DNA of 64,000 nucleotides from Thermoplasmata archaeon (GTDB lineage Archaea; Thermoplasmatota; Thermoplasmata; Lutacidiplasmatales; UBA184). The position numbers were made by a program, and so were the translations under genes. The stretch covers positions 1,990 through 65,989 of the forward strand of contig DAHVCH010000011.1 of NCBI GenBank assembly GCA_027314165.1. Reading direction: 5' to 3'. Numbering within the stretch: the first letter of the stretch is position 1; each line of letters begins with the position of its first letter. Positions 1-64,000 of the stretch are shown piece after piece. The notes beneath the pieces are model-generated. The model saw nothing but the letters and a program-made list of their open reading frames with translations. It made no database searches and had not been told where the DNA came from.

Positions 1-765
1 GATACCATCGCCGACGTTGATCGAAGTGAGGAAGGCCTTGTGCATCTTCTGGGGGCGGACCAGGTCACTCTCCGGGGAAAGCTTTTCGCCCTCCCTCAGC
101 CGCTCCTCGAGATACGCCTTGACGTAGCCGCAGCCTTCCTCGCTCAGGAACGAGAAGTACTTCTGCCCCGTCTTGGAGAGTTCCGCCCTCACGACGACCA
201 TCGCGGGGGATCGGCTGAACTCGACGCGGTCCCGTTTGATCTGGATTTCGGGAAGGTCCTTCAGGCGAAGGCCGTCGTTCCCCGTGTAGTTCCCGATGAC
301 ACCGGGGCGGACCCCGGCGTTGGCCATGAGGATGCAGGAGACTCGGTCCCGGGAATTCGCCGCGAGGAGGATCTGGCGGAGCTCCTCCTGGCTCGGTGTT
401 CGCTCGTCCTTGAGCGTCGGCGCGTCCCAGGCGCCCCGGACCTTCACGGGGAGGTTGACCTTGATCCCGTTGTGGAGCAGCCACGACTTGACCGCCTTGA
501 CGGTGCTGTGGATGGCGGACCCGGCCTTTCCCTCTGCCTGCTCGCGGGCGATGAAATCGAGGAGCATCGTGTGGACCTCCTTCTCCCTCATTGTCGGCAT
601 GTCGAGGATGGGAATCCCCATCCGGTCGGAGACCGCACCGAGCCTTCGGAGGTAGACGTCAGCGGTGACCTGGGAACCCTGAGCGACGTTGGTGTGCCAT
701 CGCTTCAGGTCGGGGTTCTCGAGGAGCGTGCGCCAGGGCTTGTCGCCGAAACGTCTCCGGGGCAT
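1..765 (-). CDS. Tyrosine recombinase / phage-type integrase, N-terminal 255 codons (ORF continues past the left window edge)
   Basis: My own minus-strand translation from ATG 765-763 stays open to base 1. It is absent from the ORF track because it has no stop in the window. Sequence: MPRRRFGDKPWRTLLENPDLKRWHTNVAQGSQVTADVYLRRLG...KDERTPSQEELRQILLAANSRDRVSCILMANAGVRPGVIGNYTG...KTGQKYFSFLSEEGCGYVKAYLEE. This shows a core-binding-like N-terminus followed by a box-I Arg context (AGVRPG) typical of tyrosine recombinases. The start lies about 43 nt from the 3' end of tRNA-Met. Confidence 0.7.
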   Translation of the reverse strand, partial: MPRRRFGDKPWRTLLENPDLKRWHTNVAQGSQVTADVYLRRLGAVSDRMGIPILDMPTMREKEVHTMLLDFIAREQAEGKAGSAIHSTVKAVKSWLLHNGIKVNLPVKVRGAWDAPTLKDERTPSQEELRQILLAANSRDRVSCILMANAGVRPGVIGNYTGNDGLRLKDLPEIQIKRDRVEFSRSPAMVVVRAELSKTGQKYFSFLSEEGCGYVKAYLEERLREGEKLSPESDLVRPQKMHKAFLTSINVGDGI

Positions 766-808
766 CTTGGATGCGTATAGACGGGTCGGACTTAAACCCT
801 TTTGGTAG

Positions 809-881
809 TGGGCCCGGTCGGACTCGAACCGACGACCAACCGGTTATGAGCCGGACGCTCTAGCCACTAAGCTACGGGCCC
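809..881 (-). tRNA. tRNA-Met (anticodon CAT; elongator type, or tRNA-Ile2 if C34 is modified)
   Basis: Reverse complement GGGCCCGTAGCTTAGTGGCTAGAGCGTCCGGCTCATAACCGGTTGGTCGTCGGTTCGAGTCCGACCGGGCCCA folds as a cloverleaf: 7-bp acceptor, GCTT/GAGC D stem, CT-CAT-AA anticodon loop, GTCGG/CCGAC T stem. No encoded CCA. It lacks initiator features (no A1:U72). Confidence 0.85.
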
Positions 882-945
882 TGCGAAGCCGGAGGAGGGC
901 CCATCCATTTCAATGCGTGGTACGCTCGCGAACGGGAGCCCCCGC

Positions 946-1437
946 TCAGCGGGACCGGGCCAGGGGCTCCCGAGCCTGCGCCATCCCATCACCGACGGCT
1001 TGACGCTCCTCGGCCCGCGACGTTGGGCGGAAACCCCGGGAAACCGCCAGTTGGACCAGGTCCGCGTGGTCCTTGCCCAGCCCCTCCCACTCGGGGTAGG
1101 CCTCCAGTCGCGCGAGCTTCGGTCTCCCGTCCCGGACGGAGAAGAGGAGGGCATGCACGGCGAAGTGAGGGGTGCCTTCCAGCCGATAGAGCGTCCTCAC
1201 CACGTACAGCGAGGGCTGGGAACGGATGTTCCAGATGGCCCGGGTCCCATCCGTGCGGCTCTCGGCGAGCTTCTCCCCAGTGCACTCGAGCTCATGGAAC
1301 GCCGAGCCGTCGGAGGAGAACGGACCGATCGCGAGGCGGAGGGAGGTCATGGGCGGGGCGCTCGGGGAACTGCGCTTGGGTCGGTCGGAAGGGCTGGTCA
1401 TGAGCTCACCCGTTCTCCCGACCGGAGCGACCAACAT
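946..1437 (-). CDS. Hypothetical protein
   Basis: The ORF-track 946..1440 frame has a non-repetitive, balanced composition (…LYVVRTLYRLEGTPHFAVHALLFSVRDGRPKLARLEAYPEWEGLGKDHADLVQLAV…). ATG at 1437 lies about 21-28 nt downstream of an AT-rich box (leaderless-type spacing). I recognise no family. Confidence 0.45.
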   Translation of the reverse strand: MLVAPVGRTGELMTSPSDRPKRSSPSAPPMTSLRLAIGPFSSDGSAFHELECTGEKLAESRTDGTRAIWNIRSQPSLYVVRTLYRLEGTPHFAVHALLFSVRDGRPKLARLEAYPEWEGLGKDHADLVQLAVSRGFRPTSRAEERQAVGDGMAQAREPLARSR

Positions 1438-1450
1438 CAAGGCCTAGAAG

Positions 1451-1475
1451 GTAGTCTATATAGCCAACTATAGAC
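1451..1475. promoter_or_regulatory. AT-rich box GTAGTCTATATAG-CCAA-CTATAGAC (TATA box and/or Pho-type operator) between phoU and the hypothetical gene
   Basis: This is the only AT-rich patch in the 1441-1494 spacer. It contains inverted GTCTATA/TATAGAC half-sites related to the motifs at 7635-7650 and 7887-7902. Confidence 0.35.
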
Positions 1476-1494
1476 GGCGGGAGGCTCCGAGGAG

Positions 1495-2205
1495 CTAGGG
1501 GGCTCGACCCTCCGACTCCTTGACCAGGGTGGGCCCTCGATGGGGGCTCTCCCCGGTGACCATGTAGACCACCCGCTTCCCGATGTTGACGGCGTGGTCG
1601 GCGATCCGCTCCAAGTAGCGGTTGACCAGGAGAAGGTGGGCCCCCACCTCGGGCTCGAGCGATCGCTCCTTCATGCCGAGGACGAGCGCCTGGAAGACCT
1701 CGTCGTGGAGGTCGTCCACCGAGTCGTCGAACCGGGACATGTCCTTGACCGACTCCGCGTCGCGTGTCATGAACGCGCGGATCGCCGTGTCCACCATGTG
1801 GATCGTCAGGTCTCCCATCCGCACGAGCTGGCTCATCTGCGGCGGGCTCCCGCCGTGGAACTTTCGAAGCTCCACCTCCGCCTCGGTGATGTCCCGGGCG
1901 TAGCGCCCGATCCGGTCGAGGTCCGTCGTGATCTCCAGGCAGGTGGTGATCGTCCGAAGGTCGCGTGCGACCGGGGCGTGGAGCGCGATCAGGTCCACGC
2001 AGGTCTTCTCCACGATGATCTGGAGCGCGTAGATCTCCTTGTCGAGGGTGGCGACCTCCTCGGCCTCCGCGACCTCGGCCCGCTGCATCCCGTCCATAGC
2101 CTTTCGGATCGCCAGCTCGGAGAGGTCCGCCAGCGTACGGACGTCTTCGTTCAGACGGTCGAGCCCTTGTCCCAAGGCCTTGCGGCCTCCTTCCACGCCT
2201 CTCAT
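1495..2205 (-). CDS. phoU: Phosphate transport system regulator PhoU
   Basis: 236 aa with two PhoU repeats: …[30 protein letters not shown]… and …[24 protein letters not shown]. Its ATG overlaps the pstB stop (ATGA at 2202-2205). Confidence 0.9.
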
Positions 2206-3149
2206 CCGAACCTCCCCGTGATGTAGTTCTCCGTGAGCTTCTCCTTCGGCTGCTCGAAGACCCGCTTCGTCGTGTCGAACTCAACCAGCCGACCTTGGTA
2301 CATGAACGCCGTAAGGTCCGCGACCCGCGCCGCTTGCTGCATGTTGTGCGTGACGATGACGACCGTGTAGTCGCTCTTCAGCTCGAAGATGAGGTCCTCG
2401 ACCCGCTGGGTCGCGGCCGGGTCCAGGCTCGACGTGGGCTCGTCCATGAGCAACACGCGCGGGCTCACGGCGAGGGCGCGGGCGATGCACAGACGCTGCT
2501 GCTGTCCGCCAGAAAGCGTGAGGGCAGGTCGGTCGAGCGCGTCCTTCACCTCGTCCCAGAGCCCCGTCCGTCGGAGGGAGGAGACCACCGCCTTCTCGAC
2601 GGTGTCCTCCGACTCGCCGTCCAGCCTCAGCCCGAACGCCACGTTCTCGAAGACCGAGGTGGGGAAGACCGTCGGGCGCTGGAAGACCATCCCGATCTTT
2701 CGGCGGACGAGCACGGGATTGACCTGGGCTCCGTAGATGTCCTGCCCCAGGTAGCGGACCGTCCCCTTGACCTGCAGGTGGTGAAGCTCCACCATCCGGT
2801 TCATGGACCGAAGGAGCGTCGTCTTCCCGCAACCCGACGGCCCGATGATCGCGGTGACCTTGCCGACGGGGATGTGCAGGTTCACGTCGCTGATGAGCGG
2901 CTTGTTCCGGGCCAGGACCGATAGCCGATCGATGGCGAGGATGATCTCCCCGCGATCCTCGGAGGCTGCGGCGATGGGGGAAGTGGCTGCCCGAGGGAGG
3001 CTGGCCGAGAGGGGGGTCCCGCAGCGCACGCACTTGAGCGGGGCCTCCCCCCCGACGGCCGCGACGGGAGCCCCACACTTCGGGCACACGCGCGAGGGCG
3101 ATCCGGCGCTGGACCCACGGGACACGAGGTTGTCGTTCCTTTCGTTCAT
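2202..3149 (-). CDS. pstB: Phosphate ABC transporter ATP-binding protein PstB with a ~60-aa N-terminal zinc-ribbon extension
   Basis: Walker [10 protein letters not shown], signature LSGGQQQR, Walker [12 protein letters not shown] and the PstB-type C-terminus ([10 protein letters not shown]). The start at ATG 3149 forms an ATGA overlap with the pstA stop. The N-terminus [47 protein letters not shown] carries a CxxC…CxxC pair. The longer ORF-track version (to 4052) is a frame artefact over pstA. Confidence 0.9.
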
Positions 3150-4045
3150 TCGTAGAGCCCTGCCAGACGGCGCCGGTATCGGTCGGAGAGCAACTGGACC
3201 ACGATATTGATGGCGAGCACGATCACGATGAGCAGGAACGCGGCCTGGAAGGCCAGCGCGAGGAAGGACCCGAAGGAGCGCGGGAAGTCGTAGAACGCCC
3301 AGATGCCTCCGGTCAGGAAGGAGGTCGGCTGCATCAGGCTCTGGACCGGGGTCGAGCTCCACCCCGCGGTGTAGACGAGCGGCGCGGCCTCTCCAAGTCC
3401 GAGGGCCATGGCGAAGAACATCCCGGTGAAGATGGCCGGGAACGCGATCGGGAAGGCGACCCGTCGAAGGTACTGGAGGCGGCTGGACCCCAGCGCTAGG
3501 GAGGCCTCCCGTTGGCTCGGAGGAACGTTCGACAGCGCGATGTCGGTGGTTCGGAAGATGTACGGGAGCATGAACACGCCAAGGATGATCCCGCCGGCGA
3601 GCGTCGTGAACCCCCAGTGGGTATACAGGACTAGGGCGTAGTACCCGAAGTATCCCAGGACGATCGCGGGGACGCCCGCGAGCACGTTGCCGGCCAGCCG
3701 GGCGATCCGCTTGACGGCCGGTGGGGCGAACTCCGCGGTGTAGAAGCCCGCCGAGACCCCGAGGGCGCCGGCGATGCCCGTGCCCAAGGTGATGAGGACG
3801 AGCGTCCCCCAGATCATGGCGTAGAGGCCTCCGCCCGTGCCCACCTGGTTCTCGGTGAGCGTGGCCCACGACATGGTGGGGAGGGCGTAGCTCGCGACCC
3901 ACCCGATGAGGTCGAAGAGGGGGAAGAACACGGCCGCGAAGGCGAGCAGGAGCACCCAGCCGATGACCCGGTCGAAGAGGATCCGTCGCCGCATGCGTCC
4001 GGAGGTGTGGGTGAGCTCGTCCCCCAGCCCCGTCGCCACCTTCAT
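3146..4045 (-). CDS. pstA: Phosphate ABC transporter permease PstA
   Basis: 299 aa, multi-TM, with the BPD-transporter EAA-like loop (…[21 protein letters not shown]…). ATGA overlap with the pstC stop at 4042-4045. Confidence 0.9.
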
Positions 4046-5100
4046 TCTCCACCCCCCAGCGTCGTCGCGGTCGCGAGCTCGACCCGCGTGAAGCGCTGCG
4101 CCACGAGGTTCACCACCACCGCGACCACAAGGAGGACGAGAGAGAACTCGACGAGCAGGACGAAGAGGTTCGGATAGATGAGGGCGCTATCCAACTGGGA
4201 GAAGATGAAAGAGGCGACCGTCGTGGTCGAGGCGTACAAGTTCGGCGGTAGCGCGATCGAGGTGCCCCCGATCACCATGGCCACCGCGACGCTCTCGCCG
4301 AGAGCGCGACCGAAGCCGAGGAGGACGGCGCTCCACAGGCCGTTGCGCGCGACCGGAAGACGGACCCGACGGACCACCTCCCATCGCGTCGCCCCGACGG
4401 CCAACCCCGCCTCGACAAGGTCTCTCGGAACGCTTCGCAGCGCCTCGCGCATGAGCGCCGTCGTGAGCGGGATGATCATGATGGTCAGAACGAGGACCGC
4501 GAGCAGGGTTCCCCAAGGCCCGATGTCCGATGACGGGCCCCCAAAGCCAGGAAGCCATCCCAGGACGTCCCGGAGCGAGGGCTCCAGCGTGAGCCCGAAG
4601 TAGGGAGCGAGGACGACGAACCCCCAGATCCCGTAGACCACGCTCGGGATGCCCGCGAGCAGGTTCGTGACCATGGAGAGGAGCCGGCCGGGGAGAGGAG
4701 GAAGATAGACCACGGAGGAGATCGCCAACGCGAGGCTGAGCGCTGTCGCCAGGATCAGCGAGAGGGAGGCGGTGAGGAACGTCCCCACCAGGAAGACGCC
4801 GATCCCCCAGCTGGATGCGTCCGGCTCGCCAGGAACGAACCTGTACTGGAAGCCCCAGAAGGTGAGCCCGAAGTCCTTGAGCCCGCTCGCGATGAGCAGC
4901 ACCGCTACGACCGCCCCGAGGATGAGCAGGGGCATCAGGGCGACCGGGCTCCCGAGCCACGCCCCCAACGTCGAGGACCGCGCTTCGTCGGTGGAGGTAC
5001 GGACTTGGGAGGCCGGGGGGGGCGGGGGTTCCCCCGCCCCCGGGGGAAGTGGTTGGGTTTCGGCCGCGTTCAATCTTGGATTCCGGGTCCTGTGCGCCAC
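4042..5100 (-). CDS. pstC: Phosphate ABC transporter permease PstC
   Basis: 352 aa, multi-TM permease (…[39 protein letters not shown]…). The GTG at 5100 directly follows the pstS stop. The true start could be further downstream. Confidence 0.85.
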
Positions 5101-6351
5101 CTAGTTGCTGATCGGCACCGCGTTGAGGGCCTGCATGTCGTATCCGATGACGGCCGCCGTCAGGGGCAGGAACGACACCTGGGGTGCGTAGGTCCCTCCG
5201 TAGGCCAGCGACCACTCGAGGAAGGTCAGCACGGCCTTCATGTGGGACTGGCTCGCCGGGGAGGAGGAGATCAGCAGATACTCCAGGTTCGTGTCGGGAT
5301 ACGGCGACGGGAAGGCCGAGGTCGCGGACGTGCCCCCCGCTCCGAGGACGAGGTTCGTCGCGCCGGGAACCCCACCGAGGATGAGGCTCACTGCGACGCT
5401 GGGCGGCTGGAGGTTCTGCAGACCGAGGTTCGCGTCCTGGCTGATGGTGTAGGGCGAGGGCAGGATGTAGTTCTGCTGGCCCGCGCCTCCCGAGCTCACG
5501 ACACCGTTCACGTTCGCGTTCTGGTCACCGACCGCCGCATAAGCAAGCCCTGCCGTCGAGTTGACCTGCTTGAGGTAGCTGATGCCGATGTACGCGATCC
5601 CGTACTGGGTGCTGCCGAGCAGTGTGACCATCCCGGAGTTGCCCGTAGCCGAGGGCCCGACCGGCCAGGTGATCGTCGTGCCGTAATTCTGCGCCCAGCC
5701 TCTCCAGGACATGTAGCAGAGCGAGCTGAACATGAACGTGTCCCCGCTGCCGTCCTGCCGGTGGATGGGCACGATGGTGTTGCCGGGGAGCGACACGCCC
5801 GGGTTGGCCGCCTGGATGAGGGGGTCGTTCCACTTCGTGATCGCGCCCTGGTAGATCATCGACAGGATCGTCCCGTTGAGGTTCAGATGGGAGCTGATCC
5901 CCGGGATGTTGTAGACGATGAGCTGCGCAGAGATCGCGATCGGGAAGTTGATGAGGTTGTGCCCGGAGGCCGTGCTGGGGGTCAGGTAGGCATCCGTGCC
6001 ACCCATGTCGACCGTCCCGGCTTCTGCCGAGCTGATCCCCGTGCCGCTACCGGTACTGGCGGGCGAGAGCGCGATGTTCGGGTAGACCGCGCTGAACGCC
6101 GGAGAGAGCACCTGCAGGTACGGGTAGATCAGGGATGACCCGGTCTCCGAGATGGTGGTGGTCGACCCCGAGCTGCTCCCCGAGGAGGGGGAAAGGGCGT
6201 ACTTGGTGACCGCATAGCCCGTTCCAATCCCCACGAGGAGAAGCACAACACCAAGTCCGAGGGCCGCGCCCTTGGACATGGTGGAGCTCTTCCTCCGGAT
6301 GGCTCCTCCGGAGAGGTTGTCGTTCGGTCCTGTCGAATGGCTGTTGGTCAT
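5101..6351 (-). CDS. pstS: Phosphate-binding protein PstS (membrane-anchored/lipoprotein-like)
   Basis: Has an N-terminal TM/signal region, a Ser-rich linker, then a PBP fold: …ETGSSLIYPYLQVL…ASTGSGTGISSAEAGTVDMGGTDAYL…IHRQDGSGDTFMF…. ATG at 6351 is preceded by GGAGGAAAG and forms an ATGA overlap with the upstream gene's stop. Confidence 0.85.
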   Translation of the reverse strand: MTNSHSTGPNDNLSGGAIRRKSSTMSKGAALGLGVVLLLVGIGTGYAVTKYALSPSSGSSSGSTTTISETGSSLIYPYLQVLSPAFSAVYPNIALSPASTGSGTGISSAEAGTVDMGGTDAYLTPSTASGHNLINFPIAISAQLIVYNIPGISSHLNLNGTILSMIYQGAITKWNDPLIQAANPGVSLPGNTIVPIHRQDGSGDTFMFSSLCYMSWRGWAQNYGTTITWPVGPSATGNSGMVTLLGSTQYGIAYIGISYLKQVNSTAGLAYAAVGDQNANVNGVVSSGGAGQQNYILPSPYTISQDANLGLQNLQPPSVAVSLILGGVPGATNLVLGAGGTSATSAFPSPYPDTNLEYLLISSSPASQSHMKAVLTFLEWSLAYGGTYAPQVSFLPLTAAVIGYDMQALNAVPISN

Positions 6352-7580
6352 ACGTTCTTTCCTCCTTTCTTTGGGATCATGTTGTTCCCTGGGATCGGGC
6401 CGACCGGGCCCTGCGGATGCGGGCCCGCGCTCACGCTGGCCGGGTGGACCGACGGACGGACCACGTCGTGGAGGCCATCGTACCGGGTGTGCACCCAGCC
6501 GATGGCCGCGCGGTCGAGCGAGAGCTCCGCGATGTCCGCCACGTAGGCGGCTGAGCGATCGATGGAGTCCAGGACCTGCGCGATCCACGCGGCGGTGAGC
6601 GGCGGGACCTGCGAGGAGGTCCTTCTCGAAAGCAAGCTCTGGAGCAGCGCGATGTGGCTCTCATGCAGCGACCCCGCGATGTCCGCGATCTCGTTCGCGG
6701 CGCTGGCGTCGGGCCGCTCGACCAGCGGGATGGACCGCGCCAGCAGGTCCGTGACCTGGGCGTGGAACTCGGCCACGGGACGGAAACGGGAGGGATGGAT
6801 GCCGGTCCGGGGAAGGCTCGCGGATGCCCGACCGATACGGACCGCATGGTCCGCGATCCGCTCCAGGGCCCGCGATATCGCGAGAAGGGGCAGGGCTGCG
6901 GACGCGCCACCGGGGACCATGGTCTCCGCGGGGGTGCGCAGGAACTGCGCCGCGAGCGTGCGGTGGACGCGCCACTCCAGGCGGTCGATCTCGTCGTCCT
7001 GCCCCTCCCAGTAGGAATCCTCCTCCACGCTGGTAGCGCGCGACAGGCCTTCTCCCGCGCGCTTCTGCAGGTCGAGCGCGGCCCGGGCCATCCGAACGAC
7101 GACCTGAACGGGATCCGCCGGAGCAGCGTTCGAGATGTCGCGAAGGACCAGGGTCGAGTTCCCCTCGGCGACCACCTCCATGCGCCCGCTGCGACGAGCA
7201 AACTCCCGGACCGTCCTCTGGACGTCCTGGGACATCCCCCGGGGAAAGTCCAGCACCAGGTCCGTGGTCCCTGCGAGGTAAGCCGCGACGAGGCAGCGGA
7301 AGAGGTGCTCGAGGGGCTCCTCGGAGCGACCGGTGACCTGGGCTCCCCAGGTGGTATCGCGTACCCGGACGTCCTCTAGGATGAGACGACCAGGGCCGGC
7401 ATCCCGAAGCCGGAGGCTCCCCCCCAGCTGAAGCCCGTTGCTCCGGACCCAGGATCGCGGGACCGCGACCACGACCTCGCCCTTGCCCGCCCGCCGAAGC
7501 AGACGGATGGACTCCCCGCTCCTCCCCGCGTCCGGGTCGGAGCTTGGTCTCGGCGGGGCCTCCGCCTGCTCGCTCATCAT
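6348..7580 (-). CDS. AbrB/SpoVT-domain + PhoU-domain phosphate uptake regulator (first gene of the pst operon)
   Basis: The N-terminus …IRLLRRAGKGEVVVAVPRSWVRSNGLQLGGSLRL… is a swapped-hairpin AbrB-like DNA-binding domain. The C-terminus has a PhoU-like repeat with [18 protein letters not shown] at 7580/7577 is the preferred start; the ORF-track start at 7592 is a TTG. Confidence 0.8.
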   Translation of the reverse strand: MMSEQAEAPPRPSSDPDAGRSGESIRLLRRAGKGEVVVAVPRSWVRSNGLQLGGSLRLRDAGPGRLILEDVRVRDTTWGAQVTGRSEEPLEHLFRCLVAAYLAGTTDLVLDFPRGMSQDVQRTVREFARRSGRMEVVAEGNSTLVLRDISNAAPADPVQVVVRMARAALDLQKRAGEGLSRATSVEEDSYWEGQDDEIDRLEWRVHRTLAAQFLRTPAETMVPGGASAALPLLAISRALERIADHAVRIGRASASLPRTGIHPSRFRPVAEFHAQVTDLLARSIPLVERPDASAANEIADIAGSLHESHIALLQSLLSRRTSSQVPPLTAAWIAQVLDSIDRSAAYVADIAELSLDRAAIGWVHTRYDGLHDVVRPSVHPASVSAGPHPQGPVGPIPGNNMIPKKGGKNV

Positions 7581-7616
7581 AGGTTCCGACAACGAGCCGC
7601 GAACCTTCTGGCGCGC

Positions 7617-7650
7617 ATATATAGATGTAGAAAATAGACTATAGTCTACA
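7617..7650. promoter_or_regulatory. Divergent promoter/operator region: TATA box ATATATAG plus perfect palindrome TAGACTATAGTCTA
   Basis: ATATATAG at 7617-7624 lies about 37-44 nt upstream of the operon's ATG. The 14-bp perfect palindrome at 7635-7648 extends to ACTATAGTCTACA (7638-7650), and this is repeated almost exactly at 7888-7902. Confidence 0.45.
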
Positions 7651-7886
7651 ACATAGAACCCCAGGTGCCGCTCCGGGGCGGTCTCCCACGCTTTTCACAC
7701 CGATGGCAGGCGTAGATCCCCTCGCTCCCAGAAAAGCCCTGCCGGTCGGCGGGGGTTCCCGACCTCGGCGGCCCCCTCGACATTCCTCGAGAGAGCGACG
7801 GCCCTTTCCCGGACCCCCCTTCCGCGCAGCCCCGGGTCTTCCAAAACCTGGGAGACATATGTATCACACCATATGACAATGAAATT

Positions 7887-7902
7887 CACTATAGTGTCTA
7901 CA
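7887..7902. promoter_or_regulatory. CACTATAGTG palindrome + TCTACA: promoter/operator of the MFS phosphate transporter gene
   Basis: 10-bp perfect palindrome at 7887-7896. ACTATAGTGTCTACA matches 7638-7650 apart from one inserted G. It lies about 40-50 nt upstream of ATG 7940. Confidence 0.4.
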
Positions 7903-7939
7903 GGTTCCCCTTATCCCCAACACCCTCGCTCCGCGGCCG

Positions 7940-10069
7940 ATGACCGACCGCCCAGGGGTGGAGGTCGCGCCCGTCCCCACGATGCGGACGGCTGCCAAAG
8001 AGCGGCAGAAGATCCTCGCCTCGCTGGACTCCTCCCAGACCCGGGCCTTCCATCTCAGGACCATCGTGGTCGCCGGGATGGGTTTCTTCTCGGACGCCTA
8101 CGACCTCTTCGTCATCTCGATGGCGTTGCCCATCCTGGGATTCCTCTACGGCACTAGCGGGTCCCTCCCGAAGCTCGAGCTCTCCGCCATCGCCGCGTCC
8201 GCCCTGTTCGGAGCGGTGGTCGGACAGGTCTTCTTCGGTATGCTGGCCGACAAGTACGGACGGAAGAAGATCTACTCGCTCACGCTCTCGATCATGGTCG
8301 TCGGAGCGGTGGGGAGCGCGTTCGCCTCCCCGTTCATGGGGCTGGACCTGGTGATGGTCCTCGTCCTCTGGAGGTTCCTGCTCGGGTTCGGCGTGGGGGG
8401 AGACTATCCCCTCTCGGCCACCATCATGAGCGAGTACAGCAACATCCGTAACCGGGGAAGGCTCATCGCGAGCGTGTTCGCGATGCAGGGCTTCGGGCTG
8501 CTCACGGGAGCGGTCGTTTCGCTGGCCGCCATCCTGGTACTGCCGGTCCACGACTTGGACCTGGTCTGGAGGATCGTCCTCGGGTTCGGAGCGGTCCCGG
8601 CCCTGGCGACCATCTACTTCCGGACCAAGATGCCGGAGACCCCGCGGTTCCAACTGGCGGTCCAGGGCGACGTGGAGGCCGCCTCAAAGACCATCACCAC
8701 GCTCACAGGCAAGGCCGCGACGAGCCGGGCCATCGGGACCCCTTCGTCCCGCCACATCAAGGTCCCGCTCGGAACCTTCCTCCGAAACTACGCCCCGGTC
8801 CTCTTCGGCACCGCAGCTTCGTGGTTCCTGCTGGACATCGCGTTCTACTTCTCGAACATCTTCAATCCGACCGTCCTCACCCACATCGGGTTCGCTTCCT
8901 CCGAGCCCACGACGTTCCTCCTTGCGCACCAGGCGGTGCTCACGCTGGCCGAGGGGAACATCCTGATCGCGCTCTTCGCGACCGTGCCGGGATACTGGGC
9001 CGCGGTGGCCCTCATCGACCGCTGGGGCCGCCGAAGCCTCCAGATCATCGGGTTCGGCATCATGGCCTTCTCTTTTGCGATCCTCTCGTTCTTCTACAGC
9101 TTCCTGCTCGGGACCTCCCTCCTCCTGTTCCTCGCCGTCTACGCAACGACCTTCTTCTTCGCGAACTTCGGGCCCAACACCACGACCTTCGTGATCCCGA
9201 GCGAGGTCTATCCTACGCAGTTCCGAGGGACCGGGCACGGCATCTCGGCCGCCTCAGGCAAGATGGGGGCGGCGATCGCGACCTTCTTCCTGCCGCTGTT
9301 CCTGGTCGCGAACGGTCTGCCCCCCACCCTGCTCGTGCTCGCGGGGGTCTGCTTCCTGGGGTTCTTCATCTCCCTCGTCACCACCCCTGAGACCACCGGT
9401 CGTGCCCTCGAGGACGTCTCCCGCGAGGACGAGCTTCACCTCATGGTGGAGCGGTTCTCCGGGCATCTGGAGGGACTGGTCGACGCCGTAAAGCTCGGGG
9501 CGGGAGAGCTCAACGTGCTGCTCGCGAACCCTCCGACCGAGCTTTCCGAACGGGTCCCCCGCATCACGGCGATCGAGCAGCAGGCGGACGAGGCGGTCCA
9601 TCAGATCTACATCGATCTCAACAACAAGGTCATGCGGACCCAGGTGCGCTCGGACGTGGGCGCGCTCGCGAGCCACTTGGACGACATCATGGACGGCATC
9701 GAGGCCGTGGCGGCGCGGATGAAGACCTACCACTTCGTCGACAGCGACCCGGACCTCAAGCGGTTCGGAGAGATCGTGGTGCAGTGCGTCGATGAGGTGG
9801 GGGTAGGCATTCACGCGCTCGACGGGCTTCTGGACGGGAAGACCATCGAGCTCCAGCACTCCATCGAGGAAGTCAACCGTCTCGAGAACGAGGCGGACGA
9901 CCTCCTCCGAGGTCTTCTCGAGCGGCTGTTCAACGACTCGAAGTCGGCCCTGGAGGTCCTGAAGTTGAAGGACCTCTACGAGCGGCTCGAGGTCATCACC
10001 GACCGGTGCGAGGACGTGACGGACGTCTTCCAGGACCTGATGGTCCGGTACGCGGTGCTGGCCCCGTAG
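7940..10069 (+). CDS. MFS inorganic phosphate:H+ symporter (PHS/Pho84-like) fused to a C-terminal DUF47 (PhoU-like, COG1392) domain
   Basis: The N-terminal ~490 aa carry MFS motifs: GFFSDAYDLFVISMA, GRKKIY, RFLLGFGVGGDYPLSATIMSEYSN..RG. The C-terminal ~210 aa are soluble and helical with the DUF47 signature: …IEQQADEAVHQIYIDL…VNRLENEADDLLRGLLERLF…LKDLYERLEVITDRCEDVTDVFQDLMVRY. Confidence 0.8.
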   Translation: MTDRPGVEVAPVPTMRTAAKERQKILASLDSSQTRAFHLRTIVVAGMGFFSDAYDLFVISMALPILGFLYGTSGSLPKLELSAIAASALFGAVVGQVFFGMLADKYGRKKIYSLTLSIMVVGAVGSAFASPFMGLDLVMVLVLWRFLLGFGVGGDYPLSATIMSEYSNIRNRGRLIASVFAMQGFGLLTGAVVSLAAILVLPVHDLDLVWRIVLGFGAVPALATIYFRTKMPETPRFQLAVQGDVEAASKTITTLTGKAATSRAIGTPSSRHIKVPLGTFLRNYAPVLFGTAASWFLLDIAFYFSNIFNPTVLTHIGFASSEPTTFLLAHQAVLTLAEGNILIALFATVPGYWAAVALIDRWGRRSLQIIGFGIMAFSFAILSFFYSFLLGTSLLLFLAVYATTFFFANFGPNTTTFVIPSEVYPTQFRGTGHGISAASGKMGAAIATFFLPLFLVANGLPPTLLVLAGVCFLGFFISLVTTPETTGRALEDVSREDELHLMVERFSGHLEGLVDAVKLGAGELNVLLANPPTELSERVPRITAIEQQADEAVHQIYIDLNNKVMRTQVRSDVGALASHLDDIMDGIEAVAARMKTYHFVDSDPDLKRFGEIVVQCVDEVGVGIHALDGLLDGKTIELQHSIEEVNRLENEADDLLRGLLERLFNDSKSALEVLKLKDLYERLEVITDRCEDVTDVFQDLMVRYAVLAP

Positions 10070-10101
10070 ATTGCCGGGGCGGCCCGCGCGACCCTCGTGT
10101 G

Positions 10102-10120
10102 GACCTCAGGCCCTGAGGTC
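10102..10120 (+). terminator. Hairpin GACCTCAG-GCC-CTGAGGTC downstream of the transporter gene
   Basis: 8-bp perfect stem, 33 nt after the stop codon. There is no following T-tract, so a terminator role is tentative. Confidence 0.25.
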
Positions 10121-10155
10121 AGCTCCAGGCTCCCCGTGGGGGGGAGGAGGGAGAG

Positions 10156-10259
10156 CGCCGCCGCGCGGAGTTTCGGGTGAGCGCGTGGAGGGCGCGCACC
10201 GTTCGAACCGCGGACCTTTCGGTTAACAGCCGATCGCTCTGCCACTGAGCTACGGCGGC
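10156..10259 (-). tRNA. tRNA-Asn (anticodon GTT) interrupted by a ~32-nt insertion (intron) inside the T-loop
   Basis: Minus strand reads GCCGCCG-TA-GCTC-AGTGGCA-GAGC-G-ATCGG-CTGTTAA-CCGAA-AGGTC-CGCGG-TTCGAA[CGGTGCGCGCCCTCCACGCGCTCACCCGAAAC]T-CCGCG-CGGCGGC-G. The acceptor and T stems pair only if the bracketed ~32 nt are removed. The insert itself forms GGTG/CACC and CGCG/CGCG helices. Confidence 0.7.
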
Positions 10260-10288
10260 ACCGGTCGAGCCGACCCGAAGGAGGGTAT

Positions 10289-10705
10289 TTACCTTTCCCG
10301 CCGGGAAACCCCCGCGGCTACCACCCTCGGGGACGCCGCAGGGGGGGGCGCGTTCTTCGCCCGGAACCCCGCGGCGCGTTCCTTCAGGTGCTGGATGATG
10401 CTGTTCATCTGGTCCAGCGAGCGGTCCAGGTCCCTCCAGAACTCCTTCGCCGTCTCCGTGACGACCGCCCCTTCCGCCGAGGGTTCGATGACCCCCTGGC
10501 GTTCGAGGAGGTGGAGCGAATAGCGGACCTTGTGGATGGGCAGCTTCAGCGCCTCGGAGAGACGGATGATGCCCATGGGGTGGTTGTCCGAGAGCCTCTC
10601 AAGGATGTCGACGTTCCGTGCCAATAGCTCGAGCTCCGCCAGTATCCTGTCGACAAGAATCGTACCTTCCACTTCGTCTGGGAGCGGCTCTTCAGAGCTT
10701 GGCAT
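10289..10705 (-). CDS. Winged-helix transcriptional regulator (archaeal MarR/ArsR-like)
   Basis: 138 aa: …LERLSDNHPMGIIRLSEALKLPIHKVRYSLHLLERQGVIEPSAEGAVVTE… (HTH + wing). An ATTAAATA box lies about 30 nt upstream of the ATG. Confidence 0.65.
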   Translation of the reverse strand: MPSSEEPLPDEVEGTILVDRILAELELLARNVDILERLSDNHPMGIIRLSEALKLPIHKVRYSLHLLERQGVIEPSAEGAVVTETAKEFWRDLDRSLDQMNSIIQHLKERAAGFRAKNAPPPAASPRVVAAGVSRRER

Positions 10706-11103
10706 GCTACACCGTCTCCGGTGAGGCGGACGCTCCTATTTAATGGGTTGTTCTTCCGGTTTGGACCCAGATTCCCGCCGTCAGCCAGTTGGGGGCGCTC
10801 CCTCTCCCGAGACGGATCGTGAGGGGGCTCGAGGGCGGTTCAGGGCGCAAGGGCGGGCGACGCGACCACCCCCTTTCGGTTCACAGCCCGGATCCTGGCG
10901 TTCAGGGACGCGACGCGGCATCCATCTCCGGGTTCTCCGCTGAGTCGCGGGTCGCAGTACTGCCCAATTGCGGGTTACAGACCCTTGTCACCGCGAAAGG
11001 TCCTACGGCGTTGAGGAAAACCCCTGCGGGATCCTCCTCGAGAGCGCGCTCGCAAGCATGGTTTATACTGACGCCGCCCATGCGATGTTGGGGGTTTTTC
11101 AGA

Positions 11104-11700
11104 ATGAAATTTTGCCCCAGGTGTGGTGTGGCCGGCGAGGACGACCATGCGTACTGTCTGAAGTGCGGTCGTGCGTTCCCAACGGCCTCGACCGCAACAC
11201 GCGACGGGTCGTCGGGGGGCGCTCCGCTCCCGCCCCCATCGCCCGCCCCGTCGCCACCTCCTCCAGCCCCGGCGCCACAACCCTACATTCTCGTCACACC
11301 GTCGTACGGGCCCGCTCCACAGACCGTCTTCCTCCAACCCACTCATCACGAATCGCACGTAGGGGTCATCGTGGTAGTCACCATTTTGGTCCTCGTCCTG
11401 GTCTTCCTGTTCTACCCGCTGCCATTTTCATTCTCCATCATCAACCCGGGCAGCCTTTCGACCGGCCAATGCCACGCCCGGACCTTCGATTCCGGCGTAG
11501 GAGTCGCCTTCCACTGGTCCACCGGGGACGGCGCCACGGTGACCTTCAGCGTTGAGGACTCCTCTGGAAACGTGTTCTACTCCCAGAACGCGGCGAGCGG
11601 GTCCGGGTCCTTCACATCGAACGGCCACAGCTACGACTTCTGCATGTACGACTGGCTCGCCGATTCGGTGTCCGTTTCGGGAACCGCACCGATACTGTGA
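11104..11700 (+). CDS. Zinc-ribbon membrane protein (cytoplasmic CxxC..CxxC, Pro-rich linker, one TM, extracellular beta-rich domain)
   Basis: MKFCPRCGVAGEDDHAYCLKCGRAF…PPPSPAPSPPPPAPAPQP…VGVIVVVTILVLVLVFLF…. A TTTATAC box lies about 35 nt upstream. The ORF-track upstream extension (from 10789) looks non-coding. The gene appears noticeably less GC-rich than its neighbours. Confidence 0.6.
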   Translation: MKFCPRCGVAGEDDHAYCLKCGRAFPTASTATRDGSSGGAPLPPPSPAPSPPPPAPAPQPYILVTPSYGPAPQTVFLQPTHHESHVGVIVVVTILVLVLVFLFYPLPFSFSIINPGSLSTGQCHARTFDSGVGVAFHWSTGDGATVTFSVEDSSGNVFYSQNAASGSGSFTSNGHSYDFCMYDWLADSVSVSGTAPIL

Positions 11701-11725
11701 GAAAGGCTGCGAGGTGGCGTGGTCA

Positions 11726-11741
11726 GAGGGCCGCGGCCCTC
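11726..11741 (+). terminator. Perfect 16-nt palindrome GAGGGCCGCGGCCCTC after the zinc-ribbon gene
   Basis: Lies 26 nt downstream of the stop at 11700. Function as a terminator is inferred only from position. Confidence 0.25.
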
Positions 11742-11901
11742 CTCACGAGGCTTGACGCCCAGGAGTGGACATGATCGATCCGCGCCGAATGCGAAAGCCC
11801 TAGTCCCCACAGAATGGCGCAGGGCCGACGCACCTCGCAGGGCTCTCGACTGGACAGGATGAACCCTGACGGTCGGGCTTGGGCGGAAAGGGAGTTCGGG
11901 A

Positions 11902-11975
11902 CGGGCCCGCCGGGATTCGAACCCGGGTCTGAGGCTCCGGAGGCCCCTGTGATATCCAAGCTATACTACGGGCCC
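11902..11975 (-). tRNA. tRNA-Arg (anticodon CCG) with an aberrant D-arm
   Basis: GGGCCCG-TA-GTATAGCTTGGATATCACA-GGGGC-CTCCGGA-GCCTC-AGAC-CCGGG-TTCGAAT-CCCGG-CGGGCCC-G. The acceptor, anticodon and T arms are canonical. The D stem pairs only 2 bp in the standard register (or leaves a 4-nt linker in an alternative register), and the variable loop is 4 nt. Confidence 0.6.
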
Positions 11976-12320
11976 ATCGATGCGTCCCAAGGTGACGTGG
12001 ACGTGGTCCCTCTGACGAAGTGGTGTCCTCACGTCCGGTCGTGAAGCAACGTCAGGGTCCTCCCGGGACTGTCTGAGGCTGGTGTCTGGTTCCTAGATCC
12101 CTCCCCCGTTGGGGCCCAGCGCACACTGCTCGAGTGTCTTGAACTCTTCTAACGCAGGGTGGGGAAGGAGCCGCCCGGGCTCCGCAGGCGGCCAGGTTCA
12201 GCCCAAGGGCCCTGGGGGAACTGGTCCAGGGGTGCGTCCACGAATAGCAGACGGCGGGTGCCCACGCATCGCCCTGAGAGAGCCTTTAGCGGGAACCCGC
12301 ATGCCGGGACCAGGGCGAGC

Positions 12321-13178
12321 ATGGCGACGCTGCGACCGACGCCCCTTCCGCCCCGCGTCGGTGGGGTCCCCACGCTAACGACCGAAGGCCCGTCCGGGCT
12401 CCAGAGGAACCAGGTCCACACCCTGGACTGCCTGGAGGGCATGGCCAGGCTTGCGCCCTCCTCCGTCGACGTGATCGTCACCTCTCCACCCTACAACATC
12501 GGCAAGCCCTACCTCACGTACGACGACTCGCGCCCCAGGGAGGAGTACCTCGACTGGCTCGAGAGGGTGGCCGTCGCGGCGAAGCGGGTGCTCGCCGACG
12601 AAGGGTCGTTCTTCCTCAACCTGGGGGGGAAGCCGTCGGACCAGGGGATCCCCCTCGAGGTGGTGGACCGGTTCCGGAGGCACTTTACGCTCCAGAACAC
12701 CATCGTTTGGGTCAAGTCGGTGGCCGTCCACGACACCCTCGCCGTCGGCCACTACCAGCCGACGAACAGCGCTCGGTACCTGAACGGCTGCCACGAGTTC
12801 ATCTTCCACCTCACGAAGTCCGGGGACGTTTCCCTGGACAAGCTCGCCGTGGGGGTCCCCTACCAGGACAAGAGCAACATCGGACGGTGGGAGGCGGCCA
12901 AGAAGGACCTGAGGGACCGCGGGTCGACCTGGTTCATCCCCTACGACACGATCCAGGAGTCGCGGCCTCACCCCGCGGTCTTTCCCCCGAAGCTGCCGGA
13001 GATGTGCGTGCGCCTGCACGGGGTCCGCCCGAACATGCTGGTGCTGGACCCGTTCATGGGAACGGGCTCGACCGCGCTCGCCTGCCATCGCCTGGGCGTG
13101 GACTACCTGGGCTTCGAAGTGGACCCGAAGTACGTCGAGATCGCCCGGGAGAACCTCTCCCAGCTCACCCCCCGATAA
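12321..13178 (+). CDS. Beta-class DNA methyltransferase (motif IV SPPY, so N4-cytosine or N6-adenine), apparently orphan
   Basis: …VDVIVTSPPYNIGKPY…GSFFLNLG…HPAVFPPKLPEMCVRL…VLDPFMGTGSTALACHRLGVDYLGFEVDPKYVEIA. Motif IV comes before motif I, which defines the beta permutation. I prefer ATG 12321; the upstream part of ORF 12159.. looks non-coding. Confidence 0.85.
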   Translation: MATLRPTPLPPRVGGVPTLTTEGPSGLQRNQVHTLDCLEGMARLAPSSVDVIVTSPPYNIGKPYLTYDDSRPREEYLDWLERVAVAAKRVLADEGSFFLNLGGKPSDQGIPLEVVDRFRRHFTLQNTIVWVKSVAVHDTLAVGHYQPTNSARYLNGCHEFIFHLTKSGDVSLDKLAVGVPYQDKSNIGRWEAAKKDLRDRGSTWFIPYDTIQESRPHPAVFPPKLPEMCVRLHGVRPNMLVLDPFMGTGSTALACHRLGVDYLGFEVDPKYVEIARENLSQLTPR

Positions 13179-13899
13179 GGGAGCCCCCTTCGAGGGAGGG
13201 GCCCCGGCCGCCCCTGGGCGCGTGACCCGGCTCCCCCTGCGCGGGCACCCACGGGGCGGGGAGCGCGGAGCTCGCGCCCCAATGCTCCGCGAGCCGGGCC
13301 TCGATCCGGACCAGCATGACCGAGAGGCTGCCCTTGTCCACGCCGAGGTCGTGGGCGAGCTGGGTCAGCGAGATGCGACGGGGGAACGCGTAGTAGCCGC
13401 GTTGGACCGCGCGCCCGAAGACCTCGGCCTGGCGCGGGGTGAACTGGGACCCGGTGGGGTAGGCCCGTGAGGTCAGCACGGCCAGCACCCGGCTGCCCGG
13501 GAGGCGAGCCTCGAGCAAGGCGAGCGACCGGCGGGAGATGCGCTGGAGGCCGAGCACCTCCCAGTAGGCGCGACCGTCCCGCAGCGCGAACGGGTACCGA
13601 GGGACCATTCCGGTCTCCTCGAGAAGAGGCACCAGGACGAGGTGCCGGTACTCGACGCGAAGGAGCGCCCCGGACCGGCCCGCCTCCATGAGGCGCACCT
13701 CCTGGACGCTCGGGTCGTGCTGGAGGAAGGTGCGGAGCTCCTCGTTGGGCACGCCCTGCCCGGCGATGTGCGCGATGGAGCGGCCGGACCGCAGGCCCTG
13801 GAGGGCCATCACCCAGAACGTGGTGTCGGGGAAGCGCCGGCTCATCCGGGAGAGCCAGTAGTCGGCCGTAAGCTGGAGCTCGATGCGAACGATCGGCAT
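13165..13899 (-). CDS. HTH_10 (bacterioopsin-activator/Bat-type) DNA-binding regulator
   Basis: C-terminal …FTPRQAEVFGRAVQRGYYAFPRRISLTQLAHDLGVDKGSLSVMLVRIEARL is the HTH_10 signature. The start lies 8 nt after the ClC gene stop, so the two are likely co-transcribed. Confidence 0.8.
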   Translation of the reverse strand: MPIVRIELQLTADYWLSRMSRRFPDTTFWVMALQGLRSGRSIAHIAGQGVPNEELRTFLQHDPSVQEVRLMEAGRSGALLRVEYRHLVLVPLLEETGMVPRYPFALRDGRAYWEVLGLQRISRRSLALLEARLPGSRVLAVLTSRAYPTGSQFTPRQAEVFGRAVQRGYYAFPRRISLTQLAHDLGVDKGSLSVMLVRIEARLAEHWGASSALPAPWVPAQGEPGHAPRGGRGPSLEGGSLIGG

Positions 13900-13907
13900 C
13901 CGAAGAG

Positions 13908-15866
13908 CTACCCTCCCCCGGTCCCGAGGTCACCCGACCCGGACCGGACCCCTGCCGCGGAGGAGCGGAGCTGGGAGAGGCCCACACGGGTGACCATCCC
14001 CACGATGTGGACGAAGGGCTCGTGCCCGAGGACGGCCGCGACCTCCACGCCCCGCTGTTCCAGCATCGCTAGGGCCTCCGCGGCCGAGGCGTACTCGGGC
14101 ACGAGCACCTCGAAGGGACGGACCAGTTCCCCCACGCGCCGCTCGGCCCGCTCGTCCTCCGGCACGTGCAGCAGGTCGCTGACCTTGACGATCCCCTGCC
14201 AGACCTGCCCGAGCTTCACCGGGAAGAGGTACTGCTCCGTGTTGGCCGCGATCTGGAGGGCCTCGCGGATGCTTGCCCCGGGCGGCAGGTGGGTCATCTC
14301 CGGGCGCGTGAGCGCGAGGACCGGCACTTCCGAGAGCAGGAGCCGGCGGTACTCGTCGCGGTGCGCGGGGCTCCGCAGGCGCGTCGACACCTGCTCGGAG
14401 TACAGGTGATTGCTCCCGGTCATCAGGTAGGCGATGAAGATCGCGAGCATCGCAGGGAGGAGGAGGCTGTAGCTGCCCGCCATCTCCACGACCATCACGA
14501 GCACGGCCAGGGGAGCCTTCGAGATCCCCCCGAAGAAGGCCATCATCCCCACGATGACGAAGGCCGCGACGTCCTGAGACGGGACCAGCGACGGGGAGAG
14601 GAGGTGGAAGAGCCCTCCGATGACCGTGCCGAGCAAGGCCCCCACCACGACGCTGGTACCGAAGAGCCCCGCGCTCCCCCCGCTCCCGACGGTGAGCGAG
14701 GTGGTCAGCATCCGTAACACCACGGCCACCCCGATGGTGAGCAGGGCCAGGGGCCCGAAGACCCCGAGCGAGCCCACCTGGCCCAGCATCGCGGCCTGGA
14801 CGAACCCGTACCCGACGTTGATGGCGGCCAGCGCGGCGTAGTGGTCCTCGGCCGGCAGGGTGAAGTAGACCACGAGCACCAGAACCCCCGCGGAGACGGC
14901 CCCGAGCCCGGCGCGGAGGCTCAGAGGGAGCCCGCTCCTCGAGAACCAGGACTCCGTACGCCGGTACATCTGGACGAAGCCCACCCCCACGCCCGCGCAG
15001 ACGAGGCCGAGCAGCGCGTAGAGCGGGATCTGCGGGACGGTCCAGAGCGTCCCCCCCGGCGAGGCGAAGATGCTCTGGAACCCGAAGAGCGAACCGTAGA
15101 TCGAGTAGCTGACCACGGAGGAGATGATCGCGGGGACGAAGACGACCGGCTCGAAGTCCCCCGTGTAGAAGATCTCCGCCGCGTAGATGGCTCCCCCCAG
15201 AGGGGCCCGGAAGATCGCGCCCACCCCGGCGCCGAGACCGGAGGCCAGGGCGATCCTCCGCTCGCTCGGGGAGAGGCCGAGCGCGTCCGCCCAGAGCGAC
15301 CCGAACCCTCCTCCGACCTGGCTGACCGGTCCTTCTCTCCCGCCCGCGCCTCCCGTCCCCAGGGTGATGGAGCTGGCCAGCACTTTCAGGAGCGGCACCC
15401 GGTACCGGATGCGTCCCTCCTTCTGGTGGAACGCCCGGATCGCCTGGTCCGTTCCGTGACCGGCGATCTCGGGAGCGAACCACTGGGCGATGGCGCCCGA
15501 GACGACGCCGCCCAGACCCATCACCAGGGGCAGCAGCAGGATGCGCGGGAAGGAGCTCGACCAGGTGACCTGCAGTCCCCCGGCCAAGGGGTACTGGATC
15601 CCGACGATGATGTCCAGGAAGAAATAGGTCGAGAGCAGCCAGAGGGAGTAGAACATCACCGCGCCGACGCCGGCGACGACCCCGATCGGAACCGCGATCA
15701 GCGCCCACCGGGCCAGGTCCCTCGAGACCTTCCCCCATCCCTTGAGGTCGGAGCTCCACGCCCCTCCCCAGCGCTTGCGGAGATCGGCGAGCGGGGCCTC
15801 GACCCAGTGCGGCAGGCCATGGCCCAGGGGCTTGTCCGCCTCCCGATCGTCCTTTCCGCCGATCAT
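13908..15866 (-). CDS. ClC-family chloride channel / Cl-/H+ antiporter with C-terminal CBS pair
   Basis: GTGGAGGREGP (GxEGP selectivity motif), GAIFRAPLGGAIYAAEIFY, about 10-12 TM segments, then a CBS-like C-terminus (…GIVKVSDLLHV…IVGMVTRVGL…). Confidence 0.9.
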   Translation of the reverse strand: MIGGKDDREADKPLGHGLPHWVEAPLADLRKRWGGAWSSDLKGWGKVSRDLARWALIAVPIGVVAGVGAVMFYSLWLLSTYFFLDIIVGIQYPLAGGLQVTWSSSFPRILLLPLVMGLGGVVSGAIAQWFAPEIAGHGTDQAIRAFHQKEGRIRYRVPLLKVLASSITLGTGGAGGREGPVSQVGGGFGSLWADALGLSPSERRIALASGLGAGVGAIFRAPLGGAIYAAEIFYTGDFEPVVFVPAIISSVVSYSIYGSLFGFQSIFASPGGTLWTVPQIPLYALLGLVCAGVGVGFVQMYRRTESWFSRSGLPLSLRAGLGAVSAGVLVLVVYFTLPAEDHYAALAAINVGYGFVQAAMLGQVGSLGVFGPLALLTIGVAVVLRMLTTSLTVGSGGSAGLFGTSVVVGALLGTVIGGLFHLLSPSLVPSQDVAAFVIVGMMAFFGGISKAPLAVLVMVVEMAGSYSLLLPAMLAIFIAYLMTGSNHLYSEQVSTRLRSPAHRDEYRRLLLSEVPVLALTRPEMTHLPPGASIREALQIAANTEQYLFPVKLGQVWQGIVKVSDLLHVPEDERAERRVGELVRPFEVLVPEYASAAEALAMLEQRGVEVAAVLGHEPFVHIVGMVTRVGLSQLRSSAAGVRSGSGDLGTGGG

Positions 15867-16361
15867 CTACGCCCCGGCCGGGTCACGCCTCGCTTCCGGC
15901 AATCGCCCGACGCGGGTGCCCGGGACGCCCCGCTCGTCGAACGGGGGCGGCGGGAGATGGTCCCGCGACGCAGACCGCAAACCGCGTAACGACCCGCTCC
16001 CGTACGGGACCGGCCCAGGGCCCCAGGCTTCAAGCGACCGCCATCCAACATGTTGGACCTTATGCCTTTGCTTCCACCCGGCTCCGGTCGTCGATGTTGT
16101 CCGCGGAAGGGAACCGGCCCGTTCCCTCCGCGCCTCTGACGCGCCCACGGCAGGTCGACCGCCCCTCCGGGGCCCGGTGTCGACGCGGCGTGCGGGGAGG
16201 CTCAGATCTCCACGGCCGACGGAGAGGACCACGCGCCCCCCACCGGAGCCCAGCGGCCCCAAGCCGGACCTCACGTCACGAGAGAGCCACCCGCGAGATG
16301 GGTCGCATCGATCGACCGCGCTCGTCCCGCCCTCGACCGACCGCAGGGGAATGACCCGAGG

Positions 16362-17174
16362 ATGACGAACCGGATGCGGTCGCCGAAGGCCCGGGACCAC
16401 GCCCACGACCAGCTCACCGCCATCACCTTCGACCTGTGGGGAACGCTGCTCCACCTCTCCCCTCGCAACGCCGCCCGGTACGAGGAGGAACGGGAGAGGA
16501 TCTGGCTCGACTCGGCGAGGGCCTGGCCGCGCGTCGAGGGCGCGGAGCCCGTGAAGGGTTCGGAGAAGGAGGCGCGGGCCCAGGTCGTCCAGGAGACCCG
16601 GAAGGAGGCCACGCTCGGCCGCACGAGGTCCGTGGAGGCCCAGGGTCACCGGTTGGCCGAGCTCCTGGGACGGGAGTACCACCCGGGCTGCGTCTCGCGA
16701 CAGCTGGACCCGCTGGTCCGACGCCTGCCGGTGCGCATCGAGCCCGCGGACCGAAGGACCCTCGCGGAGCTGGAGCGGTCCGGCCTTCGCCTGGGGGTGG
16801 TCTCGAACCTCCTCTTCGAGCCGGCCGAGAGCGTCCGTGCCCTTCTCGCCGAGCATCACCTCCTGCGCTTCTTCCATCACGTCTCGTTGAGCGAGGAGCT
16901 TCCCTGGTGCAAGCCCTCGCCCCGGATCTTCCAGGACTGCCTGGAGGAGCTCGGGGTCCCGGCGTGCCATGCCGCGCACGTGGGAGACTCGGAAGAGGAC
17001 GTGACGGGAGCCACGCGTGAAGGGTACGGAGCGGTCGGGTTCATCGGATCGACACGCCGCACGGTCCCCCGCACCGGGAGCGCCTCCGCCTCCCCCTCTC
17101 GCCGGGGCGCGCGCCCCCGCTGCGTCCACCTGGGCAGCGTGAGCGAACTGACCCGGAAGCTTCTCAAGGTGTAG
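16362..17174 (+). CDS. HAD-superfamily hydrolase
   Basis: Motif I ITFDLWGTLL, motif II VVSN, motif III KPSPRIF, motif IV HVGDSEEDV. Confidence 0.75.
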   Translation: MTNRMRSPKARDHAHDQLTAITFDLWGTLLHLSPRNAARYEEERERIWLDSARAWPRVEGAEPVKGSEKEARAQVVQETRKEATLGRTRSVEAQGHRLAELLGREYHPGCVSRQLDPLVRRLPVRIEPADRRTLAELERSGLRLGVVSNLLFEPAESVRALLAEHHLLRFFHHVSLSEELPWCKPSPRIFQDCLEELGVPACHAAHVGDSEEDVTGATREGYGAVGFIGSTRRTVPRTGSASASPSRRGARPRCVHLGSVSELTRKLLKV

Positions 17175-17344
17175 CGCGCGGTCCTGCGCCGCACCCCACC
17201 TCGCACCGGGCGCGGTTCCCCTCCCGCGACCCATCCTCCTCGGGGCGCGCCCGCTCGGCGGACCCCTCCGCGGCCCCTCCTCGCGGGTCGTGCCGGTGGA
17301 AATAGTGAGGAGCCGTAATATACGGAGCCGAACGTCCATGCGAC

Positions 17345-17854
17345 ATGTCCGTCGCGGCGCTACGGGCGAAGCCTCGTGGGAAGCCGCGCGAGGAGCCCCA
17401 GCCCGCCACCTGGGGACCCTTCGACGACTACCGGTGCGCGCACCACACGTTCCGCCGGGTCCTAGGTCGCATCCTCGGACCCTTCGAGCTCGCGGTGTCG
17501 GACTACACGGCGCTCCGCCTCGCGAGCGCGGAACCGGTCCGGCCGTCCTTCCTGAGCGCGCATCTGGGGGTCTCCCCGGCGGCGACGACGGAGGTCCTCG
17601 ACCGTCTCGAGGCCCGAGGGCTCGTGCGGAGGGAGCGCGACCCCACCGACCGGAGGGCCGTCGCGGTGAGCCTGACCGAGAACGGGGCGAAGCTCTACCG
17701 CCGCGCCTCCCAGGCCCACCGCGCCTTCCTCGACTCGCTCGCGCGTGACATGCGCCCCCACGAACTGGAGGCGCTCCGGTCCGGTTCCCTGGAGCTGCGC
17801 CGGGTGCTCGAGGAACGGTCGCGGGAGCTGGACCTGGGCGAGAAGGAGACCTGA
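17345..17854 (+). CDS. MarR-family transcriptional regulator
   Basis: …LSAHLGVSPAATTEVLDRLEARGLVRRERDPTDRRAVAVSLTENG… is a classic MarR wHTH. Its stop overlaps the start of the downstream MFS gene (ATGA at 17851-17854). Confidence 0.85.
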   Translation: MSVAALRAKPRGKPREEPQPATWGPFDDYRCAHHTFRRVLGRILGPFELAVSDYTALRLASAEPVRPSFLSAHLGVSPAATTEVLDRLEARGLVRRERDPTDRRAVAVSLTENGAKLYRRASQAHRAFLDSLARDMRPHELEALRSGSLELRRVLEERSRELDLGEKET

Positions 17855-19668
17855 TGGTCGCCTACAAGTGGACCGTCCTCTCCAACACCACGCTGGGAGC
17901 GCTCCTCGCCTCCCTCGACGGGACGATCGTCCTGATCTCGCTCCCGGTGATCTTCCAGGGGCTCGGGGTCGACCCGTTCCTGCCTTCGAGCTTCCCGCTC
18001 CTCATCTGGATGCTCCTGGGCTACGGCGTCGTCACCGGCACGCTGCTCGTCTCCATGGGCCGGCTTTCCGACATGTGGGGGCGGGCCCGGATGTACAACT
18101 TTGGGTTCGCCATCTTCTCGGCGGGGTCGGTCGCGTTGTTCCTGACCCCGAGCTCGGGGGACGCGGGGGCCTGGGAGCTCATCGGCTTCCGGCTCGTGCA
18201 GGCGGTGGGCGCCTCCTTCCTCTTCGCGAACTCGGCGGCCCTCATCACCGACGCCTTCCCTCCGAGCGAGCGCGGGAAGGCCATCGGCGTCAACCAGGTG
18301 GCGTTCCTGGGAGGCTCCATCGTCGGGCTCATCACCGGCGGGGTGCTCGCCTCCATCCCCGACCTCCACTTCGGGCCCTTCGTCCTCCCGACCTGGAGGA
18401 TCATCTTCCTGGTCAGCGTCCCCGTGGGCGTCTTCGGGACGATCTGGGCCTACGCCCGGCTGCGGGAGACCTCCGTCCGCAGCCGGCACCAGAAGATCGA
18501 CCTCCTCGGGAACGTCACCTTCGCGGTGGGGCTCACCCTGCTCCTGGTCTCGACCACCTACGGCCTCCTCCCCTACGGCGGCTCGGCGATGGGGTGGGGC
18601 AACCCCTGGGTGTGGGGCGGGTTCCTCACCGGGGCGGCGCTGCTCCTGCTCTTCCTGCGCATCGAGACCCGGGTCCCGGACCCGATGTTCCGGCTCCAGT
18701 TCTTCCGGGTCCGGGCCTTCTCGGCCGGGGTCTCCTCCTCCTTCCTCGGATCGGTCGCGCGCGGGGGGATGATGCTCCTCCTGGTCCTGTGGTTCCAGGG
18801 GATCTGGCTCCCGCTGCACGGCTACTCGTTCGCGGAGACCCCGTTCTGGGCCGGCGTGATGATGGCCCCCATGATGGTGGGCTTCATCGTCGCGGGCCCG
18901 ATCAGCGGATGGATCTCCGACCGCAAGGGGGCCCGGGTCATCTCGACGGTGGGCATGGCCCTGGGCTCGGCGACCTTCTTCGCGCTCGCGTTCCTTCCGT
19001 CCGACTTCGCCTACTGGCAGATGGCCGTGATCATCTTCCTGCAGGGGTGCGGGATGGGGATGTTCGCCTCGCCGAACGCGGCTTCGGTGATGAACTCGGT
19101 CCCGGCGGAGAACCGTGGCGCGGCCTCGGGGATGCTCGCGACGCTGCAGAACATCGGGCAGCAGACCTCCATGGCGCTCTTCTTCACGATCCTGGTGCTC
19201 GGGCTCTCGACGGGGCTCTCGGTGTCGGTCTCGGGGGCGCTGGCGGGGGCCCACGTGGGACCGCCCGACCAGGGGATCCTGACCACCATCGTCTCCTCCG
19301 ACCCGACCGGAGCGCTCTTCGGCGCCTTCCTCGGCGAGAACCCGATGACCGGCATCCTGGCGCACGCCTCGACGGTCCCCGGTTGGCAGGCCCTTCCTCT
19401 CAGCACGCAATCGACGCTCACCGCGCCCCACTTCTTCGCGACGGCGATCGCCGGCGCCTTCTCCTCCGCCATGTCGGAGGCGTTCATGTTCGCCGGCCTG
19501 GTCACGGCGCTAAGCGCGGTGATCTCGGCGTTCCGGGGAGAGCGCTACGTCTGGGGCGAGACCACCACGACCGGATCGGGTGCCTCCGAGCGGAAAGCCG
19601 CAGAGCAGGGACCCCAGGTGGGAGGGCTCTTCCGCGGCGCCGGCAGCTGGATGCGACGCTTCCGCTGA
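17854..19668 (+). CDS. MFS transporter, DHA2/EmrB-like (14-TM drug:H+ antiporter type)
   Basis: 604 aa. N-terminus …WTVLSNTTLGALLASLDGTIVLISLPVI…, motif …GRLSDMWGRARMY…, and many TM segments. Translationally coupled to marR. Confidence 0.85.
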   Translation: MVAYKWTVLSNTTLGALLASLDGTIVLISLPVIFQGLGVDPFLPSSFPLLIWMLLGYGVVTGTLLVSMGRLSDMWGRARMYNFGFAIFSAGSVALFLTPSSGDAGAWELIGFRLVQAVGASFLFANSAALITDAFPPSERGKAIGVNQVAFLGGSIVGLITGGVLASIPDLHFGPFVLPTWRIIFLVSVPVGVFGTIWAYARLRETSVRSRHQKIDLLGNVTFAVGLTLLLVSTTYGLLPYGGSAMGWGNPWVWGGFLTGAALLLLFLRIETRVPDPMFRLQFFRVRAFSAGVSSSFLGSVARGGMMLLLVLWFQGIWLPLHGYSFAETPFWAGVMMAPMMVGFIVAGPISGWISDRKGARVISTVGMALGSATFFALAFLPSDFAYWQMAVIIFLQGCGMGMFASPNAASVMNSVPAENRGAASGMLATLQNIGQQTSMALFFTILVLGLSTGLSVSVSGALAGAHVGPPDQGILTTIVSSDPTGALFGAFLGENPMTGILAHASTVPGWQALPLSTQSTLTAPHFFATAIAGAFSSAMSEAFMFAGLVTALSAVISAFRGERYVWGETTTTGSGASERKAAEQGPQVGGLFRGAGSWMRRFR

Positions 19669-19805
19669 AGCGACCGCCGTCTAGGCGCGGCAACTTCTCG
19701 AGAAGCGGGCCGAAGCGCGAAGGCCTGGCCTCGACCTCCAGGGGGGAGCCCGCCGAGGTAGGGAGGAGAAGGCGCGAAGGCGCGCCCGGCAGCTCCGAGC
19801 GCGGA

Positions 19806-20027
19806 CTACTTGCTCTTCGGGCCCTTGGGGGCGCGCGCCGGCTTCTCGGCCTTCGGCGCGGGGGCCTTGTCGGCCTCCGAATACCCGCACTTGCCGCAGG
19901 AGCGGCGGGGGCGCGGGGAGCCGTGCTGCGCCATGATGACGCCCGGCCCGCACTTCGGGCAGAAGGTGTGGGTACGGGTCAGCGTCTCGCCCTGGACGGT
20001 GTAGAAACCGGTTCGCGCCTTTCCCAT
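19806..20027 (-). CDS. rps27ae: Ribosomal protein eS31 (S27ae)
   Basis: MGKARTGFYTVQGETLTRTHTFCPKCGPGVIMAQHGSPRPRRSCGKCGYS… is a zinc ribbon. ATG 20027 lies 8 nt after the S24e stop and is preceded by GGGAG. It ends in a K/A/P-rich tail. Confidence 0.85.
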   Translation of the reverse strand: MGKARTGFYTVQGETLTRTHTFCPKCGPGVIMAQHGSPRPRRSCGKCGYSEADKAPAPKAEKPARAPKGPKSK

Positions 20028-20035
20028 GGTCTCCC

Positions 20036-20416
20036 TCACGCCTTCGCTGGTGCCTTGGTCTCGCCCTTGGCCTCGGGCTTGGCAGCGGGGGCGGGTTCGG
20101 CGGCGGCAGCGCCACCGGGGCCCTTCTGCGGCTTCTCCTTGAGACCGTTACGGATCAGGATGTGCTCGCGGACCACCTTGTTCACGAGGTCCTTCGAGTC
20201 GTAGGCGTGCGCGCTGCCACGGGAGCGCTGGACGCCGAACCGGGCGCGCATCCATTCGAGGATGAGCCGGTCCTTGGGGACCTTCAGCGCCTCGGCGAGG
20301 GCCTTGCGGACCTCGTCGCGCTTCGGGGTCGGTCCCTCGGGGTGAGCGACCTCGAAGAGGTACTCCTTCCGCCCGAGGAGCAGGTTGTGCTTCTCACTAA
20401 TGACCTTGATGTCCAT
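20036..20416 (-). CDS. rps24e: Ribosomal protein eS24 (S24e)
   Basis: MDIKVISEKHNLLLGRKEYLFEVAHPEGPTPKRDEVRKALAEALKVPKDRLILEWMRARFG…. It has a ~35-aa A/P/K/E-rich C-terminal tail. Confidence 0.9.
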   Translation of the reverse strand: MDIKVISEKHNLLLGRKEYLFEVAHPEGPTPKRDEVRKALAEALKVPKDRLILEWMRARFGVQRSRGSAHAYDSKDLVNKVVREHILIRNGLKEKPQKGPGGAAAAEPAPAAKPEAKGETKAPAKA

Positions 20417-20876
20417 GGTTCGCGGGGCGTGCCTCCATGCCTTCCAGGATCGTCCGTACTCGCTCCTTCGCCGCGTTGTCCACGGCGAGGAAGCAGACGC
20501 CCGCACCTGGCTGTCCGTATATAACGGTGCTACCGGCCGGGAGCTCCAAGACGAGCGGGAGGACCGCGAGGTCCTCCTCTCCGTCGACGACGAGGAGCCC
20601 TCCGCCCCCGGCCACCAGTTCGTGGATGGCCTTCTGGAGCTCCGCGGTCACCTGCCCCGGAGGGTTCCGCGCCCAGAGCTCCCGGCGGGTCGCGAGGGGC
20701 CCCAGGTCGGTGATCTCCGTCGTCCGCTCCCGCAGCGTATGGCCGTCGACGACGGCGGCGAAGGGGGGATGGCCCCACTTCACCGCGTTCACGCTGACCA
20801 CGTCACCGCAGGCCACGACCAGGCCCGCGGTCGCGAGGCGACGCTTGGCCTCCTCGGTCGGGAGGACGGGTCCCAT
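20397..20876 (-). CDS. DUF359 protein (archaeal GTP-dependent dephospho-CoA kinase family)
   Basis: …VVACGDVVSVNAVKWGHPPFAAVVDGHTLRE…LLVVDGEEDLAVLPLVLELPAGSTVIYGQPGAGV…. It sits in the conserved position between spt4 and rps24e. The N-terminus is uncertain (see findings). Confidence 0.7.
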   Translation of the reverse strand: MGPVLPTEEAKRRLATAGLVVACGDVVSVNAVKWGHPPFAAVVDGHTLRERTTEITDLGPLATRRELWARNPPGQVTAELQKAIHELVAGGGGLLVVDGEEDLAVLPLVLELPAGSTVIYGQPGAGVCFLAVDNAAKERVRTILEGMEARPANHGHQGH

Positions 20877-20937
20877 CGGGCGCGAGAGCTCCTCGCGCAG
20901 TTCCGGACGAAGGTAGAGGTCCTTCGTGGCCGCCTCG

Positions 20938-21126
20938 TCACTTCACGCGCAGTGCGTAGCGTCCAGCGGCCTTGATGCCCATCTTGCGGGCGATCTCGGA
21001 CTTCTCGGGGTCGACGACGATGAGGTAACCCTGCCACTCCTTGCTCGTCTCCCCGCCGCATTTCGGGCACTTCATCTGGTCGGAGATCGAGTGGCAGTTG
21101 CGGCAAGCGCGCTGGGTGATCGCCAT
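20938..21126 (-). CDS. spt4: Transcription elongation factor Spt4 (RpoE'')
   Basis: MAITQRACRNCHSISDQMKCPKCGGETSKEWQGYLIVVDPEKSEIARKMGI… shows the zinc ribbon and NGN-binding fold sequence typical of Spt4. Confidence 0.85.
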   Translation of the reverse strand: MAITQRACRNCHSISDQMKCPKCGGETSKEWQGYLIVVDPEKSEIARKMGIKAAGRYALRVK

Positions 21127-21139
21127 CGCTACCTACTCC

Positions 21140-21790
21140 TCAGGCCGCCTTGGCCTTGGCCGCGGCGGGAGGTGCAGGAGCGGCCGCCTTCTTGCCGCCG
21201 CCTCCGCCGCCACCGCCTCCACGGCCACCCTCGGCCTTCTCGGTCTTCTTGTGGGACTCGGCGATCCACTCGAGGCGGCCGAGCCCGGGCTGACGCATGG
21301 TCAGTCCGATCCGGCTGTCCCGCGGGGAGATCTCGGAGAGCGAAAGGGAGACGATACGGGCCCGGACCTTGTACCCGACGCGCAGGTCCCGCTTGGTCTC
21401 GACGCCGACCAGGCGCTGGTTGTGCTCGTCGATGTTCACCCGGTCGTCCATGATCTGGCTGACGTGGAGGAGACCGTCCAGCGGCCCGAAGCGCACGAAC
21501 GCCCCGAACTTCCGGACCTCGACGACCTGGCCCTCGATGACCTCCTGGAGCTCCGGTCGGAAGAGGATCGCGGTGTACTCGACGTCCTGGTAGACGCCGC
21601 CGTCACCGTGGATGATCCGGCCCTCTCCGATGAGCTTGACGTTCGTGATGAGGACGGTCAGGCTCTGGCCGTCCAGCAGCTTCCCTTCGAACTGCTGCTG
21701 CGCGAGCTCGGAGATGACATCCCCGATGTCTGGCGAAAGGCGCGCGGGCGGAATGCGAACGACGTCCCGGCGGGTCTCCAAATAATACAT
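21140..21790 (-). CDS. rpoE1: DNA-directed RNA polymerase subunit E' (Rpo7) with Gly-run / Ala-Lys-Pro tail
   Basis: MYYLETRRDVVRIPPARL… at the N-terminus, then an S1 domain (…GQVVEVRKFGAFVRFGPLDGLLHVSQIMDD…). The C-terminus is …AEGGRGGGGGGGGGKKAAAPAPPAAAKAKAA. Confidence 0.9.
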   Translation of the reverse strand: MYYLETRRDVVRIPPARLSPDIGDVISELAQQQFEGKLLDGQSLTVLITNVKLIGEGRIIHGDGGVYQDVEYTAILFRPELQEVIEGQVVEVRKFGAFVRFGPLDGLLHVSQIMDDRVNIDEHNQRLVGVETKRDLRVGYKVRARIVSLSLSEISPRDSRIGLTMRQPGLGRLEWIAESHKKTEKAEGGRGGGGGGGGGKKAAAPAPPAAAKAKAA

Positions 21791-21817
21791 CGGGCTCGAG
21801 GCGCGACAAGAACGCCC

Positions 21818-21825
21818 TATATAAA
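21818..21825 (-). promoter_or_regulatory. TATA box (TTTATATA on the minus strand) of the rpoE'-spt4-…-rps27ae cluster
   Basis: This is the only AT-rich octamer in the spacer. It lies 28-35 nt upstream of ATG 21790, which implies a leaderless or very short-leader mRNA. Confidence 0.5.
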
Positions 21826-21979
21826 GGGAATTGGGGCCGCGGGGGGTTTTCCAGAGAGGCCGCCCTCGAGGGGAGGCCCGGGGGGGGGCCCCCCGGGCGC
21901 GGGGCCCCCGACGCCGGACCCGCGGGTCCAGGGGGGGACGCCCGTCGTCCGGGGAGGGGGGGAGACCAGCTCCGCCCCC

Positions 21980-23008
21980 CTAGGCGCCGACGCGGAGGAT
22001 CCCCAGGGCCTGGTCCGTCCGCTCGATGCTCTTCCGGGGGTCGGTCTCCAGCTGGAACATCGCCCGCAGGGCGTCGATGTTCTCCGGCACGACGATGGAC
22101 TCCTGGTGGATGGCCTGGAAGAAGTAGAGGTCGCTCCCCTCCAGCTTCAGCCCCTCCTCCCAGAGGACGTTCTCCATCACGTCGTTCCGCGACCGGCCCA
22201 GGTCGCGCGCCCACTCGATCACCTGGGGGGTGCCCTCCATGCGGTCCGAGGCCCGGAACATGACGAAGCGGGGGGTGGTGCGGAAGGCCGCCATCACGTC
22301 GCTCCCGCTCGAGGGGGGGTGGGCCAGGCGCACGTGGTTCACGTGGACGTGCATGAGCGTCGTGGGCACGACCACCGCCGAGGTCGCGATCGGAAGGTCG
22401 GGGAAGATGGTCCGGACGTCCGGGCCGTGGTGGGAGGGCAGGGTCATCGTGGGGAGGATCCCGTTGATGGGCCCGCGCCTCGACTCCCCGGGGTCCGCCG
22501 CCCGGCGGACCAGCGTCGCCTCCCAGCGCTCGACCCCGAACCTCTCCCGGAGGACGGCGGCCGCCCGGGAGAGCCCGGTGGTGTTGCAGGAGACGACGCG
22601 GACCTTGCGCGCCCCCAGGCAGGAAGCGTAGTTGGCGAGCGCGCTGAAGGAGCGGTCGGCCACGGTGGCCTTCTCGCCGCCCTGCCAGACCGCGGCGACC
22701 TTCGCCTCCTCGTAGAGGGCCTTGTTCGCGGCCCCCACCTTCTCGGGGGTGCAGTCGACGACGACGTCGACGCTCCGGAGAAGCTCAGGAAGGGTCCCGG
22801 CCGTCGGGATCCCCGCCGCGTCGAAGTCGGCCTTCTTCCCATCGCCCGCGAGGAAGACCGGATAGCCCTTCTCCATCGCCCGGCGGGCCTCGAACCCCGG
22901 CTTGGTCTTCGCGACCCCGACCAGGGTCATGTCCGTCTGCAGGCGGACCGCGTCCGCCACCCGCTTGCCGATCGTCCCGTAGCCGTTGACGGCCACCTTC
23001 AGTGACAT
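21980..23008 (-). CDS. gap: Archaeal-type (class II) glyceraldehyde-3-phosphate dehydrogenase
   Basis: MSLKVAVNGYGTIGKRVADAV…VVSCNTTGLSR…LPSHHGPDV… are hallmark archaeal GAPDH motifs. The ORF-track N-terminal extension (to 23137) was rejected. Confidence 0.9.
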   Translation of the reverse strand: MSLKVAVNGYGTIGKRVADAVRLQTDMTLVGVAKTKPGFEARRAMEKGYPVFLAGDGKKADFDAAGIPTAGTLPELLRSVDVVVDCTPEKVGAANKALYEEAKVAAVWQGGEKATVADRSFSALANYASCLGARKVRVVSCNTTGLSRAAAVLRERFGVERWEATLVRRAADPGESRRGPINGILPTMTLPSHHGPDVRTIFPDLPIATSAVVVPTTLMHVHVNHVRLAHPPSSGSDVMAAFRTTPRFVMFRASDRMEGTPQVIEWARDLGRSRNDVMENVLWEEGLKLEGSDLYFFQAIHQESIVVPENIDALRAMFQLETDPRKSIERTDQALGILRVGA

Positions 23009-23161
23009 ACAAGGGGCCCAGCCGCGGGGGGACATAGTCGTGTCTCGTTCCGGGGGGGTCGCGGCCCGGGGGGGGGCGCCGGAAAGGTGGAAGGGAGCTG
23101 CCCGCGCGCGGGTTGCGGAACGAGGAAATACTCGCACCTAGGATGAGAAGGGCAGGACCTC

Positions 23162-23494
23162 ATGGCCGTACCCCCCACGCAGCCCGAAAAGCACAGCCAC
23201 GCCGGCGGCGTCCTCGCGCTGTTCCTCCTGATCTTCGGGTTCGGGCTCGGCTACTTCCTGAGCCCCATCCTGGCCGGGCTCTTGGGCCTCCTGGTGCTCT
23301 GGATGGGCTGGAAGTTCCTCAAGTGGCGCGTCGACCCGCTCGACATGTTCTTCTGGATGAAGTCGAAGCCGAGCTGGGCCTCGGTGGGGCTCACCTGGCT
23401 CTCGGGACTCCTCCTGCTCGGGGCGGCGTACGCGACGTACATCCTCAACCACCACAGCCTGATCGGCTGGTACCTTCGGCTGAAGGGCTTCTAG
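23162..23494 (+). CDS. Small membrane protein (3 predicted TM)
   Basis: 110 aa with strongly hydrophobic segments: GGVLALFLLIFGFGLGYFLSPILAGLLGLLVLWMGW… and ASVGLTWLSGLLLLGAAYATYIL. No family recognised. Confidence 0.5.
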   Translation: MAVPPTQPEKHSHAGGVLALFLLIFGFGLGYFLSPILAGLLGLLVLWMGWKFLKWRVDPLDMFFWMKSKPSWASVGLTWLSGLLLLGAAYATYILNHHSLIGWYLRLKGF

Positions 23495-23612
23495 AGGGCG
23501 CGCAGAAGCGAGCGCCCGGGGCCCGGGACGGGCACCGAACGGGCCATGAGGACCGAACGCCGTCCGAGGACAAGCCAAATAGCCGGAGCCTTTCGTCCCG
23601 CCGGCGAGCTCC

Positions 23613-24821
23613 ATGGACTTCCGTCTGTCCCCCGAGGAAGAGGCCTTCCAATCGACCCTCCGACGCTTCGGCGACGAGGTCCTCCGCAAGAACGAGCAGG
23701 AGATCGACGACACCGGGACCATCCCCGCGAAGGTCCTAGACGAGATGGCCCGGCTCGGGCTGTTCGCGATGCCGGTCCCCGAGGAGTACGGGGGCATGGG
23801 CGCCACCGCCATCCAGACCGAGATCGCCGCGGAAGAGATCGGCCGCGGGGACTTCTCCATGGCGACCGCGGTCTACTTCCTCCTGGAAGCCGGGTGGGGA
23901 TGGATCCTCGCCAAGCACGGGACGGAGGAGACGAAGAAGGAGGTCCTGCCCCCGGTCTGCGCGGGCAAGCACTTCCTGGGGATCGCCACCACCGAGCCCG
24001 GGGGAGGCAGCGACCTCGCGAACATGCGCACCCGCTCCTGGCGCGTCGGCAAGGAGATCGTCGTCGACGGGGAGAAGACGTTCCTCTCCGGGGTCATGGA
24101 GGCCCGCGAGCGCGGAGGCGGCCATGTCACGCTCACGCGCCAGAAGGACGGGAACGGGTTCAACTTCCTCTACGTCCCGGCGAACGCGAAGGGCACGACG
24201 GCGCACAAGCTCGTCAACATGGGCCGGATGGGGATCTCCACCTGCATGCTCCACTACGACGAGGTCCGGGCCCCCGAGCGCTACCTCCTGGGGAAGGAGG
24301 GGAAGGGCTTCGGGGTCGCCATGCAGGGCTTCCAGGTGGCCCGCACGTTCGTCGCGGCGGCCTGCGTCGGGGCGGCCGAGAGGGCGATCGAGACCGGGAT
24401 GGCCTACATCAAGGAACGGCAGGTCTTCGGCCAGCCGCTCGGGAAGTTCGAGGGGATCCAGTTCGAGCTCGCGGACCTCTGGGCCCAGAGCGAGGCCGTG
24501 AAGTGGCAGGTCCGTCGCGCCGCCTGGCTCCTGGACACGTACACGTTCAAGGGCGACAGCACCCACCGCTCCGAGATCGACCGCGTCGTCGCCTCCGTGA
24601 AGCTGACCGCCCCGCAGCTCGCCTTCGACGCGGTGAAGAAGGTCATGATGTGGTTCGGTGCCAGCGGCTACACCAAGGAGGTCGGGCTCGAGCGCGGCCT
24701 GCGCGGCGTCATGAGCTACATGGTGGGCGCGGAGGGCGGCCTGAACGTCATGCGGATGATCCTCGGCCGGGAACTCCTCGGGAAGGAGTTCCTGCCCTAC
24801 GCTCCCCCGGCCGGCGGTTGA
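23613..24821 (+). CDS. Acyl-CoA dehydrogenase
   Basis: 402 aa with ACAD N/M/C domain motifs: …GIATTEPGGGSDLANMRT…, …GEKTFLSGV…, …ERQVFGQPLGKFEGIQFELADL…. Confidence 0.9.
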   Translation: MDFRLSPEEEAFQSTLRRFGDEVLRKNEQEIDDTGTIPAKVLDEMARLGLFAMPVPEEYGGMGATAIQTEIAAEEIGRGDFSMATAVYFLLEAGWGWILAKHGTEETKKEVLPPVCAGKHFLGIATTEPGGGSDLANMRTRSWRVGKEIVVDGEKTFLSGVMEARERGGGHVTLTRQKDGNGFNFLYVPANAKGTTAHKLVNMGRMGISTCMLHYDEVRAPERYLLGKEGKGFGVAMQGFQVARTFVAAACVGAAERAIETGMAYIKERQVFGQPLGKFEGIQFELADLWAQSEAVKWQVRRAAWLLDTYTFKGDSTHRSEIDRVVASVKLTAPQLAFDAVKKVMMWFGASGYTKEVGLERGLRGVMSYMVGAEGGLNVMRMILGRELLGKEFLPYAPPAGG

Positions 24822-24841
24822 GCTCTCCAGAGGGGGCTCTC

Positions 24842-25852
24842 ATGCTGAAGCGTCCTCGCAAGGTCACCTCCTCGGCGACGCTCGAGCAGGTGAGCGAGGC
24901 TTCGCTCCACGAGTGGATTGCCCGCACGCTCCCCGCCGGCAAGGCGGGCCTCCTCCCGGTGGGCGACGACTGCGCGGCCATCCCCACCGGTGGGAAGTTC
25001 GTCCACCTCCTCACCACCGACGCGGTGATGGAAGGGACCCACTTCCCTCCCACCGCGGACCCGCGGGCCGTCGGACGGTTCGCGGCGAACGTCAACTTCT
25101 CCGACCTGGCCGCGAAGGGCGGGCGCCCCGTCGCGCTCCTCGGGGCCATGCTCGTCCCGGCCGAGACCCCGCTGCGCTGGGCCCAGCAGGTGATCATCGG
25201 ACTGGAGGAGGCCTCCCGCCTCGCCGGCACGCACCTCCTGGGCGGGGACAGCAAGCGCAGCGAGAACCGCGGGGTCGTACCGGTCGCGGTGGGAGAAGCG
25301 GACGCTCGCTACCTCATGCCGATCTCCGGCGCGATGCCCGGGGACCTCCTCGCGACGACCGGCACGACGGGACGGGGCAGCTCCGCCTTCCTGGCCTGGA
25401 AGGAGGAGTCGCTCAGCGAGAAGGAGGCCCTCGGGGTCCTGCTGAACATCCGTCCCCGGCTCCGGGAGGGGTACGCGCTCTCCACCACCGCCACCGCGAC
25501 CACGGACACCTCCGACGGCCTCCTTGCGGCGGTGGACCACCTCTGCCGGGCCTCCGGCGTCTCCGCCCACCTCCGCGACGACTGGGTCCCGTACGACCCG
25601 CTCGCGCTCAAGGTCGCGAAGGCGCTCGACCTCCCCATCGAGAAGGTCGCCTACCTCGGAGGGGACTACGAGCTCCTGACCGCCTTCCCGCGCGCGAGCT
25701 TCGACGCGACGCTCAAGAACGTCGTCAAGGCGGGCGGGCACATCTGCGTCATCGGGAGCGTCGGCGAGAAGGGCGGGTCCTACTTCGAGGACAAGGAAGG
25801 CCACACCCGCCCCCTCCCGAACGTCGGGTGGGACTCGTTCTCTCGCGGTTGA
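24842..25852 (+). CDS. thiL: AIR-synthase-fold kinase, thiamine-monophosphate kinase (ThiL)-like
   Basis: …GLLPVGDDCAAIP…LLTTDAVMEGTHF…RFAANVNFSDLAAKGGRP…TDTSDGLLAAV…GGDYELLTAF. ATG at 24842. The upstream part of ORF 23546.. overlaps the ACAD gene in another frame. Confidence 0.7.
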   Translation: MLKRPRKVTSSATLEQVSEASLHEWIARTLPAGKAGLLPVGDDCAAIPTGGKFVHLLTTDAVMEGTHFPPTADPRAVGRFAANVNFSDLAAKGGRPVALLGAMLVPAETPLRWAQQVIIGLEEASRLAGTHLLGGDSKRSENRGVVPVAVGEADARYLMPISGAMPGDLLATTGTTGRGSSAFLAWKEESLSEKEALGVLLNIRPRLREGYALSTTATATTDTSDGLLAAVDHLCRASGVSAHLRDDWVPYDPLALKVAKALDLPIEKVAYLGGDYELLTAFPRASFDATLKNVVKAGGHICVIGSVGEKGGSYFEDKEGHTRPLPNVGWDSFSRG

Positions 25853-25888
25853 GTGGGACGTGGAGGAGCGCGGACCCGCGCTCGCGCC

Positions 25889-26581
25889 TCAGGTGTCGAG
25901 CGACTCGAACCGGAGGAAGGACCAGAGGAGCGCCACCACGGCGACCGCCAGGAGCACCGCGGGGAAGAGCATGCTGATCTGCCCCTCGTAGGTGAACCAC
26001 CCGGCGAGGGCCACGGTCACGACCCCGGCGAGCACTCCGGCCACCAGGGCCTCGGAGGAGCTGCGCGTCAGGACGGAGGCGTTCACCGCGATCGCTCCCA
26101 GGAAGAGGAGCAGGCAGAGCACTCCCTCGAAGAGGTGCACGGGGTCGAAGAGCGGGGCCGCCTCCCCCGAGCTGGCGGGGACCACCGCCGAGGCGATGGG
26201 CCAGACCAGGAGCCCCCCGACGACGAAGGCCCCGAGGGTGAGCCCGAACACGACCAGGAGACGACCGGCCAGGATGCCCGCCCGCGACTGCGGCAGCCCG
26301 AAGGAGATCATGTGGGAGCGGCGGGCGATCTCCTCGCCGACGGTGAGGGCCCCGAGGTCGAGCATCACCATCCCCGCGAGCCCCCCGGTCACGAAGAGCC
26401 CCAGCGTGAGGGCCGTCCCGTGGGTCAGGAGGGTGCCGTTCGCCTGGACGTGGGCGAAGTAGAGGAAGGCGAGGAGGCTTCCCACGGGCCCGGCGATCAC
26501 CGGGATGACGAGCAGGAAGAGGCGCTTGGAGCGGACGAGGCGGATGAGCTCCCAGCGCGCGTTCGCCACGAGCGCGCTCAC
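25889..26581 (-). CDS. ABC-2-type transporter permease
   Basis: 230 aa with about 6 TM segments. It overlaps the stop of the upstream ATPase gene by 4 nt. Confidence 0.65.
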   Translation of the reverse strand: MSALVANARWELIRLVRSKRLFLLVIPVIAGPVGSLLAFLYFAHVQANGTLLTHGTALTLGLFVTGGLAGMVMLDLGALTVGEEIARRSHMISFGLPQSRAGILAGRLLVVFGLTLGAFVVGGLLVWPIASAVVPASSGEAAPLFDPVHLFEGVLCLLLFLGAIAVNASVLTRSSSEALVAGVLAGVVTVALAGWFTYEGQISMLFPAVLLAVAVVALLWSFLRFESLDT

Positions 26582-27561
26582 GCGGCATCCTCCCGTCCGA
26601 CCTTCTGAAGGTAGAGCGTCCCGAGGTCCGAGCCGACCGCCTCCACGCGGGAGACGGCGACCCCTCCGGTGACCAGGGCCCTCACGACCTGGCTCTGCGC
26701 CGCCTCATCCCCCTTGAACTTGAGCAGGAACTCGCGGCCGGCACGCGTCTCCTCGAGCTCCACCTCGGGGGGGAGGAGCGCGCGCAGTCCGGCGACGGGC
26801 GAGGCGGAGGAGGTCCGCACGCGCAGGGTTCGCGGCCGAACCGTGGCACCGTCCTCCGCCCCGGCCTCGACCGGGGCCTCCCCCACCAGGCGCCCGGCCC
26901 GCAAGAAGAGGACCCGGTGGCAGACCTCCTCGACGTCCTCGAGCAGGTGGGTGGAGAGGAAGATGGTGCGCCCTTCCTGGCGGAGCTCCCGCAGCACCCG
27001 GCGAAGGTCCGCGCGAGCTGCCGGGTCGAGGCCGAGCGTGGGCTCGTCCAGGACCAGGACCCGCGGGTCGCCGATGAGCGAGCCGGCGAGAAGGAGACGG
27101 CGTAGGAGACCCGTGCTGAGCGTCCCGAGCGGACGGTCGAGCGGTTCCACCACGTCGAGACGCTTCGCGGCACGGACCACGGCGGCCCCGCGCTCGTGGA
27201 CCGGGAGCCCCTTCACCTCCGCGATGTGCTCGAGCAGGTCCCGGCCCCGCACGTACGGGAGCACGCCCGGGGTCTCGACGAGGACCCCGACCGACGCGAG
27301 GGCGCGCGCTCGGTCCTTCGCAGGGTCGATGCCCCCGAGCCGGAGCGAGCCCGCGGTCGGGCGTGTGAGCCCCGAGAGGAGCTTCAGCGTGGTGGTCTTG
27401 CCCGAGCCGTTGGGCCCGAGGTACCCCACCGCCTCCCCCTCCCGGACCGTGAAGGAGACCTCGGAGAGCGCCGAGAGGTCGCCGTAGCGCTTGGAGACCT
27501 TCTCCAGGGCGAAGGCCTCCCCGCCGGACACGGACCGGAGAGCGCGTACCCGGGATATCAC
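26578..27561 (-). CDS. ABC transporter ATP-binding protein (ABC-2/DrrA-like)
   Basis: Walker A GPNGSGKTT, signature LSTGLLRRLLLA, Walker B VLVLDEPTLGLD, plus a C-terminal accessory domain. GTG start. Confidence 0.9.
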   Translation of the reverse strand: MISRVRALRSVSGGEAFALEKVSKRYGDLSALSEVSFTVREGEAVGYLGPNGSGKTTTLKLLSGLTRPTAGSLRLGGIDPAKDRARALASVGVLVETPGVLPYVRGRDLLEHIAEVKGLPVHERGAAVVRAAKRLDVVEPLDRPLGTLSTGLLRRLLLAGSLIGDPRVLVLDEPTLGLDPAARADLRRVLRELRQEGRTIFLSTHLLEDVEEVCHRVLFLRAGRLVGEAPVEAGAEDGATVRPRTLRVRTSSASPVAGLRALLPPEVELEETRAGREFLLKFKGDEAAQSQVVRALVTGGVAVSRVEAVGSDLGTLYLQKVGREDAA

Positions 27562-27608
27562 ACCGTCGCCACACTCGCCCTATTAGCCCGCGTCAGGTCT
27601 CAGACCCC

Positions 27609-28337
27609 ATGCCTCCCCTCAGGACCTCCCAGGCGGCGACGGCGTCCACCGACCGGGACCGGGTGGATCCCGGATGGGTCCGAAAGCTCACGGGGCGGCC
27701 GCTCCCGGAGGTCCGCGCCGCCATGAAGGAGGCCCAGGACGACCGGGTCCTCGCCGAGGCGATCGCCTCCGCCCACGCCTCCGCGGGCCGGGACTTCTAC
27801 GCCCAGGTCCGGGCCCCCTTCGAGCTCTACGCGCTCGCCCGGCTCCTCCGCCCCGCCCACATCGTCGAGGTCGGGGTCTCCTCCGGCGTCTCCTCCGCGT
27901 ACTTCCTGAAGGCTCTCTCGAAGAACGGCGAGGGACATCTCCACTCGATCGACCTCCCGACGAAGCAGAAGGGCCCGCGCTTCTCCGAAGGGGAGGATTC
28001 GCCCGTCGCGCTGCCGCCCGGCCGCGCTTCCGGCTGGGCCGTGCCGTCGGACCTCCGGGGTGGGTGGGACCTACGTCTCGGACCGAGCCAGGAGCTGCTG
28101 CCGAAGCTCGTGGGGGAGCTCGACGAGGTGGGGATCTTCCTGCACGACAGCCTCCACACCTTCGCCCACGCCACCTTCGAGCTCGCCTGCGTCGACCCGA
28201 AGGTCCCGGCGGGAGGGGTCCTCCTTGCCGACAACACCGAGTGGCTGGAGGGGGCCCTCGACCGGTTCGCAGAGGCGAAGGGGACCCGGACGTACTACCG
28301 TCGGGGCATGGACCTGGGCGGATTCCGAAAACCCTGA
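27609..28337 (+). CDS. Class I SAM-dependent methyltransferase (O-methyltransferase / Methyltransf_24-like)
   Basis: …RPAHIVEVGVSSGVSSAYFLKAL…HLHSIDL…IFLHDSLHTF…GGVLLADN…. Rossmann-like motif I and the post-I acidic residue are present. Confidence 0.6.
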   Translation: MPPLRTSQAATASTDRDRVDPGWVRKLTGRPLPEVRAAMKEAQDDRVLAEAIASAHASAGRDFYAQVRAPFELYALARLLRPAHIVEVGVSSGVSSAYFLKALSKNGEGHLHSIDLPTKQKGPRFSEGEDSPVALPPGRASGWAVPSDLRGGWDLRLGPSQELLPKLVGELDEVGIFLHDSLHTFAHATFELACVDPKVPAGGVLLADNTEWLEGALDRFAEAKGTRTYYRRGMDLGGFRKP

Positions 28338-28503
28338 CCGGTACGGCGGAGGGGAGGCCACCCCCTTTCACGCCCCGCCGTGGGCCTCACCTACGCCGAC
28401 GGGATGTCGGCGACGGGCACGAATCTGTACCTTGTCCCGACAGAACAGGGGAGGAACTTATGTACCCCTCCGCTGTGGTCGCTCTCCCCGATAAGGGGAC
28501 GGT

Positions 28504-29772
28504 GTGTCGATGACGAATAACGGTGGAGCAGTGAACCCGTTCGAGACGGCCCAGCGACAAGTGGACATTTGCGCCAAGTACCTGAACTTGGACGCGGGAA
28601 TGACCGAGATCCTGAAGCACCCGAAGCGGGAGCTCACGGTCAACTTCCCCGTCCGGATGGACAACGGTTCCTACCGCGTCTTCACCGGGTACCGGGTCCA
28701 GTACAACATGGCCCGCGGCCCGACCAAGGGAGGTATCCGCTACCACCCCCAGGTCACGCTCGACGAGGTTCGTGCGCTGGCGGCCTGGATGACCTGGAAG
28801 TGCGCGGTCGTCAGCCTTCCCTACGGGGGAGCGAAGGGCGGCGTCATCTGCGACCCCAAGGCGATGAGCAAGGGGGAGCTTGAGCGGATGACCCGGCGCT
28901 TCGCCAGCGAGATCAGCCCGATCATCGGACCTGAGATCGATGTCCCGGCTCCGGACGTCTACACCGACAGCCAGACCATGGCCTGGATCATGGACACGTA
29001 CTCGATGCAGAAGGGCTACTCGGTCCCCGGCGTCGTCACGGGCAAGCCGCTCTCCATCGGCGGGTCCGAGGGACGCGGCGAGGCCACGGGCCGCGGCTGC
29101 ATGTACGTCATCCGGGAAGCGGCGAAGGACCTGGGACTCAACATGAAGGGCGCCTCCGTCGCCGTCCAGGGCTTCGGGAACGCGGGCAGCGTCGCCGCGA
29201 AGCTCGTGCACGCGGAGCTCGGCGGGAAGATCATCGCGGTCTCGGACACGAAGGGCGGGATCCTCAACAAGAACGGGCTCGACCCGGTCGCCGTCGAGAA
29301 GTACAAGCAGGAGAAGGGCTCGGTGGTCGGGTTCCCCGGCTCCCAGAAGATCAGCAACAACGAGCTGCTCGCCCTGGACTGCGACGTGCTCATCCCCGCG
29401 GCGCTCGAGAACCAGATCACGAGGGAGAACGCCTCCAGCGTGAAGGCCAAGATCATCGCCGAGGCGGCGAACGGGCCTACCACCCCCGAGGCCGACGAGA
29501 TCCTCCACAAGAACAAGGTGACCGTCCTGCCCGACGTTCTCGCGAACGCCGGCGGGGTCACGGTCAGCTACTTCGAGTGGGTCCAGGACCTGCAGGGGTA
29601 CTTCTGGGACGTCAACGACGTGAACTCCCGCCTGGAGCGCGTCATGTCCGGGTCGTACCGCGGTGTCGCGGAGGTCGCGAAGAAGCACGGGGTGCACAAC
29701 CGCACCGCCGCCTACATCGTCGCGGTCGGCCGCGTCGTCGAAGCGATGCGCGTCCGCGGGATCTACCCGTAG
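28504..29772 (+). CDS. gdhA: Glutamate dehydrogenase
   Basis: …GPTKGGIRYHP…KCAVVSLPYGGAKGGV…VAVQGFGNAGS… are textbook GDH motifs. The start is either GTG 28504 or ATG 28510. Confidence 0.92.
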   Translation: MSMTNNGGAVNPFETAQRQVDICAKYLNLDAGMTEILKHPKRELTVNFPVRMDNGSYRVFTGYRVQYNMARGPTKGGIRYHPQVTLDEVRALAAWMTWKCAVVSLPYGGAKGGVICDPKAMSKGELERMTRRFASEISPIIGPEIDVPAPDVYTDSQTMAWIMDTYSMQKGYSVPGVVTGKPLSIGGSEGRGEATGRGCMYVIREAAKDLGLNMKGASVAVQGFGNAGSVAAKLVHAELGGKIIAVSDTKGGILNKNGLDPVAVEKYKQEKGSVVGFPGSQKISNNELLALDCDVLIPAALENQITRENASSVKAKIIAEAANGPTTPEADEILHKNKVTVLPDVLANAGGVTVSYFEWVQDLQGYFWDVNDVNSRLERVMSGSYRGVAEVAKKHGVHNRTAAYIVAVGRVVEAMRVRGIYP

Positions 29773-29786
29773 GTCCGCCCAAGTCG

Positions 29787-29815
29787 GGGGAGGGGAGCGG
29801 AACGCTCCCCTCCCC
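29787..29815 (+). terminator. Strong hairpin GGGGAGGGGAGCG-GAA-CGCTCCCCTCCCC directly after gdhA
   Basis: 13-bp perfect stem starting 15 nt after the stop, followed by a pyrimidine/T-containing stretch (CCCTTTCTCC). Confidence 0.4.
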
Positions 29816-29875
29816 TCGAACCCTTTCTCCCCGCCCTTCGCCTGGGCTTCATGAGCTCCGGCGTCTCATCCTTCC

Positions 29876-30979
29876 ATGTCCGAAAGCTCGCTTGAGCGCC
29901 GCGTGTCCCGGCACCTGCTGAAGAACTACCTCCGGGTCCGCCGGGGCGAGAACCTGCTCGTCGAGACGTGGAACCACTCGCTGGAGATGGTCTCGGCCCT
30001 CGTGGACGAGGCGCGCAAGCTGGGCGTCCGAACGATGGTGGTGCTGGAGGACGAGCGCGCTTTCTGGTCCGCGATGGACCGCAAGCAAGGGAAGCTCCTG
30101 GGGGAGTCGAGCGACCCGGAGTGGGCCGCCCTCTCGAAGGCCGACGCCTACGTCTTCTTCTGGGGCCCGGAGGACCGACCCCGGGGGGAGCGGTACGGCG
30201 ACGCCCTCTGGGGCCAAGCGCTCGCCTACAACCCCCGCTGGTACGCGGAAGCCCGCGCGGCCGGGCTCCGCGGGGTCCGGATCGAGGCCGCGCGCGCCAC
30301 CGACCCCGTCGCCCGCTCCCTGGGGGTCAACGGCAAGCTCTGGCGGAAGCAGCTGCTGGAAGGGTCCCTCGCCGACCCGCGGTCCATGGCGGCGGCGGGA
30401 GCTCGGCTCGCGCGCCAGTTGAAAGGCGCCCGCGAGCTCCGCCTGACGCACCGCAACGGCACCGACCTCGAGCTCAAGCTCGGGGGGACGAAGCCCCAGA
30501 TCTTCACCGGACTGCCGGAGGGGCCGAAGGCGGGCCCGCGGTTCCGCCTCATGGCCACCGCCCCCACCGGAGCGTTCTACACCACCCTCGACGGCCAGGT
30601 CGCGGAGGGCCGCATCGTGGCCAACCGCACGAGCTACGTGGACAACGAGTCGCCGGAAGCCGTGGGCACTTGGACGTTCAAGGGCGGACGGCTCGTCTCC
30701 CGGACCTTCCGCTCCGGCAAGGCGGACTTCGAGCGCCGGTACGCCAAGGGATCGAAGGGGAAGGACCGCCCGAGCCTCCTCGCGATCGGCCTGAACGACA
30801 AGCTGGGCGAGGTCCCGAACATGGAGGACTCCGAAGCGGGGGCCGTCATGGTCGGGGTGGGGGGCAACCGCCCCTGGGGAGGGTCGAACCCCTCCTCGTT
30901 CGTGGGATGGGCCGCGCTCCAGGGCGCGGAGCTCACCGTTGACGGCAAGGCCGTCGTCCGAGGGGGCAGGGTCCTCTAG
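29876..30979 (+). CDS. M29-family aminopeptidase (AmpS/aminopeptidase T-like)
   Basis: 367 aa: …LLKNYLRVRRGENLLVETWNH…LTHRNGTDLELKLGG…NMEDSEAGAVMVGVGGN…. The family call rests on overall pattern resemblance. Confidence 0.6.
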   Translation: MSESSLERRVSRHLLKNYLRVRRGENLLVETWNHSLEMVSALVDEARKLGVRTMVVLEDERAFWSAMDRKQGKLLGESSDPEWAALSKADAYVFFWGPEDRPRGERYGDALWGQALAYNPRWYAEARAAGLRGVRIEAARATDPVARSLGVNGKLWRKQLLEGSLADPRSMAAAGARLARQLKGARELRLTHRNGTDLELKLGGTKPQIFTGLPEGPKAGPRFRLMATAPTGAFYTTLDGQVAEGRIVANRTSYVDNESPEAVGTWTFKGGRLVSRTFRSGKADFERRYAKGSKGKDRPSLLAIGLNDKLGEVPNMEDSEAGAVMVGVGGNRPWGGSNPSSFVGWAALQGAELTVDGKAVVRGGRVL

Positions 30980-31115
30980 TCTCCTCCCACGGAAACGGAA
31001 GAGGGGAAGGGAAGGCCCGACCGCCGCTCGCTCCCAGCCCGGGGGCGGGCCGGTCGGCCCTTCGCCCCGCCCTCGAGAAGCAATCTTCAAGTCCAGCGGG
31101 ACCCCCCCGGGCCCC

Positions 31116-31721
31116 GTGGACTACCCTCCCTGCCGCGTCGTCCCCTGGTCGGAGATCGATCGGTGGTCCGACCTGCTCGCCGAGAAGATCCGCGCGGCCC
31201 ACCACGAGCCGGAGGTCATCGTCGGCCTGACCCGGGGCGGCTGGGTCCCCTCGCGCATGCTGGCCGACAGGCTGGGAACGAAGCACCTGGCGGCGCTCCG
31301 CGCCCAGCACTGGGGGGTCACCGCGACCCCCTCCGGCAAGGCCGAGATCACGGAGGGGCTGAACGGGCGGCTCGACGGGAAGAAGGTCCTGGTCGTCGAC
31401 GACATCACCGACACGGGGCAGAGCCTCCAGCTCGCGGTCCGCCACGTCGCGGAGCGCGGCCCGGTGCAGGTGGAGAGCGCGACCTACCTCCACATCTCCC
31501 ACTCGACCTACGTCCCCACCTACTACGCCGAGGAGGTGCCCCGGGAATCCTGGCGGTGGTTCGTCTTCCCGTGGAACTACTGGGAGGACCTGCGCACCCT
31601 CGCCCGGACCGCGCGGGGGGACCACGATGCGGGGGCCGAGAAGGTCCTCGAAGTGCTGAAGGAACGCTGCGACCTGAACGTCCCGCTCGACCACGTCCGA
31701 AGGGCGCTCGAGCCCCACTGA
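31116..31721 (+). CDS. Purine phosphoribosyltransferase (Gpt/Hpt-like)
   Basis: …VIVGLTRGGWVPSRMLAD…GKKVLVVDDITDTGQSLQ… is the PRPP-binding motif. GTG 31116 is proposed as the start; the ORF-track start at 30939 overlaps the upstream gene. Confidence 0.7.
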   Translation: MDYPPCRVVPWSEIDRWSDLLAEKIRAAHHEPEVIVGLTRGGWVPSRMLADRLGTKHLAALRAQHWGVTATPSGKAEITEGLNGRLDGKKVLVVDDITDTGQSLQLAVRHVAERGPVQVESATYLHISHSTYVPTYYAEEVPRESWRWFVFPWNYWEDLRTLARTARGDHDAGAEKVLEVLKERCDLNVPLDHVRRALEPH

Positions 31722-31737
31722 CCACCGAGGGAGCCCA

Positions 31738-33012
31738 GTGGTCCGTCTCCTCCCGGTGCGCGCGTGGCATCCTGCCGCCCACGCGGCGGGATCCTCGGGC
31801 CTCGTCGCTCCGGTCTACGACACGTTGGGCCCGGAGGACCACCGCCGCTTCGACGCGCTGCCCCACAACGCCGCCACGTTCACCTCGCGCCCGAGCGACC
31901 TATCGGTGGAGGCTTTCCTGGAGGAGGCGAAGCGGCGGCTCGACGAGGCGCTCGCGGCCCGGGCCTACGTCCAGGACGACGCTCCCGCGCTCTACGTCTA
32001 CGCGATCCGCTACCGTCCACCGCCCGAGATCGTCGAGACGCTCCCGGAGGACCGTCGGAGAGCGGAGTACCTCCTCCTGGGGCTCGTGGGAAGCCTTCCG
32101 GAGGACGACCTGAACTCCGCGGAGATCGCCCTCCACGAGCGGACCTTCTCCGACCGGGTCGAGGAGCGCGTGCGGCTCACCGAGACCACCCACATGAGCT
32201 TCGCCCCGATCATGGCCGGGTACGCTTCCGGGTCCCACGAGATCAACGACCTCCTGGAGCGCTACCTCGGGATCGACCGCCGCAAGCTCTCCTTCCAGGG
32301 CACCCTCCCCCCGCTCGTCGAGGCGAAACTGGACGGCGCCGAGCACCGGCTGTGGCGCCTGGACGACGAGGGGGTCGCGAAGAAGGTCCAGGACCTCCTC
32401 CGGACCCAGCGCATCCTCATCCTGGATGGCCACCACCGTTTCACCGCGGCCCGCCGGATGCGGGAGAAGGGGAGCCCCGTTCGTCCTCTGACGATGCTCG
32501 TGGAAGCGCACGACAAGGCGCTCCTCCTGCTGCCGTGGCACCGGGTGCTCTCCCCCTCACAGCTCACCTACGAGACGTTCCTAGAGAAGGCGCGGGCGTC
32601 CTTCGTCTCCCTGGAGGAGCTCCCCCCGGAGCTCGCTGTCGCGGACGCGGTCCGCGCGGTCCAGGGGCTGCGAGGAGGGGGGCACCGGGGCTTCCTGGCG
32701 CTGGGGCCCAAGCGGGCGACCCTGGTCCGGGGACCGGACGGCAGCGAAGAGGGTCAGGACTTCGAGCTGCTCCACCGCTTCCTCGAGGGGGAGCTTCGCC
32801 TGGACCCTTCCCGGTTCAGCTTCGTGCGTTCCCCGAGACAGGCGCTGGCCCAGGTGCGGCGTGAGGGAGGGGTCGGCTTCCTGCTCCCGCCGCTCTCCTT
32901 CCGCGGCGTGGAGGCGGAGGCGTTCGCTCACCGGGTGATGGCCCAGAAGTCGACGATGTTCCTCCCGAAGGTCGCCGAAGGGCTCGTCTTCGCCCCGGCC
33001 CGTGCCGGATAA
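31738..33012 (+). CDS. DUF1015-family protein
   Basis: 424 aa: …IALHERTFSDRVEERVRLTETTHMSFAPIMAGY…ILILDGHHRFTAA… are the characteristic HE.T…, PI…Y and DGHHR motifs. Confidence 0.7.
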   Translation: MVRLLPVRAWHPAAHAAGSSGLVAPVYDTLGPEDHRRFDALPHNAATFTSRPSDLSVEAFLEEAKRRLDEALAARAYVQDDAPALYVYAIRYRPPPEIVETLPEDRRRAEYLLLGLVGSLPEDDLNSAEIALHERTFSDRVEERVRLTETTHMSFAPIMAGYASGSHEINDLLERYLGIDRRKLSFQGTLPPLVEAKLDGAEHRLWRLDDEGVAKKVQDLLRTQRILILDGHHRFTAARRMREKGSPVRPLTMLVEAHDKALLLLPWHRVLSPSQLTYETFLEKARASFVSLEELPPELAVADAVRAVQGLRGGGHRGFLALGPKRATLVRGPDGSEEGQDFELLHRFLEGELRLDPSRFSFVRSPRQALAQVRREGGVGFLLPPLSFRGVEAEAFAHRVMAQKSTMFLPKVAEGLVFAPARAG

Positions 33013-33062
33013 GGTCGGGGCGCGACGGACGGGACCGACGGGACGGAAGCGGCGGCGCCGAC

Positions 33063-34175
33063 CTACCCGGTGCTCGGCCGTACGCCCTTGGTCGCGAGGG
33101 CCGCCGAGGTGCGGAGGTACTGGCGCAGGGTCTCGGCGAGCCCGCCCGTGAGGATCCCGAGGGCCACGCCGACGAGCGAGACGACCAGCACCGAGGCGGA
33201 GGCCGGGAAGAAGATGGCCCGGAAGAGGAAGATCAGGCTGTAGCCTTCGATGCTGGCGGCCGTGAAGGAGACCAGCGCGACCCACACGGACGCGGGGATC
33301 CGGCTCCGCGCGAGCAGCCAGCGGATCGCACGTCCACCCTCGAAGGCCACCGCGGCCCCGATCCACCAGGCGAGCGCCGTCGCGAGGAAGTCCAGGAAGT
33401 GGGCGAGCGGGTTCGGGTTTGTTTCGGCCGACCACGCGTCGCTGCCCAGGAGGAACCCCAGCAGCACGAGGGAGAGCGAGAGGATCCCGAAGAACACGGC
33501 GACGGACCCGCGGCGGAGGTCCGAGCCGAAGGACTGCACCTGGGCGACGATCCACTCGTCGACCTCGAAGGTCCAGAGGAAGAGGTAGAACCCCAGGAGG
33601 AACATCAGGACGACAAGCCCGATGCCCCAGAGCTGGACCCCGAAGAAGGTCTGGAGCGAAAGGACGATCCCGAGGAAGATCAGGAACGAGGCGAGCGGCA
33701 GGACCGTCTTCGTCCGCAGCTTCTGGTCCTTGAGCGCCCGGACCAGGGTCATGTAGGTGCCCTGCAACGTCGCGCTCTGCCGGATGTAGACGCGGCGGAC
33801 CGAGTCCACCTTCGCCCGGGACTGGATGATGGGGTAGAGGAACTCGTCCTCCGCTCCGTCCGAGACCAGGTGCACCGCATCGACCTTGATCTTCGAGAGG
33901 ACCTCGTCGAACTGGGAGGAGACCTTCCGGTCGGAGATCGTCCCCACGCGGCCGTCCCCGGTGAGGACGAGCGCCTCGACCTCCTCGCCGGTGGCCCGGA
34001 GCTCGTCCAGGAGGTTCACCGCGGCCAGCATGGCGTTGGTGTCGGAGTCCTCCGGGTCGGCGACGCCCAGCTTGAGCGCGGCGTCGAGCACCGCCTCCCG
34101 GCCGAGGACGGGCCCATGGATGCCGGCCTTGCGGCCGAGGTCGTCGTCCCGGTCAACACAGATGACGAGGCGCAT
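33063..34175 (-). CDS. DUF373-family archaeal membrane protein
   Basis: MRLVICVDRDDDLGRKAGIHGPVLGREAVLDAALKLGVADPEDSDTNAM… is the conserved soluble N-domain, followed by about 7 TM segments. ATG at 34175. Confidence 0.75.
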   Translation of the reverse strand: MRLVICVDRDDDLGRKAGIHGPVLGREAVLDAALKLGVADPEDSDTNAMLAAVNLLDELRATGEEVEALVLTGDGRVGTISDRKVSSQFDEVLSKIKVDAVHLVSDGAEDEFLYPIIQSRAKVDSVRRVYIRQSATLQGTYMTLVRALKDQKLRTKTVLPLASFLIFLGIVLSLQTFFGVQLWGIGLVVLMFLLGFYLFLWTFEVDEWIVAQVQSFGSDLRRGSVAVFFGILSLSLVLLGFLLGSDAWSAETNPNPLAHFLDFLATALAWWIGAAVAFEGGRAIRWLLARSRIPASVWVALVSFTAASIEGYSLIFLFRAIFFPASASVLVVSLVGVALGILTGGLAETLRQYLRTSAALATKGVRPSTG

Positions 34176-34378
34176 GGGCAAGAGGCATCCACGGTCGACG
34201 GACCAGATATACCCTCGGTCTACCGAAGAGCCACAAAACACTCCGTAGGCAGGTTTTGGGCGTGGCCAGGAGGCCGCGTGGGGAGGGGCCGTTCCGCGGT
34301 CCCGCGGGCCCTCCCGCCGGCCCCGCGGGGCGGCGATAACCATTATCGTCCGGACCGTTGCGGGGAATCCCCACGACC

Positions 34379-35809
34379 ATGTCCGAGCTCCCGAAGAAGA
34401 GCACCGCCTTCTTCGAGTGGTACAACGAGGTCCTCGAGCGCACGCAGGTCACGGACAAGCGGTACCCGGTCAAGGGGCTCAACGTCTGGCCCCCGTTCGG
34501 CCTCAGCATCCGCTCCAACTTCGACCGCACGCTACGTTCGGCGGTCGAGGCGATCGGCTACCAGGAGGTCTCCTTCCCGACGCTGATCCCCGAGACGGAG
34601 CTCAAGAAGGAGAGCGAGCACATCAAGGGGTTCGAGGCCGAGGTCTACTGGGTCACCAAGGGCGGGGCCACTCCGCTCGACATCAACCTCTGCCTGCGCC
34701 CGACGAGCGAGACCGCGATGTACCCGATGTTCGCGCTCTGGGTCCGCTCCCACAAGGACCTGCCGCTCCGGATCTTCCAGATCTGCAACGTCTTCCGGTA
34801 CGAGACGAAGTCCACGCGCCCGCTCATCCGCATCCGGGAGATCCACTTCTACGAGGGGCACACGGTCCACCCGACCGAGGAGAGCGCCACCCGGCAGGTC
34901 CAGGAGGACCTGGGATCCTTCGCCGAGATCGCCCGGGCCTTCGCGCTCCCCTACCTCATCAACAAGCGCCCGGACTGGGACAAGTTCCCCGGCGCCCACT
35001 ACTCGCTCGCGCTCGACATCCCCTTCGGCGACGGGCGGACGCTGCAGGTGGGCACGGTCCACCACTACCGCGACAACTTCGCCCGCCCCTACGGGATCCA
35101 GTACGAGACCGAGGACGGAGGGGCCGCCTTCGGGCACCAGACCACCTACGGGATCTCCGAGCGGCTGATCGGAGGCGTCATCGGGGTCCACGGCGACGAC
35201 AAGGGGCTCGTGCTCCCCCCGGCGCTGGCCCCAACGCAGGTCGTCGTCATCCCCGTCATCGGCAAGGGCTCCAAGGAGGCCGTCGAAGGCGCGGCGAAGG
35301 AGATCTCCGCCTCGCTCTCGGCGAGCGGGTTCCGGACCAAGGTCGACCTGTCGGAGGACCGCCCCGGGGCCAAGTACTACGCCTGGGAGAGCCGGGGGGT
35401 GCCCCTGCGGGTCGAGCTCGGACCCCGCGAGGTCGAGGAGAGAGCCGCCACGCTGGCCGACCGGTTCGGTCGGAAGCGCAAGGTGGCCCGCTCCGACCTG
35501 GTGGAGGAGGTGCGGAAGGAGCTCGACGCCTTCCACGCCACGCTCTCCGAGAAGGCGACGGCACGTTTCCGCGAGCAGATCGGCGTCGCCTCCACCCTCG
35601 CGGAGCTCAAGGGAGCCCGCTCGGTCCACCTCCTCGGCTGGTGCGGGAAGGAAGAGTGCGGGCACCAGATCGAGGCGGGCGTGGAAGGCGGGCTCCTGGG
35701 GACCGTCGAGGCCAGCTCCCCGGAGGGCATCCTCCCCGGTGAAGTTCCCCCCTGCATCGTGTGCAAGGGGACCCCGAGCCGTTGGTCCGCCGCGGGCCGC
35801 CCGCTCTGA
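34379..35809 (+). CDS. proS: Prolyl-tRNA synthetase, archaeal/eukaryote-like type
   Basis: MSELPKKSTAFFEWYNEVL…LRPTSETAMYPMF…FRYETKSTRPLIRIREIHFYEGHT… with class II motifs, plus a C-terminal zinc-binding domain (GWCGKEECG…CIVC). Confidence 0.92.
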   Translation: MSELPKKSTAFFEWYNEVLERTQVTDKRYPVKGLNVWPPFGLSIRSNFDRTLRSAVEAIGYQEVSFPTLIPETELKKESEHIKGFEAEVYWVTKGGATPLDINLCLRPTSETAMYPMFALWVRSHKDLPLRIFQICNVFRYETKSTRPLIRIREIHFYEGHTVHPTEESATRQVQEDLGSFAEIARAFALPYLINKRPDWDKFPGAHYSLALDIPFGDGRTLQVGTVHHYRDNFARPYGIQYETEDGGAAFGHQTTYGISERLIGGVIGVHGDDKGLVLPPALAPTQVVVIPVIGKGSKEAVEGAAKEISASLSASGFRTKVDLSEDRPGAKYYAWESRGVPLRVELGPREVEERAATLADRFGRKRKVARSDLVEEVRKELDAFHATLSEKATARFREQIGVASTLAELKGARSVHLLGWCGKEECGHQIEAGVEGGLLGTVEASSPEGILPGEVPPCIVCKGTPSRWSAAGRPL

Positions 35810-35905
35810 GGCCCGAACCCTACTCCGACCCCATCTCGGCCGACCCGGTCCCGGTGGCCTTCGATGGCCCGCGACCCGGTCCGGGGGGGCTGCAGCCGCC
35901 GGCCT

Positions 35906-36202
35906 TCAGGGCGCCGGAAGAGCGCGGCGCTTGGGGGGGAGGGTGAGCCACATCCCCGCGAGACCGAAGCCGGCGAGGGTGATCACCATCGCGTAGATCC
36001 CGTTGTCGATCCAGACGCCGAAGGAGATGCCCCACCAGAGGTAGAAGGCGAGGGCGAGCCCGACCAGGGCCCCGAACAGACCGAACCCCATCTGGCGTGC
36101 GGAGGGGAGCGAGAAAGAGCGCTTCGGCCGGGCGGAGCGGCCCTTGGACCGGGGCCCCTTCTTCCCGGGGCTTTCGGCTGCCTTGGGCTCCTCGTCGGCC
36201 AT
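35906..36202 (-). CDS. Small membrane protein (basic N-terminus + 2 TM)
   Basis: MADEEPKAAESPGKKGPRSKGRSARPKR…MGFGLFGALVGLALAFYLWWGISFGVWIDNGIYAMVITLAGFGLAGMWL. A CTTAAGAT box lies about 30 nt upstream of ATG 36202. Confidence 0.45.
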   Translation of the reverse strand: MADEEPKAAESPGKKGPRSKGRSARPKRSFSLPSARQMGFGLFGALVGLALAFYLWWGISFGVWIDNGIYAMVITLAGFGLAGMWLTLPPKRRALPAP

Positions 36203-36370
36203 GGGGGTCGTGGGCCACGTACCCACCCCATCTTAAGCCTTGACGGGGAGGCGAGGGCGCCGGGGAGGACCGGAGCGGCGCGCTTCGCCCCCCCGGGGGC
36301 CGGGTCGGGAGGGGGCTGGCCGCGGGCAAGGGCGTTGGCCCGTGAGCGTAGTTTCTTGTGGGGCTAGGAG

Positions 36371-38005
36371 ATGCATCCTCTCGTGGCGACCCCGGAACCC
36401 CGGAGCACCCCCTGGGATCGCACGAGCCTCCCGCTGGAGCGCCTCTCGGAAGAGGAGAGGCGCGTGCTCGCCTACGCCAGCGCCATCGGCAAGGAGTTCG
36501 ACTTCGCCCTGCTGAGGAGCGCGACCGGCCTCTCCGAAGAGCCCCTCGCGGAGCTCCTGGAGCACCTGGTCCACCAGGGGCTCCTCCGGGAGCACCCCGG
36601 GGGAGAGCGGTTCAGCTTCGTCCAGGAGGACGTCCGGATGCGGCTCTACCGGGAGATGACGGAGAGCCGGGTGAGGGTCCTCCACCGGAAGATCGGGGAC
36701 GCCTACGAACAGCTCTACCCCGACCCCCCCGCCGAGATCCTCCCCGAACTGGGGCGGCACTACTTCCTGGGCCGGGTCCACGACCGGTCCTATCGCTACA
36801 ACCGGCGCTCGGCGAGCCTCGCGCGCGAGGCGCTCGCCCCGGAGATCGCCGCGCACCACCTGGAACGGGCGAGAGCGGACCTGAAGGAGCTCCCCGGCGA
36901 CCACCGGGAGGACGAGGCCGGGCTCCTGCTGGAGCTGGGCGAGCTCTACAGCCTGCTGAACGAGGACCTGAAGGCCGACCGCCTCTACGTCGAGGCGCTC
37001 GAGCTCGTCCCGCCGCAGAAGACCGTGCTTCGCGCCTTGATCCTCCTCGCCCGCGCGGACGTCGCCCGGAACCAAGCGCAGGGCGACCGGGGCCGGGAGC
37101 TGTGCGCGGACTCGCTCCGGCTGCTGGAGAAGGAGGGCCACCGTCGCGGCCTCGCCCGGGTCCACCGCCTGCTCGGCCGGATCGCCTCCCTCGAGGGGAA
37201 CACGCGCTCCGCGATCGAGGAGGGGGAGCGGTCGCTCGAGCTCTTGGACCCGAAGGACGACGCCCGCGAGATCGCCCGGTGCTACGTCGATCTGGGGAAC
37301 GCCTTCTCGGCCTCCGCGGAGCCCTCGAGCATCAGCAAAGCCGTGGAGTACTACCGGAACGCGCTGGAGATGGTGGAGAAGCTGGGCGACTGGCACGAAG
37401 CCTCCCGCGCGTGCAACAACCTGGCCGTTGCGGTGGGCACGGACGACCCGAAGGCAGGCGTCTCCTGGCTCGAGAAGGGCCGCACGTTCGCCGAGCGGGC
37501 GCACGACCGCCGGATGGTCGGCTGGACGCTCTTCAACGCGGTGGAGTTCCGGCTGACCCTGGGTCAACTGGACGAGGCGGAGCGCGACAACCGGGAGGCC
37601 CGCCGGGTGCTCGAGCGGCTCCAGGACCCGATCGCTCTCCAGCAGATCGCGATGAACGACGGCCTGCTGGCCATCCGTCGCGGCCGGTTCGGGGAGGCGG
37701 AGGCCGCCTTCCAGCGCTCCCTCCGGCTCGCCGAGGACATGGGGTATCCGCCCCAGATCTCGGAGATGCACCTTCGCCTGGCGCTGCTTTACGACGCTTG
37801 GGGCGACCCCGAGCGGGCCGCGCTGGAGCTCCCGCGCGCGGAGGGGCTGAACGTCGACTCCTACGCGGTGTCCCTGGTCAAGGCCCATCGGGAGCTCCGG
37901 GAGAAGCTCCACGTGGACGGGGGCGGTGGAGAGAGGGGACCCTCCGAGCCGAACGAGCGCCTTCCGGCAACGGGCGACGGGGGCGGCGCGGGTCCTGAGC
38001 ACTAG
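36371..38005 (+). CDS. Winged-helix + TPR protein: NTPase-less paralog of the downstream STAND gene
   Basis: It starts at …LERLSEEERRVLAYASAIGKEFDFALLRSATGLSEEPLAELLEHLVHQGLL…, which aligns by eye with the post-NTPase region of the next gene. TPR-like repeats follow (…ARCYVDLGNAFSA…AVEYYRNALEM…, …EAERDNREARRVLE…). No P-loop is present. Confidence 0.7.
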   Translation: MHPLVATPEPRSTPWDRTSLPLERLSEEERRVLAYASAIGKEFDFALLRSATGLSEEPLAELLEHLVHQGLLREHPGGERFSFVQEDVRMRLYREMTESRVRVLHRKIGDAYEQLYPDPPAEILPELGRHYFLGRVHDRSYRYNRRSASLAREALAPEIAAHHLERARADLKELPGDHREDEAGLLLELGELYSLLNEDLKADRLYVEALELVPPQKTVLRALILLARADVARNQAQGDRGRELCADSLRLLEKEGHRRGLARVHRLLGRIASLEGNTRSAIEEGERSLELLDPKDDAREIARCYVDLGNAFSASAEPSSISKAVEYYRNALEMVEKLGDWHEASRACNNLAVAVGTDDPKAGVSWLEKGRTFAERAHDRRMVGWTLFNAVEFRLTLGQLDEAERDNREARRVLERLQDPIALQQIAMNDGLLAIRRGRFGEAEAAFQRSLRLAEDMGYPPQISEMHLRLALLYDAWGDPERAALELPRAEGLNVDSYAVSLVKAHRELREKLHVDGGGGERGPSEPNERLPATGDGGGAGPEH

Positions 38006-38078
38006 CGGACCCGGGGCCTGTTCGTCCGGCCGTCCACCCACCCAGGCGACCCCCACTCTGGCCTGGGTCGCCTCCCCC

Positions 38079-38084
38079 ATTATA
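38079..38084 (+). promoter_or_regulatory. TATA-like box ATTATA upstream of the STAND gene
   Basis: This is the only AT-rich hexamer in the 38006-38107 spacer, 24-29 nt upstream of GTG 38108. Confidence 0.35.
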
Positions 38085-38107
38085 CGGCCCGTCCCGTTCC
38101 CGCCTCC

Positions 38108-40602
38108 GTGGCCGTCGCGCGCCGCAGCTCGAACCCCTCGGTCGCTCACCCGTTCATCGGACGGGGGGAGGTCCTCGAGGCCCTCCGCCGGGCCCTGGCG
38201 AGCCTCCGGGGAGGGAACGGGACCGCCGTCCTCATCCTCGGTGACGCGGGCGTCGGCAAGAGCACGCTCGTCGGCTCCATCACGGAGGCGGCCCGCCGGG
38301 ACGGATGCGTCGTCCTCGAGGGGAGGGCCCTCCCGCGCGACCTTCCGCAGCCGTTCGAACCGCTGAAGGAGGCCATGCGGGGGCTCACGCCCGCCCTCCT
38401 CCACGGTAGCGATGGCGGGGAGAGCGGGCTCCGCGGGATCTGGGTCCCCGAGCGCCCCTCGCCCCCGTCGCTCCTCCCCCTGGGCTTCATGGCCTGGCGC
38501 GAGGCGGGCCCGAGCCCGTCGGAGCGGCCGGAGGAGGAGGCCGGGCCGGACCGGATCTGGGGCACCATCGACCGCGCCTCCGGCGGCGTGGAGGAGGACC
38601 GGCTCGTGCTCTTCGACCGCTTGTACCAGGCGCTCGCGACCGTCTCCCGTCGCCAGCCGGTGCTGCTGGTGCTCGAGGACATCCACCTGGCCGACCGGCC
38701 GACGCTGGAGTTCGTGCAGTACCTCACCCGCCAGTCCCCGGAGCACGCGGTGGGCCTCATCCTGACCTCGGCACCGCTGGACACGCTCGCCCCGGAGGTC
38801 CGGGACCTGTTGGGGCCCCTGGAGCGGGAGGGCCACGTGGAGTCCCATACCCTGCGTCCCCTGAACGTGGAGGAGGTGAGCGACTACCTCCGATGGCTCA
38901 ACGCGGGCGCGGTGCCGGAGGCGGACACGGTCACCCGGCTCTACGCGGAGAGCGAGGGGAACCCGCTCTTCCTCGAGCGGCTCGCGATGGGGGAACGAGG
39001 AGGGCTGGGCGCGGGTCCCGGACGCGCGGGGCAGCGGGGCAGGAAGGGGGGCAGGATGAGCCCTCCTCCGCCGGAGGACCGGCCTCCGAGACCCCGGAGC
39101 GGACGGACGAGGTCGGTCGCAAGCTCCTCGCCTACGGCGCCGTCCTGGGGACCGAGTTCCCGTTCGCGGCCATCGCGCGCGTCTCGGAGGCCGACGAGGA
39201 GACCGTGGCCCGGTCGCTCGAACGGCTGGTCCGCGCGAAGGTCCTGGAGGAGCGGCCGGGCGAGGTCTACGCCTTCCGCACCGCCGCCCAGCGCGAGGAG
39301 GTCCTCTCGTCGCTCACGGAGACCCGGAAGCGGCGGCTCCACCGCCGGTTGGCGGAGGTCGTGGAGGTGCTCGGACCGGACGCCCAGGGCGAGGAGCTCT
39401 GGGTGAAAGAGCTCTCCCTCCACTTCCATCTGGGCGGGCAGGACCTCCGCTCCTTCGAGTACAACTGCCGCCTGTTCGAGCTCACCCGGCACGCCGGTCG
39501 GATCGGCGAGGCCCGCGAGGCGCTCGAGCGTGCGCTCGAGGCCATCCGCCGGCTCCCTCCGGAGCAGAAGGCTCCCCGGGAGCAGGAGCGCGAGGTCCTC
39601 CTTCGGCTCGGAGAGGTGCTGGCCGAGGCGGGAGAGCTCCGCCGGTCCGAGGAGCGCCTCATGGAGGCCTTCACCATGTTCCTGCCGAACGAGCCCCACG
39701 AGGTGATCCAGCTCGCGATCGCCCGCACCCACATGCACCAGGGGAGGATCCTGGAGGCGCGGCGACGCGTTCGCGCGCTCGCCCCGGCCCCCCACGATAC
39801 CTCTCCCCCCTCGAGCGCGGTGGAGGCGGCCGGCCTGCTCGCGGAGGCGGCGATCGCGATGGGGGAACTGGACGAGGGGCTCTCCTGGGCCCGCCGCGCG
39901 CTCCACTTCGCCGAGGGGCTGCCGGACCACGGGCTGCTGGGAGACTCCTGCCGCCGGCTCGGCGAGTACTACCTCCACGAGCTCGACGAGGCGGAGCGGG
40001 CCCGGGCCCTGTTCCAGAGGGCCCTCCGGCTCTTCGAGGAGGAGGGGGACGACCTGCGCCGGGTCCGCCTGGAGCTCCCTCTGGCCGAGCTCGAGTTCCT
40101 GCGCGGCCGCACGGAGGAAGGGTTCCGCAGGCTGGGCACCGTGGCCCGATGGGGCGAGGAGCGGGGGGCCCACCTCCTCCACGCTCAGGCGCTCCTCCGA
40201 GAGAGCCATCACGCCCTCACCACCGGAGAGCTGGAGCGGTCGGAGAGGTCGCTCGCGAAGGCGCGCGGGCTCGTGCCCCCGGAGAACGGTCCCAGCTTCG
40301 AAGTGCACTACGCCCTCCTGGACGGACGCCACGCCCACCGGCGCGGCGACCACGCCCGGGCCCGGACCCACCTCGCCCGCGCGGAGGAGCTCGCCCGGAC
40401 GGGAGGGCACACCGGCTACCTCGTCGAGGTCCTCCTGGCGCGGGCCGAGGCGGAGATCGCCCGGGGCGACCTTGCGCAGGCGCGGAGGTCGCTCGACGAG
40501 GCCCATCAGCTAGGGGTGCCCCGGCACGACCAGCGGGTCCGCTGGACGGAGCTCTCCCACGCCGCCCCTCCCCAGGAAGGGAGCGAGGAGCCCAAGGGCT
40601 GA
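38108..40602 (+). pseudogene. STAND-class NTPase (AAA_16-like P-loop) + winged helix + TPR, split over two reading frames (frameshift near 39000-39095)
   Basis: Frame 1 (38108..): FIGRGEVLEALRRALASLRGGNGTAVLILGDAGVGKSTL (Walker A), …PVLLVLEDIHLAD (Walker B), …ESEGNPLFLERL. It then degenerates into R/S/P junk. Frame 2 (open from 38893) continues with …ERTDEVGRKLLAYGAVLGTEFPFAAIARVSEADEETVARSLERLVRAKVLEE… and TPR repeats to 40602. The frames differ by -1, and a G6 run sits at 39046-39051. Confidence 0.65.
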
Positions 40603-40662
40603 GGCGGCCGGCCCCGGGGGGGCCCGCGGTGCCCTTTTGCCTTCCGTCCCCTGCCGGGTCCG

Positions 40663-41439
40663 ATGGCCCAGCCGGTCCCCGTCGCCTCGGACGGTTCCCC
40701 TCACCCCACCCGGGGCACGGAGGGGTTCGAGCGCGACGTGCGCGCGATGTTCGCGCACATCGCCGGTCAGTACGCGTTCTTCGACCACGTGGCGACCTTC
40801 GGACAGGACCTGGTCTGGCGGCCGAGGGCGCTCTGGGAGCTGGACCGCAGGCTCGACCGCCCTCCCCGGCAGGTGCTCGATCTCGGGTGCGGTCCGGGAG
40901 ACCTGACCTTCCTGCTCGCCCATCACTACCCCGGGGCCCGGGTGGTCGCCGCGGACTTCACGCGGGGGATGGTGGCGAGAGCGGAGAGGCTGCGTCGCGC
41001 GGGCCATGACGTGGACACGGCGGGGCCCGGCCGGGTCTCCTTCGGCGTGGCGGACGTCCTGAGGTTGCCCTTCCGCTCGGGGACCTTCGACGTCGTGACG
41101 AGCGCCTTCCTCATCCGGAACCTCCCGCAGCTGGTCATGGGCCTCGCCGAGATGCGCCGGGTCCTCCGACCGGGAGGGGTCTGCCTCGCCCTCGAGATCA
41201 CGGAGCCGGCCCCCGCCTGGTTCCGGCCGTTCTTCCACGCGTACTTCGACCGGGTGATGCCGAAACTGGGAGCCCTCTTCGGGACCGAGGGGCCCTACCG
41301 GTACCTCTCCGAGTCGCTCCGCCACTTCCCACCGCGGGAGGGGGTCGTCGAGGCTTTCGAGCACGCAGGGTTCCGGACGGCGGAGCCCTGTCCACAGTCG
41401 GCCGGGAGCGTCACGGCGTTCGTGGCCCGCGCGCCGTAG
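40663..41439 (+). CDS. UbiE/MenG-family (demethyl)menaquinone/ubiquinone C-methyltransferase
   Basis: …VRAMFAHIAGQYAFFDHVATFGQDLVWR…VLDLGCGPGDL…FDVVTSAFLIRNLP…LRPGGVCLALEITEP… matches the UbiE family pattern. Confidence 0.8.
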   Translation: MAQPVPVASDGSPHPTRGTEGFERDVRAMFAHIAGQYAFFDHVATFGQDLVWRPRALWELDRRLDRPPRQVLDLGCGPGDLTFLLAHHYPGARVVAADFTRGMVARAERLRRAGHDVDTAGPGRVSFGVADVLRLPFRSGTFDVVTSAFLIRNLPQLVMGLAEMRRVLRPGGVCLALEITEPAPAWFRPFFHAYFDRVMPKLGALFGTEGPYRYLSESLRHFPPREGVVEAFEHAGFRTAEPCPQSAGSVTAFVARAP

Positions 41440-41521
41440 GCGGCCCGGGACGGCGCCCTCGACAGGAGCCTATCCAGCTCCGCCCAGCAAGCTTTAGACC
41501 CGCTTCCGCTCGGTGCGACCG

Positions 41522-42664
41522 ATGCCCGCGACCTCCCCCCCGTTCGATGCGTTCCGCTACGCGCACGACCGTGCCGACCAGATCGTCTGGATGAGCCAGA
41601 ACACCAACCACCTCTTCCCGACGGAGCCGGTCGAGAAGGCCATCGCCCAGGCGGTCAAGGAACGGCGGTACCAGGGCTACCCGTACGCCCCGGGGGACCC
41701 GAAGCTCAAGCAGCTCGTCCGGGACGACTTCGGTCTTCCCGACTGCGAGACCGGCATCGCTTCGGGAGGCACGGAAGCGCTCTACATGCTCGCCCGGGCG
41801 CTCCTCGGTCCGGGCGACGAGGTCATCTCGAGCGACCCGAGCTACCTCATCATCCACAAGTTCATCGAGCTCTCCGGAGCGAGGACGGTCAACCTCCCCC
41901 TCTACGCCCCGCCCTACCGTCTCACCCCGGACCGCGTGAACGAGGCCATCACCCCGAAGACGAAGATGATCATGCTCATCGACCCGCTGAACCCCCTGGG
42001 GAGCGGGTACCCCGAGGCGGACGTCAAGGGGATCGCGGAGATCGCGAAGGACCGCAAGCTGGTCCTCCTGAACGACACGACCTACCGCGACTTCTCCGAG
42101 CACCACACCCTCGCCCACCCCTACCACCCGGAGGGGACGGTGACCGTCTGGTCCGTCTCGAAGAACTGCGGGCTCGCCGGCGTCCGGCTGGGAGGGCTCC
42201 TCGCGCGCAAGGAGCTCTACGACCGGATCTGGAAGTACAACACCAACGACCTCGGCGTCAACGTGCTCGCCCAGGTGGCGGCGGTGGCCGCGCTCGAGGC
42301 GAAGCCCAAGGCGTTCCCGGCGGTGCTGAAGCAGACGCGGGAGAACCAGAGGCGGATCCACGAGGCCGTGAAGGGATGGAGCGGGGTCTCGCTCCCGTTG
42401 TACCCCTCCCAGGGGAACATGTTCGTCCTCGACATCGCCGAGCGCGGGGTCGAGCCCGAGGCGCTGCAGAAGGAGCTCCTGGTGAAGCACGGGGTCTTCC
42501 TCAGGGCCGGGAACTACCTCTCCCCGTCCTTCGGGAAGCGCTTCATCCGGGCGTCGTTCTCGAACCCACCGTCGGACATCGACCGGTTCCTGAAGGCGTT
42601 CCCGGTCGCGCTTGCGGCCACGGAGCCCACGGCGAAGGCCTCGGCCCCCGTGGCCGCCCGCTGA
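41522..42664 (+). CDS. PLP-dependent aminotransferase, class I/II
   Basis: …GYPYAPGDPKLKQL…SDPSYLII…IDPLNPLGSGY…WSVSKNCGLAGVRLGG… with the PLP lysine in the SVSK context. ATG 41522 (a GTG at 41513 is also possible). Confidence 0.85.
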   Translation: MPATSPPFDAFRYAHDRADQIVWMSQNTNHLFPTEPVEKAIAQAVKERRYQGYPYAPGDPKLKQLVRDDFGLPDCETGIASGGTEALYMLARALLGPGDEVISSDPSYLIIHKFIELSGARTVNLPLYAPPYRLTPDRVNEAITPKTKMIMLIDPLNPLGSGYPEADVKGIAEIAKDRKLVLLNDTTYRDFSEHHTLAHPYHPEGTVTVWSVSKNCGLAGVRLGGLLARKELYDRIWKYNTNDLGVNVLAQVAAVAALEAKPKAFPAVLKQTRENQRRIHEAVKGWSGVSLPLYPSQGNMFVLDIAERGVEPEALQKELLVKHGVFLRAGNYLSPSFGKRFIRASFSNPPSDIDRFLKAFPVALAATEPTAKASAPVAAR

Positions 42665-42673
42665 GAGGGCCCT

Positions 42674-44956
42674 TCAGGGATACACGGGCGGGCTTCCGTC
42701 CCAGGGAACGGGCGCCGCGCGCTCCGGCTCGGAGCCCGCGAGGGCTTGGGCTTCGGCGCCCGCCCGGTGCCTCCTCGAGACCAGCACGGCCGCCGCCACC
42801 CCCGCACCGGCGATCACCACGACGGCCACGAGCGCGTAGAGGCCGGGTCCGCCCGTGAGGGAGCCGTAGGGCGAAGGGCCGGTCTTCCCCCCGGGGGGGG
42901 ACGAGGTAGGAGGGACGGTCGAACTGGCTCCGACCACGAGGTTGAGCTTCGCCTGGAGGGTGGCCCCCGACGAGTCGTCGACCGTGGCGACCACCTGGAA
43001 CGTCCCGGGGCTGGTGTAGGTGTGGCCCTGCGACACCGAGGTCCCCGAGACCGCAAGCAGTCCGGTGGAAGCGCCGTCGCCGTAGTTCCACGCCACGCGG
43101 TAGGGAGCGGTCCCCCCCTTCACGGTGAGCGTGAACGTGGTGGAGAGCGGCGCGACGCCCTGGCCCGGGCTCGAGCCCAGGGTGGCGGCGAGCGGGCCGG
43201 GGGGCGCGTTGATGACGACCCATGCCGTCGCGCTGGTCGCGTTCGACCGCCCGTCCGTGACGGTGACCGAGGCGCCGTAGGTGCCGACGGTGTTGTACGT
43301 GTACGAGACGGTGGCCCCGGACGTGGCCTGCGTCGTCCCGTCGCCGAACGTCCAGGTGTACGGGCCGTAGGTGCCCGAGCCGCCGGAGGCGTTGGCGGTG
43401 AAGGTGATCGGAGCGGGCACGGTCCCGACGACGGCGCTCGCCAGGAGGGTGACACGGAGCGGATGCGAGATCCCCGCGACCGTCACGACGACCGGCGCGG
43501 AGCTTCCCGTCGCCCCCGCGCTGTCCGTGACCGACACCTTGGCGTCGAAGGTGCCCGCGGAGGTGTAGGTGTGCGAGACCGTGGCCGTCGTGGTGGTCGT
43601 GGCGGAACCGTCGCCGAAGGTCCACGCGTAGAGGGTGTAGGGGGGCGTTCCTCCGCTCACGCTCGCGTCGAGCGAGGTCGTGAACGGCGCCGTGCCGTTG
43701 GCCATCGGGAGCGAGAGGGACACGGAGAGGGCGGGTGGCGCTCCGCTGGAGACGGTCACCGTCCCGTTCGTCGAGTGGCCCACGACGCCCAGCGAGTCGT
43801 TGACCGCGGCGTCCACGGTGTAGGTCCCCACCGAGGCGTAGGTGTGGGTCGCCGTGGGGGAGAGGGACCGGCTGGAGGTGCCGTCACCCCAGAAGAAGCG
43901 GTAGGAGGGATAGACGGTGGAGCCCCCGGTGGCCACGACGCTCGCCGCGACCGTGAGCGGGGCGCTCCCGGAGGTGGGGGAGAGGGTCAGGGCGACCAGC
44001 GGGCGGTCCACGCCGCTGCCGCCCTGGGTCGTCGCGAGGATGTGGATGAACCGGTAGGCGTAGGCGCCTCCCAGGGTCCAGTTCGCCCCGAAGTGCGAGT
44101 TGGTGTGCGCGGCCACGTCCCCGTTCCCGACGTAGACCGCGATGTGGTCCCAGGTGCCGTCCGGGGGGTTCCACTCGTAGTTGATCATGTCCCCGGCCTC
44201 CATCGTCTGGACCCCGTAGACCTGGATCCCCCACCCGTTGTTCAGGAACATGTCCCCGAGCGCCGGAGCGGAGGGTTCGCCGTAGGTCGGGGGGACGCGC
44301 GAAGGGATGTTGATCCCGCCGCCCGCCTGGTGGGGCTCGTTGCCGTCCACGGAGCTCACGAAGTGCGCGCAATCGTCGCCGGAGAGCCCGACGACACTGG
44401 TGCCCTGAGGGTAGGAGACGTAGGTGCCGCCGCTGTTCCAGAAGTACCCGTCGCTGGTGACGACGTTCCAGTACTCCGCCGCGTAGGAGAGCGCCGCCGC
44501 CCGGTCGAACGCGATGGTCTTGCCGGTGAGGTTGGTGAGCCAGGCGGTGCCGTTGGACCCCTCGGCCGACCAGCCGGTGAAGTTGTTGTCCCAGGAGACC
44601 TCCCACCACACGTACCCGTTGGCGAGTGCGCTCCCGGCGACGATGCGTCCCTGCTCGTACTGTTGCTCCACGGTGAAGATCGTGGCGGACTGCGAGGGGG
44701 CCTGCCGGCAGTTCAGCGTCCCGGAGGCGACTTCCACCTGGTCGTTCACCGCGAGCCCGAAGGCGGAGCCCGAGGAGAGGTGGGCCCCGACGCCGCTCAT
44801 GGACAGGGTCGCGGCGTGAGCGAGCGCGGCGTGGGGGAGCGGGGCGGTCGGGCCGCCGGCCGAGATCGCCACGCCCGGGCCCGGGAGGACCGAGACGAGG
44901 GCTGCGAACAGCAGCACGGACGCCGCAACCCCGAACCGGGACGGGCTCGATCTCAT
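42674..44956 (-). CDS. Membrane-anchored secreted protein: signal peptide + SH3b-like + papain-fold amidase (Amidase_6/NlpC-P60-like) + 4 PKD repeats + C-terminal TM
   Basis: Signal peptide MRSSPSRFGVAASVLLFAALVSVL. SH3b-like region …GTLNCRQAPSQSATIFTVEQQYEQGRIVAGSALANGYVWWEVSW…GWSAE. Amidase region …ALSYAAEYWN…GDDCAHFVSSV…GDMINYEW…WDHIAVYVGNGDVAAHTN… with a Cys-His arrangement. PKD motifs YRFFWGDGT, YAWTFGDGS, YTWTFGDGT, VAWNYGDGA. TM LYALVAVVVIAGAGVAAAVLV. Confidence 0.8.
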   Translation of the reverse strand: MRSSPSRFGVAASVLLFAALVSVLPGPGVAISAGGPTAPLPHAALAHAATLSMSGVGAHLSSGSAFGLAVNDQVEVASGTLNCRQAPSQSATIFTVEQQYEQGRIVAGSALANGYVWWEVSWDNNFTGWSAEGSNGTAWLTNLTGKTIAFDRAAALSYAAEYWNVVTSDGYFWNSGGTYVSYPQGTSVVGLSGDDCAHFVSSVDGNEPHQAGGGINIPSRVPPTYGEPSAPALGDMFLNNGWGIQVYGVQTMEAGDMINYEWNPPDGTWDHIAVYVGNGDVAAHTNSHFGANWTLGGAYAYRFIHILATTQGGSGVDRPLVALTLSPTSGSAPLTVAASVVATGGSTVYPSYRFFWGDGTSSRSLSPTATHTYASVGTYTVDAAVNDSLGVVGHSTNGTVTVSSGAPPALSVSLSLPMANGTAPFTTSLDASVSGGTPPYTLYAWTFGDGSATTTTTATVSHTYTSAGTFDAKVSVTDSAGATGSSAPVVVTVAGISHPLRVTLLASAVVGTVPAPITFTANASGGSGTYGPYTWTFGDGTTQATSGATVSYTYNTVGTYGASVTVTDGRSNATSATAWVVINAPPGPLAATLGSSPGQGVAPLSTTFTLTVKGGTAPYRVAWNYGDGASTGLLAVSGTSVSQGHTYTSPGTFQVVATVDDSSGATLQAKLNLVVGASSTVPPTSSPPGGKTGPSPYGSLTGGPGLYALVAVVVIAGAGVAAAVLVSRRHRAGAEAQALAGSEPERAAPVPWDGSPPVYP

Positions 44957-45091
44957 GGAACCTGCGGTCCGCTCCGGCGGGCGGGGGGGCCGCGTACGAG
45001 GGCGAATGCGTGGCCTCATCCTTTATAGGTTGGGGAAGAGCGAACGACCGGGCCCGGTTCTCCGAGAGAGAATTACGTCATCAAGACGGAC

Positions 45092-45099
45092 CTTTATTA
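45092..45099 (+). promoter_or_regulatory. TATA box CTTTATTA of the large surface-protein gene
   Basis: AT-rich octamer 24-31 nt upstream of ATG 45123. A second box (CTTTATAGG, about 45020-45028) faces the divergent gene. Confidence 0.45.
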
Positions 45100-45122
45100 C
45101 CCCGTCAAAGGTCCAGCGCGTC

Positions 45123-48095
45123 ATGCTTCGCCGTGTCGCACGCGTCCTGAGAGAGACCCCCCTGTCCGCGGCCCTTCTGCTCCTCGTGGCCCTTCTTCTG
45201 CTCCCCGGAGGGGCCCTAGGCTCCGGGCACTTCGGGACCTCGACGCCGACGGCACTCCCGGTACGGGCCTCTGCGGCCGTGCCCGCCGCCCACGCGATCC
45301 CCGCCGTCTACGGGACGACGAGCGTCACCACCTCGGACGCGAAGGTCGCGAACAACCTCGCGATGAACTTCTCGATGGCCTTCCCCACCGCCATCGCGCT
45401 CTCGGCCGGGCAGGACATCAACGTGACGCTCCAGGAGCTCGTGGGGATCAACATCGCGGCCCGCGACATCTCGGAGGCGTCCATCGGCTTCTGGGCCCAC
45501 TACGACGCGGGGAGCTCCACCACGATGGTCTGGCCCGTGGCCATCTTCGGCAACCGCACGGTGACCCACACCGTCGTGGACACCGCGATCTCGCTCACGA
45601 CCCCCGGGACCCTCGTGTTCCGATTGTCCCACGCCCACGGGTACTGGTGGACGTTCTCGACCAACGGTGGCCAGGCCATCGGCTCGGGCGTCCCCGCCTG
45701 GCAGAACGGCACCTACATGCTGAACTCCTCCTCGGCCCTCGGGTACTACTCCCTCGGCTCCCGCTTCACCTTGGCCCCCACCCTCTTCATGAACGAGTCC
45801 GGGCCCTCGCTCCCCATCGCCAGCACGCAGTTCCAGGGCGTCCTGTCCCCCGCGATGCAGTTCAACACCACGACCGTCAGCTACCCGCCGGTGAACGGGC
45901 TCTACCAGGCGCCCAGCACCGCCGGCTACGCGGTCCCGATGGCGGGCTACGACCAGTGCTACGTCTCCGGCTGCCCCTGGAAGGTGGGGAACGACACGGT
46001 GCTCGTGAACTTCCCGAGCCCGGTGCCCTCGGTCACCGCGAACGGGGCCACCCTGTGGGGCGTTCCCCCGCCCCCGCCGGTGAGCTTCCACACCTGGCTC
46101 GGCGCGGAGACCGTCGACCCCAGCTTCATGAACGTCACCGGCGAGCAGATCACGCTCTCGCCCGTCCCCTCGGCGATCCCACCGGGCGGGCTCTTCGCCG
46201 CGCACGAGGCCGCGCTCCCGATCAACGGGACCGACGAGATGTACATCGGGTTCGTGGACGCGAACGTCACCTTCGGGACGCTCGCCTACCAGGGCGTCTA
46301 TCCGTTCTACGCGCTCAGCACCTACAACAGCGGGACCTTCGGCATCGACCTGACCCCGCTCGCGGCCGGGACCCAGCACACGATGTCCATCCAGCACACC
46401 AGCGGCTGGTGGTGGACGGTGCGGCTCGACGGTGGCACCTCGAGCTGGTGCACCGGCATCACCAGCTGCACGGGCAACGGCACGATCCTGCTCAACGCTT
46501 CGACGGCGTGGGGCGAGACGAACATGACCTTCAACGCGGCACCCGGTGGCCGGATCGGCACGGCCGGGTTCTTCGTGCCCATCCCGTACTCGAACCAGCC
46601 GCTCCTGGCCTACTTCGGGAACATGTCGACCTACTCGGTCACGACCTCCATCCAGCTGGACTCCCGCAGCGGGGTCTGGGGCACACCGTTCCTCGGGAAC
46701 GCCTGGAGCTGGGACACCAAGAGCTCCAAGGACGTCCTCGTCGGGAACACCCAGGAACCCTGGGCCATCCCCCCGGGGAGCGTGCTGGTGGAGAACGCCA
46801 CCGCGGCCTACCCCGCCCCCCTGTCCAACACCACCGTGGGCGGCTCGCCCAACCCCTTGTGGATCGGGACGTCGGTGACGGCGGTCGCCACCCCCACCAC
46901 CGTCGCCTCGGGCGGCGGCACCACCACCCTCGCCATCTCCGTCAGCTCCGGCGGGTCGGCGATCTCCAACGCGGTCGTGAACGTCACGGACATCGACGCC
47001 CAGCAGTACGGCCACTGCTCGTCGATCTTCCAGCCCACGGGGACCGCGGGCGACTACTCCGGCACCTGCTGGTTCAACGCCTCGGTCCCGATCCTCCTCA
47101 CGGCCCACCTCCAGGTCACCGTGACCCCGGTCTCGGGCGCGGTGGGCACGACCGTCGTCGTGATCGTCCTGACCCCTCCGCTCACCGTCTCGGCGCTCAT
47201 CGCGGGCACCCCGAGCGGCAGCACGGTCCAGGCCGGTGCGGCGCTCACGGTGGAAGTGTGGACGAACGTCTCGGGAGCCGGTGTCGCGAACGCCTTCCCG
47301 CTGCTGGCCCTGACCCCGGTGGGAGAGGGGCAGATCGGGCCCAACACCACCACGAGCATCGGGTTCTACAGCATCCCGCTCACCATCGCCTCGAACCCCG
47401 CCAGCGCGACGGCGACGCTCACGATCGCCGCCACGGGCGGGGCGGGTGCAGGGTTCGGGGTCGCCACCGCGGCGCCGATCCTGCTCAACATCAACCTGCC
47501 TAAGGCGACGGTGAGCCCGGTGTGGATCTCCGGCAGCGGCCCGTCGTCGATCGCCGCAGGCGCGACGGTGACCTTCTCCGTGAACGTCTCCTCGGGCTCC
47601 GGTCCGATCGTCGGGGCCTTCGTCCACTTCGGGGTCACCTGCAACGGCGGGACCAACTGCACGAGCCAGTTCCCCACGGTGACCGCGCCGTCGGCGACGA
47701 ACGCCCAGGGCGCATCCTCCTGGACCGTGACGGCACCGGCGACCCTTGCGCAGGCCACGACCTTCACGGTCACGGCCACGACGACGCCCAAGGGGTACGC
47801 CTCCGCCTCGGGCGCCGCGCTCCCGGTCACCGTCCAGCCGCCGGGGTCGCCGAACAACAACAACGCGAACAACTCGGGGTCGAGCCCGCTGCTCCTCTAC
47901 GCCATCGTGGGCGTGGTCGTGGTCGCCGTGGTGGCCGTGCTCGCGCTGCTCCTGATGCGGAAGAAGAAGTCCTCGCCTCCCGCCTCGTCCGCCCCGCAGG
48001 GCGGCATGGAGAGCTGGAGCCCGTCGCCGGAGGGCGAAGGGGCGGGCGCGAACGCCGGCGCCGAGCCCCCCGCGGGCCCCTCCGGGTCCGGCTGA
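45123..48095 (+). CDS. Large (990 aa) secreted, heavily N-glycosylation-sequon-rich surface protein with C-terminal TM anchor (S-layer/surface glycoprotein candidate)
   Basis: Signal peptide MLRRVARVLRETPLSAALLLLVALLLLPGGALG. More than 20 N-x-S/T sequons by eye. Internal duplication (…HAHGYWWTFSTNGGQAIGSG…NGTYMLNSSSALG… versus …HTSGWWWTVRLDGGTSSW…NGTILLNASTAWG…). Thr/Ala/Val-rich Ig-like repeats, an Asn-rich stalk (PNNNNANNSG), a TM (LLLYAIVGVVVVAVVAVLALLL) and a short cytoplasmic tail. Confidence 0.7.
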   Translation: MLRRVARVLRETPLSAALLLLVALLLLPGGALGSGHFGTSTPTALPVRASAAVPAAHAIPAVYGTTSVTTSDAKVANNLAMNFSMAFPTAIALSAGQDINVTLQELVGINIAARDISEASIGFWAHYDAGSSTTMVWPVAIFGNRTVTHTVVDTAISLTTPGTLVFRLSHAHGYWWTFSTNGGQAIGSGVPAWQNGTYMLNSSSALGYYSLGSRFTLAPTLFMNESGPSLPIASTQFQGVLSPAMQFNTTTVSYPPVNGLYQAPSTAGYAVPMAGYDQCYVSGCPWKVGNDTVLVNFPSPVPSVTANGATLWGVPPPPPVSFHTWLGAETVDPSFMNVTGEQITLSPVPSAIPPGGLFAAHEAALPINGTDEMYIGFVDANVTFGTLAYQGVYPFYALSTYNSGTFGIDLTPLAAGTQHTMSIQHTSGWWWTVRLDGGTSSWCTGITSCTGNGTILLNASTAWGETNMTFNAAPGGRIGTAGFFVPIPYSNQPLLAYFGNMSTYSVTTSIQLDSRSGVWGTPFLGNAWSWDTKSSKDVLVGNTQEPWAIPPGSVLVENATAAYPAPLSNTTVGGSPNPLWIGTSVTAVATPTTVASGGGTTTLAISVSSGGSAISNAVVNVTDIDAQQYGHCSSIFQPTGTAGDYSGTCWFNASVPILLTAHLQVTVTPVSGAVGTTVVVIVLTPPLTVSALIAGTPSGSTVQAGAALTVEVWTNVSGAGVANAFPLLALTPVGEGQIGPNTTTSIGFYSIPLTIASNPASATATLTIAATGGAGAGFGVATAAPILLNINLPKATVSPVWISGSGPSSIAAGATVTFSVNVSSGSGPIVGAFVHFGVTCNGGTNCTSQFPTVTAPSATNAQGASSWTVTAPATLAQATTFTVTATTTPKGYASASGAALPVTVQPPGSPNNNNANNSGSSPLLLYAIVGVVVVAVVAVLALLLMRKKKSSPPASSAPQGGMESWSPSPEGEGAGANAGAEPPAGPSGSG

Positions 48096-48124
48096 GCTCC
48101 TTCGCGAGGGCCCGTGAGGGCCCT

Positions 48125-49030
48125 TTAGCCCCTCGCGGAGGAAGGCGCGGCGGCGGCTGCCGCAGCCCCCGGCGGCGGCGGTCGGACGCGGGCGTCGACC
48201 ACGGCGTGCGTCCGGGCCGGTCCGTAGGGTTTCACGCGCCTCGGATGGGACTCGAGGACCTCCCCGCCTGAGGCCAGGACCGCGCGCGCGACCTCCTCCC
48301 GGGCCTCCTGCGCCCAGCTCTTGGGCGAGGAGACCACCAGATGCACGTGCATCCAGCCGCCGCTCCCGTCGAGCAGCTCGAGCGCCCGGGGAACGAACGG
48401 CAGGCTCGAGGGCAGGTAGCCCAGGAATATCCGGTCGAACGCCCCGAGGGGAAGCGCGACGGTGCGGTTGTCACCGAGATGGGGGACAACAATCCCTTCG
48501 ACCCTGTTGGCCCGGACGTTCTCCAGCAGGTAGGCGTGGGACCGGGGGTTCTTCTCCACCGCGTGGACGACCTGGGGGTGCCCGAACTTCGCCGCGGGGA
48601 GGGTGAAGTACCCGATCCCGGCGAAGAGGTCCGCCACGCGCTCCCCCGGACGGACGAGCTCCCCCGCCCTCCTCCGCTCCGAGCGGTTCCCCGCCGCGAA
48701 CATGATGGCCGCCGCGTCGAGGTGCCAGAGGATCCCCTCCTCCTGGTGGACGGTCTCGGTGCGCTCCCCGGCGAGGAGGCGGAGCCGGGGCCGCCGGAGC
48801 TCCCCCTCCACGCCGCCCTCGAACCCGAGGACGGTCTCGACGCCCATCTCCTCGCGGTAGAGCTCCCCCACCCTCGGCCCGAACGGGCTCAGCGAGCTGG
48901 GGAGCCGTAGGAGGAGGACCTTCCCCAGCCGCTGGTAGCCCCGGGGGAGGTCCGTGGCCGCGCGCCCCGCAAGGGGGCGCAGGCGATCACGGACCCGTTC
49001 CGCGGGGGGTCGGGACTGTCGTGTCGGCAC
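48125..49030 (-). CDS. Met-10+/Trm5-Taw2 family tRNA methyltransferase/aminocarboxypropyl-transferase-like
   Basis: …GILWHLDAAAIMFAAGNRSERRR…ERVADLFAGIGYFTLPAAKFG…VHAVEKNPRSHAYLLENVRAN… matches the Trm5/TYW2 fold pattern. The 5' end overlaps trmB-like by 44 nt, so the start is uncertain. Confidence 0.75.
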   Translation of the reverse strand: MPTRQSRPPAERVRDRLRPLAGRAATDLPRGYQRLGKVLLLRLPSSLSPFGPRVGELYREEMGVETVLGFEGGVEGELRRPRLRLLAGERTETVHQEEGILWHLDAAAIMFAAGNRSERRRAGELVRPGERVADLFAGIGYFTLPAAKFGHPQVVHAVEKNPRSHAYLLENVRANRVEGIVVPHLGDNRTVALPLGAFDRIFLGYLPSSLPFVPRALELLDGSGGWMHVHLVVSSPKSWAQEAREEVARAVLASGGEVLESHPRRVKPYGPARTHAVVDARVRPPPPGAAAAAAAPSSARG

Positions 49031-49760
49031 GTTCGAGCATGATGTCCAGGAATTGCTTGAGGTGTTCGGCCAGGATCGGGTTGTCGGTGAACCCGCACGC
49101 CTCCAGGCCGGGAGAGGCGAGGAGCGCGTGCTCCCCGTCGACCAGGAGGTCCGTGGCGAGGATGTGCTGGCGCGCCACGTGCCGGCACCCTTCGGGGATC
49201 TTCTGGGCGGGAGCGGTGATGAACGTGATCTCGACGCCCCTCTTCACCGCGCTCTGGATGCGCTTGCCGAGCTCCTCCCTGAGGTCCGCCACCTGGGGCG
49301 TCGTGACGATGACGGTCCTCGTGGACCGGTCCAGGAACTCGCCCACCTTGGTGAGGACCTTCTGCCGCCCGTAGAGGAGGTAGACCAGCTGGGGCTCGCC
49401 CTGCTCCCCCACCATCCGGTGGAGGTCCTGGAGCCGACCGAAGACCTCCTGGACGTCCCCCTTCAGCCGCTCGGCCACCTTCTCGGGGGGGTAGGGCTTG
49501 AAGAGCGTCGGCTTGCCCCCGGAGGAGTACGCGTAGCCCTTCTGGCAGAGCGCTTCCAGGACCTTGTACGCGCTGGTCCGGGGGATCTGCGCCGTGCTCG
49601 CGAGCGTGGCGGCGTCGCCGTAGCCGCGGGTCACGAGGGCCATGTAGGCCCGGGATTCGTAGTGGGTGAGCCCGACCCGCTCGAGGATCTCGACCGCCCT
49701 TCGGTATTCGGACGTCTGGTCGTTGCCCAGGGAGGCGACCAGCTCGTCGGGGCCTGGCAT
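48987..49760 (-). CDS. TrmB-family transcriptional regulator
   Basis: …LERVGLTHYESRAYMALVTRGYGDAATLASTAQIPRTSAYKVLEALCQKGYA… is the TrmB wHTH, followed by a C-terminal effector-like domain. Confidence 0.8.
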   Translation of the reverse strand: MPGPDELVASLGNDQTSEYRRAVEILERVGLTHYESRAYMALVTRGYGDAATLASTAQIPRTSAYKVLEALCQKGYAYSSGGKPTLFKPYPPEKVAERLKGDVQEVFGRLQDLHRMVGEQGEPQLVYLLYGRQKVLTKVGEFLDRSTRTVIVTTPQVADLREELGKRIQSAVKRGVEITFITAPAQKIPEGCRHVARQHILATDLLVDGEHALLASPGLEACGFTDNPILAEHLKQFLDIMLERADTTVPTPRGTGP

Positions 49761-49850
49761 CCGCCGACCTCAAATAGGCTCGACCTAAATCGTTGAGGGG
49801 CCGCCGCCGTTCCCTGCCTCGGGGGCGATTTATCCATTGACGTACTGAGG

Positions 49851-50795
49851 ATGCCGATGGTGGAGGGCATCTTCCGCCCGGGCCCAGCTCTCCCGGGCCG
49901 GCGTAGCGACTTTGTCGCGACCGCCACGGACCGTACCCTCCTCGTCGTCGGAGGATGCCTTTCCCCCCGCGAGCCCGTCCGGGACACGTGGGTCCTCGAC
50001 CTCGCGACGGAGAAGTGGAGGACGGGACCGCCCATCCCGGAACCCCGAGAGGGGATCGCTTGGGCGCGCGACAAGGACTGGCTCCTGGCCGCGGGCGGGT
50101 ACCTGCCGACCTCCGACATCGCGGGCATGGTCGACGCGCTCCACCTCCACGAGGAGCGCTGGGAGGCCCGTCAACCGCTCCCGCACGCCACGGCCTGGGG
50201 AAGGGGAGCGCTCGTGGGAGGCGCGCTCCATCTCGCCGGAGGGTTCCGGATCGATCCCCGGAGCGCGGACGCGGCGATCCCGGACCACCTCCAGGGCTCC
50301 CTGGAGGGAGGGAAGCTCGTCCACTGGCGCGACGCCCCGCCGCTCCCGCTGGGCGTGGCCGACGGGACGTTCGCCCCTCTCCCCGGAGGGGAGAAGATCG
50401 TCTGGTCCGGAGGAGCGCTCGGGGTGGGCGCGTGGAGGAGGGAGCACCTCTTCTCCCAGCCCGTGACCGGGGTCACCTTCGCCTTCGACACCTTCCACCA
50501 GACCTGGCAGCGGCTCCCGGAGCTCCCGGTCCCCCGGCGGGCCCACCGTGCGCTCGCGCTGAAGGAGGGCGTCCTCGTCGCGGGAGGAGTGGACGACGAG
50601 ACCACCGCGCTCTCCAGCGTCTTCCTTCTCAGCCCCGACGGGTTCTGGAACGAGCTCGAGTCCCTCCCGGACCCGCGCTACCACTTCGGGCTGGTCGAGG
50701 TGGGCGACGAGATCTGGGTGCTGGGAGGGAACTACCTCGAGGGCGAGGCCCCGCCCACCCTCCGGGTGGCGAAGAAGGACTGGCTCCGCGCGTGA
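49851..50795 (+). CDS. Kelch-repeat beta-propeller protein
   Basis: Repeated …LLVVGG…W…, …LLAAGGY…, …LHLAGG…, …VLVAGG…, …IWVLGGN… blades with the Kelch-typical GG and W spacing. Confidence 0.65.
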   Translation: MPMVEGIFRPGPALPGRRSDFVATATDRTLLVVGGCLSPREPVRDTWVLDLATEKWRTGPPIPEPREGIAWARDKDWLLAAGGYLPTSDIAGMVDALHLHEERWEARQPLPHATAWGRGALVGGALHLAGGFRIDPRSADAAIPDHLQGSLEGGKLVHWRDAPPLPLGVADGTFAPLPGGEKIVWSGGALGVGAWRREHLFSQPVTGVTFAFDTFHQTWQRLPELPVPRRAHRALALKEGVLVAGGVDDETTALSSVFLLSPDGFWNELESLPDPRYHFGLVEVGDEIWVLGGNYLEGEAPPTLRVAKKDWLRA

Positions 50796-50822
50796 GGGGC
50801 CCGAAGGGCCGCGCTCGCGCGT

Positions 50823-52235
50823 TCAGGCGACGGGTCGGGCCATCGCGATGAGGGCTTTGAGCCCCAGGAACTCCTCGGCCTCCTGGGCGCTCAGGATCCC
50901 TTCCTGGACCAGGTAGTCCCGGGGGTTCATCCCGCTCGCCGCGGCCTTCTTGATCACCTCGGCCACCTTGAGGTAGCCAAGGCGGGGCGTGAGCACCGTC
51001 GCGAGGGCGTGGGAGGAGAGCAGGTAGTGCTCCATGCGTTGCGGGTTCGGGCGGATCCCGGCGACGCATCGCTCCGCGAAGACCGGCAGGAAGTTCGAGA
51101 GGAGCCGGCAGGAGAAGAGGACCTCGAAGGCCATCACCGGCATCATCACGTTGATCTCGAACTGGCCGGCCTGGGAGGCGAGGGAGGTCGCGAGGTCGCT
51201 CCCGATGACGTGGAAGCAGACCTGGTTCAGGCACTCCACCATCGAGGGGTTCACCTTCCCCGGCATGATCGAAGAGCCCGGCTGGACCTCCGGGAGGCGG
51301 ATCTCGTCGAGGCCGGTCGCGGGGCCGGAGGTGAGCAGCCGCAGGTCGTTCGCGATCCGGGTGAGCTCCACGGCCGCGGACCGTAGCCACGCCGAGGCCT
51401 CGGAGGCCGCGCGCCGGCTCTGCATCGCCTCGAACGGGTCCCGGGCCGCGCGGAGGGGGACCTTCGCGAGGGCGGAGAGGCGCTCGACGCTCAGGTGGCG
51501 GAAGCCCACCTTCGTGTTGATCCCGCTCCCCACGGCGCTGCCGCCGAGGGCGACCTCGCCCAGGTCCTCCTTCACGTGCGGGAGGGCCTCCAGCACCCGC
51601 CGCAGGGTCGAGGCGTAGGCCTGGAACTCGGACCCGAGCGTGACCGGCATCGCGTCCTGGAGATGCGTCCGCCCGGCCTTCGGGAGCCCCTCGAGCTCCT
51701 TCGCCTTCGTCTCGAGCGCCTGGACGAGGCGAACGAGCGCGGACTCGACCTCCCCGAGGGCGAAGAGCGCCGAGAGGTTGAGGGCGGTGGGGAACGTGTC
51801 GTTCGTGGACTGGCCGCGGTTCACGTGGTCGTTGGGGGAGAGGTAGGCGTAGTCGCCCTTGGCCTTCCCCAGGATCTCGAGCGCACGGTTCGCCAGCACC
51901 TCGTTGACGTTCATGTTCGTCGAGGTGCCGGCCCCCGCCTGGAACACGTCCACGATGAACTGGTCGGCGAACCGCCCGTCGGCCACCTCGCGCGCGGCCT
52001 GGGCGATGGCCCGGGCCCGCTCGGCGTCCAGCACGCCCAGGCGCTCGTTGGCCTCGCAGCAGGCGAGCTTGATGAGCGCGTAGGCCCGGACGAGCTCCGG
52101 GGGCAGGGAGAGCCCGCTCACGGGGAAGTTCTCCTTCGCCCGCAGGGCCTGGACCCCGTAGTAGGCGCCCTGGGGCACCTCCTTCGGGCCAAGGGAATCC
52201 TTCTCGGTGCGCGTGGGAGGCTCCGTCGCGGTCAT
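50823..52235 (-). CDS. aspA: Aspartate ammonia-lyase (fumarase/aspartase superfamily)
   Basis: …EKDSLGPKEVPQGAYYGVQALRAKENFPVSG…, FQAGAGTSTNMNVNEV…, GSSIMPGKVNP signature. The GAGTS variant favours aspartase over FumC. ATG at 52235. Confidence 0.8.
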   Translation of the reverse strand: MTATEPPTRTEKDSLGPKEVPQGAYYGVQALRAKENFPVSGLSLPPELVRAYALIKLACCEANERLGVLDAERARAIAQAAREVADGRFADQFIVDVFQAGAGTSTNMNVNEVLANRALEILGKAKGDYAYLSPNDHVNRGQSTNDTFPTALNLSALFALGEVESALVRLVQALETKAKELEGLPKAGRTHLQDAMPVTLGSEFQAYASTLRRVLEALPHVKEDLGEVALGGSAVGSGINTKVGFRHLSVERLSALAKVPLRAARDPFEAMQSRRAASEASAWLRSAAVELTRIANDLRLLTSGPATGLDEIRLPEVQPGSSIMPGKVNPSMVECLNQVCFHVIGSDLATSLASQAGQFEINVMMPVMAFEVLFSCRLLSNFLPVFAERCVAGIRPNPQRMEHYLLSSHALATVLTPRLGYLKVAEVIKKAAASGMNPRDYLVQEGILSAQEAEEFLGLKALIAMARPVA

Positions 52236-52354
52236 GGTCAGGGCCCGGCAGGAACCTCCCGAGAAAAAGGCGGAGGGTCCCGCGTCAAGAGGCATGGAAA
52301 CCTCCAAAAGACGCTCCACCGTGAACCGACAAGAGCGAGGGAGCTCCCGCGCGG

Positions 52355-54262
52355 ATGGTCGACCTTTTCCAGTTGCTCTACGACACCACCGCGATCGTCG
52401 CGTACCTGGTGCTGCCCGTCGCGATCTTCGCCGCGCTGTTCCTCCTGGCCTGGGAGCGCGGGCTCGAGGGCGACCTTGTCGGGTTCGGCAAGCGGACCTT
52501 CCTCTTGCTGCTCGTGGGCGGGGTGATCGGCTACGTCGCGAACCTGCCGTTCTTCACGTGGAACGGCTCCGTCCTGATGGTGAACGTGGGGGGTGCGCTC
52601 CTCCCCGTCGCGGTCTCCCTGGTCGTGCTGGACCAGAGGATCCTCCCGGGGCGAACGCGCGAGCTCGCCCTCTTCCTCGGGCTGCTCGCCCTCGCCGTCG
52701 GCGCGACGCTCGTCGCGCTGGTCGAGCTCCCGACACGGCTCGGGCTCGTGGGCTTCCTGGCCTGCTTCGCCCTCTCGGGCGCCCTGCTCGTCGCCCTCCG
52801 ACGGAGGGCCGTTCCCGCCCCCCGGCTGGGCTCGACGGTGGACGCGGTCGCCCCCTTCGTCCTCATCGCGCTCGGGATCTGGGGGACCTACCTGACCACG
52901 ACGGTGGTCCCCGCGGTCGGGATCGTCTCCACGTTCCCGGACTACCTGGTGGCCCCTCTGCTCATCGCCCTCGCCGCGGTGGGGCTCCGCTGGCCACGCC
53001 GCGACGCCCCTGCCCTCGCCTTCGCGGCCTCCACCCTCGGCGTCCTCATCGGCGCCGACATCCTCCACCAGCCGCAGCTCTTCCAGGCGCCCGCCTTCCT
53101 GGGCTCGATCGGGGGCGCCGGGCCGCTCGACCTGGTCTTCCTCTCCGGCCCGTTCGCCTTGGGCGTTGCGCTCGTCGTGGATGTCCTCCTCCGGCGGGCC
53201 ACGGGCCCCTCCCCCCTTGGCGCGGAGAAGGCTCCCTCCGCGCGCCCGTTCGGGCCCGTGCGCGGCTCGGAAGCCCGCTTCTACGAGGGGCTCCACGCCT
53301 ACTCGGAGGGGCGCTACGCCGAGGTGGCTCCCGCCGTGGTCCGGACGCTCGACCGCGACCTGGCCGAGACGCGCCGCGCCCTGGGGCTCCCTGAAGCACC
53401 GGCGGCGGCGGGTCTGGAGCCGCTCCCCGTCCACCCGTTCCTGTCCGCCGACCTGGCGAACCTTCGCCAGGTCGCCCAGGAGCCCCCGGGAACCGCGGTG
53501 CGCGAGGACGCCCGACGGGCGCTGGTGACGGGCTTCCTGGTGCAGCGGGGCTTCCTGGGCCTGCTGGGACGGCGCCTGGCGTTGGTGGGCGACCGTGTGA
53601 AGGCCTTCCTGGTCGACCTGCTCGTGGCGTTCCTACCGTCCATCCCCGCCCTCTACCTCCTCCTGAGGTTGCTGCACCTGGACGTCAACTCCGTCACGGA
53701 CTCCCCGTACACCTCGATCGGCTACCTGGCCGCGATCAGCTGGATCGGCGCCTGGCCGTTCCTGATCTACGCCATCCTTGAGTGGAGGTACGGCGTGACC
53801 CCGGGGAAGCGCCTCCTGGACCTGGTCGTCGTGGGCCCGGACGGGGGCCATCCCTCGATGCTCTCCGCGCTCGCGAGGAACGTCCCGAAGCTCCTCCCCC
53901 TGGCCGCCCTGTCCCTGACGCTGGGGATCGGTCTGCCCTTCGCCTTCCAGACCGCTCCGATCTCGGTGGGGGCGAGCGTCGCGCTCGTCATCATCGGGGC
54001 GGGAGTGTTCATCAGCGGGCTCATCGGCCTGGTCAGCGTGTGGGCGATGCGCGTCAGTCCCCGCCGTCAGAGGGTGGGCGACGTGCTCGGCGCGTCCATG
54101 GTCTGGACGCGGAAGCCCCCGCACGTGCCGGGGATCCTCATGGCGGCGGGGAGCCCGACGGTGTCCCCGCCGGCGGCGCCGTGGGCGCCGCGGGAGGCGC
54201 CTGCGGCCGCTCCGAGCCCGTTGGGGGGGCCGATGGGCCCGCCGCCCCTCCAGCCCTGGTGA
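52355..54262 (+). CDS. Polytopic membrane protein: DUF1614-like N-terminal region + C-terminal RDD-family domain
   Basis: 635 aa. The N-terminal multi-TM region contains …NVGGALLPVAVSL… and …GVLIGADIL…GSIGGAGPLDLVFL…. The C-terminal region …WRYGVTPGKRLLDLVVVGPDGGHPSMLSALARN… is RDD-like. The P/A-rich tail overlaps the Alba 3' end. Confidence 0.55.
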   Translation: MVDLFQLLYDTTAIVAYLVLPVAIFAALFLLAWERGLEGDLVGFGKRTFLLLLVGGVIGYVANLPFFTWNGSVLMVNVGGALLPVAVSLVVLDQRILPGRTRELALFLGLLALAVGATLVALVELPTRLGLVGFLACFALSGALLVALRRRAVPAPRLGSTVDAVAPFVLIALGIWGTYLTTTVVPAVGIVSTFPDYLVAPLLIALAAVGLRWPRRDAPALAFAASTLGVLIGADILHQPQLFQAPAFLGSIGGAGPLDLVFLSGPFALGVALVVDVLLRRATGPSPLGAEKAPSARPFGPVRGSEARFYEGLHAYSEGRYAEVAPAVVRTLDRDLAETRRALGLPEAPAAAGLEPLPVHPFLSADLANLRQVAQEPPGTAVREDARRALVTGFLVQRGFLGLLGRRLALVGDRVKAFLVDLLVAFLPSIPALYLLLRLLHLDVNSVTDSPYTSIGYLAAISWIGAWPFLIYAILEWRYGVTPGKRLLDLVVVGPDGGHPSMLSALARNVPKLLPLAALSLTLGIGLPFAFQTAPISVGASVALVIIGAGVFISGLIGLVSVWAMRVSPRRQRVGDVLGASMVWTRKPPHVPGILMAAGSPTVSPPAAPWAPREAPAAAPSPLGGPMGPPPLQPW

Positions 54263-54539
54263 GAACGATCTCGATCGAGGAGACGTTCGCGTCCTTCCCG
54301 TCGCGGTTGGTGAGCCGCTCGGTCCCGATCCGAACGTTCACCACGTGGACCGCCCCCTCGGTGAGCTTGTGCCGGCGGACCACCTCGGCCACGTCGACCG
54401 CGCGGGAGATCGCTTTCCCCCTCGCCTTGACCTTCACTTCGGGCGCTCCGCTCAGGAGCTGTCCCACCACCTCGAACACGTAGGTCATGGTCGGCTTGTC
54501 GCCGACGAAGACGACCGGATCGGTCCGGACGTGGTGCAT
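54138..54539 (-). CDS. albA: Alba DNA/RNA-binding protein (canonical core; the frame remains open upstream, see findings)
   Basis: MHHVRTDPVVFVGDKPTMTYVFEVVGQLLSGAPEVKVKARGKAISRAVDVAEVVRRHKL…VNVRIGTERL…VSSIEIVL is the Alba fold sequence, followed by a P/A-rich C-terminal tail. Confidence 0.8.
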   Translation of the reverse strand: MHHVRTDPVVFVGDKPTMTYVFEVVGQLLSGAPEVKVKARGKAISRAVDVAEVVRRHKLTEGAVHVVNVRIGTERLTNRDGKDANVSSIEIVLTRAGGAAGPSAPPTGSERPQAPPAAPTAPPAGTPSGSPPP

Positions 54540-54590
54540 GGGAGGGCGGGGAGGCCGCCCCTGCCACTGACCGCGGGGCCTTCCGCCGTC

Positions 54591-54674
54591 GCCGCCACCA
54601 CCTCCGCCGCCTCCTCCACCGCCGCCTCCGCCGCCTCCGCCGCCACCTCCGCCGCCTCCTCCACCGCCGCCACC
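54591..54674 (-). repeat. Imperfect trinucleotide (GGN)28 tract, in frame with and 51 nt upstream of the Alba ATG
   Basis: The plus strand reads (GCC/ACC/TCC)n. On the minus strand this gives 28 consecutive Gly codons with mixed third positions, flanked by RRRDRRH and DGGRPRGQWQGRPPRPP. Confidence 0.9.
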
Positions 54675-54953
54675 ATGGCGGCGATCACGTCGGCGGCCCG
54701 GCCCTCGTTCTCCCTGGTCCGGAGGCCGTTCCGAAGAGGGCGGGGGGGTCGCGGGAGGGGTCGCCGGAGCCTCGCTGGGAGGGGGAGAAGAGGCCGCGGA
54801 GCTGGACGGCGGGTTTCCCTCGGCCACGGGGGCGGGGGAGGAGGGGCCCTCCAAAAGGCCTTTCCTCCCGCGAGGGGCCCCGCGGCTCCGCGGGTCCGTC
54901 CGAAAGAGCTTAAGCGGGTGGGCGTTCGGAACGCGGGAAGGGAGAAGAGAAGC

Positions 54954-55038
54954 GCAGGGGTGGCCCAGCTTGGTCAAAGGCGCTAGGTTGAGGTCCTAGT
55001 CTCGTAGGAGTTCGAGAGTTCAAATCTCTCCCCCTGCA
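54954..55038 (+). tRNA. tRNA-Leu (anticodon GAG), class II with long variable arm
   Basis: GCAGGGG-TG-GCCCAGCTTGGTCAAAGGCG-CTAGG-TTGAGGT-CCTAG-TCTCGTAGGAGTTC-GAGAG-TTCAAAT-CTCTC-CCCCTGC-A. Confidence 0.9.
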
Positions 55039-55106
55039 TCCTCTCCTCCCTCAAGGTCCGCAGGCCCCCGTCCCGGGGGACCTGCCCCCGCCGTGGCCCG
55101 AGCGCG

Positions 55107-55883
55107 CTACCGGTCGGGCAGCTTCTGCTCGACCAGCTTCTTCTCGATGATCGCGAGCCCTTCGGACAGGCTGGAGATCGCCATGCCGAGCTGCTGGGCG
55201 AGCGTGGTCAGGGTGATCCTCCGGGGCACCTCGAAGTACCCGGCGGCGATCGCCCGTCGCAGGACCTCCTGCTGACGCGGGGTCAGCAGCTCTTCGCCCC
55301 TGGCCATGTCGTGGCGCACGGATTCGATGGTCATGCCGGGGGCGATCGTCCGAAGCTCCTCCAGGAGGCGGCGGACCTTCGGCTCCGGACCCACCACGAC
55401 CCACGTCGCCGTCCCGGATTCGATGACGAAGGGGAACCGACGCATCAGCTGGAGCCTCTGGAAGAGGGAGATGAAGGAGGAAGTACGGTGCGACACGCGC
55501 AGCTCGGTGACGGGGGCGGGGGCCCCGAGCTGCTCGACGCGGTTCACCCCGGGAAGCCCTCCGATCTCCTCCGCCCAGGGTCCGGCCTCGGCCGCCCTCA
55601 CCCGGACCTCGGTCAGGGTCCTTCCGCCACCCAGATCGAGGCGGTTCAGGACCTCGACGACCACCTCTGGGCGGGCCGAGCTGAACCGCTGGACCCAGCT
55701 CCCTTCCGGAAGCGGCACCCGCAGCCGGCAGGCGAGCAGAGGCTGGACCGCTGCTTCGACCGGTTTCTCCGGCGCGGGCCTGGGACCGCGGGAGCGAGGG
55801 GGGGCCTCACGCGCCGACCGACGACCTCCGGCGACCCTCTTCGGGCGTGGGGCACGAGGCTTGGGCCGGGAGGTGGAGGGCAC
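55107..55883 (-). CDS. HTH_10 (Bat-type) DNA-binding regulator, paralog of 13165-13899
   Basis: C-terminal …LTPRQQEVLRRAIAAGYFEVPRRITLTTLAQQLGMAISSLSEGLAIIEKKL. GTG start at 55883. The basic P/R-rich N-terminus makes the exact start uncertain. Confidence 0.75.
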   Translation of the reverse strand: MPSTSRPKPRAPRPKRVAGGRRSAREAPPRSRGPRPAPEKPVEAAVQPLLACRLRVPLPEGSWVQRFSSARPEVVVEVLNRLDLGGGRTLTEVRVRAAEAGPWAEEIGGLPGVNRVEQLGAPAPVTELRVSHRTSSFISLFQRLQLMRRFPFVIESGTATWVVVGPEPKVRRLLEELRTIAPGMTIESVRHDMARGEELLTPRQQEVLRRAIAAGYFEVPRRITLTTLAQQLGMAISSLSEGLAIIEKKLVEQKLPDR

Positions 55884-56016
55884 AAGGTACGCAACGTTCT
55901 TCGGGATTAAGTCCGCGCTGGCCGGCTCGGGGGGGAACGCCGAACGCTCTAGGTGGCCGGTCTAACGGAGCCGGGGGACTCCCCACCCCAGGAGACCCCG
56001 TACGGGGAACCTGACC

Positions 56017-56913
56017 ATGATCGCTATCGAGGCGTCGGACCCACTGGAAGAACTTCAACGCGAGAACGAGGTGACCGAGCGCCTGCTCGAGCGGCTGCTC
56101 GAGGAGGCCCAGTCGCTCAGGGCGGGCAGACCGGTGCCGCCGGGGGAGATCTCGGCCGGGCTCCGGCTCCTGGAGCAGTACCTGCGGGTCCACGTCGCGC
56201 GCCTGGACCGGGGGCTCCTGCCCGAGGCCCGCGAGGCGGCGATGCCGACCTGTTCCGCCCATCTCGACAAGATGGACGAGTACCACTTGGAGGAAGGCCG
56301 CCTCCTGACCGAGGCCAAGGCCGTCCTCCTCGACCACGAGAAGGGACGGGGCGAGCCATCGAGACGTCTCGCCGAGGCCCTGGAGCGGCTCACGCAACGG
56401 GACCACGAGGTGGGCACCTACGAGGGCGACTACCCGCTCTCCTGCCTGCGGACCGCGCTCCCCGAGGACGCCTCGAAGCGTGTCGCGGAGCGATTCGCGC
56501 CCACCCGCCGAGAGCTCTCCGACCTCGACGCCCACGTCCAGAGGCATCTCGCCTCCGCGGATCGGAAGGAGGGCTCGCCCTTGGCCGTGCACTGCGCTCA
56601 CGAGGGGTGCGAGGCCAAGGGTAGGGCCCAGGTGGTCCCGGGGCCCGGAGGGCGTCTCGAGCTCGTCGCTCCGAAGGACGGCTGGGCCGTGGCTTCCCAG
56701 ATGGTGGCGCCCCACGGGTCCTGGGTCGTCCGAATTCAGGTCCACTTCCAATGCCCTCGCCACGCGTCCGGCGCCCCTGGGGCCGAGCTTGCCGCCACGG
56801 CGATGGCCTTGTGGGCTGACGACGGAGGACACGCGGGGCCGAGCTCGATCGGAGGAGGTCGGGGCCCTTCGGGGATGCCGCGCCCGCCCGCTCCGGTCCC
56901 GGGGACCGCGTGA
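56017..56913 (+). CDS. Helical hemerythrin-like (HHE-type) domain protein with C-terminal Cys/His cluster
   Basis: The N-terminal ~165 aa are helical with H/E-rich motifs (…YLRVHVARLD…, …HLDKMDEYHLEEGRLL…, …RDHEVGTYEGDYPL…). The C-terminus has …LAVHCAHEGCEAKG…VHFQCPRHAS (C-x-H-x2-C … C-x2-H). The family call is tentative. Confidence 0.45.
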   Translation: MIAIEASDPLEELQRENEVTERLLERLLEEAQSLRAGRPVPPGEISAGLRLLEQYLRVHVARLDRGLLPEAREAAMPTCSAHLDKMDEYHLEEGRLLTEAKAVLLDHEKGRGEPSRRLAEALERLTQRDHEVGTYEGDYPLSCLRTALPEDASKRVAERFAPTRRELSDLDAHVQRHLASADRKEGSPLAVHCAHEGCEAKGRAQVVPGPGGRLELVAPKDGWAVASQMVAPHGSWVVRIQVHFQCPRHASGAPGAELAATAMALWADDGGHAGPSSIGGGRGPSGMPRPPAPVPGTA

Positions 56914-57443
56914 ACGCGCCTCAGGTCGCATCCGGGCCCCGGATGCTCCCGTCGCTCCCGATGGCCGGCCGGAAGGCGCCCTCGAGGGAGGCGCTTTGGA
57001 TGCTGCTGAACGGCTCCGGCTACCTTCTCCTGCTCTGCGCCTCGATGGTCGTCGCGGTCCTGCTTCAACTCGTGTGGGGCCGCTCCCTCCCCGACAGTTT
57101 CGTGGACGACCGTGACCTGGTCGCGCTCTTCGGATGGGTGGGGCTGACGATCAGCGGGGTCAGCACCATCGTCGTGCCGAACCACGTAGGTGTCGGCCTC
57201 TGGCCGCGCTCCGTCCCTCGCCTGCACCTGGTGATGACCAACCTTGGGATCCTGGGGTTCTTCGGGACCTCGCTCCTCATTCCCGGGTCGAACCTTGCCC
57301 TGGTCTTCCTACTGCTGGCGCTCCTCTCCTTCCTTATCTTCGGAACGCTCGTGGTCCGGACGGTCCTGCCCTTCGCCCTGGGCCGCAGCCCGAGGACCGC
57401 GGAGCCCGCGGTCGCGCCCGGCCGCGCCGGCGCATCGAAGTGA
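56910..57443 (+). CDS. 4-TM membrane protein, translationally coupled (GTGA) to the preceding gene
   Basis: 177 aa with hydrophobic segments: …YLLLLCASMVVAVLLQLVW…, …LFGWVGLTISGVSTIVVPNHVG…, …LVMTNLGILGFFGTSLL…, …LVFLLLALLSFLIFGTLVV…. Confidence 0.5.
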   Translation: MNAPQVASGPRMLPSLPMAGRKAPSREALWMLLNGSGYLLLLCASMVVAVLLQLVWGRSLPDSFVDDRDLVALFGWVGLTISGVSTIVVPNHVGVGLWPRSVPRLHLVMTNLGILGFFGTSLLIPGSNLALVFLLLALLSFLIFGTLVVRTVLPFALGRSPRTAEPAVAPGRAGASK

Positions 57444-57567
57444 CTGCGGAAGGTCGGAGAGCGCCTTCGCGGGGGAAGCGAGGGCGGAACCTGGCGGAAC
57501 AGGGCCGAAGCGCTTCGGGAGAATGTAGAGGAGCCTGGGCGTCCTCGACGGCAGGAGGAGCGGGTCG

Positions 57568-58290
57568 ATGTCGGAAGGGGGCGGCGGGTTCCAGATCTCC
57601 ATCACGCCTCGGGCGGCCAAGGCGTTCCAGGAGGTCCTGGCCCACCAGCCGCCGGGCTCCGCCGTCCGGGTCTTCGCCCTCCCCGGACCCCACCCGCGCC
57701 CGAACATGTTCATCGAGAAGCCCCGGCCCCACGAGCAGGTGCTCCAGGTGGAAGGGGTCCCTCTCCTCGTGGATGAGGTGAGCGAGAAGTTCCTCGCGGA
57801 GGCCGTGATCGACCACCTGGACGCCTCCGGAAGCTCCGGTTTTCACATCGAGGGACCCAACGTGCCGACGACCGGCGCGGGGGAGGGGGAGGCGACCGGA
57901 GCGGACCCCTCCGGACCCGCTCCCCCCTCGGCGGGACCGCCGACCGCTCCGGCTTCGCCTTCGGCCGCGAACCCTCCCCGAGGACCTGCCGAGAGGGATG
58001 CGATGCTCCGCCAGGCCCTCCGCAAGATCTACGACCCGGAGATCCCCATGAACATCCTGGACCTGGGGCTCATCTACGGGATCGACTGGCCCGCCGAGGA
58101 CACGCTCCACGTTCGGATGACGATGACCAGCCCCGGCTGCCCCGTCGCGGGTCTGCTCCACGACCAGGTCGAGGAAGCGGCGCGCGCAATCCCGGGGGTC
58201 CGGGAAGCGGATGTCGAGATCGTGTGGGAACCCGCCTGGGGCCCGGAGAAGATGAGCGCGTTCGCGCGGCGCCAGTTCGGCTACGATTGA
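57568..58290 (+). CDS. Fusion protein: Cys-less HesB/IscA-like domain + Pro/Ala linker + DUF59 (SufT/MIP18-type Fe-S assembly) domain
   Basis: N-terminal …FQISITPRAAKAFQEVL…VRVFALPGP…VEGVPLLVDEVSEKFLAEAVIDHLD…GFHIEGPN has the HesB topology but lacks the three conserved Cys. C-terminal …LRKIYDPEIPMNILDLGLIYGI…VRMTMTSPGCPVAG…VEIVWEPAWGPEKMS is the DUF59 signature. Confidence 0.75.
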   Translation: MSEGGGGFQISITPRAAKAFQEVLAHQPPGSAVRVFALPGPHPRPNMFIEKPRPHEQVLQVEGVPLLVDEVSEKFLAEAVIDHLDASGSSGFHIEGPNVPTTGAGEGEATGADPSGPAPPSAGPPTAPASPSAANPPRGPAERDAMLRQALRKIYDPEIPMNILDLGLIYGIDWPAEDTLHVRMTMTSPGCPVAGLLHDQVEEAARAIPGVREADVEIVWEPAWGPEKMSAFARRQFGYD

Positions 58291-58332
58291 CCGGCCGTCG
58301 TCCGTTCGGCTTGGCTCCGGCGGACGGCCGCC

Positions 58333-59451
58333 TCAGGGATAGAAGACCGAGGAGTCCACGCCGAAGGCCCGCCCCACGACCGAGCGCTCGAGGGCCACGG
58401 CGAGGAGGAGCGCGATCCCGAAGCCGACGATCGCGGCGACGTTGAGGAGGGAGGCCCAGGAGCGCACCGCCTGCAGTCCCAGGAGGTCGGCGCCCACCCG
58501 CGCCCCCACGGAGAGGTCGAGGACGACGAGCGGCGCGTAGAAGAACCGGTGGAACGGCACGGGCCGTCCCAGCACCGCAGGCACGATGATGGTCGCATGG
58601 GCGAAGACCATCGATAGGACAAAGCCCAGGAAGACCGCGTGGAGCTGGGCATCGTACACCAGCGTGTCGGGAAGGATCCCGCCGTAGGCGAGGACGAGGA
58701 GACCCCCCGCCAGCAGCCAAAGGTGGCCGGAAAGGAGGCTCACGGCCGTGAACCGGGGAACCCCGGGCCGGGAGAGGTTCCTCCGGGCCACGTCATGGAC
58801 GAGCAGCCACACCGCCATCCCCGCCCAGGACATCGCGAGGAGTTCTGTCCCGAGCGCGAACGACCGGAGGGCGACGACGCACGCGATCACGTCGAGAGCG
58901 ACCATCGCGACGAGGGCGAGCCGGCGCGTCCGGGAGATGGGCAGGACCCGGGTGAGTTCGAGGCGCTCCGCGACGATCACCAGGACGAGGAAGGACCCCC
59001 ACCAGGGGATCACGTAGGGCACGTCCAGGCCGGACCACCAGAGCAGGTTCCCGACGAGGAGCGAGACCGCGCCGAGGAGCTGGGCCATCGTGTGGACCGC
59101 GGGTTGCCGTGAGAGGATGATCAGGAACATCCCCACGATCACCGCGCTCCCGGCGGTCAGCAGCAGCCCCCCGGGATCCCACGGGAGACCGATGGCGAAG
59201 AGGACCGAGCCCGCCCCCGTCAGGAGCGGCCCGGCGAAGAGCCCCCGGCGCTCGAGCGCGACCGCGCGCTCCAGCCCGATGAGCGTCGCCAGCACCCCGT
59301 TCACCATGAGCGCCCCATGGGCGTCCAGGAACCCGGAGGACGGGACCGGCAGGGCCCAGCCCACCCGGTCGAGCCCCGTCCACACCCCCAGCGCGAGCGC
59401 CAGGATCCCGACGGCCATCGCCGGGTAGCGGAGCGAGGAGCGTTCGACCAT
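58333..59451 (-). CDS. Polytopic (~10-12 TM) membrane protein of unknown function, downstream of DUF2249
   Basis: 372 aa with conserved-looking …FLDAHGALMVNGVLATLIGLERAVALE… and …VLVIVAERLELTRVLP… plus …HAVFLGFVLSMVFAHATIIVP…. It may be an NnrS-like/heme-copper-type protein, but I cannot assign a family. Confidence 0.6.
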   Translation of the reverse strand: MVERSSLRYPAMAVGILALALGVWTGLDRVGWALPVPSSGFLDAHGALMVNGVLATLIGLERAVALERRGLFAGPLLTGAGSVLFAIGLPWDPGGLLLTAGSAVIVGMFLIILSRQPAVHTMAQLLGAVSLLVGNLLWWSGLDVPYVIPWWGSFLVLVIVAERLELTRVLPISRTRRLALVAMVALDVIACVVALRSFALGTELLAMSWAGMAVWLLVHDVARRNLSRPGVPRFTAVSLLSGHLWLLAGGLLVLAYGGILPDTLVYDAQLHAVFLGFVLSMVFAHATIIVPAVLGRPVPFHRFFYAPLVVLDLSVGARVGADLLGLQAVRSWASLLNVAAIVGFGIALLLAVALERSVVGRAFGVDSSVFYP

Positions 59452-59526
59452 CGTCGGACCGGTGGAGAGGAGAGCCGAGCGTCGACCGTGTGTACGGCGG
59501 GACCGGGCTGAGAGGACCGCCCCGAC

Positions 59527-59847
59527 CTATTGGACGGTCGGGATCGGGCTGCGGTCGGAGGCTACCGAGAGCTTGCGGATGCGGACGCGCCAGTTCTCGG
59601 GGCCCCTCTCCAGGTAGTCCCACGTGAACCGGCCGGTGTGCTCGGCCTGGAACTGGTAGTAGAGCGGCTTCGGGTCGTGGTCGTTCAGCAGGACGAAGGA
59701 TTCTCCGGGCGAGAGCGCCTCGAACGTCCCGAAGATCCTCGGGTGTCTCTGGGCGGGCGGGGTGCTCCTCACATCGACGACCGTCTCGTTCGGCAGCACC
59801 TGCGTCAGCGGCCCAGCGTTCTGGTGGTCCACGGGAGGCTTCTCCAT
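59527..59847 (-). CDS. DUF2249-domain protein
   Basis: …VVDVRSTPPAQRHPRIFGTFEALSPGESFVLLNDHDPKPLYYQFQAEHTGRFTWDYLERGPENWRVRIRK matches the DUF2249 pattern (RHP.IF…L.PG…L.NDHDP.PL…W.YLE.GP..W). ATG at 59847. Confidence 0.75.
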   Translation of the reverse strand: MEKPPVDHQNAGPLTQVLPNETVVDVRSTPPAQRHPRIFGTFEALSPGESFVLLNDHDPKPLYYQFQAEHTGRFTWDYLERGPENWRVRIRKLSVASDRSPIPTVQ

Positions 59848-59980
59848 CGGTATCTCCGTCCGGCCCTTCGGGCCTTGACCTGGGCAGAAGAGGGGCTGCG
59901 AAGAGGAGAGGACCGAAACCTTTCGGAACGAGGCCGAGGAGCACGGGCGACATACCCCACCGTCGGGAGGAGCGAACCTG

Positions 59981-61417
59981 GTGATCGGAGCAGGACCGCG
60001 CCGCTTCCTCGCCACCGCGGTGCTCCACCTCGCGGCGCTGGGGGCCCTCATGGCCAGCGGCGTCGTGGGCCTCGACGCGCTCCTCTGGCTCTTCCTGGTG
60101 GGGTTCCTCGGGCACACGCTCGTGGGCTTCGCCTGGCACCTTGCCCCCTCCATCTCTCGACGGAGGCTCGTGGGTGTCCCCTCGGGGCCCGCGTACTGGG
60201 TCGCGGCCGAGCTCTCGGTGCTCGGGGGTACGGTCGGCCTCTCGGGGGAGCTGCCCCCAGCCTTCGGTCGAGGGGTCTGGTTCGCCGCCGCCGTGCTCTG
60301 GCTCGTCGTGAGCGCGGTGTTCATGGCGGCGCTCTTGCGGTCGTCCCGAGGCCCGGCGCTCGGAGCCCCGCCCGCCCCCAGACCCGCGGACGCGTTCGCG
60401 GCCACGCTCTTCCTCCTCTCCTGGCCCTTCGGGACGGCCGCCGCCGCGCTGTGGGTCCTGAGCGCCGTTCAGGACGGGCCGGGGCTCGGCTACTGGCTCG
60501 CGGGCGTCCACGCGTTCGTCCTGGGACAGGTCGCCCTCCTCATCTTCGGCGTCAGCCTCCGCCTGCTCCCCCGATTCGTAGGCGCGGACGGGCCGAGATG
60601 GCTTGCCGGGGCACTCGTCGTCTCCGCCGTCGTGGGGGCCCTGGGGATCCCCGCGACGATGCTCCTCGTCCCGGTCGGGGAGATCTGGGTCGTCGGGGTC
60701 CCCGGGCTCTTCGAGGGCATGGCGGCCCTCCTGTTCCTGGTCCAGCTCCTCTGGACCGGGGCCCGTGCGACGACGCCCCGTCGCGCCCATGCCATCTACC
60801 TCGCGGGAGCGGTGTTGCTCTGCGCCGGCGGCTCGCTGGGGCTTCGGATGGTTACGACCTCGGACCTCGCGATCGTCGGCATCCACGCCTGGACCACCCT
60901 CCTCGGGTTCACAGGGCTCATGGTGCTGGGGATGTGGTTCAGCATGATCGCCCCCTTTCAGTTCCTCTCCCACCGGTGGACGCTCCGGGCGCTCGCGGTC
61001 GGAGCCATCCTGCAGATCTCCGCCGTGCTCCTCGTGTGGTCGGAGCTCGCAATCCCCCGATCGGCCGTCGCCCTTGCCACCGCGCTCGCGGGCGGTCTCG
61101 AAGCGGTGTCGGGGGTCCTCTGGGCCCTCGGAACCCTTCCGGTCCTCTTCCCGAGCCTTCTCCCGGAGGAGGCGCGCTGGAGGGAACGCGGCGTAGTGGG
61201 CCGGCTGCGGTTCCCCTCGATCAACCCGGGCCGTCGGAGGAGCTCAGCATCGTGGAGATGGTACGGTGGAGCTCGGCCGCCTCCCCCTCCGAGACCTCCG
61301 GGCCGAACCAAGGATAGAGCTGGCCTTCCTCTCGGGTGTTATGGGCCCACAGGACGTTGCGAAGGACCGTGGAGGGCTCCTCCAGCCCCTTGTCCCCGGC
61401 CTCGACATGGCCCATGA
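59981..61417 (+). CDS. Polytopic (~12 TM) His-containing membrane protein of unknown function
   Basis: …FLVGFLGHTLVGFAWHLAPSI…, …WLAGVHAFVLGQVALLIFGVSLRLLPRF…, …IVGIHAWTTLLGFTGLMVLGMWFSMIAP…. GTG start preceded by GGGAGG. The last ~65 codons are R/P-rich and overlap the convergent hemerythrin gene, so the true C-terminus is uncertain. Confidence 0.55.
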   Translation: MIGAGPRRFLATAVLHLAALGALMASGVVGLDALLWLFLVGFLGHTLVGFAWHLAPSISRRRLVGVPSGPAYWVAAELSVLGGTVGLSGELPPAFGRGVWFAAAVLWLVVSAVFMAALLRSSRGPALGAPPAPRPADAFAATLFLLSWPFGTAAAALWVLSAVQDGPGLGYWLAGVHAFVLGQVALLIFGVSLRLLPRFVGADGPRWLAGALVVSAVVGALGIPATMLLVPVGEIWVVGVPGLFEGMAALLFLVQLLWTGARATTPRRAHAIYLAGAVLLCAGGSLGLRMVTTSDLAIVGIHAWTTLLGFTGLMVLGMWFSMIAPFQFLSHRWTLRALAVGAILQISAVLLVWSELAIPRSAVALATALAGGLEAVSGVLWALGTLPVLFPSLLPEEARWRERGVVGRLRFPSINPGRRRSSASWRWYGGARPPPPPRPPGRTKDRAGLPLGCYGPTGRCEGPWRAPPAPCPRPRHGP

Positions 61418-61712
61418 ACCGCTCCAGCGCGTCCCGGATCTGGACGTGCTCCTCTCGAAGGAGCTCGAGGAGGTGGTGCTCCCGACCGTCAGTGTGCTCC
61501 TCGTAGAACGGGAAGACCATCCCCTCCTCCACCTGGATGTGGCGTAGCAGGCCGCTCGTAAACTCCCGGAAGAGGGCGGTCGCCCGAGCCGGGTCGGTCC
61601 CCCATAGCCGCATCCCCTGGTCCCAGATCTCGTCCAGCCGAGCATGGTCCGCTTCCAGCGCTTGCCCAAGGGCGAGGGAAGGGCCCTCCGGGCCGGGGGG
61701 GTCGGCAGGCAT
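61221..61712 (-). CDS. Hemerythrin HHE cation-binding domain protein
   Basis: …LEADHARLDEIW…, …LLRHIQVEEGMVFPFYEEH…, …LREEHVQIRDAL…, …LWAHNTREEGQLYPWF… are the four-helix H/E ligand motifs. Confidence 0.8.
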   Translation of the reverse strand: MPADPPGPEGPSLALGQALEADHARLDEIWDQGMRLWGTDPARATALFREFTSGLLRHIQVEEGMVFPFYEEHTDGREHHLLELLREEHVQIRDALERFMGHVEAGDKGLEEPSTVLRNVLWAHNTREEGQLYPWFGPEVSEGEAAELHRTISTMLSSSDGPG

Positions 61713-61931
61713 GGCCGGTCCAGGCCCTCCATCCCCCTGAAGCGAGCACCTAGAGGGCTCGGTTCACGACACGGGCCAGGTCCCACACGGGGGGGGGACG
61801 GGGAGAAGCGCCTCGGCGTGCCCGACCCGTGGTACAGGATAGCAAGACCCCCCACGGGATCGGGGTCCAGTGGAGCCGGCTCCACCTAACGCATAAAGAG
61901 GCCGTCACCGTCGGAGGGCGCAGTGAGAAAC

Positions 61932-62138
61932 ATGGCGGGTTTCAACTTCGCCTGCAAGGACGTCGGAATGAAATGCGACTTCGAGATACGCGGTGCGTCG
62001 ACGAAGGACGAGGCCATGCAAGAGGCCGCGGCCCACGCCAAGCACGCGCACCAGTTGGAGACCATCTCCCCCGAGCTTGGGGCGAAGGTCTCCGCGGCGA
62101 TCCGGCAGGGTGGGGGACTCCTCCCGCACCACCTCTGA
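61932..62138 (+). CDS. DUF1059-family small protein
   Basis: MAGFNFACKDVGMKCDFEIRGASTKDEAMQEAAAHAKHAHQ… matches the DUF1059 pattern (F.C.D.G..C.F…H…H). A CATAAAGA box lies about 35 nt upstream. Confidence 0.7.
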   Translation: MAGFNFACKDVGMKCDFEIRGASTKDEAMQEAAAHAKHAHQLETISPELGAKVSAAIRQGGGLLPHHL

Positions 62139-62213
62139 TCGGCCAACCTTTCGCCTCGGACGCCCTGGCCTGATGGCCGGGGCGCCCTCCCGCGAACCCC
62201 CTGGCGCGGGGGC

Positions 62214-62981
62214 TCAGCACTCCGAGCCTGGGGGCTCTTCCTTCCGGCGCAGCAGCTGCACGTAGTGGTGGGGACCGCCCTTCCACGCCCGAACCACCTT
62301 GAGGCCCGCCTGGGCGAGCCTTTCGGCCGCTTCCTCCGGAGTGTGCCGGATCTCGAGGGGGGGCCCTCCGGGGGTCTCCCGCTTCTCCCAATCCAGGTTC
62401 ACGAAGCATCCACCGGGCCGAAGCAACCGTACCGCCTCCGCCACGGTCTCCTTCGGCACGTCGTGGAGGACCGTCGCCATCAGGACCATGTCCGCGACCC
62501 CCGTGGGGAGAGGGATCCGTTCCGGCGTGCTCGCCACCACCTCCACCTGAGGGAGGTGCTCCTTCGTGCGCCGCTCTTCGAGCAGCCCGACGAGGTCCTT
62601 GGAGACGTCGACGGCGTAGACCTTCCCTGCAGGTCCCACACGCCGTGCGGCGGGGAAGGCGAAGAACCCGGTCCCGGCGCCCACGTCGACCACCACGCTC
62701 CCCGGGAGCAGCTCGACCTCCTTCCAGAGGGCGTCCGGGTCCAGCATGCTCCTGCGCTCGGGCGACTCCAGGACCGCGACCGCCTGCTCCCGGGACCATC
62801 CCGGGTGACCGCCCGGACCGTGCCCGTGCCCGTGGCCATGGCCGTGGCCATGCGCTCCGACGTGCCCCTGCCCTCGTTCATGTCCGTGGCCGTCCCCTTG
62901 TCCGTGGCTCTGCGCGTGCCCGTGACCTTCGGAGGCCGTGGCGGGGCGGGCGCTCGAGGACGTACGGTCCTCTCGGCTCAC
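62214..62981 (-). CDS. Class I SAM-dependent methyltransferase with His/Gly-rich N-terminal tract
   Basis: The GTG at 62981 overlaps the DUF302 stop (GTGA). N-terminus …SEGHGHAQSHGQGDGHGHERGQGHVGAHGHGHGHGHGHGPGGH…. Then VVDVGAGTGFFAFPAARRVG…VYAVDVS… (motif I/II) and …LRPGGCFVNLDW…. Confidence 0.75.
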   Translation of the reverse strand: MSREDRTSSSARPATASEGHGHAQSHGQGDGHGHERGQGHVGAHGHGHGHGHGHGPGGHPGWSREQAVAVLESPERRSMLDPDALWKEVELLPGSVVVDVGAGTGFFAFPAARRVGPAGKVYAVDVSKDLVGLLEERRTKEHLPQVEVVASTPERIPLPTGVADMVLMATVLHDVPKETVAEAVRLLRPGGCFVNLDWEKRETPGGPPLEIRHTPEEAAERLAQAGLKVVRAWKGGPHHYVQLLRRKEEPPGSEC

Positions 62982-63397
62982 GCGTGGCTCCCGGCGCCGT
63001 GGGGGGTGGCCGTGGCGTCGACCGCCTGGATGAGCTGCGTCTCGACCTCTTCCGCGAGCGCGCGGAGCGCGGGAGGCGGCGACATCAGCCCCATCGCGCT
63101 CGTGGGCCGAAGGAGCGCGACGCGGGTGTGTCCCTCCTCGCGCGAGACCACGATCTTGCACGGCAGGAGGAGCGCCACGTCCCTGGAGGCCTTGAGCGCC
63201 TTGTCGGCCAGGCGAGGGGAGCAGACGTCCAGGAGGACGACCGGTTCGATGTCCGCCCCGATCTTCTCCTTCAGGAGGTCGTGCACCCGGAGGTTGGCCA
63301 GGATGCCGAAGCCCCTGGACTTGAGCTCCTGCTCCAGGCGGGCGACGGCCTCGTCGACCGTCCCGCCGGGCTGGACCGCGTAGGAGATGCCGGTCAT
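62978..63397 (-). CDS. DUF302-domain protein
   Basis: MTGISYAVQPGGTVDEAVARLEQELKSRGFGILANLRVHDLLKEKIGADIEPVVLLDVCSPRLADKAL…LPCKIVV… is the DUF302 signature. ATGA overlap with the thioredoxin stop. Confidence 0.8.
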   Translation of the reverse strand: MTGISYAVQPGGTVDEAVARLEQELKSRGFGILANLRVHDLLKEKIGADIEPVVLLDVCSPRLADKALKASRDVALLLPCKIVVSREEGHTRVALLRPTSAMGLMSPPPALRALAEEVETQLIQAVDATATPHGAGSHA

Positions 63398-63849
63398 GCG
63401 TACCCCGAGGGAGGGGCGCCCGCCGCGGGAAGGTGGAACGCGCGAAGGACCCGCTGCAGGAGCATCTCCTTCGCCATGACGCCCATCGTGCGGTCGACCA
63501 GGCGTCCGTGGTCGAAGTAGAGGAGGGTGGGGATCGCCTCGACCCCGAACTGGCCCGCGATCGCGGGCTCCTCGTCGGCGTTCAGCTTCGCGAACCGTAC
63601 CTGCCCGGCGAGGTCCTTCGCGAGCGCATCGACCGTCGGGGAGAGGTAGCGGCAGGGGCCGCACCAGGGGGCCCAGACGTCCACCACCAGGCGGGGGTTC
63701 TCGGAGAGGACCCGCGAGAAGGTCGAGGTCGTCGCCTGCACGGGCTCGATCCCGGCCGTCGCGGGCGGCGCTTGCTCTTTCGGCCTGGTCATCAGTTGCG
63801 CTAGCCGCCTCTGGCGAAGCTCCTGAAGCTCCGCGTCCTCCTCGTTCAT
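63394..63849 (-). CDS. trx: Thioredoxin
   Basis: …VVDVWAPWCGPCRYLSPTVDALA…FAKLNADEEPAIAGQFGVEAIPTLLYF… with the WCGPC active site. ATG 63849 is preceded by GGAGG. Confidence 0.9.
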   Translation of the reverse strand: MNEEDAELQELRQRRLAQLMTRPKEQAPPATAGIEPVQATTSTFSRVLSENPRLVVDVWAPWCGPCRYLSPTVDALAKDLAGQVRFAKLNADEEPAIAGQFGVEAIPTLLYFDHGRLVDRTMGVMAKEMLLQRVLRAFHLPAAGAPPSGYA

Positions 63850-63850
63850 C

Positions 63851-64000
63851 TCAAGCCTCCACCGGTGTCCCGTGGTCCGCAGGGGCACGTGTCCCCGCCC
63901 CGCTCACGTCCGCCGCAGGAGAGGCAGGGCTCGAAGGACAATAGGCCTTCGCAAGGTAGGTCGAGACGTCGGTGATCTTCACGTCCTCCGGGGCGACACG
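63851..64000 (-). CDS. 3' end of an unidentified upstream gene (partial, enters from the right edge)
   Basis: My own translation of the minus strand from base 64000 gives RVAPEDVKITDVSTYLAKAYCPSSPASPAADVSGAGTRAPADHGTPVEA-stop (TGA 63853-63851). The stop sits 1 nt before the trx ATG. No family assignable from 49 residues. Confidence 0.3.
   Translation of the reverse strand, partial: RVAPEDVKITDVSTYLAKAYCPSSPASPAADVSGAGTRAPADHGTPVEA

What the first reader, a model, noticed from the sequence alone, without database searches (positions are those of the whole stretch)
42674..44956. Archaeal surface-anchored SH3b + papain-fold amidase + 4xPKD protein: candidate peptidoglycan hydrolase (antibacterial weapon?)
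SH3b domains and Amidase_6/NlpC-P60-type Cys-His amidases are bacterial cell-wall-targeting modules. Here the catalytic context is …GDDCAHFVSS… / …WDHIAVYVG… / …AAHTN…. The modules sit behind a signal peptide, are extended by four PKD repeats, and are tethered by a C-terminal TM helix in an archaeon. From the rest of the window, this organism shows no murein-related genes. A displayed murein hydrolase in an archaeon would most plausibly act on neighbouring bacteria (antagonism or predation) or on pseudomurein-like or glycoprotein substrates.
Basis: partly seen in the sequence, partly recalled or inferred. Interest (0 to 1): 0.7.

Follow-up and report, generated by a model that had tools for sequence, protein, structure and literature searches.

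The report
Surface-tethered archaeal bacterial-wall hydrolase
A wall-less Thermoplasmata archaeon carries on its surface, on a long stalk, a conserved cysteine enzyme of the kind that cuts bacterial cell walls. This fits the recently published idea that archaea attack or feed on bacteria, and it adds one overlooked, membrane-anchored example.

Summary
Window 42674-44956 (-) is a real gene with third-codon-position GC (GC3) of 0.94. It encodes a signal peptide, a divergent SH3b domain, an Amidase_6/NlpC-P60 papain-fold domain, four PKD domains, a Ser/Thr/Pro linker, a C-terminal TM helix and a basic tail.

- **Active site:** the Cys196-His271-His284 triad is invariant or nearly so in 45 homologues. 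The catalytic domain is under strong purifying selection (dN/dS 0 and 0.14), against about 0.6 for the stalk.
- **Fold:** the best structural matches are SH3b+NlpC/P60 murein endopeptidases.
- **Substrate:** in other archaea and in metagenomic proteins of unknown origin, the same amidase is fused to glucosaminidase, GH25, SLT, 3D and M23 murein-cleaving domains. This points to bacterial peptidoglycan.
- **Host:** a Thermoplasmata archaeon, 95% nt identical to a genome that GTDB places in order UBA184. The window has no murein genes.

The concept is already published. Strock et al. 2025 catalogued archaeal peptidoglycan hydrolases and listed another Amidase_6 protein in the sister genome. This protein is absent from their table, probably because its SH3b domain scores below Pfam threshold.

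The distinctive feature is a clade-conserved membrane tether on a stalk, which implies action at contact range. The data do not say whether it kills bacteria or scavenges wall debris, nor which bond it cuts. Verdict: new member of a known kind, moderate interest.

The parts
42674..44956 (-). Coding sequence, 760 aa plus stop. An alternative upstream ATG at 45019 would give 781 aa.
   Evidence: ORF list. GC3 is 0.94. Orthologues are 90.5% identical (P0059; the matching locus L002 gives 90.9% by codon alignment) and 57-60% identical (L003).
45022..45027 (-). TATAAA box, a candidate archaeal promoter element. Its position argues that the 45019 ATG lies upstream of the transcription start.
   Evidence: Motif position. 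The promoter role is an inference.
44855..44956 (-). Sec-type signal peptide (aa 1-34; n-region RSSPSR, hydrophobic core FGVAASVLLFAALVSVL)
   Evidence: Hydropathy scan. There is no twin-arginine motif. 32 of the 42 relatives fetched (among the top 43 hits) also have an N-terminal hydrophobic segment.
44537..44767 (-). Divergent SH3b (bacterial SH3, cell-wall-binding type) domain, aa 64-140
   Evidence: SH3_3 scores E = 0.025 / 0.01, below cut-off. Profile A2 hits lysin SH3b structures 5udm and 9kz1. Foldseek gives SH3b-type matches. dN/dS is 0.15-0.25.
44027..44524 (-). Amidase_6 / NlpC-P60 papain-fold catalytic domain, aa 145-310
   Evidence: Pfam 25.6 bits against a cut-off of 23.2. AF2 pLDDT is about 85-95. 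Foldseek matches 6biq, 3h41, 2evr, 7cfl and 9ubf. dN/dS is 0 and 0.135.
44369..44371 (-). Codon of the catalytic Cys196 (motif GDDCAHFVS)
   Evidence: Invariant in the 45-sequence alignment A1.
44144..44146 (-). Codon of the catalytic His271 (motif WDHIAVYVG)
   Evidence: At least 90% conserved. It aligns with the histidine of the S-H-V-G-I-Y-I-G stretch of C. difficile Acd24020, 7cfl. By general knowledge of NlpC/P60 enzymes, not checked against the 7cfl structure paper here, this is the catalytic His.
44105..44107 (-). Codon of His284 (motif AAHTN), the third triad residue
   Evidence: At least 90% conserved. It aligns with the histidine of the I-H-A-S stretch of 7cfl.
42908..43969 (-). Four tandem PKD (Ig-like) domains, aa about 330-683, forming the stalk
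   Evidence: PKD_4 1.7e-41 and PKD 3.3e-36, four stretches each. WxFGDG cores at aa 445, 535 and 623, plus FFWGDG in repeat 1. dN/dS is about 0.6.
42848..42907 (-). Ser/Thr/Pro/Gly-rich linker (aa 684-703)
   Evidence: Read directly from the sequence.
42773..42847 (-). C-terminal transmembrane helix (aa 704-728), followed by RRHR
   Evidence: Kyte-Doolittle hydropathy peaks at 2.8. There is no PGF-CTERM hit in NCBIfam.
42677..42772 (-). Short cytoplasmic tail (aa 729-760)
   Evidence: Sequence, and the positive-inside rule (inference).

Best explanation
The gene encodes a type-I membrane protein that displays a murein-peptide hydrolase on the outside of a wall-less Thermoplasmata cell.

**Topology (inferred from hydropathy and charge).** After Sec export and signal-peptide removal, the C-terminal helix stays in the membrane with its RRHR tail in the cytoplasm. 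The Ser/Thr/Pro linker and four PKD domains then form a stalk of roughly 15-20 nm. This length is my estimate from typical Ig-domain size. The SH3b domain and the NlpC/P60-type (Amidase_6) cysteine peptidase sit at the distal end.

**Chemistry (inferred from family and fusion partners; no assay exists).** The SH3b domain docks on peptidoglycan. The Cys196/His271/His284 triad cuts an amide bond in the peptide stem or cross-link. Which bond is cut is unknown. By analogy with the nearest solved relatives, gamma-D-Glu-diamino-acid is the first guess.

**Biology (inferred).** The producer has no murein, so it needs no immunity protein, and the substrate must be foreign. That substrate would be the walls of bacteria touching the archaeon, or bacterial wall debris. 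Because the enzyme is tethered, it acts only at contact range and its products stay next to the cell.

**What is shown.** The domain architecture, conservation of the catalytic residues, purifying selection on the head, the structural class and the fusion partners.

**My split, given peptidoglycan is the substrate.** Feeding on wall material or lysed neighbours (necrotrophy or scavenging) is somewhat more likely than a dedicated killing weapon.
For: - **Architecture and topology:**
- **Active site:** the triad is invariant or at least 90% conserved in 45 homologues.
- **Fold:** the AF2 catalytic domain has pLDDT 85-95. The best PDB matches are SH3b+NlpC/P60 murein hydrolases: T. vaginalis NlpC2 6biq (E = 6.8e-5), BT_1314 4r0k, YkfC-like 3h41, Npun_R0659 2evr, and C. 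difficile autolysins 7cfl and 9ubf (TM about 0.65-0.68 relative to the target).
- **Sequence profile:** it touches Acd24020, CwlO and RipA.
- **Fusion partners:** the same amidase is fused to Glucosaminidase+SH3_3 (L005), GH25 (L008; the same N-terminal sequence is read by eye in L012 and L015), SLT (L053, P0075), 3D (P0069) and Peptidase_M23 (P0067).
- **Selection:** dN/dS for the amidase is 0 (0 nonsynonymous changes in 166 codons at dS 0.08) and 0.135. For SH3b it is 0.15-0.25, and for the stalk about 0.6.
- **Clade-conserved tether:** the nearest relatives P0059-P0062 and P0064 and the loci L003, L004, L016 and L032 all keep signal peptide, amidase, variable stalk (PKD, Ig-like or PQQ propeller) and C-terminal TM anchor.
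- **Host:** a Thermoplasmata archaeon. No murein genes in the window.
- **Precedent:** archaeal peptidoglycan hydrolases kill bacteria. They are prominent in Thermoplasmatota, and the sister genome GCA_021802125.1 has a LysM+Amidase_6 protein (PMC12352652).
Against: - No enzyme of Pfam Amidase_6 was found to be biochemically characterised in the papers I could read. B. subtilis YhbB and YjcM are listed as uncharacterised (PMC10653849).
- The Amidase_6 score here is marginal, and the SH3b domain is below Pfam threshold with a low-confidence model (pLDDT 40-60).
- NlpC/P60 enzymes also act on non-murein substrates. From my own knowledge, examples are poly-gamma-glutamate, acyl transfer and glutathionylspermidine.
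- This protein and its nearest relatives carry no second murein-cleaving domain.
- A tethered enzyme cannot reach murein beneath a Gram-negative outer membrane.
- Only 64 kb of the genome was inspected for wall genes.
Confidence: 0.65

Rival explanations
1. The enzyme acts on the archaeon's own envelope or on a non-murein polymer. Examples are trimming or maturing surface (S-layer-like) glycoproteins, cleaving isopeptide or gamma-glutamyl links in a capsule-like polymer, or remodelling cell-cell contacts.
For: It is tethered to the producer's own membrane. It sits head-to-head with a 990-aa secreted, TM-anchored, sequon-rich surface protein (45123-48095), and this pairing is kept in L003. From my own knowledge, NlpC/P60 chemistry is not restricted to murein. 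SH3+NlpC/P60 proteins are listed in many wall-less Thermoplasmatales genomes, which could hint at a housekeeping role.
Against: The synteny is lost in L004, L016, L032 and L005. The family's partner domains (glucosaminidase, GH25, SLT, 3D, M23, SH3b) are all specific to murein. No such endogenous polymer is known to me in Thermoplasmata.
Confidence: 0.2
2. The tether is transient. The head is released by proteolysis in the linker or stalk and then acts as a diffusible bacteriolysin, like the secreted archaeal hydrolases Woldo and Danwoldo.
For: The published active archaeal peptidoglycan hydrolases are found in culture supernatant (PMC12352652). A flexible low-complexity segment lies between the amidase and the first PKD domain (pLDDT below 40 from fragment residue 252 onward).
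Against: The TM anchor is kept in every close relative even though the stalks differ, which suggests that tethering itself is selected. No recognisable processing site was found.
Confidence: 0.1
3. It is a pseudomurein endoisopeptidase-like enzyme aimed at pseudomurein-walled methanogens or at the host's own pseudomurein.
For: It is a cysteine peptidase in an archaeon.
Against: No hit to pseudomurein-binding repeats or to the Pei (C71) family appeared at E <= 1. The fusion partners and SH3b domain are bacterial-murein modules. Strock et al. name only Methanobacteria and Methanopyri as pseudomurein makers (PMC12352652).
Confidence: 0.03
4. It is a catalytically dead adhesin in which the old enzyme fold only binds ligands.
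For: PKD and SH3 modules are common in adhesins.
Against: The Cys, His and His residues are all retained. The catalytic domain is the most constrained part of the protein (dN/dS 0 and 0.135).
Confidence: 0.02

Closest known systems
Archaeal modular peptidoglycan hydrolases catalogued by Strock et al., PLoS Biol 2025 (PMC12352652). Examples are SH3_3+Amidase_6+Glyco_hydro_25 in Aciduliprofundum boonei (WP_008084055.1) and LysM+Amidase_6 (JAKAAX010000014.1_5) in GCA_021802125.1.
   Same: An archaeal host without murein. A Sec signal peptide (annotated for the LysM+Amidase_6 entry; blank for the A. boonei entry). An Amidase_6 catalytic module joined to a murein-binding module. The same phylum, and a genome about 95% identical to the window's.
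   Different: This protein is not in their table, probably because its SH3b scores below Pfam threshold. It has no glycosidase partner. It carries a four-PKD stalk and a C-terminal membrane anchor. Anchoring is not discussed in that paper: the words 'anchor', 'transmembrane' and 'tethered' occur 0 times. Only M23 enzymes (Woldo, Danwoldo) were tested experimentally there.
Trichomonas vaginalis NlpC/P60 hydrolases (PDB 6biq, 6bim)
   Same: The best structural match. SH3b plus NlpC/P60 in an organism that makes no peptidoglycan.
   Different: A eukaryotic host, two SH3b domains, no stalk and no membrane anchor. Sequence identity is only about 14%.
Bacterial SH3b+NlpC/P60 murein endopeptidases (YkfC-like BCE_2878 3h41, BT_1314 4r0k, Npun_R0659 2evr) and C. 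difficile autolysins Acd24020 and Acd33800 (7cfl, 9ubf)
   Same: The fold, the Cys-His-His order, and an N-terminal SH3b preceding the catalytic domain.
   Different: These act on the producer's own wall or on recycled muropeptides. The window protein has family-specific inserts (the conserved PSRVPPTYGEP loop) and less than 20% identity.
Pfam Amidase_6 (PF12671) founders, B. subtilis YhbB and YjcM. The family is grouped with the T6SS effector Tae3 in a papain-like classification (PMC10318531).
   Same: It passes the Amidase_6 gathering threshold.
   Different: The founders are uncharacterised (PMC10653849). The classification notes that Amidase_6 may lack a third catalytic residue, whereas this subfamily keeps His284.
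Planctomycetota/Verrucomicrobiota NBR1-Ig + Amidase_6 proteins (for example P0010, P0012; loci L017-L074)
   Same: The same amidase subfamily, with 40-54% identity and the GDDCAHFVS and PSRVPPTYGEP motifs.
   Different: Bacterial hosts. An N-terminal NBR1-like Ig domain replaces SH3b. There is no PKD stalk and no TM anchor.

Membership tests
NlpC/P60 superfamily (papain-like, clan CA) | Papain-like alpha+beta fold, with the nucleophile Cys at the start of a helix and the His on a following beta-strand | tested here: met
   In the AF2 model, helix 137-145 (fragment numbering) starts at the Cys and strand 212-218 carries the His, at pLDDT 85-95. Foldseek matches NlpC/P60 structures with probability 0.9-1.0.
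NlpC/P60 superfamily (papain-like, clan CA) | Conserved Cys...His...polar (His/Asp/Asn/Glu) triad in canonical, non-permuted order | tested here: met
   Cys196 is invariant. His271 and His284 are at least 90% conserved in 45 sequences. The two His residues align with the corresponding His residues of 7cfl.
NlpC/P60 superfamily (papain-like, clan CA) | Passes the Pfam NLPC_P60 (PF00877) gathering score | tested here: not met
   14.4 bits against a cut-off of 23. The protein belongs to the sister Pfam family instead.
Pfam Amidase_6 (PF12671) | Whole-protein score at or above the gathering cut-off | tested here: met
   25.6 bits against 23.2, which is marginal. Homologues score 27-47 bits.
Bacterial SH3 (SH3b, Pfam SH3_3) cell-wall-binding domain | Passes the Pfam SH3_3 gathering score | tested here: not met
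   15.2-16.4 bits against a cut-off of 27.
Bacterial SH3 (SH3b, Pfam SH3_3) cell-wall-binding domain | Homology to bona fide SH3b domains by profile, and an SH3 fold | tested here: met
   The region aligns with invariant columns to the SH3_3 domains of L005. Profile A2 hits lysin SH3b structures 5udm (5e-4) and 9kz1 (7e-4). Six of 7 members match SH3_3. Foldseek gives SH3b matches, but the model there is low-confidence.
PKD domain | Pfam PKD / PKD_4 above cut-off, with WxFGDG-type cores | tested here: met
   140.6 and 123.6 bits, four stretches each. Motifs located.
Archaeal modular peptidoglycan hydrolase as defined by Strock et al. 2025 | [quoted passage not shown] | tested here: inconclusive
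   The catalytic domain qualifies, since Amidase_6 is on their list. The binding domain is recognisable only below Pfam threshold. The orthologue in GCA_021802125.1 is absent from their S2 table.
Archaeal modular peptidoglycan hydrolase as defined by Strock et al. 2025 | Demonstrated hydrolysis of bacterial peptidoglycan, or killing of bacteria | not testable with these tools
   This needs recombinant protein and sacculi or live-cell assays.
Pseudomurein endoisopeptidase (Pei, C71 + pseudomurein-binding repeats) | Hit to the Pei catalytic family or to pseudomurein-binding repeats | tested here: not met
   No such family appeared at E <= 1 in Pfam.
PGF-CTERM / archaeosortase-anchored surface protein | C-terminal PGF-CTERM sorting signal at the extreme C-terminus | tested here: not met
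   No NCBIfam hit at E <= 1. The TM helix is followed by a 32-aa tail. A distant relative, P0097, does end in a PGF-type signal.

The most novel reading that the evidence does not exclude
The window protein and its relatives (P0059-P0062, P0064, L003, L004, L016, L032) form a clade of stalk-mounted, membrane-tethered murein hydrolases. Wall-less Thermoplasmata would use them as contact-dependent 'surface teeth' to open adjacent bacteria for predation or necrotrophy. This would be a mode of archaeon-on-bacterium attack that needs neither a diffusible toxin, nor a secretion or injection machine, nor an immunity protein.
Probability: 0.25. Interest if true: 0.65.

Novelty: new member of a known kind. 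Interest (0 to 1): 0.38.

Why it matters
Archaeal antagonism towards bacteria became experimentally grounded only in 2024-2025, and the published catalogue depends on Pfam-threshold domain pairs. This case matters in three ways.

- **The catalogue undercounts.** An orthologue in a genome already in that catalogue was missed because its binding domain is divergent.
- **A small, distinct subfamily.** The amidase subfamily has 233 clusters at 50% identity among 1.84 billion representatives. It is repeatedly welded to murein glycosidases and peptidases in archaea.
- **A tethered variant.** One clade is anchored to the cell by a rapidly evolving stalk. This raises a testable ecological question that Strock et al. 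leave open: killing or scavenging, and diffusible or contact-range action.

The small conserved head (about 250 aa, only two cysteines) is also an easy target for expression.

Tried and rejected
- **Exact look-up of the window protein** in the assembly index found nothing. The window is a 95.4%-identical sister of JAKAAX010000007.1, not that assembly.
- **Single-sequence phmmer against PDB** gave only E = 0.26. Profiles and structure were needed.
- **The 781-aa start at 45019** was rejected. The TATA box lies 3 nt upstream of it, and the extra 21 residues (MRPRIRPRTRPPRPPERTAGS) would bury the signal peptide.
- **Phylogeny to test bacterial origin.** The NJ tree put the window clade next to Planctomycetota and Verrucomicrobiota. 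In 200 bootstraps only the window trio was supported (99%). 'Window clade + PVC' had 27%, and all archaea together had 0%. The direction of transfer is therefore unresolved. A first bootstrap script timed out.
- **Conserved gene neighbourhood as a functional clue.** Synteny exists only with the close relative L003, and with none of L004, L016, L032 or L005.
- **Viral origin.** No BFVD match reached E <= 1e-3, and the flanking genes are housekeeping.
- **Structure of the SH3b region.** It came out at low confidence.
- **Pseudomurein, PGF-CTERM and Tat-signal readings** were rejected.
Full report
**1. Is it there?**
Window 42674..45019 (-) is an uninterrupted 781-codon ORF. Its GC by codon position is 0.61/0.61/0.94, the pattern of real genes in this ~70% GC window. 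The long ORFs on the other strand are high-GC artefacts.

A TATAAA box lies at 45027-45022, only 3 nt before the upstream ATG. The 760-aa product also begins directly with a Sec-type signal peptide.

The quoted motifs are present: GDDCAHFVSS, WDHIAVYVG and AAHTN. A hydropathy scan finds exactly two hydrophobic segments. One is the N-terminal signal (aa 5-34). The other is a C-terminal helix (aa 698-729) followed by RRHR and a 32-aa tail.

**2. Domains**
Pfam gives four PKD stretches (E = 1.7e-41). Amidase_6 scores 25.6 bits, just above its 23.2 cut-off. NLPC_P60 (14.4 bits) and SH3_3 (15.2 bits) are both below cut-off. So the catalytic call is marginal by HMM alone, and the SH3b call fails by HMM alone. 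Three further lines settle them.

- **Conserved active site.** The head (aa 60-345) has 58 homologues. In a 45-sequence alignment, D195-C196-A197-H198 is invariant, and His271 and His284 are at least 90% conserved. The two histidines align with the matching histidines of the C. difficile autolysin Acd24020.
- **Fold.** An AlphaFold model built on that alignment has pLDDT 85-95 across the catalytic domain. Its best PDB matches are SH3b+NlpC/P60 murein hydrolases: T. vaginalis NlpC2 6biq (E = 6.8e-5), BT_1314, a YkfC-like protein, Npun_R0659, and C. difficile Acd24020 and Acd33800.
- **SH3b by profile.** The SH3-like region aligns, with 18 invariant columns, to the three SH3_3 domains of a Thermoplasmata homologue (L005). 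The resulting profile hits the SH3b wall-binding domains of phage lysins PlyPy (5e-4) and PlySb (7e-4). Six of the 7 members match SH3_3, best 3e-9. The SH3 part of the model itself is low-confidence (pLDDT 40-60).

**3. Host**
The window encodes archaeal markers: Rpb7-like RpoE, TYW2, TrmB, two HTH_10 regulators, DUF373, archaeal-type ProRS and GAPDH. It also holds a tRNA with what looks like a non-canonical intron.

A scan of species-representative genomes found a Thermoplasmata MAG contig, JAKAAX010000007.1. It is 95.4% nt identical to the window over 12.9 kb, so it is a sister strain or species and not the same assembly. GTDB places that genome in order UBA184.

None of about 40 further ORFs scanned has a murein-related domain. 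That covers only 64 kb.

**4. What does the family do?**
No biochemically characterised Amidase_6 enzyme turned up in what I could read. B. subtilis YhbB and YjcM are listed as uncharacterised. A papain-fold classification groups the family with the T6SS murein amidase Tae3.

The strongest functional evidence here is domain association. In archaeal MAG loci the same amidase subfamily (46-51% identical) is fused to:
- Glucosaminidase + 3 x SH3_3 (L005)
- GH25 muramidase (L008 by Pfam; L012 and L015 carry the same sequence by eye)
- SLT (L053)

In metagenomic proteins of unknown origin it is fused to:
- SLT/SLT_3 (P0075)
- 3D (P0069)
- Peptidase_M23 (P0067)

Five different murein-cleaving partners, plus SH3b, argue that murein peptide is the family's substrate.

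The family is small, with 233 clusters at 50% identity among 1.84 billion representatives. It is overwhelmingly extracellular: 32 of the 42 relatives fetched (among the top 43 hits) have signal-like N-termini.

**5. Selection and the tether**
| Region | dN/dS vs the 95% relative | dN/dS vs L003 |
|---|---|---|
| Amidase | 0 (0 nonsynonymous changes in 166 codons, dS 0.08) | 0.135 |
| SH3b | 0.15 | 0.25 |
| PKD stalk | 0.60 | 0.57 |

The head is a constrained, working module on a fast-evolving stalk.

The five nearest cluster representatives with complete C-termini (P0059-P0062, P0064), together with L003, L004, L016 and L032, all keep the same plan. That plan is signal peptide, (SH3b), amidase, some stalk (PKD, Cys-containing Ig-like repeats or a PQQ propeller), Ser/Thr linker and TM helix with a basic tail. 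Tethering therefore looks selected, while the stalk is interchangeable.

GC3 matches that of the neighbours, and synteny with L003 is intact: aminotransferase 81%, UbiE-type methyltransferase 76%, and the divergently transcribed 990-aa surface protein 53%. The gene is therefore a long-resident one and not a recent import.

**6. Mechanism proposed**
After Sec export, the C-terminal helix anchors the protein. The linker and four PKD domains hold SH3b and the peptidase roughly 15-20 nm from the membrane (my estimate). SH3b binds murein, and Cys196/His271/His284 cleaves a stem or cross-link amide bond. The bond is unknown. The producer makes no murein, so the target is foreign and no immunity protein is needed. 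Action is limited to contact range, and the products remain near the cell.

I cannot separate killing from feeding. Tethering is classic for nutrient-harvesting exoenzymes. The window also shows amino-acid catabolic genes (glutamate dehydrogenase, an aminotransferase, an acyl-CoA dehydrogenase). I therefore lean slightly towards scavenging or necrotrophy.

**7. Rivals**
- Action on the archaeon's own surface glycoproteins or another gamma-glutamyl or isopeptide polymer (0.2).
- Shedding of a soluble head (0.1).
- Pseudomurein isopeptidase (0.03; no Pei or pseudomurein-binding hits).
- Dead adhesin (0.02; contradicted).

**8. Comparison with what is known**
Strock et al. 2025 (PMC12352652) surveyed archaea for catalytic + binding Pfam pairs. 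They found such proteins in about 5% of genomes, prominently in Thermoplasmatota, and showed that two haloarchaeal M23 enzymes kill bacteria.

Their S2 table lists SH3_3+Amidase_6+GH25 proteins in Aciduliprofundum, Natronoplasma and a Lokiarchaeon. For GCA_021802125.1, the 95% relative of this window, it lists a different protein, LysM+Amidase_6 on contig 014. The orthologue of the present protein on contig 007 is not listed. The likely reason is that its SH3b is below threshold.

Their text never mentions anchoring. It explicitly leaves open scavenging versus killing.

So the kind is known. This is an unlisted member whose clade adds a stalk and a membrane tether.

**9. Origin**
An NJ tree placed the window clade beside the Planctomycetota/Verrucomicrobiota NBR1-Ig+Amidase_6 proteins, apart from the other archaeal members. 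Bootstrap support is 27% or lower for every deep grouping. Archaea are never monophyletic. Inter-domain exchange is likely, but its direction is unresolved.

**10. Verdict**
- The 'weapon' role is unproven.
- Novelty: new member of a known kind.
- Interest is moderate (0.38).

Noticed in passing
window 45123-48095 (+): A divergently transcribed protein of about 990 aa with a signal peptide, 24 N-x-S/T sequons, an Asn-rich linker and a C-terminal TM helix followed by KKK. It has no Pfam hit. A TTTAT element about 25 nt upstream of the ATG suggests a leaderless mRNA. It may be a major surface (S-layer-like) glycoprotein. The L003 orthologue is only 53% identical, against 76-81% for neighbouring housekeeping genes.
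   Followed up: partly
L003 3720-5516: The related Thermoplasmata MAG carries an extra 598-aa secreted, TM-anchored protein (propeller-like repeats plus an Ig-like domain) between the two surface-protein genes. The window lacks it. This locus behaves as a variable surface-protein island.
   Followed up: partly
window 10170-10262 (-): A tRNA-Asn(GTT)-like gene. Its T-stem 3' half and acceptor 3' half are separated from the rest by an insert of about 32 nt after the T-loop. Rfam reports only a weak hit covering the 5' 54 bases, and ARAGORN misses it. It looks like a non-canonical archaeal tRNA intron.
   Followed up: partly
window 7895-10069 (+), next to 1495-7694 (-): An MFS (Sugar_tr) transporter is fused to a C-terminal PhoU_div/DUF47 domain. 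It sits beside a pst-type phosphate ABC cluster (PBP_like_2, two permeases) flanked by two PhoU-domain genes. The transporter-regulator fusion is unusual.
   Followed up: no
L009 5470-12021 and L010 74-2794: MAGs labelled Methanophagaceae (ANME-1) and Micrarchaeota encode nearly identical amidase-containing giant surface proteins. This could be a binning error or a very recent transfer. By eye, their N-terminal domain looks like an RlpA/3D-type lytic-transglycosylase fold, but Pfam did not call it.
   Followed up: no
window 36368-38005 and 38893-40602 (+): Two tandem TPR_12 / MalT-like TPR proteins lie upstream of the UbiE-type methyltransferase and the aminotransferase. The second is conserved in L003 (66%).
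   Followed up: no
window 52325-54262 (+): The stop-to-stop frame, as scanned, carries both DUF1614 and RDD membrane domains. It overlaps the 5' end of the fumarase-type gene on the other strand (50823-52553), so the true start or gene split is unclear.
   Followed up: no
P0097 (metagenomic relative, 1325 aa): A distant family member combines two N-terminal SH3-like domains (read by eye), Big_7, CARDB, Amidase_6, BNR/sortilin repeats and a PGF-CTERM-type archaeosortase signal. Surface anchoring of this amidase has therefore arisen by at least two different mechanisms.
   Followed up: no

Follow-up and report, generated by a model that had tools for sequence, protein, structure and literature searches.

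An archaeal gene cluster of NnrS-like membrane proteins and cytoplasmic iron proteins as a probable nitric oxide or low-oxygen regulon

What holds together the run of small redox- and metal-associated genes at 55107-63849 of the window (the whole 64-kb stretch of archaeal DNA analysed here), and what might such a set do? The initial annotation read twelve genes at this position as one coupled module with its own regulator. As to gene content, that reading is borne out, since all twelve ORFs are present at these coordinates and the domain calls were reproduced with Pfam. The conserved core is the eight genes of 55107-61712, namely an HTH_10 regulator, a hemerythrin-like gene and its 4-TM partner, an IscA-like/DUF59 gene, DUF2249 and the membrane protein M1, a second membrane protein M2, and a hemerythrin. 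When gene neighbourhoods are compared across archaea, this core is syntenic and recurs in independent genomes, with M1 identity as low as 43%, whereas DUF1059, the methyltransferase, DUF302 and Trx are missing from the more distant syntenic relatives. Hence, the twelve genes are not a single module; the proposal of a dedicated regulator and one coupled unit stands for the left eight genes, given their synteny and an operator-like palindrome in their promoters, but not for the other four. We consider it probable that 55107-61712 is an archaeal regulon, most likely turned on by NO and/or low O2, which encodes an NnrS-like set of proteins guarding iron centres. No description of this archaeal regulator and operator, or of an island with three such paralogues, was found in the literature searched.

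The DUF1059 gene (61923-62138, plus strand; Pfam 65.2 bits) lies within the originally reported span without being a member of the conserved module; it is found in the near-identical (94%) relative L001 only and is missing from the other loci. The Trx, DUF302 and His-rich SAM methyltransferase genes (62214-63849, minus strand) also fall outside the module. They score 85.1 bits (Thioredoxin), 62.1 bits (DUF302) and 60.6 bits (Methyltransf_11) in Pfam, and their overlaps can be read directly, ATGA between Trx and DUF302 and GTGA between DUF302 and the methyltransferase, whose His-rich N-terminal extension is in frame in the 94%-identical relative too. As judged from the sequence, these three genes stand last in an adjacent Hdr-like/TusA/DsrE operon. 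Immediately upstream of Trx lies an HdrB-like CCG gene. Its 3′ end, stop codon included, occupies positions 63851-64000 (minus strand), the gene ending at 63851-63853, and the remainder of the operon is visible in L001. The right-hand boundary at 63849 was rejected, as it cuts an operon.

At the left end, the HTH_10 (Bat/NarO-type) transcription regulator (55107-55883, minus strand; Pfam HTH_10 57.5 bits) probably has its true start at an internal codon; the protein is 222 aa long in L001. Its gene adjoins DUF2249-M1 in L001, L002, L089, L090, L091 and L094. NarO senses through a Cys cluster; given that the window's regulator has one Cys only, sensing of this kind is ruled out. The hemerythrin-like four-helix protein (298 aa; 56017-56913, plus strand) scores 24.0 bits against Pfam Hemerythrin, just below the GA of 25.3, and carries a C-terminal Cys/His (C-x4-C ... 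C-P-x-H) domain; three orthologues all keep H59, C79, H90, H130/E131, C143, H173, C193, C198, C246 and H249. The pairing of its gene with that of the 4-TM protein is repeated in L001 and L090, as well as in L010 if ORF-level profile matches are counted. The 4-TM protein (56910-57443, plus strand; alternative start 57000) consists of one 4-helix unit, the homologue of a third of a haem-copper-oxidase (HCO)-fold protein, its residues 30-151 aligning with M2 residues 8-121 (TM1-4) in hhalign against the M2 family (probability 92%, E 5e-7). R68, D69, W76, P90, H92, H106 and N111 are invariant among 22 aligned members of its family. The window's own gene call starts 90 nt downstream and gives 147 aa. 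The ATGA/GTGA overlaps reported for the island are present, although the GTGA joining these two genes hinges on the start codon chosen.

The membrane proteins had been described as matching no nameable family. With profile libraries, M1, M2 and the 4-TM protein indeed gave no Pfam match even at E<=10 and no NCBIfam match at E<=1. They can nevertheless be named, M1 and M2 by Foldseek searches of AlphaFold models and all three by profile alignments. M1 (58333-59451, minus strand) is a 12-TM protein of a very large unannotated family, with more than 1399 homologues, each labelled 'hypothetical' and without a Pfam domain. Its model (pLDDT 91.6) has the HCO fold, with NorB, CcoN and COX1 as best matches (query-normalised TM-scores 0.51-0.67), while non-HCO entries in the list mostly score about 0.3 or less. 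Invariant residues of M1 are H45, E61-R62, E162-R163, D220, D267, H271, H285 and Y305. M2 (59981-61417, plus strand; conserved part up to about 61201) is another 12-TM, HCO-fold protein, remotely NnrS-like, with 9 close homologues only (396-409 aa) in a small archaeal clade; the best 50 Foldseek matches of its model (pLDDT 96.5) are all HCO subunit I, with E down to 1.3e-5. Its ORF is 478 aa long in the window, against about 406 aa in all homologues, and carries a 2-nt deletion relative to L001, so that it overruns the stop and enters the opposite-strand hemerythrin gene; on this comparison, the C-terminal tail is a frameshift artefact or variant.

Profile comparisons join M1, M2 and the 4-TM protein to one another in 4-helix units, and weakly to NnrS. 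TM9-12 of M1 align to TM1-4 of M2 (probability 94%, E 1e-7), and distant M2 relatives show weak Pfam matches to COX1 and NnrS; no solved HCO was matched at the level of sequence. Structure prediction, proposed as a way to look for metal or haem ligands, gave M1 and M2 models that match HCO subunit I only, with conserved His but not the full ligand set: the six canonical HCO His ligands are not kept, M1 having three invariant His and the wider M2 family an invariant H177 and a nearly invariant H302. Taken together, models and profiles identify M1, M2 and the 4-TM protein as distant HCO homologues of the NnrS-like, HCO-homology (HCOH) kind.

The remaining core genes encode cytoplasmic iron proteins. 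By Pfam and NCBIfam, the gene at 57568-58290 (plus strand) fuses an IscA-like domain without Cys (Fe-S_biosyn, 21.5 bits, below the GA of 26.3) to DUF59 (FeS_assembly_P, SufT-like; 68.4 bits), and the DUF59 protein beside M1 in four plasmids bears the RefSeq label 'metal-sulfur cluster assembly factor'. The DUF2249 gene (59527-59847, minus strand; 112.4 bits) lies upstream of M1 in one operon, an arrangement that recurs, immediately upstream, in every archaeal locus examined in detail. The hemerythrin gene (61221-61712, minus strand; HHE di-iron four-helix bundle, 163 aa, 52.6 bits) is convergent with M2, and a hemerythrin adjoins the module in L002, L089, L091 and L094.

A shared motif had been anticipated in the intergenic regions 55884-56016, 59848-59980 and 61713-61931. 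An operator-like palindrome was found in 59848-59980 and in neither of the other two; a second copy lies upstream of DUF59 instead. The copies are CCGAAGCGCTTCGG at 57505-57518, 50 nt upstream of the IscA-like/DUF59 start, and CCGAAACCTTTCGG at 59913-59926, in the divergent DUF2249/M2 promoter region. These are the only two exact CCGAA-N4-TTCGG sites of the 64-kb window (0.10 expected; none of 100 shuffles reached two), and both lie in island promoters. Within the window, no operator precedes the hemerythrin gene or the regulator/hemerythrin-like pair. The 134 kb of relatives hold 13 exact sites (0.43 expected), nearly all of them at module promoters. The site upstream of DUF59 has counterparts in L001, L090 and, with one mismatch, L002; that upstream of DUF2249 is occupied in eight relatives (L010, L012, L050, L089, L090 and L094, and L002 and L091 with one mismatch each), and in L089, L091 and L094 an operator stands at, or just upstream of, the annotated hemerythrin start. 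Overall, 46-66 nt separate the palindrome from the gene downstream of it, be it DUF2249-M1, M2, DUF59 or, in relatives, hemerythrin. In H. mediterranei, the motif CGAAYATGTTCG precedes nirK, nor and nosZ at a distance of 66-79 nt, and its mutation lowers promoter activity (PMC10062603); the gene of a Bat-like activator carries it as well, and so do two DUF2249 genes that are induced during denitrification (PMC11218638). By analogy with what has been proposed for the haloarchaeal nir/nor/nos CGAA-N4-TTCG operator, the adjacently encoded HTH_10 protein may bind CCGAA-N4-TTCGG.

Partner genes recur well beyond the archaea. Of 82 non-redundant loci with an M1 homologue, 61 have at least one of DUF59, DUF2249, hemerythrin or a second HCOH gene beside it (within 3 kb: 45, 29, 21 and 16 of the 82 loci, respectively), and DUF59-DUF2249-M1 operons are found repeatedly across bacterial phyla. 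Their neighbours in cultivated bacteria include NnrS, Rrf2, norR-ytfE-norB and hmpA. The order on Cupriavidus necator pHG1 is norR-ytfE-norB ... DUF59-M1-Rrf2-DUF2249-hemerythrin; in Variovorax, Paraburkholderia and Jiella, DUF2249-DUF59-M1 adjoins NnrS, hmpA and NosR; and some bacteria fuse DUF2249 to the C-terminus of hemerythrin. Bacterial NO regulons have dnrN/ytfE and nnrS in their core (PMC1274295), and V. cholerae owes part of its NO resistance to nnrS (PMC3345576). In Thermus, the DUF2249 protein DrpA and its partner DrpB have an effect on how much nitrate reductase is expressed and on how active it is (PMC6282519). The annotated bacterial contexts back the suggested connection with NO or O2 stress and with the upkeep of Fe-S clusters, while the function itself, be it a response to NO, O2 or metal stress, Fe-S repair or protection of iron centres under NO or low O2, stays an inference by analogy.

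How might such a system work? The membrane part would consist of three HCO-homology (NnrS-like) proteins, the 12-helix M1 and M2 and the single-unit 4-helix protein, and the cytoplasmic part of the hemerythrin, the hemerythrin-like Cys/His protein, DUF2249 and the IscA-like/DUF59 Fe-S carrier. Going by helix position and topology only, M1 and M2 may each hold one b-type haem through conserved His near the outer face, candidate ligands being H45 (TM2) and H271 (TM10) in M1 and H177 (TM6) and H302 (TM10) in M2. Because they lack CuB/FeB ligands, they would be neither proton-pumping oxidases nor classical NO reductases. As membrane haem proteins, they might bind the gas, turn it over or transfer electrons; dealing with iron or gas in the cytoplasm could be the task of the hemerythrins and DUF2249; and DUF59 would re-supply Fe-S clusters. 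The whole set would then limit NO or O2 damage to iron centres, like NnrS together with the di-iron RIC/YtfE of bacterial NO regulons. We know of no established mechanism for NnrS; hence, likeness to NnrS says little about how the set works. Points against this reading are that the genes scanned in the 64-kb window include no nir/nor/nos gene, that the window's hemerythrin gene and regulator/hemerythrin-like pair have no operator upstream, that the regulator has one Cys only, and that 21 of the 82 M1 loci are without nearby partners.

That twelve small redox genes stand side by side by chance, with no common function, has next to no probability in our view. DUF1059 and Trx-DUF302-methyltransferase are indeed not syntenic beyond the closest relative, the latter three belonging to another operon, and at 21 of the 82 M1 loci no partner gene is close by. 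For the eight-gene core, however, chance juxtaposition is already contradicted, by its retention in independent archaeal genomes down to the M1 identity given above, by a shared and strongly enriched operator palindrome, and by the DUF59-DUF2249-M1 operons of many bacteria. A more serious proposal, if still an unlikely one, is that the genes serve cofactor maturation or metal trafficking for anaerobic respiratory enzymes rather than stress defence, with DUF59, the IscA-like domain and DUF2249 delivering Fe-S or iron and the HCO-like proteins moving haem, iron or copper. In Thermus, a mutant without DrpA and DrpB still makes NarG, with about one tenth of the nitrate-reductase activity (PMC6282519). 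The H. mediterranei nar operon has a DUF2249-containing P-loop Fe-S carrier. M1 is adjoined in L092 by a DUF59-ParA/Mrp fusion, DUF2249 and a multicopper oxidase; haem-biosynthesis and MoCo genes lie 0-7 kb from the module in L094, and a molybdopterin oxidoreductase and FdhD close by in L090. Against this, the genes scanned in the 64-kb window include no target respiratory enzyme, the M1/M2 fold is that of a redox enzyme subunit and of no known transporter, and the nearest neighbours in bacteria serve NO detoxification and regulation rather than assembly.

It is also conceivable, although we think it very unlikely, that the three membrane proteins act as catalytic subunits in a minimal terminal oxidase or NO reductase of a new type, with energy conserved or dissipated and the hemerythrins carrying electrons or O2/NO. 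The best structural matches of M1, cNOR NorB and cbb3 CcoN, would fit, as would the COX1-like 12-TM protein that follows M1 in NC10 and other bacteria, and the presence of M1-family genes in genomes labelled Nitrospira, Ca. Methylomirabilis, Gallionella, Sulfuricella and Rhodocyclales, which are nitrogen-cycling lineages. However, the six canonical His ligands are not conserved in M1 or M2, neither is matched by Pfam COX1, and the archaeal island has no subunit II, cytochrome c or cupredoxin partner. We favour the NnrS-like protective regulon, for which several known systems offer comparison.

NnrS (PF05940), a membrane protein with haem and copper that belongs to NO regulons of bacteria, resembles M1 and M2 in its 12 TM helices and HCO-like superfamily. 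M2 and NnrS are collinear in hhalign over 283 columns (E 1e-3), H271 of M1 and H302 of M2 (both TM10) fall on the histidine of the NnrS 'LHALTVG' motif, and true NnrS genes directly adjoin bacterial M1 operons. Unlike them, NnrS has a Pfam model, against which neither M1 nor M2 scores, the best related hit being an M2-like protein at 11.5 bits (E 0.19); its conserved residues differ from those of M1, such as the ER motifs, and M2 is restricted to a small clade of archaea. An HCOH superfamily with three-unit 12-TM and single-unit 4-TM families was reportedly defined by Pei, Li, Kinch and Grishin in 2014 (Protein Sci 23:1220); these resemble the island's proteins in building 12 TM helices from three homologous 4-TM units with few conserved His, and in having free-standing 4-TM units. 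HCOH genes are associated with DUF2249 in genomes, according to a work cited in PMC11218638. The closest solved structures, NorB (cNOR/qNOR) and CcoN (cbb3), share the 12-helix fold (query-normalised TM-scores 0.56-0.68), but neither sequence-level similarity nor partner subunits; as the canonical six-His set is not conserved in M1 and M2, their binuclear-centre ligand set is incomplete.

RIC/YtfE/DnrN/NorA proteins are, like the window's hemerythrins, hemerythrin-type di-iron four-helix bundles encoded with NO-related membrane proteins, and ytfE shares the pHG1 region with an M1 operon; the window's hemerythrins differ in having no ScdA_N (TIGR03652 25.7 bits, cut-off 204.7) and a DUF2249 gene instead. 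DrpA of Thermus thermophilus is likewise a DUF2249 protein, and it is coupled translationally to a partner gene; a Crp-family regulator controls the pair, which is tied to nitrate respiration (PMC6282519), but DrpB (273 aa) is membrane-associated without predicted TM segments, whereas M1 is a 12-TM HCO-fold protein. Finally, the haloarchaeal denitrification regulon (NarO/Bat-like; motif CGAAYATDKTYG) shares with the island the HTH_10 regulator family, the half-sites and spacing of CGAA-N4-TTCG about 50-80 nt upstream of start codons, and DUF2249 genes among its targets. The island's palindrome has another spacer sequence and an extra conserved flanking C/G, its host is a non-halophile-like, 70% GC, Thermoplasmata-related lineage, and its targets are HCOH, hemerythrin and DUF59 genes in place of nir/nor/nos.

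All twelve open reading frames that the initial annotation had placed between 55107 and 63849 exist in the window, on an archaeal contig of ~70% GC. Every one of its domain calls is reproduced by Pfam, including HTH_10 in the regulator (57.5 bits), FeS_assembly_P in the IscA-like/DUF59 protein (68.4 bits), DUF2249 (112.4 bits), DUF1059 (65.2 bits), a class-I SAM methyltransferase (60.6 bits), DUF302 (62.1 bits) and thioredoxin (Trx; 85.1 bits). The ATGA and GTGA overlaps described for the Trx-DUF302-methyltransferase string are likewise present. For the HHE domain (Pfam Hemerythrin, PF01814; gathering threshold [GA] 25.3 bits), the 163-aa hemerythrin (61221-61712, minus strand) scores 52.6 bits, and the 298-aa hemerythrin-like Cys/His protein falls slightly under the threshold at 24.0 bits, with H/E positions that are invariant among its orthologues. 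A search by sequence for relatives of solved structure found none for the DUF2249 protein, the hemerythrin or the hemerythrin-like protein.

More specific names were rejected for two of these proteins. The 163-aa hemerythrin was considered as RIC/YtfE, but it scores 25.7 bits against a TIGR03652 cut-off of 204.7 and has no ScdA_N domain. An A-type carrier (IscA/HesB) is recognized by three conserved Cys and a Fe-S_biosyn score above GA (26.3 bits); the IscA-like domain, which lies N-terminal to DUF59, is sub-threshold at 21.5 bits, and residues 1-107 hold no Cys at all. The same protein reaches 111.8 against the 143.4 required by the SUF-associated equivalog TIGR02945, and its PF01883 domain itself matches at 68.4 bits. 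Just outside the island, a ~90-nt (CCG)n-type simple repeat (54582-54674) sits immediately upstream of an Alba domain and corresponds to a poly-Gly run in the ORF at 54138-54977; the Alba gene call in a relative is only 133 aa long.

The twelve genes had been read as one functional module. All of them are present in the closest relative locus (L001, 94% identical), where genes for an HdrB-like CCG protein, a ferredoxin, an HdrA-like protein, FlpD, TusA, ArsR and DsrE lie upstream of Trx on the same strand. The last 150 nt of the window are the end of the HdrB-like CCG gene, and the right edge drawn at 63849 cuts through an operon. In relatives whose M1 (the 12-TM protein encoded at 58333-59451, minus strand) is 43-61% identical (L002-4, L089, L090, L091 and L094), HTH_10, hemerythrin-like, 4-TM, DUF59, DUF2249-M1, M2-like and hemerythrin genes are retained in varied combinations and orders, while DUF1059, DUF302, Trx and the His-rich methyltransferase occur in none of them. 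Since these relatives keep only the left-hand genes, we place the conserved module at 55107-61712. Thus, an eight-gene core of the proposed unit survives, whereas DUF1059, the methyltransferase, DUF302 and Trx are ruled out as members by synteny and operon structure. Among 82 non-redundant M1 loci, 45 have DUF59 within a 3-kb radius of M1; the corresponding numbers are 29 for DUF2249, 21 for a hemerythrin and 16 for a second gene of the haem-copper-oxidase (HCO) homology superfamily, and 61 loci have at least one of the four.

The excluded genes and the surroundings of the module have features of their own. The methyltransferase carries a His-rich N-terminal extension of ~78 aa with Gly-His repeats (62747-62981, minus strand) that is in frame in L001 as well. 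Its best NCBIfam matches are arsenite methyltransferases, far below cut-off, and in L001 it closes the operon that starts with the DsrE/ArsR/TusA/Hdr-like genes, which may be a sulfur or metalloid handling system. A DUF488 gene adjoins the gene for a hemerythrin or a hemerythrin-DUF2249 protein in the archaeal relatives L002 (11737-12087) and L091 (4286-4630) and in the bacterial locus L005 (5351-6016); the window itself has none. Near the module, L094 encodes hemC, hemE, a radical-SAM gene, ferrochelatase and a HemY-like gene (11709-17073), and L090 encodes the MoCo/formate-dehydrogenase-like genes FdhD, molybdopterin oxidoreductase and MobB (1556-7146).

The family of M1 is very large, and neither Pfam nor NCBIfam has a model for it. 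Homologues of M1 number more than 1399 and come from Thermoplasmata/Euryarchaeota MAGs as well as from many phyla of bacteria. Those with a name are all labelled 'hypothetical'; a Pfam match is on record for only one of the 120 homologues listed (PF00498, in a longer protein of 452 aa). A scan of a species-representative genome collection gave 600 candidate stretches, and M1 relatives were confirmed at 597 of them. Across 33 aligned members, the invariant residues include H45, E61-R62, E162-R163, D220, D267, H271, H285, Y305, R318, D322 and R330. The AlphaFold model of M1 (pLDDT 91.6) consists of twelve long helices, and its best Foldseek matches are cNOR NorB, cbb3 CcoN and COX1, with query-normalised TM-scores of 0.51-0.67, as against ~0.3 or below for most non-HCO matches in the same list.

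M2, the 12-TM protein that starts at 59981 on the plus strand, has only nine close homologues. When 1.8 billion representatives were searched with its profile, 98 relatives were found, one of them with a weak COX1 match. Its AlphaFold model (pLDDT 96.5) finds HCO subunit I in all 50 top Foldseek matches, with E values down to 1.3e-5. The reading frame in the window has 478 aa and needs correcting: all homologues have 396-409 aa, and relative to L001 the window has a 2-nt deletion at ~61166, directly after the last TM helix. As a result, a TAG stop is missed and, over the stretch 61160-61417, the frame runs on for ~70 codons into the hemerythrin gene, which is convergent with M2. Either a genuine variant or an assembly error may account for the deletion.

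The three membrane proteins appear to be built from the same unit. BLASTP of M1 against M2 gives nothing significant. Helices 9-12 of M1 align with helices 1-4 of M2 (probability 94%, E 1e-7). By hhalign, these same M2 helices are also matched by the family of the 4-TM protein (56910-57443, plus strand; probability 92%, E 5e-7), which aligns weakly with M1 (E 0.07). The M2-family HMM matches M1 proteins unit by unit at nearly every locus; in bacteria it also matches ORFs directly downstream of M1, some of them 12-TM and COX1-like, others in tandem and 140-175 aa long. In the Chloroflexota/Anaerolineae loci L041, L042, L079, L081, L069 and L024, M1 is followed, at about positions 11-13 kb of the 21-kb loci, by one or two such successive ORFs, each matching a single 4-TM unit of the M2 profile; there, the gene for the second HCO-like partner seems to be split into pieces.

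The initial annotation could assign the membrane proteins to no family. Indeed, neither Pfam at E≤10 nor NCBIfam at E≤1 gives any match for M1, M2 or the 4-TM protein, and the M1 and M2 family profiles find nothing among PDB sequences. The first reading was nevertheless too pessimistic, as fold and profile links place these proteins in the HCO/NnrS-like superfamily. The predicted models of both M1 and M2 have the twelve TM helices of the HCO subunit I fold, and their sequences point to three homologous 4-TM units, with free-standing single units besides. Proteins of the HCO homology superfamily reportedly comprise, according to Pei et al. 2014, three-unit 12-TM families, NnrS among them, and single-unit 4-TM families; M1, M2 and the 4-TM protein present this picture. 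Literature searches on HCOH and on NnrS together with DUF2249 found nothing. A passage in PMC11218638 cites Pei et al. 2014 as linking DUF2249 with the HCO superfamily. The island's components belong to a superfamily that is known bioinformatically and is experimentally uncharacterised. NnrS at the Pfam level (PF05940, gathering score 28 bits) was rejected, M1 and M2 having no match at E≤10. The M2-like protein of L091 scores 11.5 bits with that profile, hhalign of M2 against annotated NnrS proteins is collinear (probability 21%, E 1e-3), and both M1 H271 and M2 H302 fall on the His of the NnrS 'LHALTVG' motif.

One rival reading takes the island to encode a minimal oxidase or NO reductase of a novel kind. 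A catalytic subunit I has six conserved His (TM2, TM6, two in TM7 and two in TM10) and matches the COX1 profile (PF00115). Neither M1 nor M2 matches COX1 at E≤10; M1 has three invariant His, and a broad alignment of M2 keeps H177 alone invariant, with H302 almost so. The M1 and M2 families yield no hhalign alignment with E. coli CyoB, so their His residues cannot be mapped to the canonical ligands by sequence. Judged from where the helices lie and from the positive-inside rule, M1 H45 (TM2) and H271 (TM10), and M2 H177 (TM6) and H302 (TM10), are predicted to lie near the outer face, and these conserved pairs would fit one haem per protein. We disfavour a minimal oxidase or NO reductase, for which both ligands and partner subunits are missing. 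It is also rather improbable, in our estimate, that M1, M2 and the 4-TM protein form a new haem-containing machine that turns over NO or passes transmembrane electrons to the cytoplasmic di-iron hemerythrins, possibly with a trimer of the 4-TM protein forming a 'split' HCO-like barrel. If true, the enzyme would handle NO/O2 as a class of its own, distinct from oxidases, NORs and NnrS though akin to them, and would inform the origin of the 12-helix HCO fold from 4-helix units.

The neighbourhoods of M1 in bacteria bear on its function. On RefSeq-annotated plasmids of cultivated bacteria the M1 homologue is always a 'hypothetical protein', and its neighbours are telling: norR-ytfE-norB ... nrdD/G-DUF59-M1-Rrf2-DUF2249-hemerythrin on pHG1 of Cupriavidus necator H16, where DUF59 and M1 are H16_RS32665 and H16_RS32660; Rrf2-NnrS-hemerythrin-DUF2249 adjoining DUF59-DUF2249-M1-hemerythrin in Paraburkholderia fungorum; DUF2249-DUF59-M1-NnrS in Variovorax; and NosR, NnrS, DUF2249-DUF59-M1, NnrS, truncated haemoglobin and hmpA in Jiella. 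In a metagenomic bacterium, a hemerythrin-DUF2249 fusion overlaps M1 downstream of a Crp/Fnr regulator. In bacterial NO regulons, nnrS and dnrN/ytfE are among the core members (PMC1274295), and nnrS aids NO resistance (PMC3345576). Given these neighbours and the presence of nnrS and dnrN/ytfE in NO regulons, the best-supported reading is that the island is a regulon responding to NO and/or low O2, with the protection or restoration of iron centres as its role, in which NnrS-like haem membrane proteins would work together with cytoplasmic di-iron and Fe-S carrier proteins. A role in cofactor maturation is the main rival, favoured by the Thermus drpAB phenotype and by haem, MoCo and Mrp genes near the module in relatives. 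As for the earlier proposal of an NO/O2/Fe-S module with a dedicated regulator, its character holds but its extent was wrong.

As far as we checked, an archaeal regulon of eight genes that includes three HCO-homology paralogues is new, as are the pairing of HTH_10 with the palindrome CCGAA-N4-TTCGG outside haloarchaea and the recognition that a very widespread DUF59-DUF2249-M1 operon has no family model. We know of no established mechanism for DUF2249, NnrS-like proteins or prokaryotic hemerythrins, which have long been without one; the HCO/NnrS-like placement and the candidate regulator-operator pair now provide testable hypotheses for all three. M1 itself is a very large family without a model, in a strikingly conserved DUF59/DUF2249 operon beside NO-defence genes in cultivable denitrifiers. 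Moreover, 12-TM proteins and free 4-TM units in a single island offer a natural system for studying oxidase-fold evolution.

The palindrome emerged from an alignment of DUF2249 upstream regions from six archaeal loci. In the 64-kb window it has two exact sites against 0.10 expected, a count that no shuffle reached: one at 57505-57518, which precedes the DUF59 gene by 50 nt, and one at 59913-59926, in the divergent DUF2249/M2 promoter. Eight distinct relatives (134 kb) hold 13 exact sites against 0.43 expected, upstream of DUF2249-M1, DUF59 and hemerythrin genes; in the window, neither the hemerythrin nor the regulator/hemerythrin-like pair has it upstream. A search for a motif shared by three intergenic regions had been suggested, and one of these (59848-59980) does contain a site, but 55884-56016 and 61713-61922 contain none at ≤1 mismatch. 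A one-mismatch copy at 4160-4173 is probably a chance occurrence; it lies in a phosphate uptake cluster (two BPD_transp_1 permeases, PBP_like_2 and PhoU) within 3146-10069, a stretch that also encodes an MFS transporter-PhoU_div fusion. In L090, an IS605 OrfB/TnpB (Cas12f-like) gene (15042-16304) lies 1 kb from the module's regulator, and an exact copy follows closely downstream of it, before an unannotated 147-aa gene. Scans for sigma-70 promoters and terminators were uninformative, the host being an archaeon.

By sequence, the island resembles a NarO/Bat-type regulon, with a C-terminal HTH_10 and a CGAA-N4-TTCG palindrome in target promoters, and we infer that the adjacent HTH_10 protein is a candidate binder of CCGAA-N4-TTCGG. 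The N-terminal sensory module is PAS/GAF in Bat and a Cys cluster in NarO; in the island's regulator, HTH_10 is the sole domain detected and there is one Cys, and the HTH_10 regulators of relatives have weak or faint BAT-domain matches. The exact Haloferax 12-mer CGAAYATDKTYG was rejected as the operator: at ≤1 mismatch it is found in none of the island's intergenic regions, its sole island match lies inside the DUF59 gene, and its overall count is not significant. Within the IscA-like/DUF59 coding region, the palindrome CGAACATGTTCA (57701-57712) agrees with the Haloferax nor/nos motif CGAACATGTTCG at 11 of 12 positions, which may be chance. It was relaxing the search pattern to half-sites that revealed the real motif. 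Its half-sites and 4-nt spacer length are the same as in the Haloferax mediterranei motif CGAAYATGTTCG, which precedes nirK, nor and nosZ by 66-79 nt and whose mutation reduces promoter activity (PMC10062603). The H. mediterranei motif also occurs at the gene for a Bat-like activator and at two DUF2249 genes that denitrifying conditions induce (PMC11218638). A denitrification operator of the haloarchaeal type would then extend to an archaeal lineage that is non-halophile-like.
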